A stretch of DNA of 64,000 bases from Azolla caroliniana (lineage: Eukaryota > Plantae > Polypodiophyta). Positions 1-64,000 of this stretch are shown in pieces. The DNA is taken from positions 20,336,001 through 20,400,000 of the forward strand of contig JBHGNT010000007.1 of assembly GCA_043228905.1 (NCBI GenBank), read 5' to 3'. The translations under genes and the position numbers were made by a program. The notes under the pieces were generated by a model. It did not search any database. It saw only the letters and a program-made list of their open reading frames with translations, and was not told the origin of the DNA. Numbering within the stretch: position 1 is the first letter of the stretch; every line of letters starts with the position of its first letter.

Positions 1-8
1 TATGTATG

Positions 9-2752
9 TGTTGAGATATTAAGCTCAACTAGATTTAATTAGTTAGTCAACACATGTAACTTAGTAGTTACCTAAATAGAATCTAGTTAGTGTGTTGACT
101 TAAAGCCTTAAATAGGATTTTGTACTTGAGTGGGATACATTGTAGATCCTCCACTCCCATGTTCATTTAATATAGGACTTACACCATTGTACCTATATTC
201 TACTCACACATGTGCACATTTGCACATAAGATGTATATATACCTCATTGTGGGTATTTTTGTATTAGATGATGCTTTTAATATAGTTAATCATCCCTCAT
301 CTTGTCTCCTTGTTCATAAGTGTTCTTTCTCTCTTCTTCTCACACTCTCACATACATACACACATCACATAGTCTTTCGCTACTTAATCACATAATTAGG
401 TACTAATTAACCCATAATTAATTACCTAATTCTTAACATGGTATCAAAGCATGTGGTTTAGCACATCCACTAATCCCACCCGACTCTTCGTGATTGTGTG
501 TTCAAAATGCCGACAAAATTCCGGTTATCCGCTACCGTAGTGCCGCTACGTAGGACATGTACGTGACCAAAGGAAGAAAAGCGAAAAAGGAAGACACTAC
601 ATCAAAATGAACACAAAAATGGGTAGCTCACTCCTTAGTGAAAAGCTAGACCAGAGCAATTATTCATCTTGGGAGTACAAGATGAACCAATACCTTGTCG
701 GCCAAAGGTATTGGAGCTACATCAACGACGCACAAGAAAATCGACCCAACCCAAAGAACGCCAACTACTCAACATGGGAGCAAGCGGTGTGTCGAGTCAT
801 GTATTGCTTGGCAACATCTGTCCACGATCACATGCTTAGCCGCATTCGAGATGCCAAGACGCCTAAAGAGGCATGGGAGAATCTCAAGAAGATTTTCGCC
901 ACCAATACGACGGCACGCAAGCTTCAACTCCATCAAGAGTTGAACAACATCAGACAAAAAGACATGTTTGTGTCAGACTACACCACCAAGATTAAGAGCA
1001 TTTGCGACTCACTTGGCTCCATCAACATAAATGTCGACGAAGACGAGATGGTTCAAGTATGCGTGGGCGGCCTTGCACAATGATTCGATTTGTTGAGGAC
1101 AGCAATCTTGGCAAGGGAAACCCCTCCTTCGTTCTTCAACCTTCAATCAATGCTATTGGTCAAAGAGAACCACATCCGAACCAAAAGCAAGACATTGGTA
1201 GGACAAATGTTCTTCGGCCGAGGACGAGGTCGAGGCGGTAGAAGAGGTCGATTCGACCCATCACACGAAGGGAACTCAAACCTTCAACAACAAGACAGAA
1301 GCCATCGACGAACCTTCGGAAGAAAGGGGAACTTCCATACCAAACAAGGGACTCAGCAAACGTCGCCCGTCACTTGCAATTATTGCGGCAAAATCGGTCA
1401 CCGCAAAGAGGAGTGTCAGAAAAAGAGAAGTAAGTCGGCTTCGACAAGCCGACAACTCACAAATTACGCCACCTTCTCCGAGTACGATGACTATGGTGGA
1501 CTATTCGTAATGAGACATAGACCGAACTCTATGTCGGTCTCCGACTCCACGAGCACCTCCAACTCGGAAGACGTGTGGCTCATCGACTCCGGCACTTCAC
1601 ACCATATGACATCACACCAAGAGTGGTTTCGTGACTTAAAATAAGAACGTCGGATAAACCCAGCTTCATAGAGACGGGAGACGACACCACACATCTCATT
1701 CGGCACATCGGCAATGTCCCATTCAGGAAAGAAGGCGAGTAAACTTGCATCAAGAATGTCTTGCACATGCCCACAATAATGAAGAATTTGGTCTCAGTCG
1801 TCAAATCGTGGAGCTAAGCAAGAGAATTGGCCACATCAACCTCCAACGGCTCCGAGCTAAGCAATCAAAGGGAGTCATCATCAAACTTTCAGCCTTTGAT
1901 TCGAAACGAGTCGACCGAGTGTGCGAAGCATTGCAACTTCCGAAGGAGAGCTACGCAAGCAAAGGCCTCATCGACATCATACACTCGGATGTATAGGGAC
2001 CGGATCAAACTCCGACGATCAATGGATGCCGATACTACATCACCTTCATCGACGACTACTCCCGCTACACGTGGATCTTCCAAATGAAGAAGAAGAGTGA
2101 AGTGCCCTTGCACTTCCAAAAGCTCAAGGGCCAAATCGAAAAAGAAACCGGTTGGCACATTTGATGCCTACGATCAGATGGAGGCAAGGAGTACTTCTCC
2201 AATGAATTCATCTCCTACCTCCAAGGTGAAGGTATCCGGAGAGAATTCTCATGTTGACACACACCCCAACAAAATGGAGTAGCCGAAAGGAAGAATCCGC
2301 ACATGCTCGAGGTAGCATGTGCCATGATGCATGAGAAGCACATGTTGAACTTCTATTGAGTCTAAGAGGCATCCACGGCTGTCTATCTCATGAATCGATG
2401 CACCACTAATGGAGTGCATGAGCTAACTCCATACGAGCTCCTTGTTGGAAGGAACCTGATCCTGTCACACCTCAAAGTGTTCAGAAGCATTGCAAATGTA
2501 CGCATCCCGAATGAAAACCGATAGAAGCCCGATGTGAAGTCGAAGAAATGCATCCTCGTAGGATACTCATCCGAGAAGAAGGCATAGAAGTGTTATAACC
2601 CTTCGACCTTAGCAGTTCGAGTAAGTCGAGACGTAGTCTTCAACAAATCAGCATCTTGGTATAAGCCCGATTCGGCTCCACCCAACTTGACCGAGGAAGA
2701 GTTGAATGTAGACTCAAAGGACGATATTCGACCAAGCCCTTCACCAAAGGAC
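9..2752 (+). mobile_element. Ty1/copia LTR retrotransposon A, 5' part (LTR 9-438, PBS 439-450, degenerate gag-PR-INT, truncated after integrase)
   Basis: TGTTG...TAACA LTR followed by TGGTATCAAAGC (tRNA-iMet PBS). ORFs 607-1083 (UBN2-type gag), CNYCGKIGH zinc knuckle, WLIDSGTSHHM protease, HSDV/FIDDYSR/TPQQNGVAER integrase with stops and frameshifts. LTR is similar to 47476-47940. Confidence 0.93.
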
Positions 2753-5105
2753 CTCCAATGACTAACTTTCATGTGCAGCTGGTGGTATGTCTGGTATAGT
2801 TAATACTTCGTTTGTTGTGATCTTCAATGATTTACCTTTCTCCATAATGCTTGTTTATGCATAGTCCGCCTGTGTGACGTCATTTGTCGTCGCGGCCTCA
2901 TGTTGTGTTCAATGTTCTTTTATTAACCTTCTCTTCTTCTTTGTCTGGTTTTGCTCTTCAATCAATTCTTTTCTCTTGGTTGGTGCCCGGTTGACGATAT
3001 GTGATGTTTGTCGACTTTCGGTGTGTTGTTGTTGCTCTCTGTCGACTTGTTGGGAAGTTGGCCGACTCTTTTCTTTGGAAGGGGGTGGTTGGGTCGCAGT
3101 CGACTCTTCTTGTGGATGACTTTCTTCTTGTTGTCGATTCTCTTCTCTCCTAGGAGATCGTTCCTCAAATGTTGGTTGTTGGGTTTCCGCCGTGGCTTGC
3201 CCTTCTTGCCATTCGACATGTGGCCCCATCAATATTTGTCGTCTTGTTGACTACTTGGGCAATGACTATGATGACTACCCCTTCTCCTTCTCCGGTATCT
3301 TACGTCCTCTAATGGCCAATGACATTGGGCATAACAAGGTCAGCCATTGTGCAATGATCGGAATCATGGCTTTCCCCCCCTTAATTGCCACGAGATGCGC
3401 TTGCAATGTTGCTGTTGTAATATATCCCCAGTCGATTTTCTCTCCTTCATAGGTTGCTATGATGAATCTTGCCTTATTCTTTGGCATGCAGTAAGTTTTC
3501 AGGTTCATATATGCTACCTCTAATAAAAATTTAGCGACCTCTCCGAAGAAAGCATCAGGACCCCCTTGAGTTCTATATGCCTTCGCTAAAGTTGAGTGCT
3601 CACCAAAATAAGATTGGAGGGTTTATGGTCCAACTTCGTCCATTTGATTATACCCCTCATTGCTCATATTTAAGATTTGGTGTACCTATTTGTTGGTGAT
3701 TTTGCCTATGTTGATCTTATTTGTGACCTCCTTAGTTTGTTGATGGGGCGGAGCTTTGGCTACTCGGATAAATCCCTCCAACCCCTTCGTGTGTAGCCAA
3801 TTTTTGAGATATTCTGAAATCTCGATCGGCATCTCCACTATTGCTTCGTTGTCTGAAGTGAGAGTACAGTTTTCTGTGTAGGAGTTTGATAGTCGGAGTT
3901 CTCTGCGTGCCCTATTCTTTGCTTCTCTTTGCTTTTCTATGTCAGGAAAATGAGAAGAAAAGGGTTTTGTATTAGTGTAGAAGTGGTCCATATCTCGAGA
4001 TGAAACGGCTTCAAGAATAGAATCTTCTATTAATGATGTTTTTAAGAGCCACTCTTTCTAAATGATTTAATGGTGGGTGTCCTTATAAATAGGTGTGAAA
4101 GATACTGCCAAGAAAGTTGATTTTTTTTAAATACTGGATTAACCCCATAGTACAATGTATTTATAAACCTAGCCCTTCTAATTTATTATGGCCGACTTGA
4201 CCACAATTGGGCTTGTTAGACAACTCCCCATGGTATTGTCAATGATTGGGTCGGCCCGGACCTTCAACTCCTCTAGTAGAAATGGATTGGTCGAAGTCAG
4301 CCCCTGATATGGTTTAAGCCAAAAACCATTAACCCATTTTGGCATTACTTCTAGACTGCCAGTGTGCCTAACTTATAAGTGTTCTGCTTTTGGTCAACAA
4401 TCCAATAAGGAACTGTGTAGCAAAACCATAATTTCCTTGGCATGGAGCCCATCTTTGTTTGAAACACAAGTACTAATTTACCAATGTCAAAAAACTTTTC
4501 GTTTCCATGTCAATGATGATCGACAAAGGCCTTTGTTCGTTTTTGTTTGTGTTCCAAGTGCCATAGCACTCGAAGTCAACTCTCATCTAATTGTAGGAGT
4601 TATTCTCACCGAAGTTGATCAGACCGCTCCTCATCCAATTGTTCTGCCACTTGAACTCGTAAAGTAGGAATTTGGAATTCAACTGGCATTACAACTTCTA
4701 ATCCAAAGTCCAATCGAAATGGAGTTGATTTAATAGAGGTTTTGTAATTTGTTAGATAGGCCAACAATGCACTATGTAGCTTTTGATCCTAGTCAGTACG
4801 ATTTTCATTGACGATTTTCCGTAGGATCATCTGTATTGTTTTGTTAGTCGATTCAGCCAAACCATTGGCCTGAGGATAGTACGGCATACTTCGTTTATGA
4901 ACGACTGCATAGTGATTAGTTAGCTCATGAATTACTTTATTGATGAAATGACTACCCTGACCACTAATGAGTTCGATCGGACATTTGAATCTGCACCAAA
5001 TATATTCATATAGAAATCTTGTAGTCAATGTCACTGTGTTATCCCGAAGAGGTTTTGCTTCGAGCCACTTGGTACAATAATCGGTAGAGACTATCACATA
5101 CCAAA
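2753..5105 (-). mobile_element. Ty3/gypsy non-chromovirus (Athila-like) 3' fragment: integrase plus extra 3' ORF
   Basis: ORF 4789-5130 has DYCTKWLEAK...YYPQANGLAESTNK (integrase core). Degraded continuation ends WVNGFWLKPY near 4310. Further minus-strand ORF remnants lie at 3991-2909. Confidence 0.8.
2909..3991 (-). pseudogene. degraded accessory ORF downstream of gypsy integrase (plant-transposon/env-like extra ORF)
   Basis: Collinear pieces 3686-3991, 3275-3508 (GEKIDWGYI...IAQWLTLLCP) and 2909-3232 (Q/E/S/T-rich, then basic KRK...KKKRR), in the same orientation as pol. Confidence 0.55.
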
Positions 5106-5149
5106 TGAATGCATACGAATACCTATGCATGATGATGTATTCGTAAAAA

Positions 5150-5550
5150 AAACAAAGTTGATAAACTCCCTCCTTTTTAGTTTTTTAGATATAAAAAAGG
5201 GGACTTTGACAATAAAAAGGGAACAATAAAAAAAAGGACTTGACTTAATAATATTTTTATAATAAATGTAAAAGTATTTGTTTTATTTTTTATTTATATA
5301 TAATAAATTAATTAAATAAAATAAAGGTTCATTAATTCCCCACTTTTTACTCTCAAATTTTGTGGACATTTTTATCTAACATTAAAAAGGGAACTTCACA
5401 TTAATCATATTTCTATAATAAATACAAAAATATTCGTTTTTTATAATTCATTAATTAATTAAACTAAATTAAATAAAGGTTCATAAACTCCCTCCGATTC
5501 TTATTTGACACTATAAAGGAGACTTGAACTAATCATATTTTTATAATCTA
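5150..5550. repeat. degenerate AT-rich tandem repeat, about 3 units of roughly 120-170 bp
   Basis: Recurring ATAAACTCCCTCC...AAAAAGGG(A)ACTT...AATCATATTTTTATAAT...AAATAAAGGTTCAT blocks. Confidence 0.55.
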
Positions 5551-6515
5551 TTACTGAATAATTGTTCTTTTTTAAGTGAAGTTTTTTTTTTCCAAAAAAA
5601 TAATTAATTTATTTTACAAAACAAATATATTCTTGGGGCCATTTCATATTCTCGAATATTGTGAATATCATGCATGGAAAACAAATATCACGCATATGTC
5701 AATCTATGATTGTATATATTATTTCTTACCTGCTCCCAATCTTTGGCTATTTTGAGCCCAAGAATATAATGAAAAAAAAAACATTCTTATGAATAACATA
5801 ATTATTGAGTGTAGTTATTGAGATGGCATCTGCTGTAATATCATTCACTTTCTCCCCTCCCCAAAGCACTCATGGTATCATAATCATGACAACAGTGAGA
5901 CCATCAATGCCCCCTTGATAGCTGCAGTGTTCATTAACAAATGGGGAATATAGATGGATATGTGATGATGGATATGTGACGGTGGATATCGGGAAGTTGT
6001 CGACGTAAGAGTATTTGAACACCAAACAGTCCGCCGCTGATGGGTACGAAGATGTCTATAGCAATGGCTATGCAGGCATCAATCAATTGGCTCCAGCTAT
6101 GAATGACTGTGTTCGATGCACAGCCTTGTCCTCGACCAGGTGCACTGTGGCCGTTGCCCAGGCAAACATGTTGTACTCAACAGTTCTTCCGGTGAAGGCA
6201 GCAACAGTTACAAATTGGGGATTGGAAACACTGCAACTAGTCTGTGAACAACTCTGGGCCATTTGCTGTAGGTCTTCTGTCAAGTTGCATGTTTGCATTT
6301 TGGTGATGGAAATTCTCCTTGTTCACATTACATCTGTGTTTTAAGATGAGCCCTTGTATTGACACAATCTTCAAAGTTGGCATTCAAACTAATGATGTGT
6401 CAATGATAGGCCAACTTAATGATTGTCAATCTTCTTTGTAAATTAGAAATCAATGATCGTGCTAACCTTAACCACATACTGTTTATTTATGCCATAGGTT
6501 CCTAAATGGAATTTT

Positions 6516-8262
6516 CTAATCTAGAAATGGAAAATGCCCCTTCATCTTGAGTTGTGCACTAAAATTTGCCAGCTTTGCTAAAATATCCATCTCATTTTGG
6601 TGACCTCTTTCATCTCCAACATTGAAGGTATGCACCTTATTATCTATCCAAATAGATGCCTGACCTGCTTTTTTGAATGCACGTGCATTTTTCCTCCACT
6701 TTTCAGTCATTTCTGCATCTGCCACCATGCCACAATCACTGTAAATGTCAGTCATTAGCAAGAAGCTAGATGCATCTTGAAGATCCATTTTCACATAGTG
6801 GTGGAAGCATGTCCTTCCAACTTCTACATTGCCATGTGTTTTGGAATGGCTAAGCAAGGCCATACATCCTACCACATCAGGTTGAAATGGCATAGTGTGA
6901 AGCAAATCTTCAGCTTCAAGTACATACCCTGCCCTACCGAGAAGATCAACAAGGCAATTGTAGTGATCACCTATTGGAACAACAAGGCTTTGTTCACCCC
7001 ACATAGAATTGAAATGTTCTAGTCCTTTCAAAAACATACCAGAACGGCTACAAGCTGATAGAATGGCTATGAAAGTCACACTATTCGGTTTTATTCCCGA
7101 CTTTTGCATTCCCTCAAAATATGTTAATGCTAGACCAAAATCATTTGCTTCAGCAAATGCAGAAACCATTGAGCTCCAAGTCACTTCATTCTTCTCCGGT
7201 AGCCTGTCAAATAGATTGCATGCCTCAACAATGCAACCACATTTTACATACATGTCAATCAAAGCACTCCCGGCATATATATTTGATTCTGCTCCTTTTT
7301 CGGTTACAATGCAATGTATGAGCTTCCCATCATTCATAGCTGCCAAATTCGAGCATGCTTTTGCAGCACAGACAAGTGCGACAATGTTGTTGGGTTCGAT
7401 ACCTGCATTTTGCATAAGACCGAACACCTCAAGAGATTCTACATCATTTCCATGGGCTTTGTATGCAGTCATCATTGCACTAAATGCCACATCATCATTT
7501 CCCTTTGGCATTATAGCAAACACCTTGTGTGCCTCTTTGAGGCAACCACAACGGGCATACATCCCAATAAGCATAGTTCCAACAAAAGGATCCAGTTCAA
7601 AGCCTTCTTGGATAGCATCAGTGTGCACCATCATTCCATGATGTAACGATACAATGCTAGAGCACGCTTTGAGTGTGGCGACAATTACATGAGTGCCTAG
7701 CTTAACACTGCTAGAGTGTAGCATTTGTTCATAAAGCTTGAGAGCGTCCTTTTCCCCTCCCATATTAGCATAGGCTGAAATCATTGCAGTCCATGCAAAT
7801 CCATCTGCTTCAGGTAATCCACTAAATATTTGGTTCGCTTCCAACAAGCTATCACACATAGCAAACATTCTAATCAAATGAAAAGCTATATAGGAATTTG
7901 ATTGTAGTCCTTTCCTGATGATAAAGCTATGCACCTCCCTCCCTATTGCTAAGTCTTTTTTTATTGCAGAATAACGTAGCAACCAATAGAGTGAATTTTC
8001 AAGCTGAATACCTTTCGGATTGGACTTGTATATAGCTTGGAGTGCCCAAGATAACATACCCCTCTCACAAAGATTCCTGATGTAATTGGACAAACAATAT
8101 CCTCCATCATATGAAACTCTGCAAAAATAAATGCACTCTCAATAGAAGAACCCCAAAAGAGAATGTTTTCCTGTATCCATCGTGATACCTGGAATATTTC
8201 CTTTTGTTATTTTCTATTGCTGAAGCTCCGAGAGATGTCGACGCCGTTGGTTGTGTTTGCAT
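6516..8262 (-). CDS. PLS-class pentatricopeptide repeat protein with E/E+ domain and no DYW (organellar RNA-editing factor type). Main exon 8118-6516, 70-nt intron 8188-8119, exon 8262-8189; further upstream exons likely.
   Basis: 525-aa ORF with P/L/S repeats (FAWTAMISAY, SALIDMYVKCG, VTFIAILSACS, HYNCLVDLLGRAG) and E/E+ region (KKAGQASIWIDNKVHTFNVGD...GHFPFLD*). The GT-AG intron 8188-8119 restores the frame past an upstream stop. Confidence 0.9.
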
Positions 8263-9262
8263 CTGTATAACATAAATATTATATACTATACCTCCAGCTT
8301 TCCATTTTACACCTCTATTTACGGCTAGATCCCTTTATAAGATAAGGGACAGCCCCTCTAGCATATCATTGATGAGTTTTGAGTTGATTATGTTTTTTTG
8401 TGAATAGAGAACAACTAGAGAATAGAGAATATCACAACCAATTCTATATATTCATATACTTATAAGTCACAGACACATGCTTCTACATCGTGGTGCATTT
8501 AGGGCCACATTTCATTGCGTCACCATTGACTACATGCATTATCACATTTATATTTCCACAGTATTTTCCCTTAACTGAATAGCAGAGGACATTATTTCTT
8601 GTACTTCTAAATCTCTAATTAGCAGAATTTGTCCTCTAATAGACAATGAAGTCTGATTTCAATCATTTAAGGTTCACTCTGTCTCCCAGGCCAGCAGCCC
8701 GAAACCACAACTTGATACATTAATTCATAAGATCAAAATTAGCATCAAAAGGCATTGGCGACACCTTCCTTGTCCTATTGACATTAACATAAAAAATTGT
8801 AGGCTTTATTAGGTCTCATCAGGTATTGTATCTTTAAGATGAAACATCATTTTAAGATGCAATATATTTTTCTTTCTTCCTTTCCTCATAAAAATTAAAA
8901 AACAATGAGATATATCTACTCTGCAATCATGATTCTAATATATGTAACAAACAATACATGGAATTTTTAACTTTGCTTGAGAGATTTTCTCAACGCTCTT
9001 TTTGAGGACACCTTTCAGGAAGAGGTTTTGTGAATTAGCCTTAAAAGGTTCTTAAATCAGCCTAACCAAGCCATCTGAATCACAACACATATATGTGAAA
9101 CATTTGTTTCATGGATCATCAGTCGTGATAATTACCCATTTCAATTTGAATTCCCTTGCTTTAATTATCATACTATTTACTGAATTCTAACATTTTAATT
9201 CCATTGCAATGGTTTGAGACTAAGAAAAGTATATAACACAATGAACTGCCCAAAGATACTAC

Positions 9263-9587
9263 CTGTACAGTGTTTATAGGTAGTTCTGCATCTAGGGATA
9301 AATCCTTTATAGCCTCCTCCTCTTCTTTACCTCTAGCCCCAAGAATGTCTCGAAGACCTTGAAATTTCTACAAGAAATTGTAAGTGAGATGTCGAAATTC
9401 AAGACAGCTGAATCAATAATCTAAAGTTAATGGTATTTAATATATACATTAGCCTTTTTCCTTGTAGCATTCCAAAGAGGTGAAGGCTGGGGTAGTGTGT
9501 CCCATAGAATCTGTGTTAATTCCTCAGCAGTGCTTGGCGAAATATGTTGGATATCTTTCATAACATGTGTGTGTGATTCCTGATTTT
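9263..9587 (-). CDS. putative upstream coding exons of the PPR gene (9587-9448 and 9367-9263; candidate ATG at 9561)
   Basis: AG/GT-bounded open exons in compatible phase: MKDIQHISPSTAEELTQILWDTLPQPSPLWNATRKKAN | KFQGLRDILGARGKEEEEAIKDLSLDAELPINTVQ | MQTQPTAS. No transcript evidence. Confidence 0.45.
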
Positions 9588-9871
9588 CTGTATAAACATA
9601 GAATTATATTAAAAAAATGGTAGAATGTAATGCCTAGGCACTTGTTACTGTACAAGCATAGATTTCTAGTTTAAAAAATGGTAAACTGTAATGCCTATGC
9701 ACTTTCTACAAAAAGGCAGTCAGTCAAATGCAATCAACAGCAATGAGATAAAAATTATTGTGATCTAAACATATAAGATTCTCAAGGCTGATGTATTGTA
9801 TTCTTTGTCTTCAAAAGGTCTCCAGCATAAGTCAATCCAAAGTAGAGAGACCTCTCTATTTTGGATTACCT

Positions 9872-9942
9872 AAATATTTAGTGGATTCCCTAAACCAGAT
9901 GGATTTGCATGGACTGCCATGATGTCAGCCTATGCTAATATG
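9872..9942 (+). repeat. 71-bp inverted copy of PPR coding sequence (partner 7761-7831), preceded by a 16-bp-stem hairpin (9834-9867)
   Basis: AAATATTTAGTGGATTCCCTAAACCAGATGGATTTGCATGGACTGCCATGATGTCAGCCTATGCTAATATG matches the reverse complement of 7761-7831 with 5 mismatches. Confidence 0.9.
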
Positions 9943-10398
9943 CTAAATTTATATAAATTCGTAGTATTTTCCCCATACTTTTCTATTGTTTCAACTTTCA
10001 AGCATGATAAGAAGACATTGCCAATATATTTTTAGCTTCTTTTTTTTGGTGAAACAGAGAAGAGGAACTCTTCTTCAGACTATAAAAGATGAAAGCCTTT
10101 CAATAGCACCTAGCACAAAAGCACTGAAGGGATTTCAAAATAACAATTGCGCAGCCCATTTGTGTTTCAACAGTTGGATTTTGTTGAGAAAAAATAGAGC
10201 TCTTTCTGAAGTATTCTAAAAAAATACAAATAAAGAAGCAAAGAATGAAACAGACAAAGAAACAAATGGGATCAAAAGGCAAAAAAGACACGGCAAAACA
10301 AGGAAACAAATGCAATAGGTTAAAAGAAAGAAAAGAAAGGACAGAGAAAAGAAAGCGGAAAGAGCAGAAAACAAAGGAGATAGAAGGGGAGGCCGCAC

Positions 10399-10522
10399 CT
10401 GGAAGAGAGAGATGGCGTAGGTGATGTAATTCCTCATCTTTCCCTGAGTAGTGAAGCGAATCTCATTCTCGTTTGATGGGGGTCTCTGAGCGAGGCTTCT
10501 CCACTCGTTGGTAGCGATCCAT
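10399..10522 (-). pseudogene. first exon of an Alba/Rpp25-like DNA/RNA-binding protein gene, with a 1-nt frameshift and no downstream Alba exons seen
   Basis: MDRYQRVEKPRSETPI, then +1 shift, then NENEIRFTTQGKMRNYITYAISLFQ followed by a GT donor. This is the conserved plant Alba (Rpp25-like) N-terminus. Exon length is 124 nt (41 codons + 1). Confidence 0.8.
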
Positions 10523-10539
10523 GCCTGCTCTGGCTCTCT

Positions 10540-10583
10540 TTCTTCTTCTTCTTCTTCTTCTTCTTCTTCTTCTTCTTCTTCTT
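10540..10583 (-). repeat. (GAA)n microsatellite, about 14 units, in the 5' leader
   Basis: Direct read of the TCT repeat run. Confidence 0.95.
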
Positions 10584-10684
10584 GCGAAGGATAGAAGAGC
10601 AAGCCTCTGTTTCCTGGTTCTGTTTCTGTTTCTGTTTCTCTGTGTGTCTAGCTCTGATGGGTTGTCTTTGTATTTTGTTATTGG

Positions 10685-10965
10685 GGTTTAGTTTGGGTTT
10701 AGTTTGGATTCGGTTCGGTTCGGTTTCTTTCCCTTGAAACCAAACCAAACCAAACTGTTTATGAACTTTCAAGCCATTAAACCAAACCATTTAAGAAAAG
10801 GTAAACCAAACTATTTTAATCAAAACCGTTTAAGGAGAAGTTTGAAACCAAATCGAGCCATTTGATAAAAAGTTTAAACCTAACCATATTTAAGCCAAAC
10901 TTATAAACCTTTAAACAATGGCTTAACAGTTCGGTTCGCTTTGAGCCGAAACCGGGCCCATTGCT
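10685..10965 (-). promoter_or_regulatory. probable promoter region of the Alba/PPR locus, rich in AAACC/CGGTT motifs with a TGGGCC site II-like motif (could also be a small non-autonomous DNA TE)
   Basis: Repeated AAACCAAACC/CGGTTCGGTT, and GGGCCCA at about 10954, just upstream of the GAA-rich leader. Confidence 0.35.
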
Positions 10966-12365
10966 AATTGTGAGTGAGTGAGTGTGTGTCTGTGTCTTGA
11001 GAGAGAGAGAGAGAGAAAGGAGAGAATGTGTGCATATATTGATTGTCAAACATACGCACAGATTCCAGATTCCAAAGGTTGGTGGTCGAGGAACCGTGGA
11101 AAAATTGGCCATATTTGGTATTCGAAAAATCAATATTTTTTTTGTGGTGCACGCTAATTATGTATACCATAAGTTGGTTTGAAGATAGAGCTTGGTGTTA
11201 GCAAATAAGGTTTTGGATGCATGGTACACTACTCGGACATGTAAAGTGGTCGTTGTAGAGTTTTAGATGCATGATGGTAATCTCATCTTCCATTTTCATG
11301 CAAACGTGTTTATTGCGCGTACGATAGTTGGTGGGTTGCCTTTGGCGATGGCTTTAACATGAAGACATATTTCGAATGGGGACATTGTTTTTTTGTACGG
11401 TGGTTGACGAAGATGCCAACATAGGTTCATTGCACGTCTAGTTTAGGTTGCTAAAGACATTTGGGTGGTTATATCACAAATTTGGGCATCAATAACATGA
11501 AGTATTTTGTCACCTTTTAAGTGGGTTTTTTTTTTATGATGATAAAGTTATACCCCCGCCATCGTATCAAGTCATGTTTGACTACCTTAGGTATTGGGGG
11601 ATGTGTTTAATTTGACCATCAGAAATGGGTTCTTGTTTGGTGGATTTCTTCGGGTAACACAACAACTTCATAGGATGAAAGGGAAGTTGATTTGGCAAAT
11701 TTTGCAACTATGTTGTATGGGGGACGTTGTCCCAATATGAGGTAGAGTTATGTCATCTAGTATTACAACACTTCAGAGGGTTTCCCTTGTCGTATCACTA
11801 CTAACAAAGTAGTGAAGATAGTAAGGGTTGTATTATCATCTTGTTTTAATAACAAACATACATTTACAAAAAAAACAAAAGAATGTATGCTTGAGAGAGA
11901 GAAATATTCTTGACTTATTGCTTCCTATTGCATACACCAACATGCGTGCGTCTCTCTCTCCATCTCGATAGATATGCAAATGTGTTTGTATATGCCAAAA
12001 GGTATATGTATGTGTATCAATCCGTATCTATATATGTGTTCTTGTTGCCCTTGAGCACTTGTGAGTAAAAGTGGATTTGTGTGTGCCAATGAATAACCAC
12101 TTGGATTATGAACTGAGAAACATAAACAAGCAAATATGGATTATCATCATGGTTAGGCAAGGCGAGTGTGTTAATAAGACATGAGTTCTCAGTTATAGAT
12201 AATTGATTAGAAAGCGCAATTAACTAGTATGAGTTAAGTGACTTTGGATAATGAAATTAGGTTGAATCCTTCATTATATTGTTGATTATGATCATCCATA
12301 GGGAGCAAAGAAGAAGAAGAAAGTACAAAAAGAGACCAACAAGTATCATTAAAACAAAAACAACG

Positions 12366-12722
12366 AGGGAGATCGAATCTCTACACAAGCAAGTATAACA
12401 ACAACAAGATAAAGTGAATGCTTTGTTGCATGATTACACGAGGGAAAACAACTTACATATAGCTGATTTTAATGAAAAAGACATTGTTTGGGTGGACATA
12501 GAGACAAAATATATGTTGTAGTCTTTTCCAAATTTGTATGATAGAGAAGGCATCATTATGTTTTTCATCAACATGTCGATGGTTTTGGGGGGTAAGCAAT
12601 GGAAACAAGGAGTCATGCAAGAGGAATATGTTGAAGATGTACACGCATCTTCCAAAGGGAGATCGAATCTCTACACAAGCAAGTATAACAACAACAAGAT
12701 AAAGTGAATGCTTTGTTGCATG
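12366..12722 (+). repeat. 67-bp exact direct repeat (12366-12432 and 12656-12722)
   Basis: AGGGAGATCGAATCTCTACACAAGC...GCTTTGTTGCATG occurs twice, 290 bp apart. Confidence 0.9.
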
Positions 12723-12729
12723 TTCTTTA

Positions 12730-13130
12730 ATGCTCTTTTTATGTCATAGGAACAAAGAAAATATTTGTATAATCAGTTACGTGATTTTTTTGAAAGAAGT
12801 CTTGTACATGTGGTACCATGGAAACCTATGGTTGAAAATTATGAAAGCTCGAGTGAATGCCAATGTGGGTTGAGGTAGAACGTGTCACTAGATCACGTAG
12901 CCGATTCTTCAATCAACAAGCCAAATTTGGGAAGGGTTGTTGTACCTCTAGCCCAAACACTCAAAATAGATATTGTTTGTGTATTCTCTACAATACAAAG
13001 AAGAAAAAACCAAAATGGTTGAGTATATGTTGCATCCCATGTGTTAGACTTAAATGGGGCGCCTTAGGGGGACATTGCTTTTTTGTGTAAGGTGTTTGAC
13101 AATTCTTAAACATCAACTAGTGGATTTGGT
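12730..13130 (+). mobile_element. possible degraded LINE ORF1 remnant (DUF4283/zinc-knuckle-like)
   Basis: Fragments VHVVPWKPM...PMWVEV and a later HCFF/C motif resemble plant LINE ORF1. Heavily decayed. Confidence 0.3.
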
Positions 13131-15782
13131 TATTCAGAAGAGTTAGGTCACACCATCAAATTTTAAGTGACAATCCAAAAAGGGGTCATTTGAAAAGAAA
13201 TTGGAAGTAAAAGACCATGAGAAGGAGGAAAGGGAAGGAGATGGAGAAAAGCAGATCCAATACAAATTATTCAAGTTGGCCTAATAATAATAATCAAGGG
13301 AATGGGATTATTCAAGTCGGCCTCAGTTTGCCATATAACATTCCTTATTTGTATGTTGTGTATACTATAGGAATTAAAACCCTTACGCACGCCTTGTTAT
13401 CATGATAGTCAACTATTACTAGTTGAGCTATATTTTTTTGTTAGATTTACACCAACATTCAACTTGCCCTTGTTACTTCTCTAGCCATGTTTTTAATCTA
13501 TCATAAACTTGAAATTAGATACTTTCATACTTTGTACATGCCACATCACAACACCATAAGCTTCGAGTAATGGCTTCACTTGGCATCCTCAAAACGCATA
13601 AATACTACCTTGTTGGCATGACTCCCACCATCTGTCAATTTATTTTTTTGCTCTTAGCTTCCTCCCACAAACTCCAATTGACAATGTGAAAATTTCATTA
13701 AGATTCCTGTTACGGGCATGACCATATAATATCCCGTGGTGAGAATTGTCGTAGTATTCTATACACGTGGATAAGTGTGAGGGTTAAACAAAGAGTCTAA
13801 AGAAGGGGAGGATTACTTTTAATCCTCGGGATTGAGACAACCCATGAGGCCAAGTGTGAACATGGCTGGGGGCCTTGAGAATTACTATAAATAAGAGGCC
13901 TAGCTACCCTCATTTGGGGCATGCATTGACTACGTCGAGACTCTGTCCGTGAGTGGAACGACTCTTGTAGCAAGCGCGCTATCGTCCAGGTACGACTCGA
14001 CGCCAAGGCGGTGGTATGGGACGCCGATCGAGGCTCGAGTCCGTCTCGATCCCTTCGCTCGGGGCTGGTCGGGTGGATCGGCACCCTTCTTTCTCTCTTT
14101 TCTCTCTATTCTTTCTAGATCTATCATTGATATATCCTTATTTTATGCTTACTTTAGTACCTAATCTCTAATATTTGGTATCGGAGCCTATGTACTAACG
14201 TTTCTTTTGGTTTTCTTTTTGTCTTCGCGAGGGATGGCGATTGATCGTTGTGCGGTCGCCTTCATGCAGACAAGGATTAGCGAAAGAACTTCGGTAAATT
14301 TTCCTTAATTTTTTATCTAATTTTTCTTCTCCCTTCTATACATGTGTATACTTAATATGTAGTTTTTTTTTCATATATTCAATGATGTTGACGTGGTATT
14401 TAATTGGTTATCTTAAACGTTTACATATGTCCACGAGGTCAATACCTCGTTTGACATATAAATCATATGTGATGAGTGTCGTATGCGTACGAGGTTACTA
14501 CCTCAAATTGCGTATTACGTTCACGAACATATGTTACGTTCGCGTACGAGGTCAATACCTCGATTCGTTCGAAATGATATGCGTTGGATTTACTATGCGT
14601 AAGAGGTCAATACCTCAATTGCGAATTACGCTTAACCTTATTTTCGGATGTTTCGTGTGCGTAGAGGTATATGCCTCGATTACGTATCCCGAATACATCA
14701 TTGTTGGCTATATAAAAAAAACGATTCATTTAGTATACGCATATGTGGTCACTTATATACGTCTCTGATCGTATATATGTGATATATTGACATATGTGTA
14801 TATTTTAGATTACGTGATTCATATCAAATGTTTTCCTAATTGGGGAGAGGATTTTGGTGGCCGTCCTCACATTTTTGTGAGAATGGCGTTGTCACCATCC
14901 CTTTTATCAACAATTTTTATTGTTGAAATTCCCGTTGGTCACTTTGATCTTTCGTTACGTAACGAACCTCGTATAGCCAAAATGATGTTGAATACGTCGG
15001 GCTTGATCCACATCAAGTAGGGTCGCTCTAATGACACACGTATCCAACATCTCCCCTCGTTACATGGATACGATGCCACCATGAGCTCGTTCTTACGAGC
15101 GCCATTCGTAATGACGTGACCATGTGATGGGCCACATGAGCCTACGAAGACACAAGGGCTCATTCGGCTTGACCATTAGGTTACACTTTGGCATATGCCA
15201 TTGTACTTACGAGGCTTGAGGGTAGGTAGCGTACAACCATAGTGGGTAATAAATGAGGGAGAAATAAGGCCACTTGACCTATATGTTTCTTTTAAAAAAA
15301 ACATATAGGGGCAAATGCCTCGCATATCTCGAATACGCCTCAAACATTAAACATTCAAGACGCGCAATCTACTTGGTTGGCTCAAGTGTTTAATGTATTT
15401 GTCCTCGAGGTCTCGAGTTCAAATATGACCAACACCATACAACATCGTTGATACATATGACTATAATACATGTTTAGACTTTAGGTCTAAGTGCACTTCG
15501 GGGTCCTCGTAATAGGACTTAAAGAGCCGAAACCACATATGTGGGCACAGAAACATAGTTATTGTTAACATTTTTTTCGTGTATAAACTATTCATGACGC
15601 GAACATACATGGTTGAGCCTCGGGGAGCCGCCATGAAAAAAATCGATATAGAGATCAAGGAAAGGCATTCATTTGTCACCCCCATGGTTTTTAAAACACC
15701 TCTGTGTTACCATAGTAACCTGATCTTGAACCTCATCTCATACGTCTAGAGGGGTATTGACGTGAGATCATGATATCGATTA

Positions 15783-16355
15783 ATGTTTGCCCATGATATG
15801 TTTACACCACGACAAGATGTTATGACTATTTGTCTGACCTTATTTTATTTCTTTGCCAGAAATAATCATTCAATGGCTCAGAATAACGACCCGATGCCCT
15901 CCGCTCAAGCGGAAAGACCTCAAGGAAATCCTCCTGGGACAATGTCCATTGAGGCGTATATTTTACAAGTACAACATTTCCTTAGTTCAACCGCGCAGCA
16001 GTTGACCGAATTTCGGCAATCTCAAAGTGCTCTCGAGGCACGAGTCATTAGTCTCCAAAATGAGATTAATAGACCTGATGAGCGTCAGGGTGAACCATCA
16101 TTTGTCGTAAAGCCATTTACGGGAGATAAAAAGGAAAGAACCGAAGAAGCAATCTGCACGTGGCTGGGCCGATGGGAGTCTCATTTTGAGCTCTATCCCA
16201 CGCCAGATAGTACGAAGATTGCATATGTCGGCCGAGAACTAGGGGGTAAGGCCGCCGCTTGGTGGCGTGGGCTCCGAACTTTGGGGAGATTGCCCGAGAC
16301 CTGGACAGACTTTGTCACAGTTTTCAAGGGTCAATTTCTACAACCTCCCTCTTGA
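15783..16355 (+). CDS. gag: gag N-terminal part (capsid), separated from the rest of gag-pol by one in-frame TGA
   Basis: LGGKAAAWW...TWTDFVTVFKGQF retrotransposon gag motif. The frame continues without shift into the ORF at 16377. Confidence 0.85.
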   Translation: MFAHDMFTPRQDVMTICLTLFYFFARNNHSMAQNNDPMPSAQAERPQGNPPGTMSIEAYILQVQHFLSSTAQQLTEFRQSQSALEARVISLQNEINRPDERQGEPSFVVKPFTGDKKERTEEAICTWLGRWESHFELYPTPDSTKIAYVGRELGGKAAAWWRGLRTLGRLPETWTDFVTVFKGQFLQPPS

Positions 16356-16376
16356 ACCGAGGCAGCACAAGCTTTA

Positions 16377-19300
16377 ATGAACCTCTCTAGCAGGAAGTTT
16401 TCCTCGCTAGAAGATTATGTCCACCATGCTAGAACCCAAATCCAAAAATCGGGTCTAGAAGGGGACAATTGGTTAATAGCTTGTTTTGTCAATGGCATCC
16501 CCAATTCGGACTATCACTGGATAGTGCACGATAAGGATCCAAAATCCTTCGAAGAGGCCGTTGAGATAGTTCTTCGCTATCAACGCACTTCGAAGAAGGA
16601 CCATAACAAACCCAACGAAGCGCCCGGGACTAAGCAGTCGCAATTCGTTGGGAAACGCAAGACACCCAACGAATTCATGGATCGCGATTATAAGCGACAA
16701 CATCCTTTTTGCGTATTCTGCAAAAAGAAGGGTCATACAAAAGAGCAATGTCGTAAGCTCCAACGAAAAGAGCATGACGCCAAACCTAAAGCTACAGACC
16801 ATAAAGGTCAGATTCCTAATGTCCTTCAGGTCTATACACATCATTTGAGTAATTGTCAATGTTCTTTCCCTCATTATGTATTGGATCCCAATGATTTACT
16901 ACATGCAAACGGGTATATCAATGGATCTCCCGTACAATTTTTATTTGATTCGGGAAGCTCACACAATTTTGTGAATGATCGTTTGGTACAGATATGGGGA
17001 ATTCAACCCACCGTAAGTGATCACACCTACACGGTGCACTTGGCTGATGGAAGAGTACAACACATCAACGGGGCGATTCATTCTTTAGGAATTTCTATTG
17101 ATACCTATATAGAGGAAGTAGACTTCCATGTAATGAATCTTAGTACCACCGATGTAATACTGGGTTATCCCTGGTTTTATAATAAAAGCTCTTCTTTATT
17201 TATTGATTGGGTTCGCCATTCCATTTCTTTTGTACTCAACGATTGTACGCATTTTATTCAATGTGTAACAAAACAATCCCTCTCGATTGTTTCCTCGTGT
17301 CCATCAATATCCGAGTTGTCTTGTTCTACGTTATTTTATTGTGTACTTGATCCGGACATTCACGTTTACAATATCGATAATGTCTCGGGTCAATTAACAT
17401 ATTTTGAACAAAAACAACTTGATGAAATCGTAAACGATTTTCGTGATGTTTTTCCGAGTGAACTACCCGATGGTTTACCTCCTAAACGTAATATAGACCA
17501 TCGTATAGATATTGTACCTGGCATTGCACCCATTAGTATACCTCCGTATCGCCTAAGTCGATCTGAAGAGGATGAGGTAGCTAAGCAACTTAAGGACTAT
17601 TTACGAATGGGTTATATACGTTATAGTAAATCTCCATGGGGTGCACCAGTTCTCTTGGTTAAAAAGAAAGAGGGCACATGGCGTATGTGTATTAATTACC
17701 GACGCTTGAATAAAGTGACGATCAAGAATTCGTACCCATTGCCCCGGGCTGACAATCTAATTGACCGTCTCCAGGGAGCTCGGTATTTTACGAAACTTGA
17801 TCTCCGTACTGGCTACCATCAAATACGAATAAGTGAGGACGATGTTCCTAAAACAGCATTTCGTACGCGCTACGGCCATTATGAGTTTTTGGTTATGCCT
17901 TTTGGTTTGACCAATGCTCCGGCTACATTTCAACAAGAAATGAATGACATTTTCCGAGAACAACTTGGAAAATTTGTCGTTATCTTCTTAGATGATATTT
18001 TAGTTTATAGCCATACATTACAAGAACATGCTAGACATGTCCGCTTTGTTTTACAAATATTGCGTGACAAACAATTTTACGCGAAGATCTCAAAATGTGA
18101 GTTCTTCAAGAAATCAATTACTTATCTTGGACATCTCATAACCAAACGAGGAGTTGAAATTGATCCTTCTCGCATCGAGAAAATCAAGCTTTGGCCCACT
18201 CTTCGGAATATTCGAGAAGTTCGATCATTCCTTGGTTTTGTCGGATTTTTGCGAAAATCTCTTCGTAATTACTCACAATTGACGACGCCGTTTACTGATC
18301 TTCTAAAAGGTCAAACGCGTAAGTCTACAAAACCTATTGTGTGGAATGCTACACTAGACCTCGCCTTTAAGGAACTCAAGGACTTGGTATGCAAGGCTCC
18401 TTCACTTCTTTTACCCGATCCTTCAAAACCTTTTGAGGTTGAAACCGACGCAAGCGATTATGCTATAGGTGCTGTCTTGTATCAAGATGGTAAACCAATA
18501 GCATTCGAGAGTAAGAAACTTGATTCTGCTCAATGTCGGTATACCGTTCAAGAAAAGGAATTATTTGCGGTTATACATGCGCTCAAAACATGGCGCCATT
18601 ATCTTTATGGAAATCGCTTTGTGGTAACTACGGACCACGAGTCCTTGAAATATTTTTGTGACCAACAAGACCTGAAAGGTCGTAAGGCACGATGGGCTGA
18701 TCTCATCCAGGACTTTGATTTTTCCATACGATATCGTAAAGGTTCCATGAATACTGTCGCTGATGCACTAAGTCGCATCCGTGAAGTTAACATGCTTAGC
18801 TTCACTGAAATAACATCAGATCTTTATGATCACCTTCGAGGAAAGTATCCTGATGACAATTATTTTGCAAAATACTGGGCAAGAGTCGAGTCTGGAACAG
18901 ACACCACCACACCCTCGAAGGAATACTTCCACATTGCTAACGGTCTGCTCTACCGTAATGGGAAGCTTTGTGTTCCAGATTTACCTGAGGTCAAAAAGAG
19001 AATTCTTTTTGAATGCCATGATGCACCCTCAGCAGGGCACCCTGGAATACATCGTACACTCGTTCTCATCTCCACTCAATTTTATTGGCCTAAGATGCGT
19101 CCTGACATACATAGCTATGTGACTGAATGTCACCAATGTCAGGTTAACAAAGCCGAGCGACTTAAAGCCGCAGGACTTTTACATCCCTTGGACATTCCCA
19201 ATAATAAGTGGGAAAGTATATCCATGGATTTTATTGTTAGCCTTCCTCGCACCCAAAAAGGTCATGATGCCATATGGGTTGTGGTTGACAGACTAACTAA

Positions 19301-20306
19301 AATGGCCAGATTTATTGCTACTAAAACCACGATAACAGCTCCTGAATTGGCTTACCAATTCGTTGATGAGTTATTTCGTTTTTACGGGTTACCGATGGAT
19401 ATCGTGAGTGACCGAGATCCGAAGTTTACTAGTGACTTCTGGACGCAAGTCTTTAAGAAGTTAGAAACTACGTTGAGCATGAGCTCCACGGATCATCCTC
19501 AATCCGATGGACAGACAGAACGAGTAAATCAAATTATTGAGGACATGCTTCAAGCATACGTTGGTGCAAAACCAACAAAATGGGAACGTTACCTCCCAAT
19601 TTTGGAGTTTGCTTATAACAGCTCCAAGCATACGTCGACGGGATATAGTCCTTTTATGTTGATGTATGGATTTCAGCCACGAGCCCCGATTGATGTTAAT
19701 ATACATCATGATGAGTTGCGAAGTACGCAAAACTTTCTTCGGGATATGCAAGATATGTTGCATATTGCACGGGATAATATAAAAACAGCTCAAGATAGAG
19801 CCCGTTTTTATGCCGATCATCACAGGCAACCTCGTGTATTTAGCCCTGGACAGAAGGTATTTTTACGTGTACCTCACAATTCTAAGACATTGTCTACGGG
19901 TAAGTGCGCTAAGTTAGCCCCACGGTTTTGTGGACCTTTTACAGTCCTCAAACGCATTGGATCATCAGCCTATCGTCTCGCTCTTCCCGATGGTGTTGGA
20001 ATCCATCCAGTCTTTCATGTAAGTCGTCTAAAAGAACTTCTAGGTTCTGGCGACAATACAGTTACAACTGAAACTCTGGTTACTTCTGAAGATTTATCTT
20101 CTAAACCACATGTACCAGAAAGAATTCTCGATGTTAAAACAAAAAAATTACGTGCTAAGGAAATCCGAGAATTTAAAATAAAATGGATGGATAAATCAAT
20201 CAAAGATGCCACATGGGAACGCGAAACGACTCTAACAACTAACTTCCCTAACTTTCCATTGCAAGAGTGCAATGTTTTAAAGAGGGGGAGTATGTTACGG
20301 GCATGA
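16377..20306 (+). CDS. pol: gag C-terminus plus pol polyprotein (CCHC, PR, RT, RNase H, INT, chromodomain)
   Basis: [14 protein letters not shown]; [10 protein letters not shown]; FLDDILVYS; [10 protein letters not shown]; HHCC; MDFIVSLP; GPF; PERILD...KW...ATWE chromodomain. The stop codon lies inside the 3' LTR. Confidence 0.95.
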
Positions 20307-21678
20307 CCATATAATATCCCGTGGTGAGAATTGTCGTAGTATTCTATACACGTGGATAAGTGTGAGGGTTAAACAAAGAGTCTAAAGAAGGGGAGGATTA
20401 CTTTTAATCCTCGGGATTGAGACAACCCATGAGGCCAAGTGTGAACATGGCTGGGGGCCTTGAGAATTACTATAAATAAGAGGCCTAGCTACCCTCATTT
20501 GGGGCATGCATTGACTACGTCGAGACTCTGTCCGTGAGTGGAACGACTCTTGTAGCAAGCGCGCTATCGTCCAGGTACGACTCGACGCCAAGGCGGTGGT
20601 ATGGGACGCCGATCGAGGCTCGAGTCCGTCTCGATCCCTTCGCTCGGGGCTGGTCGGGTGGATCGGCACCCTTCTTTCTCTCTTTTCTCTCTATTCTTTC
20701 TAGATCTATCATTGATATATCCTTATTTTATGCTTACTTTAGTACCTAATCTCTAATAATTCCCATATAATCTCCTACACAATTTGCATGACAAACACTT
20801 GGATGTATGGATTGAAGCATCATCTTTTGAAAATTTACACATTTACACAATGATCAACGTTCAATGATCCAAACTTGATCATGAAGATATGTAAAAAATT
20901 TCATTTGACCATAGATCACGTGATAAAACCTAATGAAAATCATTTTCAAAATTACTCACAATAATTCACAATAGTCTCATAATATGAAGCTTGGAACAAG
21001 ATACAATTGAGGATAAAATCTTCAACCTCGTTACATTGGGTGGCTAGAATAGGATGTGGATGAATAAGATGATGAGAGATTAAGAAGAACCTAGAAGAAA
21101 TCATCAACAAAAAGGTATATCTCAACTTGCAAGTCCTAACTTTGGGAATGGTGAAGTGTAGAGTTTGAAACTTGTTGGGACGTGATTCCTACTTTAGGAA
21201 TGATAAAGTGTAGAGTTTGAAATTTGTTAAGGCTGAGCTATGTGGTAAAAACAGAAAGAGAGACATACTTTAGTGAGTGTGCTCTTGAAACCAATCAAAG
21301 TAGAAGGGAGAAGGAAAGTTCATTGCTATGGATCAACAATTTGAGAGGCAAGGCCAAGCTTCATTAGTGAACAAATTATCATAAGATGATGTCAATGTAT
21401 TCCATGACCATAAACGACATACATCCATGTGCATAAGCATAACATCATTTCAGTGTATGCAATAAGCATGATAAGATGTGTGATAACTGTCACGTATTTC
21501 ATGATCATAACATGATGTGTAATATGTATCCATGTATATAGATAAGCATGTAGCTTAGCATAAAATAACCTTAACCTATAATATAACTAATGTTTTATGC
21601 ACTTTATTCCATCGCACACACCATGTCATCACGATAAGAAAACCTAATTCAACATTCCATTTGGTGATCACGCATTAG

Positions 21679-21907
21679 CCTATGTGAGGTGGTGACATCT
21701 TGTAACATCAAGTGCATAATATTTATGAATAGCCTAAATGATTTTCATCACATCAACATGGATATTTTTTCAGAGACTCATTTGAACAATTAACCTATGT
21801 GAGGTGGTGACATCTTGTAACATCAAGTGCATAATATTTATGAATAGCCTAAATGATTTTCATCACATCAACATGGATATTTTTTCAGAGACTCATTTGA
21901 ACAATTA
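21679..21907. repeat. tandem duplication, period 115 bp
   Basis: CCTATGTGAGGTGGTGACATC...CATTTGAACAATTA occurs twice in succession. Confidence 0.9.
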
Positions 21908-23011
21908 GTTTGTTGTGTTGCACTAAGAAAGTTGTTTGACGAACATGTTTTGCGATTAATATTTTGTGTTGCGTTGACGTGGATATTTGTCCACATGGTC
22001 ACTCTTTGACTCGTAGTCAAGAGGTTGTTCAAACACCACTTTTTTTATGGCCAATGTCAAAGGCATAAAAAAAAAAATATTGAATTTAAATGAAATGAAA
22101 ATCTTTATTTATACGTGATAAGTATAAGAGCAAGTTCAAGCATGCTAACCAAAGATTTGCGTTGATCCATTGTGGCTTTGCAATAGACAAATGTTTGTAT
22201 ACATAATACCAAGCATAAATGCTCACCATTAACCCTAAATGTAATGCTCATGACTTAGCTAGTCATGTATATAACATTACTGAATGTAATCACACATTCC
22301 CTAGCTTACACTAGCTTACATATACCTTCACCACTTTGTAAGGATGCACATCCCTTATTTGGCTACCATGCACAATGCTACAATAGTGATGATCCATATA
22401 TGTGTAACTTGTTGGCCTAATGTTACAATGATTAGTATACATAAGGTGGTAATTAGTTTTGCTAAAGTCTAAGATGCATGCATCAAGCTGGGAATGGGTT
22501 CAAGAACTCTAAATGATGTATGATATTTCATATGATTATGACAACCAATAAATTTGTGTTATCATAGACCTCTCTAAAAGCAAATACTTTAGGCTCATGA
22601 TTTTGGTTGCACACTGAAACCGTAAGTGTTTGCGGAAGCGTAAAACAGAGAACAACACAGAGAGAGAGAGAGAGAGAGACAGAGAGAGCAGAACACAATT
22701 TCAAAATTATATCAAGACTCTATATACACACTGTGCTAAGTAGCACTATTTATACAAGTCCTCTTGGGACTGACAGAAGTACCATGTACTTCAATGCTCA
22801 CACGAGCATCTGACACTTACTACGAGACTATAGCTACCTAGTAGTCTATCCTATACTAGGCTTCCGATTGGACTTCCGGTTACGGATTGCACCCGGCCTC
22901 CACTGCTTGCCGGTTCGGTTGCTCACCGTCATACCGATCCGTTTCGCCCGATCTGTCTCGCTTACCGGCTCCGGCTTATTCAGCCGATCCGGCTCCGGTT
23001 GAGCTTGCCGC

Positions 23012-25387
23012 TCAACACTCCCCCTCAAGCTCAACCTGAGGTGGGGTCGTAGTGTCGACCTCTGTGGCAGTCGGTTCTTCCAACCGACTTCTCCTGGCGT
23101 CACTCCGCCTTGCTCGCGCTCCTCGTCTGGTCCGGTCCCGTTTGCCGCGACCCCTTTGGTTTTGCGCGCCTCGACCCTCTCGGTCGGCATGTCTGCTCAA
23201 TAGGCCCATCTCAGCACTCACGTTGCTGTGACTCCGGCGCTTGCCGATCCGTCGGTTCTCCCACGATGGCATCGACTTCCGCTGTGTCCGTGTCCCCTTG
23301 GCCTTCAGTCGATCCGACTCATCCGGATCCATCTGTTGATCCGAGTCAGCTGTCTCCGACTCGTTCCAGCTCTTGTCTGAATCGGTACACTCCGATTCGA
23401 CTTCCGGCTTCAGGCCTCTCACCACATCGGACCACTTCCGAGTCTTGGCCTTCTCCATGCTTCCCTCGACTTCTTCAGCCGGTGAACCGAAATCGAATTC
23501 TTCATTCGACTCTACATCATGGTCAATACCGACGTGATGACCTCCGCACAGCATGCACTTCTCTTCCTGAGTGCACAACTCTTCTTCACAGCCGCTTGCT
23601 CCGACTTGTTCGGATGTGTCGACTTCCTTTGTTGACTCGGCTTCCTTCATCTTCTTGTCTCCTCTTCTTCCGGCTCTCCTCTTACCGACGGGTTCAACAG
23701 TTTTTTGGCCTTTGCCCGTTTCGGTAGAGACTTTGAACTTGCTTCTCCCCCTCAAGTGCGGCACGTCGAGATGCTGAATACCAAGCATGTCGGTAAAGTG
23801 CTGCAACTTGTCCGATCCGAGCGGCTTGGTGAAGATGTCGGCAACTTGCCGATCCGTATGAACATACCGTAGGTCAACTTCACCGCTCAGGACCCGCTCA
23901 CGCACGAAGTGGTAGTGCACCTCAATGTGCTTTGTACGAGCATGGAACACAGGGTTCTTGGCGAGCTGCAGGCTGCTCATGTTATTGTAGTAAATCGGGA
24001 TCGGGGTCGGTACCTCAATCCGCAAGTCTCGCAGCAGTCGCCGAAGCCAGATGGCTTCACAAGTGGCAACGGTAGCGGCCCGGTACTCAGCCTCAATGCT
24101 TGACAAAGCCACTGTGGGCTGCTTCTTGCTGCTCCACGCAACGACCGCGATACCTATGGAGAACATGTATCCGGAAGTGGAGCGGCGATCAGACGCATCG
24201 CCGGCCCAGTCAGCATCTGTGTAATTGACAAGCTCTTCGGGTATACCTCGCCAGTATAGCAGTCCCCGGTCCTTAGTGCCGCTGACATACCGTAATATTC
24301 GTTGCGCGCACTGAAGGTGCTCCACGGTCGGCTTCTGCATGAACTGACTTACCATGCCGACCGGATAGCTGATGTCAGGTCGGGTGATGGTTAAGTAGAT
24401 CAGGCTTCCGACAACCTGTCGGAACCGTTTCTCATTGCAGGCCGGTCCGGAGTTGGGACGGAGCTTCTGGTTCCGGTCCAGGGGTGTGGAGACAGGTCGG
24501 CAATCCGTCATGCTGAACTTATACAGCATATTCAACACGTAATGTCGTTGTGAGAGCAATATGCCATCGGGGGTCCGGATCACTTCGATCCCAAGAAAAT
24601 AATGAAGGTCCCCCAGGTCCTTCATTTCGAATGCGTCCGACAACTGGGACTTGACGCGGTTGATTTCGGGAAGACCCGGTCCGGTGATGACTAAATCATC
24701 CACATACAAGAGTATACATACCGGACCATCAGAGCCTTGCCGGATGAACAACGAAGAGTCCGACTTAGAGACAACAAACCCCAGCTTATGCAACCGGTGC
24801 GTGATCTTCGCGTTCCAAGCTCGGGGGGCTTGCTTCAAGCCGTAAAGCGACTTCTTCAGTCGGCATACCGCCGACTTGTTCATCTCTGATTGAAATCCGG
24901 GGGGCTGAGTCATAAAGACTTCTTCTTCAAGCTCTCCTTGAAGGAAGGCGTTCTTCACATCCATCTGGTGAAGATGCCACCCCCTTGCCGCAGCAACCGC
25001 TAGTACCACACGAACCGTCGTCATCTTTGCCACAGGAGCGAAGGTCTCGTCGTAGTCGATTCCGTGGGTCTGCGCGTATCCCTTCGCCACTAACCGGGCT
25101 TTGTACCGGTTAACAGAACCGTCGACGTTGTACTTGACCTTGTACACCCACTTGCATCCGATCAGTTTACAGTGATGGGGAGGATCAACTAGGTCCCAAG
25201 TTTCGTTGGCATCGAGTGCCCGCATTTCTTCGTCCATAGCGGCACGCCAATTTGCGTCTTTTGCCGCTTCTGCGTAGCTCTCCGGCTCACGCACTTCTGT
25301 TACCTTAGTCATGTACGCATAATGATGCGCCATGTATTCATTGTACCCGTACCGCATGATGGGTTGATTGGCGCAACGCACCGTCAC
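23012..25387 (-). CDS. copia RT-RNase H with an in-frame C-terminal extension of about 245 aa
   Basis: QMDVKNAFL, LYGLKQAPRAW, YVDD, TDADWAG, ADIFTKPL. The ORF continues past HLRGR into the 3' LTR. Confidence 0.9.
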   Translation of the reverse strand: MTVRCANQPIMRYGYNEYMAHHYAYMTKVTEVREPESYAEAAKDANWRAAMDEEMRALDANETWDLVDPPHHCKLIGCKWVYKVKYNVDGSVNRYKARLVAKGYAQTHGIDYDETFAPVAKMTTVRVVLAVAAARGWHLHQMDVKNAFLQGELEEEVFMTQPPGFQSEMNKSAVCRLKKSLYGLKQAPRAWNAKITHRLHKLGFVVSKSDSSLFIRQGSDGPVCILLYVDDLVITGPGLPEINRVKSQLSDAFEMKDLGDLHYFLGIEVIRTPDGILLSQRHYVLNMLYKFSMTDCRPVSTPLDRNQKLRPNSGPACNEKRFRQVVGSLIYLTITRPDISYPVGMVSQFMQKPTVEHLQCAQRILRYVSGTKDRGLLYWRGIPEELVNYTDADWAGDASDRRSTSGYMFSIGIAVVAWSSKKQPTVALSSIEAEYRAATVATCEAIWLRRLLRDLRIEVPTPIPIYYNNMSSLQLAKNPVFHARTKHIEVHYHFVRERVLSGEVDLRYVHTDRQVADIFTKPLGSDKLQHFTDMLGIQHLDVPHLRGRSKFKVSTETGKGQKTVEPVGKRRAGRRGDKKMKEAESTKEVDTSEQVGASGCEEELCTQEEKCMLCGGHHVGIDHDVESNEEFDFGSPAEEVEGSMEKAKTRKWSDVVRGLKPEVESECTDSDKSWNESETADSDQQMDPDESDRLKAKGTRTQRKSMPSWENRRIGKRRSHSNVSAEMGLLSRHADREGRGAQNQRGRGKRDRTRRGARARRSDARRSRLEEPTATEVDTTTPPQVELEGEC

Positions 25388-26783
25388 CTGATTTGAGGCC
25401 CTTCTTGGTCAGTTCGGTCTTCGTTGCCAAAGATCCGCCTTTCTCCTTTCCGGAGTCGGATACGCACCGATCCGACTCATCGTTGCCAGTTTCGAATTCC
25501 GGCATCTTCCTCTTCCCCTTCTCTTTGCGTGTGAACCGTTTCCTCGGTTCCTTGCGCGGGGAGAGCATGACAGAGTCTCCACCACTTGCCGTCTCTTCAT
25601 CTGACTGGTCCAACCGACTCAGTCGCTCGTTCGGTCCACTCAACCGTAACGATTCCGGACTCTCATCTTGAGTCCCGGCTTCATCATCCTCTATCAGGGC
25701 TGATTCAGGCTCACTGGCCTGATCTTCCGGCATTGGGTCGGGATCGGAAGTCGGAGTCGGTACGGAGTACCAAGATGCCGATTCATCGAACTCGACATCC
25801 CAGCTAACTCGGACTTCCTTCGTCCGGGGGTTATAGCACTTATACCCCTTTTGCTCTTGAGCATAGCCGATTAGGATGCATTTTTCCGATTTTGCATCCA
25901 GCTTTCTCCGCTTCTGATCCGGCACATGCACATACGCTATGCTGCCGAATATCCGAAGGTGTCTTAAGTTCGGCTTGCGCCCGAAATACAGCTCATGAGC
26001 TGACACCTTGTCACCAATGCGGTTTTGTATGTAGACGGCCGTCCGGACCGTCTCCGCCCAGTAGAACCGGGGCATGCTCTTCTCCTCCAACATTGCCCTT
26101 GCCGCTTCGACGAGTGTCCGGTTCTTCCTTTCGGCCACACCGTTTTGCTCCGGTGTGTATCTGCAGCTGAACTCTCGCCGAATTCCCTTCTGCTGTAGAT
26201 AACTAGTGAATTGGCCGGAAAAATATTCCTTTCCGCCATCCGACCGAAGGCATTTGATCTTCCTCTTCGATTCCCGTTCCACCATCTTCTGGAGGCTCCG
26301 GAAACAGTTGAAGACTTCGCTCTTCCGCTCAATGAGGTAGATCCAAGTATGTCGAGTATAGTCGTCGATGAAGGAGACGAAGTATCGGTTCCCGCCAAGG
26401 ATTACACTTTGTGCCGGTCCCCACACATCCGAGTGGATGAGATCGAGCTTGTTACGGCTCCGGTTCCGTTCGGTGGGGAATGGAAGCCGGTGTTGCTTCC
26501 CAAGTTGGCAGGCTTCACAAATTTCGGCTCTCCGGCTGCTGAACTTCGGCAAACCGAAAACGACTTGTTTCGTTTGCAGGTCTTGAAGCCTCCGGTAGTT
26601 GACGTGGCCTATCCGCTTGTGCCACAGGTCGATGTCTGACTCGACCTTCTGTCGTTTCGCGAACAGAGCGGTGCCAAAGTCATTGGTGTTGAGGATAAAC
26701 ATCCTCCAGTCTCTGCGCCCTTGCGCAATGACTTCGCCCTCATCCTCAATGAAGCACCCAAGGTGCGTAAACCGCACCTGCAT
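25338..26783 (-). CDS. copia integrase region (GAG-pre-integrase, rve, SH3)
   Basis: LWHKRIGH, CEACQLGKQ, HSDVWGP, RSDGGKEY, PEQNGVAERKNR. Confidence 0.92.
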   Translation of the reverse strand: MQVRFTHLGCFIEDEGEVIAQGRRDWRMFILNTNDFGTALFAKRQKVESDIDLWHKRIGHVNYRRLQDLQTKQVVFGLPKFSSRRAEICEACQLGKQHRLPFPTERNRSRNKLDLIHSDVWGPAQSVILGGNRYFVSFIDDYTRHTWIYLIERKSEVFNCFRSLQKMVERESKRKIKCLRSDGGKEYFSGQFTSYLQQKGIRREFSCRYTPEQNGVAERKNRTLVEAARAMLEEKSMPRFYWAETVRTAVYIQNRIGDKVSAHELYFGRKPNLRHLRIFGSIAYVHVPDQKRRKLDAKSEKCILIGYAQEQKGYKCYNPRTKEVRVSWDVEFDESASWYSVPTPTSDPDPMPEDQASEPESALIEDDEAGTQDESPESLRLSGPNERLSRLDQSDEETASGGDSVMLSPRKEPRKRFTRKEKGKRKMPEFETGNDESDRCVSDSGKEKGGSLATKTELTKKGLKSGDGALRQSTHHAVRVQ

Positions 26784-28092
26784 CCCCTGATCGACAATCT
26801 AACCGACGGACACCAGGTTCTTCGTGATTGTCGGAACGTGTAATACGTTCATCAGCTTCCCTTTCTGTCCGACGTGGCTTAGAGGGACTTCTTCGACGTG
26901 CACGATTGGGTGAGGAGTGTCGTCTTCGGTTTCGACTACTCCTGGTTGATCCGGTTTCTCCAGAAAGGAGAACCACTCTTTGTGGCTCGTCATGTGGTTC
27001 GACGCGCCGGAATCAACATACCACACTTCCTCCGTTTTGGAAGTGGTCTTCTTCATTGAGTTTGCCTTGTGATTCATCACCAAGGCTGGCCCCTTACCGG
27101 CCTTTCCGGTTCCGGATCCTCCTGATCCGTTTGCATAGTGCAAGTTTTGCCGGCCATCCTTACCGGTCTTGCCGGATCCGGATTTGTCCGAATCGGCACG
27201 CTTTCTCCAGCACTCGCTTTCCCTATGGCCTTTTTTGCCACAGTACCAACATTCCGTAGCGGATTTGTCTTGCCGGCCTCCGGCACCGCCTTGACTCCCC
27301 CTGCTTGTGGAAGTCCTGGAACTGCTGTCGGCACACTCATAGTGCCTCCGTTCCTGCTCTTGCCGGCCGCCTCCATTGCGTGCCGACCCACCTCTTCCAC
27401 CACGCCCACGGAGCCGATCCGTTCCCGTGTACAACATTCGGCTATCTGGGGATGCACTGGTAGATGCACCGGCGTGGTTCTCCTCTACAAGGAGCATCGA
27501 CTGTAAGTCGAAGAATGAGGGGGTATTCTCCCTTGTACACACCGCAGTCCGGAACGTTCCGAACTTGGACGACAGGCCTCCGAGACATACCTGCTGTCAT
27601 GAGATGGCAAGACTCGAACCCATGACCTTATGGTATATGGGTCGAGTTCTTAACCATCTCACCATCTATTGTAATTCATAGGATATTATTTTCATTTTTG
27701 TTTTATTATAAGAAAGTAATGTATATTCCAGATTTCTCTGGAACATTCTAGAAGCTTCAGGATTATTCCTGAGAACACTATAAAAGAAGGCACTAAGCAT
27801 TATGTTGAACCAAATTGGTTCAACACCAGTCTTAAGCCTCTTAGCCGATTTGTACTTATCTTTCATATAATATAAGAGCTGTTGTCATCATCCTATCTCT
27901 CTCTCTCTCTCTCCTCTTCTCATTTTCTCTCTCTCGGGAATCTTACGCAGTCCCGTCCTCTTAGTACTAATAGTACTACTCTTCTTAGTACTAATTCCAT
28001 CTCTGCTTTAGTACTATTCCTGACAGTTTGAACCAATTTCTCTCTAGCCTACTTGTCACTCTCCCTCATCCTCCTACCCTTTTTCCTATACT

Positions 28093-29250
28093 ATGGCTAC
28101 TGTTAGCGCCCAAGAATACCAATCCGTTTTCTCCGAGCTACAGTGCCTAAAAGAAAAGTTTGTGGCCCTGGAACAAGAAAACCAACGGCTGATAGGGGAT
28201 CTGCAACAAATCGCTCTCGAAAAACAACAAACGCAACAACAACATGGGGAGTTAGCGTTACGGGTACAACAACTCGAAGCAGCGTTGCAACAACAAGGAT
28301 CCAGTCCCCAAGGATTTCATAAAGAGCCCAAGATTGGACTTCCTGTGAAATTTGATGGAACGCGTTCGCAATTCCGGGGATTCCTTAATCAGGTACGCTT
28401 AGTCATCCAGATGCATCCTTCCCGATATCCCACTGATGCATCCCGAGTCGGCCTAATAGGCACGCTACTTAGCGGCTCAGCCTTGGCATGGTTCGCTCCG
28501 CTTCTAGAAAAACAATCCCCCTTGCTTAATAACTTTGAAGATTTTATTGGTGAGTTTAAAGCCTGCTTTGGAGACACCGACAGCATCAGGACGGCGATCA
28601 ACAAGATCCGGCGATTGCGTCAAGGCGATCGTCCAGCCTCTGCCTACGCGGCGGATTTCCGCCTACTTGCTTCAGATATACCCTGGGATGATCAAGCACT
28701 AATGGAGCAGTTTCGCTATGGCTTGCGAAACGATGTCAAAGATCTACTTCTCACTTTCCCCGAGGAACCAAAGTCTCTTACGGAGGCAATCAGTCGAGCA
28801 GTTCGATGTGACAACCGCCTGTTCGAACGGCGTTCAGAACGTCAATTACAGATACCACGCTCTAGACCAGAGCCCACTTACGCCGCAGTCGCGGCTAAAC
28901 CATTTGCACGAGACATACCTCAAGCAAATACTTCGACACCGATGGAGATCGATACCATGCGTCGACGCGGCCCGTTATCGGAAGAAGAAAAGCAACGACG
29001 ACGTGCCAATCGATTATGTCTTTATTGCGGTGGACCAGGACATATCGCCATCAATTGTCCCCATAGGCCAAGAAGACAGGTAAATCAAATCGTCGCCTGT
29101 ACTAAACCCGAGTCAATTCTTCCCATCGGAGTGTCTGATAGTATTAATAGTACTAATAGAGTGTCAGATAGTATTCATAGTACTAATAGCCCAAGTATCT
29201 CAAATAAATTTGAAATCCTTAGTCAATTAGATGAAGAGTTAAACGATTGA
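28093..29250 (+). CDS. gag: gag (coiled coil, PEG10/RTL1-like capsid, CCHC knuckle)
   Basis: EPKIGLPVKFDGTRSQFRGF, LLSGSALAWF, LRQG...YAADF, PMEID, CLYCGGPGHIAINC. Confidence 0.95.
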   Translation: MATVSAQEYQSVFSELQCLKEKFVALEQENQRLIGDLQQIALEKQQTQQQHGELALRVQQLEAALQQQGSSPQGFHKEPKIGLPVKFDGTRSQFRGFLNQVRLVIQMHPSRYPTDASRVGLIGTLLSGSALAWFAPLLEKQSPLLNNFEDFIGEFKACFGDTDSIRTAINKIRRLRQGDRPASAYAADFRLLASDIPWDDQALMEQFRYGLRNDVKDLLLTFPEEPKSLTEAISRAVRCDNRLFERRSERQLQIPRSRPEPTYAAVAAKPFARDIPQANTSTPMEIDTMRRRGPLSEEEKQRRRANRLCLYCGGPGHIAINCPHRPRRQVNQIVACTKPESILPIGVSDSINSTNRVSDSIHSTNSPSISNKFEILSQLDEELND

Positions 29251-32200
29251 GTCCAGCCAAAATAGGAGCCATTTGGTTGGACAGCAGCCCTAGATCTGTA
29301 CAGCCCATTAGTGGTTCCATTCCTTCCAAGCAAATTAGCAATGTGTTCCTAGCCCAAGTCATTGTTAGTACTAAAAGTACTCCCCCAGTACCCGTCCTAG
29401 CACTTTTAGATTCCGGAGCTAATTCCTGTTTCATGGATCGAAATTTTGCCCAAGCTTCTCAGATATCCTTAAGAAAACTTCCTTGTCCCGCATCTGTAGT
29501 GGTCATTGATGGTCGTCCCATTGCTTCCGGGAATATTGTAGAAGAATCAGAACCCATTCAAGTTGTCTTAGGTAGTTTTGTGTGTATAATATCATTTAAT
29601 ATAATTAGTAGTCCAGAGCATCCCATTGTCCTAGGATTACCTTGGCTTGAATTACATAATCCAGCCATAGATTGGAGAACAAGAGAAGTCCGATATCGAC
29701 CACCCCAAGAATCAACTCACCGAGTTTCGACCATTTCACTCCATCAACTACGTGAAGAAGGACCCAAGGAGGCAATGTTCCTATTTGCCATATCAGTACA
29801 TCCTTCCAGCACTATTAAGAAGGACTCCTCAGTACAACTTCCGGCAAAATATCATCCTTATGCCGATGTATTTGACAAGGTAAAAGCCGGTACCCTTCCT
29901 CATCACCGTCCCTATGACTGTCCCATCGATTTACAACCAGGAACCGAGCCACCATGGGGACCAATTTACAACTTGTCACCCACCGAGTTAGAAGTCCTTC
30001 GAGCCTACATAGAGGAGAACTTGGCAAGCGGGTTCATCCGTCATTCGAAATCTCCAGCCGGTGCACCCATCTTCTTTGTCAAGAAGAAAGATGGCTCACT
30101 TCGTCTTGTCGTTGATTACCGCGGATTGAATAAAGTCACCATCCGGAATAGGTATGCACTTCCTCTTATATCAAGTCTTTTAGAGCGAGTTAATGGTGCC
30201 AAGTTTTTTACTAAAATCGATCTACGAGGAGCGTATAATCTCGTGCGGATCCGACCGGGAGATGAGTGGAAGACCGCTTTTCGCACGCGGTATGGGCATT
30301 TCGAGTATACTGTTATGCCGTTTGGCCTAACCAATGCACCCGCAGTCTTCCAACACATGGCAAATGATATATTCAGAGACCTCTTAGATATCTGTTTGAT
30401 CATTTATCTGGATGATCTGTTGATTTATTCGAAGACCCAGGAAGAGCACGATTCTCATGTACTATTAGTACTAAAGCGACTCCGCGAGAATGGTCTTTAT
30501 GCCAAGCTAGAAAAGTGTAGCTTTGACTGCAAGCAAGTGGAATTTCTAGGCTACGTCATCTCCTCAAAGGGCATCGCCATGGATCCAGCTAAAGTCCAAA
30601 CTGTACTAGAGTGGCAAATTCCACGGTCGGTACGAGATGTACAATGTTTTCTAGGTTTTGCTAACTTCTACCGTAAGTTTATACAGGATTACTCGAAGAT
30701 TATCTTACCCCTCACACAGCTTACGAAGAAGGGCCAAGCATTTCTTTGGTCCATTGAAGCAGATATGGCTTTTCGACATCTTAAGAAAGCCTTTACATCA
30801 GCACCGATTCTAGCTCATGTGGATACTAGCAAACCATTCATCATGGAGGCCGATGCTTCAGATTTCGCCCTCGGTAGCATCCTTTCTCAACAAGGAGATA
30901 AAGAAGAGTTGCATCCGGTGGCTTTCCATTCGCGCAAATTCGATGTTGCGGAAATCAACTACGAAATACATGACAAGGAGTTATTAGCCATCGTGGATTC
31001 ATTTGTGCAATGGCGGCATTTCTTAGAGGGCTCTCCACATCAGGTCGTTGTCTTTAGTGATCATAAAAATCTTGCTTATTTCCAGAACGCTCGCGTACTA
31101 AATCGACGGCAAGCTCGGTGGGCGCAATTCCTCACGCGTTTCGACTTCAAAATCACATATCGACCGGGGAAGCAACAAGGAAAAGCAGATGCACTGTCAC
31201 GGCGTTCATATCTTGCACCTCGTCCTGGTGATCCAACATTTGATAATCAAAAGCAAGTAATCTTGGGACCAGCACGATTGCACACGACGCGGATTTTTCA
31301 CACCCCGATGGATTCACGGATTACTGACGACATACGTGCAAACTTGAAGACGGATAGTTTTGCTCAAAAAATCTTGGCGCACATTGATACTTCTCGGGCA
31401 TCCTGTTCTCAGTCTCAACAACCAGGTATTGACTACCGACAATTCGAATATCATGATGGTTTGTTATTCTTTAAAAAGCGCGTATATGTCCCCGATTGCT
31501 CCTGTCGCCTTCACATCATCCAGCATTGTCATGATACCCATACGGCGGGACATTTCGGTAGTACTAAGACGTTGGAGCTAGTGCAACGATCTTTTTGGTG
31601 GCCCCACATGCGTCGTTTTGTCGATGACTACGTTCGGACCTGTGATGCTTGCTGCCGAGCAAAGATGCCACGACACCATCCATATGGCTTGTTGGAACCC
31701 TTACCGATTCCAAGTAAGCCGTGGCAATCTATTTGTCTTGATTTTATCACAGATCTGCCGGTCTCGCAGGGGTTCGATGCTATCTTAACCGTCGTCGATC
31801 GATATACGAAGATGGCACATTTTGTTCCATGTACTAAGGCCATCACTAGCGAGGAAACCGCCGTCCTAGTCATGCGTGAGGTATTTCGGCATCATGGCCT
31901 CCCAGACAGTATCATTAGTGACCGAGGACCACAATTTGTCTCCAAATTTTGGCAGCATCTCTTCAAGATGCTCAAGGTCTCTTGCAACCTCTCCTCCGGC
32001 TACCATCCTCAGACCGATGGGCAGGCAGAACGAACAAACCAAACGTTGGAGCAATATCTCCGGTGTTTCCTGAGTTATCAACAAGACGATTGGGCCGAGA
32101 TTCTCCACTTTGCGGAGTTTGCGTATAATAATGTTGTTCACTCCTCGACTCGAGTCTCCCCATTCTACGCGTATACCGGTTCTCATCCTCGCTGGTCGGT

Positions 32201-32520
32201 GATCGACACCCCGGAGCTACCTACCAATCCTCGTGCCGGGGATCATTTGGAGAGACTACGCAAGATCCAGACAGATCTCTCGACTCATCTTCATCATGCT
32301 CAACAGACACAGAAGATTTACGCGGATCGTCATCGGCTTCCCTCCTCTTTTGCCGTCGGAGATCGAGTATGGCTCTTACGTCGTCACATCAAGACTACTC
32401 GACCATGCGACAAGTTGGATTATCGACGACTCGGTCCTTTCCTTATTACGGGTAAAGTTAATGATGTCACCTTCCGCCTTGATCTCCCTCCGCCGCTTCA
32501 GCTACATCCGGTTTTCCATT
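29238..32520 (+). CDS. pol: pol (PR-RT-RH-INT) in the -1 frame relative to gag, interrupted after HPVFH by another LTR and an assembly gap
   Basis: LLDSGANSCF, YLDD, EADASDFALG, HHCC, DFITDLP, GPF. No ATG; overlaps the end of gag. Confidence 0.93.
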
Positions 32521-32922
32521 GAGATGGCAAGACTCGAACCCATGACCTTATGGTATATGGGTCGAGCTCTTAACCATCTCACCATCTATTGTAATTCATA
32601 GAATATTATTTTCATTTATGTTTTATTATAAGAAAGTAATGTATATTCCAGATTTCTCTGGAACATTCTAGAAGCTTCAGGATTATTCCTGAGAACACTA
32701 TAAAAGAAGGCACTAAGCATTATGTTGAACCAAATTGGTTCAACACCAGTCTTAAGCCTCTTAGTCGATTTGTACTTATCTTTCATATAATATAAGAGCT
32801 GTTGTCATCATCCTATTTCTCTCTCTCTCTCCTCTTCTCACTTCCTCTCTCTCGGGAATCTTACGCAGTCCCGTCCTCTAGTACTAATAGTACTAATAGT
32901 ACTACTCTTCTTAGTACTAATT
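32520..32922 (+). mobile_element. extra LTR of the same Tcn1-like family inside integrase, running into the N gap
   Basis: Near-identical to 27600-27995 but with its own SNPs, an extra AGTACTAAT unit, and no initial TGTCA. Confidence 0.8.
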
Positions 32923-33022
32923 NNNNNNNNNNNNNNNNNNNNNNNNNNNNNNNNNNNNNNNNNNNNNNNNNNNNNNNNNNNNNNNNNNNNNNNNNNNNNN
33001 NNNNNNNNNNNNNNNNNNNNNN
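32923..33022. other. assembly gap (100 N)
   Basis: Run of N. Confidence 1.
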
Positions 33023-33259
33023 ACGCTGGAGTTGGACACCGGCCCGGAGTATGAAGTTGCTGCCATCCTCGATTCCAAACTTCTTCGCAACAAACTTTAC
33101 TATTTGATCGATTGGGTTGGTTATAGTCCGAGCGAACGCACTTGGGAACCTGTCGAGCATGTTGCCAATGCTCAGGATTTGCTTGCTGATTTCCACCGAA
33201 AGTATCCGGACAAACCCGGTCCGCAATCAGCGCCGACTCGTTCCACTCGTCGTCTTTAA
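33023..33259 (+). CDS. integrase C-terminal chromodomain (group I, HP1-like aromatic cage)
   Basis: EYEVAAILDSK...YYLIDWVGYSPSERTWEP. Confidence 0.9.
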   Translation, partial: TLELDTGPEYEVAAILDSKLLRNKLYYLIDWVGYSPSERTWEPVEHVANAQDLLADFHRKYPDKPGPQSAPTRSTRRL

Positions 33260-34284
33260 GGGGGAGATAGTGTCATGAGATGGCAAGACTCGAACCCATG
33301 ACCTTATGGTATATGGGTCGAGTTCTTAACCATCTCACCATCTATTGTAATTCATAGGATATTATTTTCATTTTTGTTTTATTATAAGAAAGTAATGTAT
33401 ATTCCAGATTTCTCTGGAACATTCTAGAAGCTTCAGGATTATTCCTGAGAACACTATAAAAGAAGGCACTAAGCATTATGTTGAACCAAATTGGTTCAAC
33501 ACCAGTCTTAAGCCTCTTAGCCGATTTGTACTTATCTTTCATATAATATAAGAGCTGTTGTCATCATCCTATCTCTCTCTCTCTCTCTCCTTCTCATTTT
33601 CTCTCTCTCGGGAATCTTACGCAGTCCCGTCCTCTTAGTACTAATAGTACTACTCTTCTTAGTACTAATTCCATCTCTGCTTTAGTACTATTCCTGACAC
33701 CTGCACCATCTCGTCTTCCTCTATGGTAACATTGATAGAGGCGAGCGAGTCGCAGATCTCCTTTATCCGGCCCGTGTAGTCTGCCACGGACATGTTCTTC
33801 TGTCGAACATTGCTCAACTCCTGTCTGAGTTGCAGCTTCCGGGCAGTGGTGCTTGCGGCGAAAACCTTTTTCAGGTTCCCCCAAGCATCCTTCGGTGTCT
33901 TAGCATCACGGATGTGGCTGAGCAGCTGATCGCCGACACTGGACGCGAAGCAGTACATCACCCTGCTTGCCGCCTATTCCCATACCGGGAAGACCTTGTG
34001 TGCCGAGTCGGGCGCTGCATCATTCGCTCCTTCGACATAACTCCAGTACCCGTGTCCAAGCAGGTACTGGTGCATCTTGTAAGACCAGGATGCGTAGTTG
34101 CTCCTGTCGAGCTTCTCCACCGGGAGCGACGTAGCCATGCCTCTATCCATGTCTTCTACTGTGTCTGTTTTCGACTTGTTAGGGTTTTCTTCTCAAGAGT
34201 AAATGTTTGCAGCAGAGGTTCTCAACCCTCACGCTTTGATACCATGAAACCGTAAGTGTTTGCGGAAGCATAAAATAGAGAACA

Positions 34285-34331
<47 letters not shown>

Positions 34332-34714
34332 AGAACACAATTTCAAAATTATATCAAGACTCTATATACACACTGTGCTAAGTAGCACTATTTATACAAG
34401 TCCTCTTGGGACTGACAGAAGTACCATGTACTTCAATGCTCACACGAGCATCTGACACTTACTACGAGACTATAGCTACCTAGTAGTCTATCCTATACTA
34501 GGCTTTTGATTGGACTTCCGGTTACGGATTGCACCCGGCCTCCACTGCTTGCCGGTTCGGTTGCTCACCGTCATACCGATCCGTTTCGCCTGATCCGTCT
34601 CGCTTACCTGCTCCGGCTTATTCAGCCGATCCGGCTCCGGTTGAGCTTGCCGCTCAACACACACCATCAAGGATTTCCGTCCAAGAATCGGTGGGAACAA
34701 CCCAACAATTTTCT

Positions 34715-35125
34715 CAACCAAAAAGTAGTGGTGCGACATCGGAATGCATTTCTATCTAGGGGCGCAATGTGATTCACATTGAAGAAGTTGCACACTGTCA
34801 TTTCGTGTATCAAATGATGGATCTCTTGGCACATCAGACATGGACGCTTGATCAAAACATTGTGGTGGCACATTGCTATGAATTTCTATGTGGGAGTGTA
34901 ACATGATTCACATCGAAGTAGTTGCGAACCAATGTTTTGTGTATGGAATGATGGATCTTGTGGCACATCAGACACGGATGCTTGTTCAGAAAGTTGTGGT
35001 GGCACATTGGTATGAACGTCTATCTGGAGCACAATGTGGTTGACATTGAAGAAGTTGTGAACCATCATTTTGTGTATCAGATGATGGATCTCGTGGCACA
35101 TAAGCATGGATGCCTGATCGATAAG
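34715..35125. repeat. degenerate tandem repeat, unit about 133 bp, about 3 copies
   Basis: CACATTGAAGAAGTTG...GATGGATCTC..GGCACAT units begin at about 34775, 34908 and 35042. Confidence 0.8.
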
Positions 35126-35624
35126 ATATCCTAGCCACGTCTCGTTCTGAGTAAATGTCAGGACATGAGGAAACATGAACGTGGAGTTCTTTGATCCGGA
35201 AGTATGCAGATGTCCGCCATGCAACTCGCACACGATTTTAGTGAGTGTTGGATGCATCCATGTGCATATTTTAGCCTCATACAAGTGAAGAGACACTATT
35301 GTTCATACATGAGGAAGCCATTAGTTTCAACAAATTACATAAATAGCCCACTATTAAAATTGAACAAACCCATTATTGTATGTACTCTGTTTTTTTATGT
35401 TCTCCCTCTGCCCCCCCCCCCCCCCCCTCTTCTCCCTCCCTTGTCAGATCTCATCCATGTCTGCATCTTTTTCTCTGCCAATTTCCGCCCTCAATGACGT
35501 CTACATTCTTTAGTTAAGAAGGGTTCTTCTGTTTTTGTTCGTTCTTTCAGAGATTTGGTTGGATTCCTTGATCCCTTTTTTTTTCTTAGTTCATATATTT
35601 GGCTTGATCTGGCCCTTATTTACA

Positions 35625-38600
35625 ATGGTAATTCTTTGAAATATTCTTCAGATTTGTTTTGTTCAGGATCCAGCTTCACAATGATGAGCAAATAACTTCT
35701 TCTTTTCTGCTGTTTTGTTCAAAACCAGGTGGTTTTAGCAGCTTCCATTGTCTCCAAGAATGGAAAAGGTACATGAACTCCTCATTAATTTCTAATGTCC
35801 TGTGAATCATTGTTATTATTTAAGGTTTCTAAGTAGTAGATCTGGTTTTTGTTGCTGTTTTATCGGCTCTTGTATATGAATGTTCTATAAATGACTAGAT
35901 CTGGTTGATGGGGTTCAGTTATAGATTAATCTATATAGATCTAGTAAAGCCAACATGTATATTTACACAATCAATGAGCTAGAGCTGGATTAGATGCTTG
36001 TGTACTGCTGGATATATATATGTATGCCTATATTTATGTATAGATACGTAGGCATAGGTATAGGCATAGATGTAGAGGCACTTGCTCTATGTCTTTCTAT
36101 ACAATTGATGTTGACGTGGACATTGCCATTGATGTGAGTATACAGATATTGAGATAGACATGGGTTGACATAAACTTGGTTATGTGTAGATATGGATATG
36201 GAAATGGATGTTGGAATACATATACATAGATATGAATAAACAAGAACATTGTGTGATTATTTATGGTAATGATGGTTAGGTATGGTCATAGGATATGTGC
36301 AGATATTGATACTGTGCACGTATACTTAAATTTCATTCTTATCTTTCAAATTCATTAGTATTGTGGAACAGTTGTTCTATTGATATTCGTTTGAACCACT
36401 CTTTATGGTTATAAAGGATCTCTCTGTAGTGACCTATCTTACCAAATTTCAGTTGTGTTACCTGCTTTGGTTCGGTGTAAAAACTTCCTTGGGTGGTACA
36501 TAACTTTCTATAGCATTTTTAGCTTGCCCGAAAACCTGGCTGTTTACAAGAATTCCCACACTTTCTTTCATGAGTAATATTGGCACTCGAGTTTAACCAC
36601 ATTTTTATTACAATCCATAACGGTCAAGGGCAATTTGACTTTCAAGAAAGAAACCTTTAGTTGCTGTATTGAGAAGTAATAGATTAGGCATTGCTAACTA
36701 GATGGCTGAGCCTCTTGAAATTTCTAAAGATATCCTTCCAAGTTGTATGGGTTTTACTTGGATGAATGTGGTTATTTCCCAATGCTGATTGTGGAGAAGG
36801 GATTTTGTAAAGCCAGTTTTCCAGAGCAAACTGGGTTATGCACATGATTTCATATTAAAAAAATACGTAGAGTTTTATTTTGAGCTCAATGTCAAATACA
36901 TTGCGCAATACTTGAACCCGCAAACTTAGTTTTGCAAAGCACAAGCTATACTGTAAGATTTAAGAAATTTAATAAGGGAATCTTGTGAATTTTCATAAGC
37001 AATAAGTAATTAGATTGAATTGATGGTGAGGTCTAAGGTTTTTTATATGATGGATAAAGGGAATGCTGTCACATTGTCGTTACTGTGTAAAGTCTTGGTT
37101 TTGTGTTTTCACAAATTAACTTGCATTGCAGTCCTACTCTCTCGACAATTTGCAAATTTTACTCGAATACGGATTGAAGGGCTGCTTGCAGCTTTTCCAA
37201 AGTTGATTGTTGGTGAAAAGCAACATACATATGTAGAGGCCGAAAATGTTCGCTATGTTTATCAACCCTTAGAGTTGCTCTATGTACTGTTGGTTACTAA
37301 CAAACAAAGTAATATAGTTGAAGACCTTGAAACCGTGAGGTTACTCTCAAAAATTGTATCCGCCATAAATTGTATATACATATATATATTATATTTTCAT
37401 TGATGGAATTTGGGCATGAACTAAGGAAAAACACTACAGTACCCTTAACTTGGTCATTTATCATAATACCCCTAACTTCTTGGTCATTTACTTGTAATAC
37501 CTGTGAGTAGTCATAAGTTTTGGACTACAAAGGGGCATTCTTGTAAATTTTAAAAGTTTGGGTTATTCTGGTAAACACTAAACAAATTGGGGGTATTTTG
37601 GTGTTTAACCCCATCAACCATTACTGGAGGCTTTAACCATTTCTAGGTGCCCGAGTTCTGTCCGAATTTGGAAGAGGAAGCAATCAGTTCGATGGCTTTT
37701 GAGCTCATTTTTGCCATTGATGAACTGATTTCCTCGGGACACAAGGAGAATGTGACCATGGCTCAGGTGAAGCAATATCTAGAGATGGAGAGCCACGAAG
37801 AGAGACTTCATAAGCTTGTTGTGCAGAGCAAGATTGATGAAGCAAAAGATGTGATGATGCGGAAAGCTAATGCGATCGACAAAAACAAGGTATTATAGGA
37901 AAAAAGAGAAAAGGTTTTCAGTTTGAAATTCGCATCCTGCTTAAAATATTAATTTTTATTGCTGAGGGTAGCTGGAGAAGCAGCGGTCTGAGGCCATGAG
38001 CTATATTCCGCAGTCAAATGGTTCTAGTAGGTATGAGAATGGGTATCAAGATAATGGCAAAGCATATGGAAATGGTAGCTCTGGAAGTTTGTCTAAGTTT
38101 GGTTCTCTGGATTCTTCTATTCCCAAGACATCAGGTAAAATATTGTCCAATGTTTCCTATTTCTGGGTATATATTATCTTCAATTTTCTAGTAAAATTGT
38201 GTCAAAATATTTTTTATATTTGCAGTTAAAAGTCAAATTGTTTTTATTTTGTTAATTTTAATTTTAATTTTTCACATCATGGTCTGAACCTCTAGGGCAA
38301 TTGTTTCATATCTAGGGCAAAGTCATCGTGACTAAGTGAATTTTTGTACTATTACGTCACGCATGGCAATTCTAGCAAATCTTTTATGTAGCATTCTAAA
38401 ACCTTGTCCCATAAAATGTAAAAAATGGCAAAAAGGAAATGAAAACCAATGGCAGTTAATCGTACATTTATTTTCTTCATGTGAAAAAGCAAAAGAAGGA
38501 AAAAAAAATAGAGAACCTCATCCAGCGTGAGTTTTTTGAAAAGTTGTGTTTTTTTGACACCTTTTGTTTTTTTTTATCCATGATGTGTAGCTAAGGCCTC

Positions 38601-40544
38601 CACTCCTCTTTCAACGCCCTCTAGCAATGGAGGAATGAAGCTTGGCAAAGGGCAAGGAACGAAACAGTTATTGGATTCTCTGAAAGCAGAGGGTGAAGAC
38701 ATTGTAGAAGATGTCCAGTACTCTGTTCCTGGTCCTGTGAAAACTGCTTTTGTTGCCACTGATTTGGTCACCGTGAACATTGAAGAGAAGCTTAATGTAA
38801 CACTGAAACGGGATGGTGGAGTAGAGAATTTCGAATTGCAGGGCACGATGACACTGGTTGTTCAGAGTAATGAACATGGAAAAATTTACCTTCAGGTTCT
38901 TCTCCTTTCATTTTGTTTTGTGTGATGGGCATTCTAAGTAAAGGATTTTTTTTCTCCTAACAGTTTCTTTTTTATCTCAAGGTTATCCGGAAATTATTTG
39001 GCTGTTTATTTGAAGAATGGAGTTTCTTTTTAAAGACTTACCTGAATTTTGTTCTGAATAATAGAAGTCTTTACTAGTAATATTTGCTGAAAACTAAAGT
39101 AAATATTTTAAAAGTTGAAAGATTAGTCCAATATTTCTACACTTTTGTAGGGTAACATTGTAATCTAAGTGCTGTGTGATTCATCTTTTTACTTCCTCCA
39201 CAGGTAGAGACTGGTCCCAATGAGAATGTGCAATTGAAGACACACCCTCGCATTGATAAAGATGCATTTATAAAGGACAAGATAATTGGTTTAAAGAACA
39301 CAAGTGCCTCTTTTCCAGTTGGGACACCCCTTGATGTGTTGAAGTGGCGGTCTCAAAGCCGAGATGAGTCGTTGATACCTCTCAACAGTGAGTGTTTTTG
39401 AGTTTTTTTCTTAGGCAAACTTTCTTGAATACCCCTAGTGCTAACATGGATATATACTGGAGCGCCAACATTTGACCAGAATATCCCCAAGTGTTTGAAA
39501 ACTACTTGAATACCCCCCAAATTTTCAAATTTTACTCTTAGATTTTGAAAGAGCTACCAGATTACCCCTAATATTAGTGTAATTAGGTCTGTTTTTGAGA
39601 CCAGGGGAAAGTCGTTGAAGCTAGTACAGAGAGGGGTATTATGGTGATTTCTCTGAACTTGGGGATATTCTGGGTATAAATACCCAATGCGTTATAGTAG
39701 GAATACATTGGGTGTTTCCCACTCTACCCCCTTAATTTCTTCCTTTACTATAGGCATTTTTAGACTTGGTATTGGAACATTGGATTGATATTTTCACGGA
39801 ATCCACTTTTCATTGTCTCTCTTTTTCATAGTCAATTGTTGGCCATCGGTTTCCCGCAACGAGACAGTGGTGAACATTGAATATGAAGCATTGAAATCCT
39901 TTGAGCTCAAGAATGTTGTTATCAGTATTCCTCTCCCAGCTCTACGAGATGCCCCTGTTGTAAACCAAGTTGATGGAGATTGGCGGTTAGTCGACACTCT
40001 TAGTCCACATATTCTAAATATTTTCCTTGAAATATGTTTAAAATTTGCGTTACTGTCTATGCTGGAGTAGTGCTCTTATATATCTGCTATCTCTATGATG
40101 TCTGCATGGATTGGAGTTATATGCAGTAATGCAAATGACTTGTTTGTTGATTCTGCAGTTACGATTCGAGGAAATCAGTCTTGGAATGGTCTATTCTCCT
40201 CATTGACAACAGTAACAGAAGGTATATATTGCAATATTGAAAAAAAAATAAAAATCATTCCCTATATATGTGTATGATATCAAAATTTTATTTTATAAAC
40301 ATATATCAATCATTTATTTAATCATGTAATAGTTTTTTTTACTCATTTTAGTAGCATTGTTTTTTTATACAGTGGGTCCATGGAGTTTTTGGTACCGACA
40401 TCTGACCCCTCAGCTTTCTTTCCAATCGATGTCAAGTTTTCCGCTTCCAAATTTTTTTGCAATGTTAAGGTGTGCTTTCTTTCCTAGAATTCTACTTATA
40501 CATATATACATATATACATATATACATATATACATGTATACATG

Positions 40545-40589
<45 letters not shown>

Positions 40590-40714
40590 GCCTAAACCTA
40601 TATGAATATTTTTATGTAAAACAGCTTGCAGGCATCACTGATGTTGATAGTGGAAACAATGTGAAGTATGGTGGACAGACGCAATTGTCAGTCGAGAGTT
40701 ACCAAGTTGTGTAA
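35625..40714 (+). CDS. delta-COP: coatomer subunit delta (delta-COP, ARCN1/RET2 homologue), 521 aa. Exons 35625-35627, 35729-35768, 37132-37355, 37647-37889, 37972-38134, 38591-38895, 39204-39387, 39832-39985, 40159-40221, 40373-40469, 40625-40714.
   Basis: [35 protein letters not shown]; MESHEERLH; mu-homology domain with [33 protein letters not shown]. All introns are GT-AG and exon lengths sum to 1566 nt in frame. Confidence 0.95.
37424..37611. mobile_element. probable Mutator-like MITE in delta-COP intron 3
   Basis: Imperfect inverted ends GGAAAAACACTACAGTACCC / GGGTATTTTGGTGTTTAACCC, with internal AATACCCC/GGGGTATT motifs. Confidence 0.55.
39414..39720. mobile_element. probable Mutator-like MITE in delta-COP intron 7
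   Basis: Left half has repeated GAATACCCC and right half repeated GGGG(T/A)ATT, giving a foldback layout with GG...CC ends. Confidence 0.55.
40497..40590. repeat. (CATATA)n microsatellite in delta-COP intron 10
   Basis: Direct read. Confidence 0.9.
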
Positions 40715-40873
40715 AACTATATATTGTTGTCCGGATACATAGGAGTCTTTTTCCTAGAGCTATAAGTGTCCTTTTTGTATTTGTTCATTTTGATACATGT
40801 TGATGATGACGCCCCACCCTTGTTTTCTTTCTCAATCTCATTTGTCTTTCTTTTTGCAAGGGGAGCTCAAACC

Positions 40874-40914
<41 letters not shown>

Positions 40915-42869
40915 CCTTATTTAATGGAAAAAACTCCACAAAAAAACAAAAAGTTCTCAATAATTCTATAAATTTGTTAAGCACAAGTGTGATGTGAAGA
41001 CACTCTTGAATCCTCTTTCGAAACCTGTTTCAGTTAAGCTAAGGTCTTTTTGTTCTTATTTTTTAATGGATTATGTTGAGTTCAAGATTGACACATGGAT
41101 ACTAAAACCTACCTAACAAAAGAGTCATTTGCACACTTTCCAATTCTTGTAGCCTATTGAACATTGACTAATTAACTTTTAATCATATTGAAATTGAATT
41201 CAATTATAAAGATACAAATAATTCATAATGAATTTTTGATGGAAAATTATGATGAGCTTGTATAGGTTTTAAACCCTCATTTGGAGAACCAATTTGGCTT
41301 AATTTTGCCACTTTGGATTTTTTTTATGAAGAACAGCGACCTCCATGAGAATTTCAACTCTTGGAAAGCTTGCTAGCCCTTTCAATATTGCTGTTGATCG
41401 TTAATTAACAGAATATAAAGATAGTAGATAGACTAATCTTGGGTGTAATGTGCCATTTCCAAAAAGTAAAGCTTGTATATAGTGCTCCCATGATGGTCTT
41501 TATTGAGGAAAGAAAGCAGACAAGGGGTAAATCACTCATTGTAGCTTGTCAATGAGAAGATATAACTTTAGATTTGATGCAATGCAAATTGTATTTGTGG
41601 TATATGAAGTGTACAATTTGAATACCAACTAAGGAAGTAAGCATGTTTGAAAATTTGCCGACACTATTGTGATGTATTGTGTTCATGGGAGAAAAAGTGT
41701 TGAACTCCAAGTTTATGGAAAGTTAAAGATAGGTCAAAGGTAAGATCAAAAGGAAATGTGATGGAATGAGCCTCAAATGACCTTGGTTCAAGAACTCCTA
41801 GAGGTGTGCACCCCCTCACTTAGGGCCTCACGTCCCCTCTCCAAGGGACGCATGTCTCAAAGACATCAATATAACAACTCCAAACAACCCACGCTCTCTG
41901 GTTAGAGCTCGATGTCCTGCTCATGTTACACATCCATGCATATATTTTCACGACAATGCAATCTTTGAAACATGGTTAACTAAAATAACGCATTATCTTC
42001 TTGTAGTTGTCCATATACTTGTGGCCAAAAAGGAGATGAGAATTTTGGTCTCATATGAAGCTCTCAAAATAGATTTACCATCCTTGAGTCTCAATAATTG
42101 GGCATCCCACGTTTCTAAAAGCTATTATGCATAAATATTTTGATGATGCATTCTCGTTTTGATGGGAATGGAATGGGTTCACTGGCTAAAATAATCCATC
42201 TAGGCCAATATAAGTAGTTTCACTTAGGAGATTCCTATCAATTTCCAATGAATGACATTTTAGTTGTCACAATTTACTTACATATTTCTTAACAAATGAT
42301 TCTAAAGGGATAAAGGGGCCTTTGCTATTCAAGGAGCTAAAAGATTAAATTGCACCATTTTATAATTCCCTTAAATTTCTTGTACTTAGTTAAACAAAGG
42401 AATCTTAAGAGATAATCTCTATTGATCTATCTTATTCTGTGAGTGTTTGTTGCTACTTCATTCACTTCTTACACACTCTTGGTTTAGAACTCTAATAGTT
42501 CCACCTAGTGCACATGTATCCCATGATTTCATGAATGATAATAGGCATATAAGATATTCCCATTCCCATGATGATGGTCCTTGTCAGTTACCTAAGTGCT
42601 GGGAGGATGTGCTTGACACTTCTATTCAATTGGAGAACCTTCTTCAAACCTTGCCACCACAAGTTAATAGAATGAATGTTGAATGATCACTCAACATTCT
42701 TGATCTTAACATCCAAGAAACCATTTGATTCTTCATGTTACCTCAAAATTTGCTCTCATAACCAAAATTTGAGGCAACATTATGACCCTAAGAATGTGAT
42801 TGACTCATGTAGCCATCTGTAACCTTCAAACAAGCCCCTTCATCCATGTTCACCAAACATACATTTCTC

Positions 42870-43215
42870 AACTATCTCACCCCAGACATGACAAAGTTTT
42901 TGAGGTTTTCCTTGACGATGTCAAGCATGCAATTGCCCCTAGTTAATTTTCAACGCGTCCACCGTACCATGCTCTCAAGCTCCAACGATTCTTCTTTCCT
43001 CCACAGATATCATTGCATCCCTGACGTCCACACCTCACCCTAAACTATCTCACTCCGGACATGACAAAGTTTTTGAGGTTTGCCTTGACGATGTCAAGCA
43101 TGCAATTGTCCCTAGTTAATTTTCAATGCGTCCACCGTACCATGCTCTCAAGCTCCAACGATTCTTCTTTCCTCCACGAAGATATCATTACATCCCTGAC
43201 ATCCACACCTCACCC
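42870..43215. repeat. tandem duplication, period about 173 bp
   Basis: AACTATCTCAC...GACATGACAAAGTTTTTGAGG...CACACCTCACCC occurs twice; near-identical ORFs at 42846 and 43061. Confidence 0.9.
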
Positions 43216-43384
43216 ACCCTCAACTATCATTACTCCCCAATACCTTCTACTACTCAATGCCAACTCCTTTTCCCTCCCTATCATTGACCCCTAAATCCTA
43301 ATTTCCACACCCCTCATTCCATCTCTACACTTGAAGGTATCCTCTTCACACATCCCAATCTCTTCCCTTGTCTTATCCATAACT

Positions 43385-44235
43385 CAATCGAGTCAAACAG
43401 AGAGTGAGAGAGCTTAGTGAGATAGAGAACAAGAAGCTATATTAGCAAAAGATAAAAATACATCCAATAGTAACTTAGTACAAAAGGGTTGGTTTAAATA
43501 CCATCTAACTTAGGGCAATTGCCCTTTCTACTATTTACAAAACTAGCATGAACCTAGGGGGTCCGTTGCTAGTGTGAAAGCCATTGCATTGGGGAAGTTG
43601 GGTTTGATTCTCAACACGCCTCTTCAAACACAACTTCCGGTCGCCGGAAAGTCTTCTTGTTGTTTGGTTCGTTTTGACTTTCAGAATCCCTCGGCTCTGT
43701 GTCCATATGGTTGGTCGGATCGGCTTCAATTGTTCTCCTTCGTTCAACTACTTGGTGCTCCTTGTTCGATTAGCTTGGCTTGTTTGGCATTGTGCTTCGA
43801 CTCCCCTTGGTCAGCTTCAATCGACTGATTGGCTGCAAAGTTGTCGTCGGTGGTGTTGTACTCCCCCTCAAGCTCGACAATGCGGCTATCATTAGGCCAA
43901 GATCCAGCATGAATTTCCTGAGCTTGTCAACTCCTAAGGCTTTTGTGAAGATGTCGGCTACTTGAGGGTTCATGCTTATGTGTTGCAGGTCGACATCTCC
44001 AACCACAACGCGCTCTCGGAGTGATAATGCACTTTGATATGCTTCGTGCGCACATGGAACACCAGGTTTCGAGCCAAATGAATGCTGCTCATGTTGTCGT
44101 AGTATAGGAGAATTGGATCCTTGATGGGAACGCCTAGATCCTTTAATATTCTTTTAAGCCAAACGGCTTCACATACAACGACGACCACGCCCCTATATTC
44201 GGCTTCTGTGCTCGATAGTGTGACTGTTAGTACCA
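43385..44235 (-). mobile_element. copia 3' fragment (RNase H, double PPT, 3' LTR with inner boundary at 43616; outer boundary uncertain)
   Basis: LSSTEAEYRG...VADIFTKALG; PPT-like sequences at 43861-43872 and 43617-43628. Confidence 0.8.
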
Positions 44236-46131
44236 TTTTGTAATGGAGAGAGTGCAAACTTTGGGTCTATTTCCCGTAGCGACAATGCTCGCAGAAGTCC
44301 GTCTTCGCTGGGAGTTTCGGGATGTAGCCAACCGCCATCAGCCGATCTTGATTGGCTTGAGACATATGGTTGAGTCAACCATGCCATAGGTTCAAGTCAG
44401 TCTTTTCGGCTACATTCACGACCCCTTCTGGATTGATCGCCATCATTGGGTACAAGTTGTTCAGGTTTAGGGTATCCGCTTCCTATCTTCAGGTTTCCAT
44501 GACTGATCATCCATGTTGACTCGTTCAGAGTTGTTTTGTACCCGTCTTAGGCTAACATGCCGATGGAGACCATACTCCTTTTCAGTGTGGGTACATGCCG
44601 CAGTTGGTGTAGGACAATTGTGTTACCATTTGATAGGTGAATCGGTACTTCGCCAATTCCTGCAATTCTACATTCTTGCCGATTGCCTAGTCGGACTATG
44701 CCGCTGGCGCCGACTGAATAGTTTGAGAACCATTTGATGTTGGGGGTCATGTGAAATGTGGCACCGGAGTCTAGTAATCACGTGTGTGCGTCCTGCGCAC
44801 TGTAGAGGACTTCTTTGATCATCGAGTTCTCTAAGGAGAGGATTTCTCTTGATCGGGTGTCAACAACATTGACTTGGTTGCCGACTGGAGAGTGGTTCGA
44901 GTCGGATTGTCCTCGATTCCGCTTGGATCGCCGACCACTCTTTCCTCTTGATTGACTAGTAGTTGGAAAAATTGTGACCGACTTTTCTGCAATGGGTGCA
45001 GAATTCGCCTTATCGGCCTATTCTCGACTTCGACCGTTGTCGGTCTCCCCTAGTTTTCAACCGATTGATATTCCGACAAGTTCTGTCAGCTTGTTCTTTC
45101 GATCTACTCGGTCGGTCAATCGACTCGGTCGAGTGGTGGGCTTCTGCCGGTTCGTCGATGGTGAGTCCCATCGATTTTCGCTAAAATCCTCGATGAGGAC
45201 TTGGCCGATCGTCTCATCTAGATTTAGGATCGGACGACTATTGGCGAATGTCATGTAGAATACCTCCCAACTCGCCGAAAAGCTTGATAGGAGGGCAAGG
45301 GCTTTAACTTCTTCTTCAAAGTTAATCCCTTGGGAGGAGAGTTCAGACAACACCTGACTGAAGGTGTTGATGTGGGAGGTGGCTAGATCGGTCTCTCTAG
45401 TCTTCAAGTTGAATAGTTGTCTTATCAATATCACTTTCGATGATGAGGACTTCTTCTCGTATACAACTTGTAGCTTCTCCCATAGTGAGAACGCTGTTGT
45501 CTCTTTTGCCATGCTGATGTAGATGTTTTCGGCTAGGTGCATCCGAATGGTGGAGCGGGCAATTTCATCTCTTGATCTCCATTCTTCGGCTGACATTGAA
45601 GCAAGCTTTTTGCTGTGCTAGATGGCTTTGACCTATCTTTGAATGATCAATACGTCCTGCATCATCTCCTTCCATAGGGCAAAGTTTTTGCCATCGAACT
45701 TTCGGATCTCAACTTCTGTACCAGATGTTGAAGCCATGTTCTTTATGGAAGTAAGATTCACTAACCTGGTCTTTTTTTTCTAGGTTTTTATGTTGTTTGT
45801 TGCCTCTGAACAAGAAGTCGCTCTGATACCAGTTGTTGGATATGGTGTTTTGAATGTACGCGGAAGTATGTGATGACCTGTCAGTTATGCACAACAGACA
45901 ACACAGATAGTATGACAGAGAAGACGGTAGGTAGACAAGCTCTAAGCTTTAATGGAAGCTGTCGTTATTTTTGTTATCTCTCTCTCTCTCTACAAGACTC
46001 AAGATACAAGAATGATCAAACAACACGTATTACAATGTTAGGTTTGGGCTTATATACTCAAGCCCTAACTATTGGACGTGTTCACACTAGTAAGGATACA
46101 AAATGGAAGGAGTCGGCCTTTTATGCCAACA
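44236..46131 (-). mobile_element. copia 5' fragment of a Tnt1/Tork-like lineage (LTR 45834-46131, PBS 45820-45831, degenerate gag-PR)
   Basis: TGTTGG...CCAACA LTR; TGGTATCAGAGC; gag KFDGKNFALWK...ARSTIRMHLAE...LWEKLQ; LDSGATFHMT protease. Confidence 0.85.
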
Positions 46132-46139
46132 TATATAAA

Positions 46140-47940
46140 CAAAGGCCTCCTTGACGTGATCAACTCGGATATATGGGGACCTACTTAAACATCGACGATC
46201 GGAGGATGCTGGTACTACGTCACCTTCATTGTGGATCTTCCCGATGAAGTAGAGGAGCGAAGTGCTCTCCCACTTCCAAAAGCTCAAGAGCCTTGTCGAA
46301 AAAGAAACTGGTCGGCACATTCGATGCCTACGATTGGATGGAGGACAGGATTACTTCTCCAATGAATTCATCTCCTACCTCCAAGATGAAGGCATCTGGA
46401 GAGAATTCTCATACCGACACACACCCCAACAAAATGGAGTAGCCAAAAGGAAGAATCAACACATACTTGAGGAAGCACACGCCATGATGCATGAGAAGCA
46501 CATGCCAAACTTCTATTGGGTTGAAGCGGCATCCACGACCGTCTATCTTATGAATCGATGCACCACTAATAGAGTGTATGAGCTAACTCCATATGAGCTC
46601 CTTGTTGGAAGGAAGCCGATCCTATCGCACCTCAAGGTGTTCAGAAACATTGCGAATGTACACATCCTGAGTGAAAAATAACAGAATCTCGATGTGAAGT
46701 CGGAGAAATGTATCCTCGTAGGATACTTGTCCAAACAAAAGGCATACAAGTGCTTCAATCCCTCAACCCGAGTAGTTCAGATAAGTCGAGATGTAGTCTT
46801 TGACGAATCGGCATCTTGGTATGAGCCCGATTTGACTCCATTTGACTCCATTCGACCTGACCGAGGAAGAGTTGCATGTCAACTCGGGTGACATTATTCA
46901 ACCAAGTCCTCTACCAAAGGACAGTCCAAGCTCTGCCGAGCTTAGTGGACCACATGAGATTTCACGCGACCAAAGCACTTTGCGGCCAAGTCTGAAATTC
47001 GACAACTGCAAAGGTACGATGGTCGAATACGAGGTCGACCATCCCAACGACAGTGATTCAGATGTGTCGGCTCCCTCACTAGATAGTGAGTTTGGTGTAC
47101 CCATCATCTGTACACCCGGAGTAAAGAAGGCGCTCACATCGGCAAGCGAAAAACCTCAACGTTCATCTAAAGAGAAGAACCCTGTCACTTGGCTCGGTGA
47201 CAATGAGTATATGGCCCATCATTATGCCTTGGCGATGAGGGTACAACGGTCAAACAAGAGCCCGAGAGCTCTATAGAAGTAGCTCGTGAACCACGACAGA
47301 TGGAAGCACTCAACCTTCGACCATCTAATGCTACAAGCCTTTGTCATAGGCTTGAGGGGGAGGAACCGAGACTGCCGCCACGAAAATTTCGACGCTGAAA
47401 GCCGACATCGAAAGCTGGACAATGCCGAAAGCAAAATTGGACGTCAAACGCCTCACACTTGAGCTTGAGGGGGCGTGTTGAGGTATCAAGATCAACTTAG
47501 TTTAGTCATTTAGTTAACCACATAACTTAGTGGGTACCTAGATAGAATCTAGTTAGTGTGTTGACCTTAAAGCCTTAAATAGGATTTTGTACTTGAGTGG
47601 GATACATTCTAGATCCTCCACTCACATGTTCATTTAATATAGGACTTACACATTTGGACCTATATTATCCCGATTCCTTACACATGTGCACCCTTGCACA
47701 TGAGATGTATATATACCACATTGAGGATATCGTTGTATTTTGATGCTTATTAATATAGAGGAAAGGTCTTTAGCTACACTCTTGTTAATCATCCCCCATT
47801 TATAATATTGTTCGTAAGTGTAACTTCCTCTATCTCTTCCTCTCATACACATACACACACATATCACATAATCTTCTGCTTATTAACTACTCACATACTT
47901 AGACACTAGTTAACCCTAGTTAATTACTTAATTATTAACA
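46140..47940 (+). mobile_element. copia D (family of element A): integrase, RT/RH deleted, double PPT, 3' LTR 47476-47940
   Basis: ORF 46262-46681 is integrase and collinear with 1970-2750. PPT GAGCTTGAGGGGGCG at 47461-47475. LTR similar to 9-438. Confidence 0.88.
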
Positions 47941-50900
47941 ACTTCTATGACACACTAGTTATTATACAAGGAGGTGGGATGGTGACACACGTGAGTATCC
48001 TAGAGTGTGTTCCGACACACGGGAAGTTGAGTTTGATTCTCAACACGCCCCTTCAAACACAACTTCCGATCATCGGATGGTTGGTTCAGACTAGTCTTCG
48101 GGCCGGCTTTGAGTCGACTCCGGTTCACTCCTGTTGCTCCTCCCTCCTCCCTCCTCGCTCCCCCCTCAAGCTGAGTATCCTAGAGTGAGTATCCTAGAGT
48201 GTGATCCTCCCTCCTCCCTCCTCTCTCCTACTCCGGTTCACGTGAGTATCCTAGAGTGTGTTCCGACACACGGGAAGTTGAGTTTGATTCTCAACACGCC
48301 CCTTCAAACACAACTTCCGATCATCAGATGGTTGGTTCAGACTAGTCTTCGGGTCGGCTTTGAGTCGACTCCGGTTCACTCCTCCCTCCTCCCTTCCCCC
48401 TCAAGCTCGGCTGGTTGACGGTCAAAAGACTTAGGTTCATCGTGAACTGCCACAACTTGTCGACTCTGAGTGCCTTCGTGAAGATGTTGGCCGTTTGTAG
48501 GGTCGTACTTATGTGTTATAGGTCGATATCTCTGCCTAGGACACGTTCTCGGATGAAATGGTAGTGCACCTCAATGTGGTCCGAACGTGGAAGACTGGGT
48601 TCCGAGCGAGGTGAATATTGCTCATGTTGTCGCAGTAGAGGAGAATCAGATCCTTGATGGGAACGCCTAGATCCTTCAAGATTCTCTTGAGCCAAACGAC
48701 TTCACATGCGGCAACGACTGTGCCCTTGTATTCGGCTTCGATGCTAGACAATGCGACTGTCGACTGCCTTTTGCTGCTCCAGGAGATGGCTCCGTTGCTG
48801 ACGGAGAAGAAAAACCTAGAGGTTGATCATTTGTCGGCTTTGTAGCCGGCCCAATCGACATCTGTATACCCTTTGAGTCGTATAGGTGTGACTGATTTGT
48901 AGAGGATGCCAAAATTCATGGTTCCACTCACATACCTTAACACTCGCTTAGAATAGTCAAGATGGATGTCTCGTAGAGTTTGCATAAACTGGCTAAGAAG
49001 ACCGACTGGATAACTCAAGTGGGGTTGGGTGACTGTGAGGTAGATGAGGCTTTCGACTAGGTCTCGATAGAGAGTCGGCTCACACTCTCTTGTGCTTGAG
49101 TCAACAACTAGCTTTAGATTTCGATCGAGATGGGTAGTGACGGGCTTACACTGTGTCATCCCAAACTTGTAGAGAAGATTGAAGATATAGTGCCTTTGAG
49201 AAAGCATGATGCCTTAAGGAGTCCAAATTACTTCTATTCCTAGAAAGTAATGAAGCTCCTTCATATCTTTCATTTCGAATTGGCTAGAGAGGAGCTTCTT
49301 GATGTGCTCAATATCTGCTAAATGCTCTCCTCGGATGACCAAGTCATCCACATAAATGATGATAAATACCTGTCCTCTGGAGTCCCTCCAGATGAATAGA
49401 GAGCTATCGGACTTGGACATGTTGAAGCCGATTTGATGAAGATATTGCGTTAGCTTCATTACTTTCTAGGAATAGAATTACTTCTATTCCTAGAAAGTAA
49501 TGGAGCTCCTTCATATCTTTCATTTCGAATCGGCTGGAGAGGAGCTTCTTGATGTGCTCAATATCTGCTAAATGCTCTCCTCCTATGACCAAGTCATCCA
49601 CATAAATGATGATAAATACCTGTCCTCTGGAGTCGCTCCGAATGAATAGAGAGCTATCGGACTTGAACATGTTGAAGCCGATTTGATGAAGATATTGCAT
49701 TATCTTCGAATGCCATGCTCTCGGTGCTGGCTTGAGACTGTAGAGAGGCTTTTTGAGTTGGCAGAAAGTAGTCAAATGCGTAGTCGACCCGAATCCGGGA
49801 GGTTGTGTCATGTACACCTCCTCTTCTAGCTCGCATTGGAGGAAGGTGTTCTTCACATCCATTTGGTTGAGGTGCCACCCTTTTGTTGCTGCAAGCACAA
49901 TCACGGTTCGAATTGTAGCCATCTTTGCCACTGGGGCAAAGGTCTCTATGTAATCGACACCGTGAGTGTGTGCATAGCCCTTTGCCACAAGCTGGGCCTT
50001 GTACCGATTGACAACGCCATCAATGTTGTGCTTCACTTTGAAGATCCATTGACATCCAATTGCCTTTTGGTGGTGTGAAGAAGGGACGAGATCCCACATC
50101 TTGTTCTTGGAGAGTGCTTGCATCTCCTCATTCATCGCTTCGACCCATCTAAGGTCCTTCGCGGCTTCGAAAAAGGTTTCAGGTTCTCAGACTATTGCCA
50201 CCTTCATCAGGAATGCATAATGATATGCCATGTAGTACTTGTAGCCGAATCGGTTGACTACATTCTTTTCTCGGGTTGAGCGACGTGGTGCTCCTGGTGT
50301 CCTTATGATGGGCACATCCAATCCACCATACTCACTGTCATGTGAGTGAGTCGATTCATTTCTATCTAAGTTTTCGTACTCAAGCATTTTGGCCTTACCT
50401 TTGGTACCCGTCTTCGGACTTGGCTGCGACATGCTTTGGTCACTTGGAAGCTCTTGTGGTCCACTTAAACTGGTTGAGATTGGACTTTCCTCTGATGTGA
50501 GCTTCGGTCAATCATCCTCCTTCGCATTTGCGTCGAACTCGGTTTCGACTGTGTCGGATGGAGCTAATTCAACTGTATACTAGGATGCCGATTTGTCGAA
50601 TACGACATCCCTACTCACTCTTACCTTTTTGGTAGAGGAGTTTAAGCACTTATACCCCTTTTGTTCGAGTGAGTACCCCACGAGGATGCATTTCTCTGAC
50701 TTGGGATCTAGCTCTTGTCACTTTTTGTCAGGAATGTATGCAATTGAGCCGAATATCCTGACGTATGCAATTGAGCCCAATATCCTGACGTGGGATAGGT
50801 CCAACTTCTTATCATAGAATTTCTCGTGAGGGGTGAGATCATGCACTCCGGAAGTTGTGCAATGATTCATTAGATAGATGGCCGTATTCGCCGGTTCAAC

Positions 50901-51325
50901 CCAATATGATCTTGGCAGATGTTTCTCGTTCATCATTGCCCTTGTTACATCGAGTATGTGCCGATTCTTGCATTCGGCTACTCCATTCTGCTGAGGTGTG
51001 TGTCGGCAAGTAAACTCCCGCCGGATTCCTTTTTGTCGAAGGTATGTTGTGAAGGCATCAGAGAAGTACTCTTTGCCGCTGTCCGATCGAAGACATCGTA
51101 CATGATGATCGGTTGCCTTTTTGACTTTGTTCTTGAATTTTTGGAAGTGCGAGAACACTTCATTCTTTAGGCGCATGGGATAAATCTAGGCAGGTCTGAA
51201 GAAGTCGTTGATGAACGTTACGTAGTACCGACAACCACAAATGTTGTCGTCTAGGCTGGTCCCCATACATCTGAATGTATTACATCCAGGATCCCTTTGC
51301 TTACGTTCCTCTCCTTTCGGAACGG

Positions 51326-52185
51326 TGTCGTGAAGAATGTGCTTCACGATATAAAAATGAGCTTAAATGTTGTATTTAATAATATTTGAGAGACTTGAAC
51401 CCACATCCTTATATACGATGTACAATGTACATACCACTAGGCTAGGCTATTTATTTGTAAAAGTGTGTAATAAATGTGCTTCATGATATAAGAATGAAGC
51501 TATATATTGTATTAAGTAAAATTGAGGGACTACCAAGCATACACCACTAAGCTAGGTTAGTTATTTTAGAATGCATTTTCATCATTATAATTATCTCATA
51601 TCTATTTTCATACATAGCCATCATTCATCACATGCAATGCATGTGCGCCAAATGGCGATCATGCATTACATGTAACTCATGCATTGCATGCATGCCATGC
51701 TCCCATACATTACCATATGCATGGCAACACTTATATAAGAGGGGAAAGGGAAAACAAGGAAGGGAATCAAGAGAAAGTTAGAGAAATAAGATAATTAATG
51801 AAACAAACAAGTTAGCTTGTTGGTGAAGAGGCTCGTGTTTCCAAGTTGGAGTCAAGAGTTCGAATCAAGGGTCGGTAGAGAAAGGGTTCATCTTGCTACC
51901 AAACATTGTAAAGTTGGTAAAATCTTGTATTTGTAATATACATCATGTTCATATCATATATTTTTTGTCTTAAATCATACTTTGTCTCTATCTTGCGTCT
52001 TGAATCATACATTGCCTCTATCTTTTATCTATACTAGTCTCTCTCTCACACATATTACTTTAAACTATTATTCTTCATATCCTTTATCTTCCTAACATTT
52101 GCACGCAAGCCTAATAAAAGTTCCTTCAACTCCCCTTAACCTTAGTCCCTGCGACTTCGCCGCACGAACCACAACTACCCCGACA
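51326..52185 (+). mobile_element. solo LTR (860 bp, TGTCG...CGACA, 4-bp TSD ACGG) inserted in copia E integrase
   Basis: Removing the insert plus one ACGG restores the host frame (QPFRKERNVSKG). TATATAA at about 51732. Orientation inferred from the TATA box. Confidence 0.85.
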
Positions 52186-55100
52186 ACGGTTGTCAGTGAT
52201 GTTTGCCGAATTGGCACGTTTCGCACACACATGTAGTTTCCTTTTCGGTAATAGTTGGGAGTCTGATGAAGACTCCTTTTGATTGCATTCCTTTTGAGCT
52301 TTTGGAGGTTGATGTGGCTTATCCTCTTGTGCCACACTCTATGTCAGCCTTGGCTCTCTAGCCCTTGGCATACATTGCCGTTTTCATCTCGTGAGAGTCG
52401 AGGATGAACATCTGACCTTCTCTCCGACTGGGAATGATAAGTTGGTCTTAATTTTTGATGAAGTCTCCTCCATCGTTGAAGTGGACTTGTATGCCTTGTT
52501 TGTCTATCTAGCCAATTGAGACCAAGTTCTTTGTTATTATAGGAACATGTAGAATGTTCTTGATGTAGGTTTGGTTTCCTTCTTCCCCAAATGGGACATT
52601 GCTGACATGTTGAATGTGGTGAATTGTGTCATCCCCAATTTCCACATAGCCGGGTTGTTCATGCTTTCGTAGCTCTTTGAACCAATCCTCGTGGGATGTC
52701 ATTGTCAGGAATAGTACTAAGATAGAGGGAATTAGTACTAGAGATAAGGATTAGTACTAAGAGGGAAGGAGGGTGTAGAACTCTCTCTCTCTCTCTCTCA
52801 TGATGATAACAAATGATATATTATATGAAGAGAATATACAAGAATAGCTAGGAGATTTAAGAATGTCGTTGAACCGAATTGGTTCAAAATAAGGCCTTGT
52901 GCCTCTTTTTATTGCATTGTCACAACTACTCCTGAAGTTTCTAGAATGTTCTAGAGAAATCTGGAATATACATCAATTTTCTATAGTGAAATAATAAATG
53001 AAAGCAATTTTTTTTGTATTACAATGTATAACTTAATGGTAGGGCTTTAAACCATGTGACACAAGGTCAGGGGTTTAAATCCTTATAAAGCCATACCATG
53101 CTATATCATGACACTATCCCCCCTAAGACGACTTGTATAGATTGAGGACCTAGTTTGTCGGGGTATTGTCGATGGAAGTCCTCAAATAAGAGCTTGAGCG
53201 TTTGTTACATTCTCGACTGGTTCCCAAGTATGCTCGCTTGGACTATAGCCTAGCCAATCAACCAAATAGTAGAGCTTGTTGCAAACAATCTTGGAATCGA
53301 GGATGGCAGCAACTTCGTACTCTGGTCCTGCTTCAAGCTCGATTGGGGGTGGAGGTGGTGTAATACGATTCAGAATAGTGTTGTCTTGATGAGGTTTGAG
53401 AAGAGAACTATGAAAAACCGGATGTACCCGTAGTTGCGGAGGTAGCTCGAGACGGAAAGTGACATCATTAATTTTTCCGGTAATACGGAAAGGACCTAAT
53501 CGTCGATAATCCAATTTTTCGCATGGACAAGTAGTCTTGATGTGTCGTTGTAATAGCCATACCCGATCTCCAATGTTAAAACTGGACGGAAGCCGATGAC
53601 GATCCACATAATCCTTTTGTGTTTGTTGAGCTTGATGTAAATGAGTAGATAAGTCTGCTTATATCTTGCATAGCTGCTCCAAATGATCCTCTACACAAGG
53701 ATTTGTGGGTAACTTCGGAGTTTTGAATACACACCGCTGAGGATGATAGCATTTATAAGCATAAAATGGTGTAACCCTAGTCGATGAGTGGATAGAGTTA
53801 TTATATGCAAATTCGGCAAAGTGGAGAATATCCGCGCAATCATCTTGTTGATACCTTAGAAAACATCGAAGATACTGTTCTAGCATTTGATTTGTTCGTT
53901 CTGCTTGTCCGTCTGTTTGAGGGTGATAGCCAGAGGAGAGGTTACAAGTGACCTTCAACATTTTGAAGAGATGCTTCCAGAATTTCAAGACGAATTGAGG
54001 TCCACGGTTGTTGATGATACTATCTTGGAGGCCATGATGCCGAAATACCTCATGCATGACAATTTGGGTGGTTTCTTCACTAGTGATTTCCTTAGTACAA
54101 GACAGGAAATGTGCCATCTTATTATATCCATCTACTACTGTTAAGATCACATCGAATCCCTTTGAAATTGGAAGATCTGAGATGAAATCTAGAGAAATGG
54201 ATTGCCATGGCTTGCTTGGAATTAGTAAAGGTTCCAATAAACCATATGGATGATGTCTTGGCAGCTTTGCTCTGCAACATGTATCACATGTCCAAACATA
54301 GTCTTTGACAAATCGTCGCATATGAGGCCACTAGAATGATCGTTGTACTAAATGCAATGTTTTAGTACTACCAAAATGCCTAGTTGTATATGTGTCATGA
54401 CAATTTTGGACTACTCAAAGGCGACAAGAACCATTAGGAACATACAAGAGTTTCTTAAAGAATAGTAATCCATCATGATATTCAAATTGTTGATAGTTCG
54501 TACCTAGTTGTTGCGATTGTGAACAAGATGCCCGAGAGGGATCAATTTGCGCTAGAATGGCTTGAGCGAAAGCGTCTGTCTTCAAGTCTTCACGTATGGT
54601 ATCGATAATGTGGGAATCCAATGGCGTGTTGAAAACCCACGTTGCTTGCAGTCGTGCCGGTCCTAGGATTACTTGCTTTTGATTATTGAATGCTGGATCA
54701 CCGGGACGAGGTGCTAGATGTGAGCACCGCGATAACGCATATGTCTTCCCTTGCTGCTTCCCAAGACGATATGTAATTTTGAAGTCGAAACAAGTGAGGA
54801 ATTGGGCTCATCGAGCTTGACGTCGATTTAATACACGAACATTCTAGAAGTAGGCAAGATTTTTGTGATCACTGAACACAATGACTTGATGAGAAGATCC
54901 CTCTAAAAAATGCCTCCATTGTGTAAAAGAGTCCACTATTACCAATAGCTCCTTGTTATGTATTTCGTAGTTGATTTCGGCAGCGTCAAACTTGCGTGAG
55001 TGGAAAGCAACAAGATGTAGCTTTTCATCATCGCCGTGTTGTGACAAAATGCTACTGAGGGCGAAATTCGATGCGGCTACATTTTTCCAGTTTTGCATAA

Positions 55101-56581
55101 AGACCATGTTCTCGAAGTCATTTTAGTACTAATAGTACATGCGAATCATGCTCTTATTGAGTCTTCGAATAAACTAGTAGATCATCCAAATAGATGATCA
55201 AACAAATTTCCAAGAGCTCTCGGAATATATGCTAGAAGACTGTTGGTGCATTGGTGAGACCAAATGGCATAACCATATACTCGAAGTGCCCATATCTAGT
55301 GCGAAACACGGTTTTCCATTCATCTCCTGGTCGGATCTGTACGAGGTTATATGCTCCTCGTAAGTCGATCTTTGTGAAGAACTTTGCACCATTAATCTGT
55401 TCTAAAAGACTCGAGATAAGGGGAAGTGCATACCTATTCTTGATGGTGACCTTATACAAGCCATGGTAATCCACGACGAGACGAAGTGATCCATCCTTTT
55501 TTTTGACAAAGAAAATGGGTGTGCGGGCTAGAGATTTCGAATGTCGAATGAACCCGTTTGCCAAATTCTCCTCTATGTAGGCTCGAAGGACTTCTAGCTC
55601 GGTTGGTGACAAGTTGTAGATTGGTCCCCATGGTGGCTCTTTTCCTAGTTGTAAATCAATGGGACAATCATACGATCGATGGTGAGGAAGAGTACTGGCT
55701 TGCACCTTATCAAACATGTCGGCATAATGACGATACTTCTCTGGAAGTTGAACTATGGATTCCTTTTCACTGGTGTTGGAAGGTTTTATTGATACTGCGA
55801 AGACAAACATTGATTCCTTGCGTCCTTCCTCACACAATTGATGTAGTGAAATGATTGAAATTCTATGAGTAGATCCTCGGGTTTGTCGATAACGAATTTC
55901 TCTTGTTCTCCAATCTATGTTTGGGTTATGTAATTTGAACCATGGTAACCCCAAGACAATTAGATGCTTTGGACTACTAATTATATTAAATGATACTACA
56001 CACACCAAATTATCTTGGACGACCTAAATCGCCTCTCACTCTTCTATGATATTTTCGGAAGCAATGGGATGACCATCAATTACTACTATAGATGCTGGGC
56101 ACGAAAGTTTTCTTAGAGATATCTGATGAACTCGGGCAAAATTCCTATCCATGAAGCAAGAATTGGCTCCGTAATCTAAGAGTGCTAAGACATGTATTAG
56201 AGGAGTACTTTTAGTACTAATTGTTACTTGAGCTAAGAACACATTAATAACTTGTTTAGAGAGAATGGAACCACTAATGGGTTACACAGATCTAGGGCTG
56301 TCCAACCAAACGACTCCTATTTTGGCTGGACTTAGTCGTTTAACTCTTCTTCTAATTGACTAAGGACTTCAAATTTGGTTGATAGACTTGGGCTATTAGT
56401 ACTATCGGAAACTCCTAATGCAATAGCCTCGGGTTTAGTACAAGCTACTATTTGATTTACATGTCTTCTTGGCCTATGTGGACAGTTTACTGCGATATGC
56501 CCTAGTCCTCCGCAATAAAGACATAATTGATTTGCTTGGTATTGTTGCTTTTCTTCTTCTGACAATGGTCCATGACGATGT

Positions 56582-57508
56582 TGTCGCAAAAATATGACAG
56601 AGACACATGAACTTGAGGTAGGACCCCGGGGCCTTCGACTAGAGGGTACCAAATTCGTGTGGTTATACTTTAAGAATTAACAGAAATGAGAAAGTTTGAT
56701 AAATTTCTTTGGCAAAGAAAAAGAAAAATTACAATCTAACCCAAGATTGGGATCACAGAAATTTAGGTTTAAAGAGATTAATAGATAAGAAAAATTAGGG
56801 TTTTTGGGAGATATGGCTTCCGTAAGTTAAAATAGGGTTCATGCGAGTGATAGCTCCAATCCCTTAAGGAAACAAATTACCCCCCCTATTACATTGTGTT
56901 TTCCACCCTTACATAGTGATAGGAGACTTAGCACATAACAATCCATGCTTTTTCTAATATAGACTTCATGCTTTTTCTTCTAATAATAATGTTCATGCAT
57001 GACCTTACTTTAGTTGCATCCATCCGTATAGTTTGACCTGTGCATGATTTGTACAATCGTCTTGCCCGATCCGCGCGTCCCGACTGTTCCGTCCAATCCG
57101 ACCCAGACGTTCCGAACTGTTCCAAAATCATTTCGAGCAATTCATCTACATCCATCCATCTAAACAATTCGACCGCATCCATCTATCCAAACAGTTTGGC
57201 CAAATCACCCTAACCATCGTGTGCTCCAAACACACACATGTAAAGCAAAAAGTTATGGGTCTGCTTATATACTGTTGGATCCGATGTTGTCCTATCTATG
57301 TGGGATATCTCACAGTTCTGTTTTCCTCATCTTCTCAAACTTCATACTCACATAACGTGATACTTAGTTGTCCGTTTCATATGTAGTAAAATGCATTCAG
57401 AAGCTCTTGAAGACATCCATCTTTTTATACCAAGCTATTAAGCTAATCTAAAATAATTATTTTATTATTTTATTTTATTTTATATATTGTGTGAAGAATC
57501 ACATGACA
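56582..57508. mobile_element. solo LTR (927 bp, TGTC...GACA, 4-bp TSD ATGT) inserted in gag of element F
   Basis: Excision restores MEIDTTHRHGPLSEEEK. Confidence 0.8.
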
Positions 57509-57804
57509 ATGTGTGGTGTCGATTTCCATCAATGTTAGAGTATTTGCCAGAGATGCATTGTATAACTCCCTTCCAAATGGTTTTAATGCGATCGAGGCGT
57601 ATGTGGGCTACGACCTAGTCCTTGGCATTTGTAAGTGGCATTCCGAACGTCATTCGAAAAGCTAGTTATCACATCGTATTGCTCGACTGATGGCCTTTGT
57701 GAGTAATTTTGGTTCTTCAGTGAAAGTCAGGAGTAAGTCTTTGACATCATTTCGTAGGTCGTATTGAAATTTCTCCATTAATGCTTGATCATCCTAGGGG
57801 ATAT

Positions 57805-58445
57805 ATGAAAGGATGATGATAGAAAGAAAATATAAAGAAGATATATAAACCTAAAACTACAAAGATCTATTGATAATGAATGATCATGATAGAAGGAAGA
57901 GAGAAAGAAGATACATAAATCCAAATATACAAAGCTATATTGATAACAACTAAACCACACTACATAAATTGGCAAGAAAACACCACATGGAATATCCTCC
58001 CACCACCTTACTCTTCTTCCCTTATTACAAAGGTATCACTTCTTCTATCTCCCCCTCTATACTCCCCTTCTCACTTCTTATAATCTTCTTCTTCTCTTTT
58101 TCACACTTTTTTAGAAGTTTTTTATCTTCTATTTTTAGTTATGACACAACGATCTTCTAATCGTCATATCTCCCTCATCCGAGCTCCAAATTTAGAGATT
58201 TACAAGCTTTCCAATCTATATTTGAACAGGATATTTGGATTCCAAAAGAATGAGTTATGGGCGTTCGTTTCAGACTGTATTTTGGTTGCCCGCTTTTTTC
58301 TTCTTTTACTTTTCTCCACATTTCTTGTTTTTAGTTTGACTTATCCTCAAGACCTTGGTTCGTATTCTTGCCCTTCGGATGTGAATGCGCCATACCTTAT
58401 ATTCTTGTAGTGTTCAATACCTTGAATTCTAAAAACACTTTCACA
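57805..58445. mobile_element. solo LTR (about 640 bp, ..TGAAAG...CTTTCACA, apparent 4-bp TSD ATAT) inserted in gag of element F
   Basis: Excision restores LLAFDIP*DDQALME. The left terminus is eroded. Confidence 0.7.
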
Positions 58446-59211
58446 ATATCGAAGGCGAGTAGACGGAAATCTGGAGCGTAAGCGGAGGCTGGACGATCAC
58501 CTTGACGTAACCGTCAGATTTTGTTGATGGCCATCCTTATGCTATCAGTATCTCCAAAACAGGCTTTAAACTTGCTTATAAACTCTTCAAAATTATTTAG
58601 TAATGGAGATTCCTTTTCTAACAGTGGAGCGAACCATGCCAAAGCTGAGCCGCTTAGCAACGTGCCTACTAAACCCACATGTGATGCATCGGTGGGATAT
58701 CGGGAAGGGTGAATTTGAATGACTAATCGTACCTGATTAAAGAATCCTCTAAACTGTGATCATGTTCCATCGAATTTCATAGGAAGGCCGATCATGGGTT
58801 CTTTATGAATCCCTTGGGTACTTGGTCCTTGTTGTTGCAACACTACAATGGTTGCTTCAAGTTGTTGCACGTGTAACGCTAGCTCCCCATGTTGTTGTTG
58901 CATTTGTTGCTTTTCTAAAGAGATTTGTTGAAGATCCCCCAATAGCTGTTGATTTTCTTGTTCCAATGTGAGAAACTTTTCTTTCAAGCATTGCAACTCC
59001 GAGAAAACGGATTGATATTCTTGATCATTAACAGTTTCCATCATATTGGAAAAAGGAGGGATAAGAGGATTAGTATGAAGGAAGGGAGGAGTAAGAAGAT
59101 CGAGAAATTCAGTTCAAGCTGTCAAGAATAGTACTAAGACAAAGAGGGAATTAGTATTAGACATGATGATTACTACTAAGAGGGAAGGAGGGTGTAGAAC
59201 TCTCGAGAGAA

Positions 59212-59272
<61 letters not shown>

Positions 59273-60761
59273 TGATAACAAATGATATATTATATGAAGA
59301 GAATATACAAAATAGCTAGGAGGCTTAAGACTGGCGTTGAACCGAATTGGTTCGAAATAAGGCCATGTGCCTCTTTTTATAGTGCTATCAGGAGTACTCC
59401 TAAAGTTTCTAGAATGTTCCAGAGAAATCTAGAATATACATCAATTTTCTATCGTGAAATATTAAATGAAAACATTATTCTTTGTATTATAATGTATAGC
59501 TTAATGGTAGGGCTTCAACCCATGTGACACAGGGTTCAAATCGTTTTAAAGCCATACCATGCTATATCATGATAGTCATGTGGTTGGGTGCACCCGAGTC
59601 GACAAACCATACATCTTTTGGTTTGGAGGTTGTCATCGAGTTCTCTTTGTGCCTCATCACAAACATTCTGCCATGATTGTCGTAGTTGGATTTGGCGTAG
59701 TTTGTGAGTTGTCAGCTTGTGGAGGCCGACTCACTCTTCTTTTTCTGAAACTTTGCCTCATAGTGACCGAGTTTACCACAGTATCCACACTGGGCGGGAT
59801 TGTTTTGTTGGCTGGGTCCGGCATGGTTGCTCCCCCTTCTTCTGGACGCTCCGCCTCGCGCGTTTGAAACGTCTTGTCGGTAGTGGAAGTTATGTTCTCG
59901 GGGTTGCTCTTGGTTGTGTCAGCCTCTTTTTCCATGACCTTGTCCTCTTCCTCCATCGAAGTGCGAAGAGAGCATTTGTCCTTTTGTGCATTGCTTCTTG
60001 TTCGAACATGATTCTCCTCGACCAGTAGCATTAACTGGAGATCGAAGGAGGGAGGATTTTCCCTCACAATGACTGCCGACCGAATGGCTCCGAACCAAGG
60101 TGCTAAGACTCTAAGGCAAATCTGTACCATTTCATCGTCGTCAATGCTAATATTGATCGACCTGAGGGCATCACATAGTTCCTTGATTTTCAAGGTGTAG
60201 ATGCTGATTGACATGTCCCTATGTTGTATACCGTTCAACTCTTGATGGAGTTGAAGCTTTCTTGTAGTCGTGTTGGCCGCGAAGATCTTCTTGAGGTTCC
60301 CCTATGCCTCCTCCGGCACTTTGGCCTCTCAGATGTAGCTGAACATGGGATCATGGACGCATGATGCAAGGCAGTACAACACACGACTCGATGCTTGCTC
60401 CCAAGCTGGGTAGTCGGCATGTGTTGGGTTGGGTTGATTTTCGTTTGCTCCTTCGACATAACTCCAATAGCCTTGGCCGACAAGGTATTGGTGCATCTTG
60501 TACTCCCAATATGCAAAGTTGTTTCTGTAGCTTCTCGGTAGGAAGAGCATTTCCCATCCGAGTGTTCATGTCGAGCGTCTTCATCTTCTTCTCTTACATA
60601 CGAATTGTGCAGGTTGTTGCTGCACTGATCATCCGGTTCTTTCCGAACTCGGGATTGGTCACAACACACGTAGAGGCGATGGACTTTGATCAAGAAACCA
60701 TGCGCTCTGATACCATGTAAAGAATCGGAGATGATTTTGTGCAATGGAAGAACTATGTGTG

Positions 60762-60805
<44 letters not shown>

Positions 60806-61288
60806 TCAAGATTACAGAAAAATTGTATTACAAGGAAACAAGAATGACCAAGAGTTACAAAGAGAAGGAAAATGTGCTTATGTAGTCACCTTCTCTCTAG
60901 ATTCTCTTACTAGAGGCGCCTCTTGGGAAAGAGGTCGAGTCTTAACTAATTAATGAATATGTGTCATAGAACTTTAACTTCTATTACACACTAGTTACTA
61001 TACAAGGAGGTGGGATGGTCACACACTTGAGTATCCTAGAGTGTGTTCCCACACACGGGAAGTTGAGTTTGAGTCTCAACAGAACACATGGTGGTCAAGT
61101 AGTCTAAAGAGTTTGGCCTATATGAAGGGAACTAGATACCTCCTTCACTACATCATCTTGAGATTCTATTGGTAAGGCCAATCTTCTTCTTCCACATTTG
61201 TTCATCATAGCCTCTAAGGTATAATATAAGGTAATATGGTGGTATGGGACAACTATGGCATCTTATGTTTTTCTTTTGTGTTCATTTG

Positions 61289-64000
61289 TGTTGAGATACA
61301 AGCTCAACGTTGGCCGGATCAGCTGTGCAAGCCGAGAACCGGATCGGTTAGGCCGGACCGGTGTGTAAAATGGGTGCGTAAACCAGTATACAAACCGGTG
61401 CGTAACGAGAAGCCATAGCGGTGCGTAAACCGCGAGGCTGTTGGAAAGATATTCCGCATAGGAGTATATTTTGGGAGTTAGCGTAGAGCTCAGTTATGAG
61501 CATTGAAGTACGCGTCAGTACTTTTGTCAGTCCGTATGGACTTGTATAAAAGTGCTCACTGAGCACGTCCTATGTACAGATTGAGTATTATTTTGAATCG
61601 AGGTTTTTTCTGTGTGTTCTCTCTCTCTCTCTCCCGCGTACTTTGCATATACGAGCTCTCCATTAAACCTGCGTATTTTCTGTGTTCGATTTCCTATCGC
61701 TTCCGCACGCTATTCTTCACATGGTATCAGAGCGCGAGGGTTGAGAACCTTTGTAGCCGACATAGCTTGAAAGGGAAACTAACCAAGAAGAACAGGTAAA
61801 ACCGATGGATAGAGGCATGGCTAGCTCGCTTCCTACTGAGAAGCTCGACAGAAACAACTATGCGTTTTGGTCCTACAAGATGCATCGGTACCTGCTCGGG
61901 CACGATTACTGGAGCTATGTTGACGGAGCAAATGACACAGCACCCGAATTGACACACAGAGATTTACCGGCGTGGGAACAGTCGGCGAGCAGAGTACTGT
62001 ACTGCTTCACGTCTTGTGTGGGCGAACAACTTCTAAGCTACATTCGGGATGCAAAAACACCGAAAGATGCTTGGGGAAATCTGAAGAAGATTTTCGCCGC
62101 AAGCACTACAGCCAGAAAGCTTCAACTCTGACATGAGTTGAGCAACCTACGACACCATGATTTGTCGGTGGCTGATTACACCTCGAAGATCAAAGATATA
62201 TGCGACTCCTTAGCCTCCATCGATGTGAACGTCGAGGAAGGGGAGATCGTGCAGATCTGTCTCGGGGGACTGGCGTCGAAGTTCTGAGCGTTCCGAACTG
62301 TTGTGTGTACGCGGGAGAATATGTCGTCGTTTTTCGACTTACAGTCGATGCTCCTTATAGAGGAGAACCATGCGGGTGCGTCGACGAGCACGCATGCCGA
62401 CAACAAGATGCTATACACGGAGGGAGATAGGCCCCGTGGTCGTGGCGGACGAGGTGATCGGGGCGGCCGACGGGATCAAGGAAGAAGGCACTGAAGTGAT
62501 GCCACATCAATTCCGGAATCAGCATGGGAAATCCGCTACGGAATGCTGGTACTGTGGCAAGAAAGGCCACAAGGAGAGCGAGTGATGGAAAAAGCGCGCC
62601 AATTCGGAGAGAACCGGGTCCAGATCAAGTTCCGGACAGACCGACAAAGGAAATCGGCAGCGATCGCACTACGCCAAAGGATCCGGAAAAGGGTCAGTCT
62701 TCGTGACGAGACACGAAGCAAACTTGATGAAGAAGATCACCCCGAAGTCTAACGAGGTGTGGTACGTCGACTCCGGCACATCAAACCACATGACGTGCCA
62801 CAAGGAGTGGTTCTCGTACCTAGAAAAACCGATGCAACTGGGAGTAGTTGCAACCGGAGACGACACTCTGCATCCGATCGCGAATGTTGGTGAGGTTCCC
62901 CTGAGCCATGTCGGGCAGAAAGGGAAACCTATGAATGTGTTACACGTCCCGACACTCACGAAGAATCTGGTGTCGGTCAGGCAGATCGTCGACCAGGGGA
63001 TGCAAGTCTAGTTCACGCATCTCGGGTGCTTCATCGAAGAAGAAGGCCAAGTTATTGCACAAGGGCGCAGAGACGGGATGATGTTTATCCTTGACTCTAG
63101 TGACGGTGGCACCACAATGTTCACGAAAGGATAAAAAGTCGAGTCAGATATCGACTTATGGCACAAGCAGATAGGCCACGTCAACTATCAATGGCTTCAG
63201 GACCTGCAATCGAAACAAGTGGTGTTCAGATTGCCCAAATTTAGTGGCCGAAAGGCACGAATTTGTGAAGCCTGCCAACTCGGGAAGCAAGAACGACTTC
63301 CTTTCCCTAACGAGCATAACCGGAGCCGGAACAAGCTCGACTTGATACATTCCGATGTATGGGGGCCGACACAGAATGTTAGTCTTGGCGGGAGTCGATA
63401 TTTTGTCTCCTTCATCGACGACTATACGCGGCACACATGGATCTATCTCATCGAGAAGAAGAGTGAAGTCTTCAATTGTTTCCTGGACCTCAAAGGGTTT
63501 GTGGAAACGGAAACAGGAAGGCAGATCAAGTGCTTGCGGTCGGATGGCGGAAAAGAATACTTTTCCGGTTAATTCAATGGCTATCTACAACAGATGGGAA
63601 TTCAGCGCGAATTCAGTTGTAGATACACGCCGGAGCAAAACGGCGTGGCCGAGAGGAAGAACCGGTCCATTGTAGAAGTGGCACGGGCAATGTTGGAGGA
63701 GAAGAGCTTGCCCAATTTCTATTGGGCCGAGGCGGTACGAACTGTAGTATACATCCAGAATCGGATTGGAGACAAAGTGTCAGCGCATGAGCAGTATTTC
63801 AGAAGGAAGCCGAATCTACGACACTTGAGAGTTTTCGGTAGCATTGCGTATGTGCATGTACCGAAGGAGAAACGGAGGAAGTTGGACGCAAAAGCCAAGA
63901 AGTGTATGTTGGTCGGCTACTTGGACAAGCAGAAGGGTTATAAGTGTTATAACCCTCACACCAAACAAGCACGCGTGAGCCGTGACGTTATGTTTGATGA
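61289..64000 (+). mobile_element. copia G (family of element B), 5' part running off the window (LTR 61289-61721, PBS 61722-61733)
   Basis: TGTTG...TCACA LTR, TGGTATCAGAGC, gag MDRGMASSLPTEKLDR at 61805, CWYCGKKGH, WYVDSG, integrase; several stop codons. Confidence 0.93.

What the first reader, a model, noticed from the sequence alone, without database searches (positions are those of the whole stretch)
27779..28039. Tf1-type self-priming instead of a tRNA primer, supported by covariation
Seen: no tRNA PBS follows the 5' LTR. Instead TTGAACCAATTT (28028-28039) is the exact complement of AAATTGGTTCAA (27812-27823), which starts 33 nt after the first T of the TATAAAAG at 27779, i.e. near the expected transcript 5' end. 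In element F both partners change together (AATTCGGTTCAA at 59348-59337 and TTGAACTGAATT at 59117-59106, one G-U pair) at the same TATA distance. Known: fission-yeast Tf1 primes reverse transcription with the first 11 nt of its own RNA, and related fungal/fish elements are proposed to do the same. Inference: this plant family self-primes.
Basis: partly seen in the sequence, partly recalled or inferred. Interest (0 to 1): 0.7.

Follow-up and report, generated by a model that had tools for sequence, protein, structure and literature searches.

The report
Miscopied retrotransposons map their own self-primer
This plant jumping gene has no tRNA primer site and likely starts copying itself with the first 12 bases of its own RNA, as already predicted for its clade, and dozens of miscopied genomic copies appear to record where that primer begins and ends.

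Summary
Observation confirmed. The element (27595-33699, TSD CCTGC) is a Tf1/sushi-group (Tcn1-type) chromovirus. Self-priming is already predicted for plant Tcn1 (Neumann 2019: 83% of 1500 elements), so the mechanism is not new; the genomic evidence is.

(1) Primer and PBS pair 12/12 in 64 of 88 5' LTRs, with two compensated changes (few independent events). F's G-U is probably CpG decay.
(2) The 1-4 bases after the PBS are an error hot spot (33 of 58 nearest-neighbour pairs differ; background median 2). A tRNA-primed family in the window has none there and varies at its probable TSS instead. This places the primer's 5' end at 27812.
(3) 35 distinct insertions read U3-primer-AC-reverse U5/R; 12 close with exact 5-bp TSDs. 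In 11 of 29 the reversed R stops at +11 to +19 and never at +1 to +10, as expected if the first 12 nt were cut off.

TSS and cleavage are inferred; no RNA reads were available. The scan noted self-priming candidates in other genomes, one with miscopied copies (e1-9817940).

The parts
27590..27594 (+). left target-site duplication CCTGC (element sits in the gag of a copia element)
27595..28025 (+). 5' LTR (TG...CA, 431 nt); 429 of 429 aligned bases identical to the 3' LTR
27779..27786 (+). TATA box TATAAAAG
27803..27825 (+). U3/R palindrome (10-bp stem, AAT loop, -12.4 kcal/mol); its 3' arm is the primer
27812..27823 (+). predicted 12-nt self-primer = predicted first 12 nt of the RNA; CCAAATT fits the recalled initiator consensus YYANWYY with A27812 as +1; predicted cut between 27823 and 27824
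28026..28027 (+). 2-nt GT spacer between LTR end and PBS
28028..28039 (+). primer-binding site, exact complement of 27812-27823
28040..28043 (+). copy-to-copy error hot spot directly 3' of the PBS (inferred end of plus-strand strong-stop DNA)
28048..29250 (+). gag ORF (ATG at 28093; Retrotrans_gag, Ty3_capsid, zf-CCHC), overlapping pol in another frame
29235..32522 (+). pol ORF: protease, RT, RNase H, integrase, SH3_Tf2-1; interrupted at 32520
32520..33022 (+). extra LTR fragment (32520-32922) and 100-N gap inside the integrase tail; probably an assembly artefact at the gap
33023..33259 (+). chromodomain with Y, W and Y at the aromatic-cage positions (group I type, read by eye)
33258..33270 (+). 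polypurine tract
33271..33699 (+). 3' LTR (429 nt), followed by TSD CCTGC at 33700-33704
59120..59574 (-). element F 5' LTR (element spans 52703-59574, TSD ATGAC; LTRs 351 identities, 52 mismatches)
59337..59348 (-). element F predicted self-primer AATTCGGTTCAA
59106..59117 (-). element F PBS TTGAACTGAATT (one probable CpG-decay change)
52703..53113 (-). element F 3' LTR
13708..20758 (+). control only: chromovirus with a TGG-type (tRNA-Met-like) PBS at 14176 and a variable patch at about 13915-13920, 29-34 nt after its TATA

Best explanation
This is a Tf1/sushi-group (Tcn1-type) plant LTR retrotransposon whose PBS pairs exactly with 12 bases at the start of its own R region, and it likely primes reverse transcription with those first 12 nt of its RNA after they are cut off, with no tRNA. 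Steps: (1) transcription starts at A27812 (inferred from TATA distance, initiator match and the hot spot). (2) nt 1-12 pair with the PBS (sequence shown, folding predicted). (3) The RNA is cut after nt 12 (inferred from where miscopied R copies stop; RNase H by analogy with Tf1). (4) RT extends the primer across AC into U5 and R. (5) The plus strand later copies the primer to its 5' end and adds untemplated bases, giving the hot spot after the PBS (hot spot shown, cause inferred). (6) The copied PBS is complementary not only to the minus-strand end but also to the R start on plus-strand strong-stop DNA, so in about 2% of insertions it jumps there and copies U3 backwards. This makes an integrase-competent U3 end on an inverted, defective unit (units and TSDs shown, route inferred).
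For: 12/12 pairing in 64 of 88 distinct 5' LTRs. Compensated changes at position 3 (A-T 74, T-A 9, mixed 4) and position 5 (T-A 43, C-G 36, mixed 7). Pairing stops at 12 bp on both sides. Primer-PBS helix probability above 0.5 in 126 of 129 RNAs started at +1, median 0.92; z = -4.0 for this copy. Hot spot: 25 different spacers among 74 copies; 33 of 58 nearest-neighbour pairs differ there, against a median of 2 and a maximum of 19 in 677 other 6-nt windows. Control family: 30 of 30 copies identical after the TGG PBS, but at least five forms at TATA+29 to +34; the self-primed family's +1 region is nearly invariant (2 of 70 with private changes). Inverted units: 39 pattern matches, 0 for the reversed control; 35 distinct events; exact TSD in 12, one mismatch in 5; 0 of 35 are simple inversions. 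R copy ends at +11 to +19 in 11 of 29 and at +1 to +10 in 0 of 29 (p 2.5e-8 against uniform). L180 carries the same +13 jump junction twice in opposite orientation. The same U3-primer-to-reverse-U5 junction appears in one contig of public run X3. RT-RH falls with fungal and frog/fish elements at 100/100, apart from the tRNA-primed neighbour and seed-plant, Chara and Closterium rows. Tf1 precedent for the 11-nt primer, RNase H cut, single-stranded PBS copy and untemplated additions: PMC7175516 and PMC11042837 (passages).
Against: No RNA 5' ends or cDNA were seen, so TSS and cut site are inferred. The primer variants follow clades on a gag tree, so covariation rests on about 2-3 independent changes and the Fisher p-values are inflated. 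The copies were picked by searches that partly fixed the PBS. 24 of 88 copies are not perfectly paired, including 7 with primer C5 opposite PBS A. The Tf1 three-duplex 'pretzel' is only partly predicted: one flanking duplex in D, none stable in F. In strong-palindrome subfamilies the +13 stop could also be an RT stall at the U3/R hairpin. 18 of 35 inverted units could not be closed with a TSD in the 10 kb fetched. The tRNA set tested was incomplete (40 distinct genes, 12 anticodons). 68 metagenome relatives gave no new primer type.
Confidence: 0.88

Rival explanations
1. Self-primed, but the boundary near +13 in the miscopied units marks an RT stall at the U3/R hairpin on a plus-strand DNA template, not the cut site of the RNA.
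For: The hairpin arm reaches +14 and is -12.4 kcal/mol in this subfamily. 5 of 35 units copy on through the primer into U3, so plus-strand DNA or a correct first jump can serve as template.
Against: L180 and L181 (ends read as +13 and +12, +15) carry the TTTCGAACC arm, whose hairpin is only 5 bp and -6.1 kcal/mol. In L180 the +13 end has jumped to an internal site and been copied on the minus sense, as a strong-stop DNA would.
Confidence: 0.12
2. A host tRNA fragment primes: the spacer plus the first part of the PBS pairs with the T-loop region (nt 53-61) of tRNA-Asn(GUU), and the LTR complement is incidental.
For: 9-nt exact complement to tRNA-Asn nt 53-61; the tRNA set was incomplete.
Against: Not a 3' end (best 3'-anchored match 2 nt); no TGG. 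The two covarying positions lie outside the 9-nt match and follow the LTR. The hot spot sits 12 nt into the site. Described half-tRNA primers are cut in the anticodon stem (PMC6317226, passage).
Confidence: 0.03
3. The inverted units are chromosomal inversions between the two 12-bp inverted repeats, or assembly errors, and say nothing about priming.
For: 12-bp inverted repeats 200 nt apart exist in every copy; this assembly has gap artefacts.
Against: A simple inversion would give reversed R, then PBS, then the gag leader: 0 of 35. Internal parts are deleted or reversed, yet 12 units are closed by exact TSDs, and L091 has two U3 ends between one TSD. Flanks differ between events. One contig of another public run shows the junction.
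Confidence: 0.04
4. The primer comes from the 3' U3-R copy of the RNA or from a read-through transcript, not from the capped 5' end.
For: The inverted units place U3 directly 5' of the primer.
Against: Adding 30 nt of U3 lowers the primer-PBS helix probability from a median of 0.92 to 0.09. The inverted U3 ends at the LTR's outer edge and does not run on into the PPT. About 98% of PBS copies stop at 12 nt.
Confidence: 0.04

Closest known systems
Plant chromovirus Tcn1 clade (Neumann et al. 2019, PMC6317226: passages and supplement rows; Novikova 2010, PMC2864245, and Novikov 2012, PMC3350952: passages)
   Same: Ty3/gypsy order with group I chromodomain, overlapping gag and pol ORFs, 5-bp TSD, about 5.5-6 kb, no tRNA PBS, LTR-complementary site 0-5 nt after the LTR; RT groups with fungal and vertebrate elements.
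   Different: The published plant claim is a blastn prediction of 10 or more complementary bases. Novikova 2010 found no evidence for either kind of priming in SM-Tcn1. Covariation, the PBS-end hot spot and inverted-U3 integrants were not in the passages read.
Tf1/Tf2 of Schizosaccharomyces pombe, Tj1, Tosmo1-3, Tcry1, Cryptococcus Tcn1 (PMC7175516, PMC4600332, PMC11042837, bioRxiv 10.1101/2022.12.06.519325: passages)
   Same: Primer from the RNA's own 5' end, cut at its 3' side; plus strand ends in a single-stranded PBS copy; RT adds untemplated bases.
   Different: 12-nt primer against 11 nt in Tf1; three-duplex pretzel not clearly predicted here; U3/R palindrome overlapping the primer. In Tf1 the single-stranded PBS directs integrase-independent insertion at PBS homology, whereas here it appears to re-prime on the element's own R start and the product is integrated with a TSD.
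TAR lineage of Ty1/copia (predicted self-priming in 89% of 203; PMC6317226 supplement row)
   Same: Predicted self-priming in plants.
   Different: Other superfamily; unrelated domain order.

Membership tests
Chromovirus Tcn1 / Tf1-sushi group | RT-RH clusters with fungal and vertebrate Tf1/sushi elements, not with plant chromovirus clades | tested here: met
   100/100 clade with Ustilago, Lyophyllum, Rhizoctonia, frog and fish proteins; 26 of the 120 hits were used; midpoint root; long branches on the other side
Chromovirus Tcn1 / Tf1-sushi group | Placement with named reference Tcn1 elements (Cryptococcus Tcn1, Physcomitrium or Selaginella Tcn1) | not testable with these tools
   no named reference sequence came or 59
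Chromovirus Tcn1 / Tf1-sushi group | Chromodomain with aromatic cage (Y, W, Y) | tested here: met
   (EYEV...IDWVGY, read by eye); Pfam Chromo on F's copy
Chromovirus Tcn1 / Tf1-sushi group | PROT-RT-RH-INT order, overlapping gag and pol ORFs, 5-bp TSD, 5.5-9.4 kb | tested here: met
   6105 nt including about 500 nt of extra LTR fragment and gap
Chromovirus Tcn1 / Tf1-sushi group | Host is a moss or club-moss | not tested
   only land plant is shown (E-class PPR gene)
Tf1-type self-priming | At least 10 nt starting 0-5 nt after the 5' LTR complementary to the LTR; no tRNA PBS | tested here: met
   12 nt starting 2 nt after the LTR; no TGG; tRNA set incomplete
Tf1-type self-priming | The complement is the 5' end of the transcript | tested here: inconclusive
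   indirect support only (TATA+33, hot-spot contrast); no raw RNA reads were offered
Tf1-type self-priming | RNase H cut at the 3' end of the primer | tested here: inconclusive
   miscopied R ends pile up at +11 to +19 and never at +1 to +10; enzyme not testable; hairpin-stall rival open
Tf1-type self-priming | Three-duplex pretzel around the primer-PBS helix | tested here: inconclusive
   central helix in both; one U5 duplex next to the PBS in D, none 3' of the PBS; none stable in F
tRNA-primed chromoviruses (Tekay, Reina, Galadriel, CRM) | TGG-starting PBS complementary to a tRNA 3' end | tested here: not met
   site starts GTTTGAACC; best 3'-anchored match 2 nt

The most novel reading that the evidence does not exclude
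Self-priming carries a built-in, previously undescribed failure mode. The PBS copy at the end of a DNA strand can re-prime on the element's own R start, so about 2% of insertions are integrase-made units with an inverted U3 end, some with two U3 ends. Together with the error hot spot that moves from the TSS to the PBS end, these units let one read the TSS, primer length and cut site of any self-priming retroelement from a genome assembly alone. They also plant inverted promoter-LTR hairpins that could feed antisense or double-stranded RNA against the family.
Probability: 0.55. Interest if true: 0.62.

Novelty: new member of a known kind. Interest (0 to 1): 0.45.

Why it matters
Self-priming is proven only for fission-yeast Tf1 and predicted for about 12% of plant LTR elements from a short complement alone. 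Here three independent genomic footprints agree on a 12-nt primer starting at 27812: compensated pairs, an error hot spot whose place differs from that in a tRNA-primed neighbour, and TSD-bounded miscopied integrants. That turns the prediction into base-exact, testable claims. It also offers a sequence-only test for the many other predicted self-primers (Tcn1, TAR, sushi).

Tried and rejected
1) TSS from RNA: no RNA holder listed; the four runs are contigs and cannot show starts.
2) Idea that the strong U3/R hairpin shields against mis-priming: not supported. Inverted junctions are 26 of 1041 for the CCAATTT PBS and 13 of 683 for the CCGAWTT PBS (24 and 11 after removing duplicates and L076; p = 0.38). 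PBS type is only a rough proxy for hairpin strength.
3) Positive control for a hot spot at the end of a tRNA PBS: none seen in 30 copies; the control family varied at its probable TSS instead.
4) Two last genome searches gave 0 because I mistyped the patterns; both also give 0 on loci known to hold the junction. They are uninformative, and an unbiased count of other primer registers was not obtained.
5) The TSD column had an indexing bug; one search replaces it. R-end estimates differ between by 0-3 nt near the primer and by more deep in U5; both give 11 at +11 to +19.
6) One search used a wrong frame; one search replaces it.
7) Metagenome relatives (68 loci): same three primer types, most contigs lack the LTR; L293 and L294 show primer T5 against PBS G (U-G wobble, possibly collapsed repeats).
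8) No Tf1 or Tcn1 structure among the PDB hits.
9) Simple inversion, tRNA 3' end and half-tRNA priming were considered and rejected as set out under the rivals.
10) Literature searches listed no paper on inverted-U3 integrants or a PBS-end hot spot in self-primers (listings seen, nine papers read as passages). Levin 1995, Lin and Levin 1997, Atwood-Moore 2006 and Esnault and Levin 2015 were not held, and Butler 2001 was not looked up; they may describe such cDNA by-products. Neumann's per-element table was not among the supplement passages found, and bioRxiv supplements were not seen.

Full report
Observation. The coordinates are exact. The element runs 27595-33699 between CCTGC target-site duplications, with LTRs identical over 429 aligned bases, and is inserted in a copia gag. 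After the LTR end (TGACA, 28025) come GT and the 12-mer that is complementary to 27812-27823, 33 nt after the TATA. None of 5000 shuffles reached 12 nt. The primer is also the 3' arm of a 10-bp palindrome at 27803-27825.

Identity. Pfam gives gag, protease, RT, RNase H, integrase and SH3_Tf2-1, and the chromodomain has the Y, W, Y cage residues. In a tree of 28 RT-RH pieces (26 of 120 hits, plus two window elements) it falls at 100/100 with basidiomycete, frog and fish proteins. The window's TGG-PBS chromovirus and the Chara, Closterium and seed-plant rows fall outside. This matches the Tcn1 clade as tabulated by Neumann et al. 2019: 5-bp TSD, overlapping gag and pol, chromodomain, self-priming predicted in 83% of 1500. 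No named Tcn1 reference could be placed in the tree. The host is a land plant; I did not determine the group.

Covariation. The genome (523 Mb) holds at least 1041 + 683 exact LTR-end/PBS motifs. Among 88 distinct 5' LTRs called by a downstream gag motif, 64 pair 12/12. Position 3 gives A-T 74, T-A 9, mixed 4; position 5 gives T-A 43, C-G 36, mixed 7. On a gag tree of 87 copies these types mostly follow clades, so they amount to about 2-3 independent compensated changes. Part of the sample was picked with the first half of the PBS fixed. If the plus strand copies the primer, such covariation is also the mechanical result of replication, not only of selection (inference). F's G-U pair is most likely CpG decay, since relatives L032 and L130 pair perfectly. 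The helix has probability above 0.5 in 126 of 129 RNAs started at +1, but in only 40 of 129 when 30 nt of U3 are added. The full Tf1 pretzel is not clearly predicted (definition from the bioRxiv passage).

Footprint of the primer's 5' end. The bases right after the PBS vary from copy to copy: 25 forms among 74 copies. 33 of 58 nearest-neighbour pairs differ there, although these pairs differ at a median of 7 of about 700 other columns; 677 control windows give a median of 2 and a maximum of 19. The PBS and the right anchor were fixed by the search, so zeros inside them carry no weight. The first base is T in 58, C in 8 and G in 8 of 74. Tf1 RT is reported to add untemplated bases to most cDNA 3' ends, and about half of Tf1 cDNAs keep a single-stranded PBS copy (PMC11042837, passage; PMC3185545, passage). 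The window's TGG-PBS family is the contrast: 30 of 30 top hits are identical after the PBS, but show at least five forms 29-34 nt after the TATA. The self-primed family is nearly invariant at its +1 (2 of 70 with private changes). My reading is that errors fall where RT runs off the capped 5' end: inside the LTR in a tRNA-primed element, and at the PBS end in a self-primed one. This puts +1 at 27812. It is an inference from one control family.

Footprint of the primer's 3' end. One hit of the first search had the PBS followed by reversed U3. A pattern for this junction found 39 places and 0 for the reversed control. One (L076) is a normal element with 9 nt of reversed U3 after the PBS, and three are duplicates (L184 and L185 of L179; L178 of L104), leaving 35 events, about 2% of PBS motifs. 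Read from the host side they are: TSD, U3, primer, AC, reversed U5/R, optionally reversed internal sequence, forward internal sequence, PPT, 3' LTR, TSD. Twelve close with an exact 5-bp TSD (L091, 093, 098, 100, 105, 106, 108, 110, 171, 179, 180, 183). Five close with one mismatch, one of them only past a tandem neighbour, and 18 could not be closed in the 10 kb fetched. None is a simple inversion. So at least these twelve were made before integration.

Where the reversed R stops. Five units copy on through the primer into U3, and one could not be measured. Of the other 29, eleven stop at +11 to +19 and none at +1 to +10 (p 2.5e-8 against a uniform spread). A template that still had its first 12 nt would give stops near +1, so the pile-up fits a cut after nt 12, like the cut after nt 11 in Tf1 (PMC7175516, passage). 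A stall at the U3/R hairpin remains a rival, weaker for the weak-hairpin subfamilies.

How the units likely arise. L091 is U3-R-U5-PBS-reversed U3 between one TSD. This is what two plus-strand strong-stop DNAs would give if each PBS end paired with the other's R start. L180 carries the same +13 jump junction twice in opposite orientation: a minus strand that jumped wrongly, folded back, copied itself through its own primer and then jumped to the R start. A mirror route, in which a paused U3-primer plus strand primes on a PBS, is not excluded for the other units. One contig of public run X3 (depth 3.5) shows the same junction at 27823, and run X2 shows indels and joints at 28039-28045; this argues against an artefact of this assembly. 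The idea that the palindrome shields against these errors was not supported (p = 0.38).

tRNA rival. No 3'-end match was found among 40 distinct tRNA genes of 12 anticodons. The best match anywhere is 9 nt to tRNA-Asn nt 53-61, outside the covarying positions. The set is incomplete, but a mature tRNA primer needs TGG, which is absent.

Novelty and verdict. The mechanism is known (Tf1) and already predicted for this clade, so I file it as a new member of a known kind. The inverted-U3 integrants and the shifted hot spot did not appear in nine literature searches, but four primary Tf1 papers were not held. The scan has noted self-priming candidates in other genomes; one unchecked note reports miscopied copies that keep the RNA's front end. 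I saw it after finding the units here. Self-priming 0.88; interest 0.45.

Noticed in passing
window 32520-33022: An LTR fragment and a 100-N gap interrupt the integrase tail of an otherwise very young element; probably a gap-edge assembly artefact.
   Followed up: no
window 13708-20758: Very young chromovirus with identical 466-nt LTRs that end in TA, not CA, TSD ATTCC, a TGG PBS with an A/G polymorphism (21 against 9 of 30) and a leader of about 1.7 kb with repeated GAGGTCAATACCTC-like motifs near 14430-14680.
   Followed up: partly
window 27817-27827: The primer's 3' half and next bases resemble the tRNA T-loop / Pol III B-box consensus (recalled); 9-nt identity with tRNA-Asn nt 53-61. May be chance.
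   Followed up: partly
window 27803-27825: The U3/R palindrome is strong in the youngest subfamily (-12.4 kcal/mol) and weak in others (-6.1). It is predicted to hide the primer in read-through RNAs and in the 3' U3-R copy; its role is unknown.
   Followed up: partly
L076 (G000:C9:8706609): Normal element with 9 nt of reversed U3 after the PBS before the gag leader resumes: an aborted form of the mis-jump. G or GG after the PBS in other copies may be the 1-2 nt version, or transcripts starting at -1 or -2.
   Followed up: partly
L179, L184, L185 (C2 and C12): One inverted-U3 unit nested in a related element occurs three times with the same TSD, so a defective unit was copied as a passenger or by duplication.
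   Followed up: no
L098 (G000:C21:5379000-5388900): One TSD pair encloses an inverted U3 end, an LTR with 1.5 kb of gag, and a full element in tandem.
   Followed up: partly
L034, L082, L109, L147, L171: Primer of one subfamily type with the PBS of another; possibly recombinants between co-packaged RNAs of different subfamilies.
   Followed up: no
window 56578-58446: Element F has about 1.9 kb that does not match element D, probably a nested insertion.
   Followed up: no
window 6516-8138 (-): PPR gene with an E motif, the only host-type long ORF identified in the window.
   Followed up: partly

Follow-up and report, generated by a model that had tools for sequence, protein, structure and literature searches.

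Conserved antisense tRNA-type box pairs in retrotransposon LTRs of Azolla caroliniana as predicted TFIIIC sites beside a Pol II promoter

A Phygy-like solo LTR and its box cassettes

We analyzed a 64,000-nucleotide stretch of the Azolla caroliniana genome (hereafter the window), in which a minus-strand copia pol, with integrase similarity reaching 51322, is interrupted by a solo long terminal repeat (LTR) of a Phygy-like Ty3/gypsy element. The original prediction had placed this solo LTR at 51388..51870; the solo LTR is real, but its true extent is wider, 51326-52185, with ACGG on both sides. The antisense tRNA-like cassette (51444-51393), the TATATAA (about 51732) and the sense cassette (51813-51866) read from it at the outset all lie where they had been placed. 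The features of this LTR, together with cassettes elsewhere in the window that serve for comparison, are as follows.

51322..51325, plus strand: left target site duplication ACGG, 4 bp, NCGN type
51326..52185, plus strand: solo LTR, Phygy-like Ty3/gypsy, 860 bp, TG...CA, ends common to 29 other copies
51391..51444, minus strand: antisense cassette 1, A box 51444-51433, B box 51401-51392, offset 43
51524..51554, minus strand: remnant antisense cassette 2, tandem duplicate of the U3 unit, A box 51554-51543 intact
51626..51715, no strand: ATGCAT-rich palindromic core upstream of TATA, the most conserved long LTR block across subfamilies
51732..51738, plus strand: TATA box TATATAA, predicted Pol II promoter, place kept across subfamilies
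51813..51866, plus strand: sense cassette 3, A box 51813-51824, B box 51856-51866, offset 44
52186..52189, plus strand: right target site duplication ACGG, 4 bp
27610..27664, minus strand: comparison, antisense cassette at the 5' end of a Tcn1-like LTR, 25.3 bits
32530..32584 and 33286..33340, minus strand: further Tcn1-like antisense cassettes, 25.3 bits each
53029..53082, plus strand: comparison, cassette antisense to a minus-strand Tcn1-like LTR, 26.9 bits

The remainder of the window includes a PPR-repeat open frame with an E motif amid the retrotransposon nest (6516-8138, minus strand), an intact chromovirus whose LTRs are 99.8% identical (13708-20761), and a copia element with a nested Tcn1-like element and three LTR copies (22615-34671).

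Searching the plant's own genome (523 Mb) with this region returned 1,271 candidates, most of the 40 that were scored being 92-95% identical, and family LTRs are 860-926 bp long. The full-length parent that the original prediction had proposed to look for was found in the form of ~7.4 kb gag-pol elements. These parents carry a polypurine tract and gag-pol in RT-RNase H-integrase order, with the coding region filling the interior (ORFs of L032); Pfam recognizes RT, RNase H and the integrase zinc finger, no Pfam Chromo match was found in the parent ORFs, and there are frame breaks in the parent copies read. When the two LTRs of an element were compared, identity was 98.6-100% for 6 of the 7 examined and 95.8% for the seventh. 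The family is young and gag-pol-coding. The primer site behind the 5' LTRs is complementary to the 3' end of the genome's own tRNA-Trp. A central CG is present in 40 of 45 outer flanks, and among 15 loci where the LTR could not be classed as 5' or 3', a 4-bp target site duplication was seen in 8 and a 5-bp one in 1. A 4-bp NCGN target duplication and a tRNA-Trp primer site are described as marks of Phygy (Neumann 2019, PMC6317226), and we classify the window family as Phygy-like by its NCGN duplication, its tRNA-Trp site and a domain order without chromodomain. The named homologues of its Pol come from Riccia and Adiantum.

The layout across the family is antisense cassette, antisense cassette, palindromic core, TATA, sense cassette. 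Cassettes 1 and 3, which score 31.4 and 23.1 bits respectively, are present in 30/30 copies and are therefore part of the LTR rather than later SINE insertions; a SINE inserted after transposition is ruled out by this shared place. The original prediction had named TSD-flanked SINEs absent from most family copies as the outcome that would speak against it, and what we found was cassettes in 30/30 copies. It had also described cassette 2 as a duplicate keeping only its A box. This is true of the window copy, where a private 26-bp deletion at 51531/51532 has removed the B box and left a lone A box, but not of the family, as the full cassette (29-35 bits) is present in all 29 of the other copies (two of which may be one place assembled twice). 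The palindromic core, with 70 of 100 columns unchanged across three subfamilies, is likely a Pol II upstream element, and sense cassette 3 likely lies in R. ARAGORN reports 0 tRNAs in the window and Rfam, searched to E<=10, gives none either, so the likeness to tRNA is confined to the boxes of the cassettes; combined with stems that are mostly lost, these results rule out a tRNA gene.

Box pairs across the genome and among LTR families

Box pairs were scored with an A-box/B-box matrix trained on the same genome's tRNA genes (67 distinct genes from 13 isotypes, several of them organellar). Against the 31.4 and 23.1 bits of cassettes 1 and 3, the best score in 1000 dinucleotide shuffles of the window LTR was 18.9 bits. 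The window as a whole holds 7 sites of at least 22 bits vs. 0.1 in shuffles, with 6 of the 7 inside LTRs, and 400 kb taken at fixed positions hold 14 sites of at least 23 bits vs. 0.8. With motif patterns picked after the cassettes had been seen, the exact A-box/N31/B-box pattern matches 3,147 times genome-wide (reversed control 0), the A-box/B-box pattern at eleven longer spacings only 79 times in total, and the B-box pattern 1,807 times vs. 3. When we inspected by eye the first 30 matches on one chromosome, which are not a random sample, 29 of the A+B-pattern loci lay antisense in U3 of Phygy or Tcn1 LTRs, as did 29 of 30 B-box-pattern loci chosen in the same way; the remaining locus of each set has no assignment. 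Box pairs are thus strongly enriched in LTRs, as the original prediction had expected. It had further been proposed that unrelated LTR families carry the boxes, and they are indeed common to the Phygy-like non-chromovirus and the Tcn1 chromovirus lineages; self-BLAST of the window likewise shows no likeness between the solo LTR and the Tcn1-like LTRs.

Some box pairs have no assigned LTR (L151:417-670, L147:6805, L155:8548 and window 35511), the one at L151 being a tandem box pair followed by a CT repeat; these are possible SINE-like source elements. Two further loci, L310 and L351, carry cassettes in elements without a family, and L310, which has a purine tract and TG ~206 nt upstream, may be a further LTR family. 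Nuclear tRNA genes stand in single-isotype tandem clusters (Trp, Lys, Arg, Ile), such as those at C8:17.80-17.82 Mb, C16:4.99-5.11 Mb and C5:17.99 Mb.

Distribution within Phygy was assessed in 17 LTR groups found by primer site in 1.37 Mb of DNA: 5 of these carry the cassette, 10 carry none, and 2 gave matches from neighbouring elements. The cassette is therefore dispensable for the lineage. Most of the cassette-free groups are GC-rich and a few are truncated, with one AT-rich relative among them. In a Gag tree of 20 rows, two of them mispaired by nesting, cassette-bearing and cassette-free families are split by one branch whose support (89/92) is not strong; this would fit one old gain in Phygy and at least one loss. 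Among Tcn1-type 5' LTRs, 20 of 23 have the antisense cassette. At 17 bits, no cassette was found in the window's copia LTRs or its second chromovirus LTR, and matches near 5 of 18 methionine-primed groups apparently came from less than half of the members or from an adjacent LTR.

Only in the window's Phygy clade did we observe a sense cassette downstream; there, cassettes bracket TATA in 30/30 window-family copies and in most of the diverged relatives. The other Phygy families and the Tcn1 LTRs examined have the upstream cassette and no downstream one. The upstream antisense cassette is the general module, and the downstream sense cassette is a one-clade add-on that keeps mainly its B box.

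Outside this genome, a metagenome scan yielded 8 loci, two of which, 95-96% identical in Pol, have the same cassettes, while the rest are without LTRs. Viral contigs gave 25 primer-site matches and no Phygy relative, and the distant chromovirus-like relatives found there were without cassette at 17 bits in 10 of 10 cases.

Several rearranged elements were also observed. At L125:1248-8168, a Phygy gag-pol close to that of family 2 has a different LTR in front and its second LTR copy inverted, which suggests LTR exchange or inversion. At L173:5190-6064, two Tcn1-like LTRs, both with an antisense cassette, are joined head to head in an inverted repeat. Behind the Tcn1-like LTR at window 27595-28025 lies a stretch complementary to the LTR ~30 nt past TATA, as expected for self-priming; this stretch happens to have the core letters of a B box.

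Conservation of the boxes and methylation-related sequence traces

Conservation was measured in an alignment of 43 rows of related LTRs (46 representatives minus three short ones and the window copy, plus a reference). Within the three subfamilies compared, the antisense cassette shows no change at 12 of its 14 tRNA-invariant positions, compared with 15 of its 39 remaining positions (p = 0.003) and, elsewhere in U3, 50 of 127 (p = 0.001). With four rows set aside for poor alignment, 35 of the remaining 39 have the same A-to-B length. In the sense cassette, 5 of 7 B-box positions are unchanged and 3 of 7 A-box positions, with the A box decaying in one subfamily while the B box stays. The antisense cassette recurs in other Phygy families. 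Apart from it, their LTRs show no obvious resemblance to the window family's, and identity to that family is down to 44% in Gag and 59% in Pol.

The features expected of an RNA product behave differently from the boxes. Folded as cloverleaves, 13 cassettes form 1-4 of 7 acceptor-stem pairs, 0-3 of 5 anticodon-stem pairs and 1-5 of 5 T-stem pairs, and a T4 terminator follows within about 70 nt in only 7 of the 13; T runs do stand behind cassettes 1 and 2 within the LTR, and behind the sense cassette. With the stems mostly lost and T4 in only 7/13, no RNA product is conserved. Thus selection has preserved the two boxes and their distance rather than an RNA fold, and fixed box positions and spacing beside unfixed stems and terminators point to a predicted TFIIIC DNA site. 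Between its boxes, the family with the least decay is similar to tRNA-Arg(TCT) of this genome (score 16 over 23 positions).

The original prediction had further read the paired cassettes around the promoter as the layout expected of chromatin boundaries, and we examined sequence traces of methylation with this in view. CG cytosine transitions affect 34/61 sites between the cassettes vs. 41/104 distal and 30/76 downstream, with changes at A/T sites of 7-11% in this comparison, and a second mutation-spectrum test shows the same trend. CG sites between the cassettes thus mutate no less than those outside: by this indirect measure most copies were not shielded from CG methylation there, and the mutation spectra do not support a methylation shield.

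CHG sites follow another pattern. The bracketed zone has 0 CHG sites vs. 14.7 expected, with none of 500 shuffles as empty and only 4 of 260 GC-matched genomic tiles equally so. Across the promoter half (51326-51870), 7 CG remain and CHG none, and most Phygy LTRs with a cassette show this too. In 5 of 10 families, CHG-rich sequence gives way to CHG-poor sequence at the cassette; one copia LTR (window 8-438) and one Phygy LTR are equally CHG-poor without a cassette. The CHG loss in the promoter half could represent avoidance of CHG methylation or long decay.

A predicted TFIIIC site, its alternatives and the closest known systems

We propose that the conserved cassettes are predicted TFIIIC binding sites that help keep the Pol II promoter open in repeat-dense chromatin, a reading to which we give an even chance. 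It would begin with a tRNA gene or the head of a SINE being captured long ago, the source resembling tRNA-Arg in the family where decay has gone least far. Host TFIIIC would then bind the U3 cassette as a DNA site, perhaps joined by TFIIIB toward TATA, and by depleting nucleosomes locally or acting as a barrier on that side it could leave the LTR Pol II promoter accessible. In published work, the B box is the high-affinity TFIIIC site and the A box a weak one, B-box-only sites without Pol III act as barriers (PMC12409998, PMC2040200), and B2 SINEs mark chromatin boundaries in mouse (PMC8136502). In yeast, a tDNA barrier is effective whichever way it faces (PMC2040200), whereas the U3 cassettes are uniformly antisense, so a pure barrier would leave orientation unexplained. 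A broader version, which we offer tentatively and hold clearly less probable, is that Phygy-like and Tcn1 elements each built a captured tRNA-type promoter into U3 as a TFIIIC-recruiting anti-silencing module, scattering thousands of mobile TFIIIC sites through heterochromatin.

The cassettes might instead be working Pol III promoters, whose short antisense U3 RNAs (and sense RNAs from R) would tune the LTR by transcription or as small-RNA sources. The antisense cassette's retention of both boxes at tRNA spacing and the T runs behind cassettes 1 and 2 inside the LTR would suit such a role, strict antisense orientation fits avoidance of collisions with the Pol II promoter, and Pol III promoters in simian foamy virus LTRs offer a precedent (PMC3993851). 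We nonetheless consider it rather unlikely, given that interior, stems and terminators are not conserved, that 6 of 13 cassettes are without T4 within ~85 nt, and that in one subfamily the sense cassette has a decaying A box beside a retained B box. Contigs of three RNA runs, compared with one family LTR, were uninformative on the strand, start and level of transcripts, and a combination of the sense cassette with TATA as a Pol III upstream element is disfavoured, as the distance between the two varies by tens of bases between subfamilies. Less probable still is a neutral relic, in which an ancestral LTR took up a SINE or tRNA fragment that has since been inherited and exchanged among families while serving no purpose. 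The cassette is missing from many Phygy families, the window copy has lost one B box, non-box letters common among Phygy cassettes point to common descent, and the finding of one LTR type on another family's gag-pol implies that LTR parts move; what a relic does not explain is that box positions and spacing outlast the surrounding LTR across >50% Gag divergence.

Two other readings strike us as improbable. If the U3 cassette acted in the element RNA, base-pairing to the primer tRNA's D and T arms and so supplying the 3' part of a bipartite site as in Ty3 (PMC5371799), both its antisense orientation and its U3 position would be accounted for; tRNA-Trp has the same 43-nt offset, and it ranks 2/13 for two related families. 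For the window family, however, the duplex energy of tRNA-Trp ranks only 9 of 13 isotypes (several of them organellar) with both cassettes, a sense cassette cannot pair with the primer tRNA in this way, and Tcn1 elements, described as having no tRNA primer site (PMC6317226), carry the same module. The layout first envisaged, strictly paired, outward-facing boundaries that keep the promoter unmethylated and were gained independently by several LTR families, seems to us equally doubtful. The arrangement around the Pol II promoter is genuine in the window clade, where TATA is bracketed in 30/30 copies and in most diverged relatives, and the bracketed zone has no CHG sites. It fails to generalize: the other Phygy families and examined Tcn1 LTRs have an upstream cassette only, CG decay inside the bracket is not below that outside, and with the sense cassette limited to one clade and its A box decaying, paired boundaries are not the general rule.

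Returning to the TFIIIC site beside a Pol II promoter, Pol III boxes in LTRs are known from tiny non-coding TRIMs, where they are proposed to produce the element's RNA, and from foamy viruses, where they produce microRNAs. Here they face backward in full-size coding elements, and neither role fits well. Among the open-access papers listed by our literature searches, Repbase reports aside, we found no description of conserved antisense cassettes in autonomous plant Ty3/gypsy LTRs. If TFIIIC binds, this would be a cis-acting use by retrotransposons of the host Pol III machinery against silencing, and the >3,000 sites of this genome, in which sister families differ in having the cassette or not and individual copies have lost parts of it, would lend themselves to asking whether TFIIIC shapes plant chromatin as it does in yeasts and mammals, a question that to our knowledge is open in plants.

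Among known elements, Phygy (PMC6317226) shares with the window family the 4-bp NCGN duplication, the tRNA-Trp site and a compact gag-pol without chromodomain. Its listed length is 7,656-9,968 bp, the window family being slightly shorter at ~7.4 kb, and the available part of its description is silent on tRNA-like LTR cassettes, which the window family has. For Tcn1, the LTR description, in its available part, mentions only TATA and CAAT boxes (PMC2864245). Helenus/TRIMp3 (Kojima 2024, PMC10886601) likewise has tRNA-derived LTR sequence with boxes A and B conserved and no functional tRNA; SINE capture is proposed there, one plant case (Selaginella) is given, and 'not a few' Repbase LTRs are noted, without description, as holding tRNA-like parts. 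Helenus elements, however, are non-coding TRIMs of 311-1263 bp, whereas the carriers here are 5-7 kb gag-pol elements with a TATA box. Template RNA is proposed to come from their Pol III promoter, with autonomous partners expected to use Pol II (PMC10886601), while the general cassette here is antisense and upstream of TATA, and so cannot make genomic RNA, which sets it apart from Helenus.

The Pol III miRNA cassettes of foamy-virus LTRs (PMC3993851) likewise place A and B boxes in the U3 of an autonomous element with a Pol II promoter, but are described as driving defined hairpin RNAs with terminators; here none are conserved and most cassettes are antisense. The Ty3 bipartite primer site (PMC5371799) is similarly a tRNA-complementary U3 sequence, although one specific for its primer tRNA, while our cassettes have no tRNA-Trp preference and are also carried by self-primed Tcn1. 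In yeast tDNA barriers, B-box boundaries, ETC sites and B2 SINEs, TFIIIC sites are reported to act on chromatin and not via RNA, with the B box as the main determinant (PMC2040200, PMC12409998, PMC8136502). Those boundaries are host loci or free SINEs, orientation-independent in S. pombe (PMC2040200, PMC12409998), whereas the putative sites described here are fixed in a mobile promoter.
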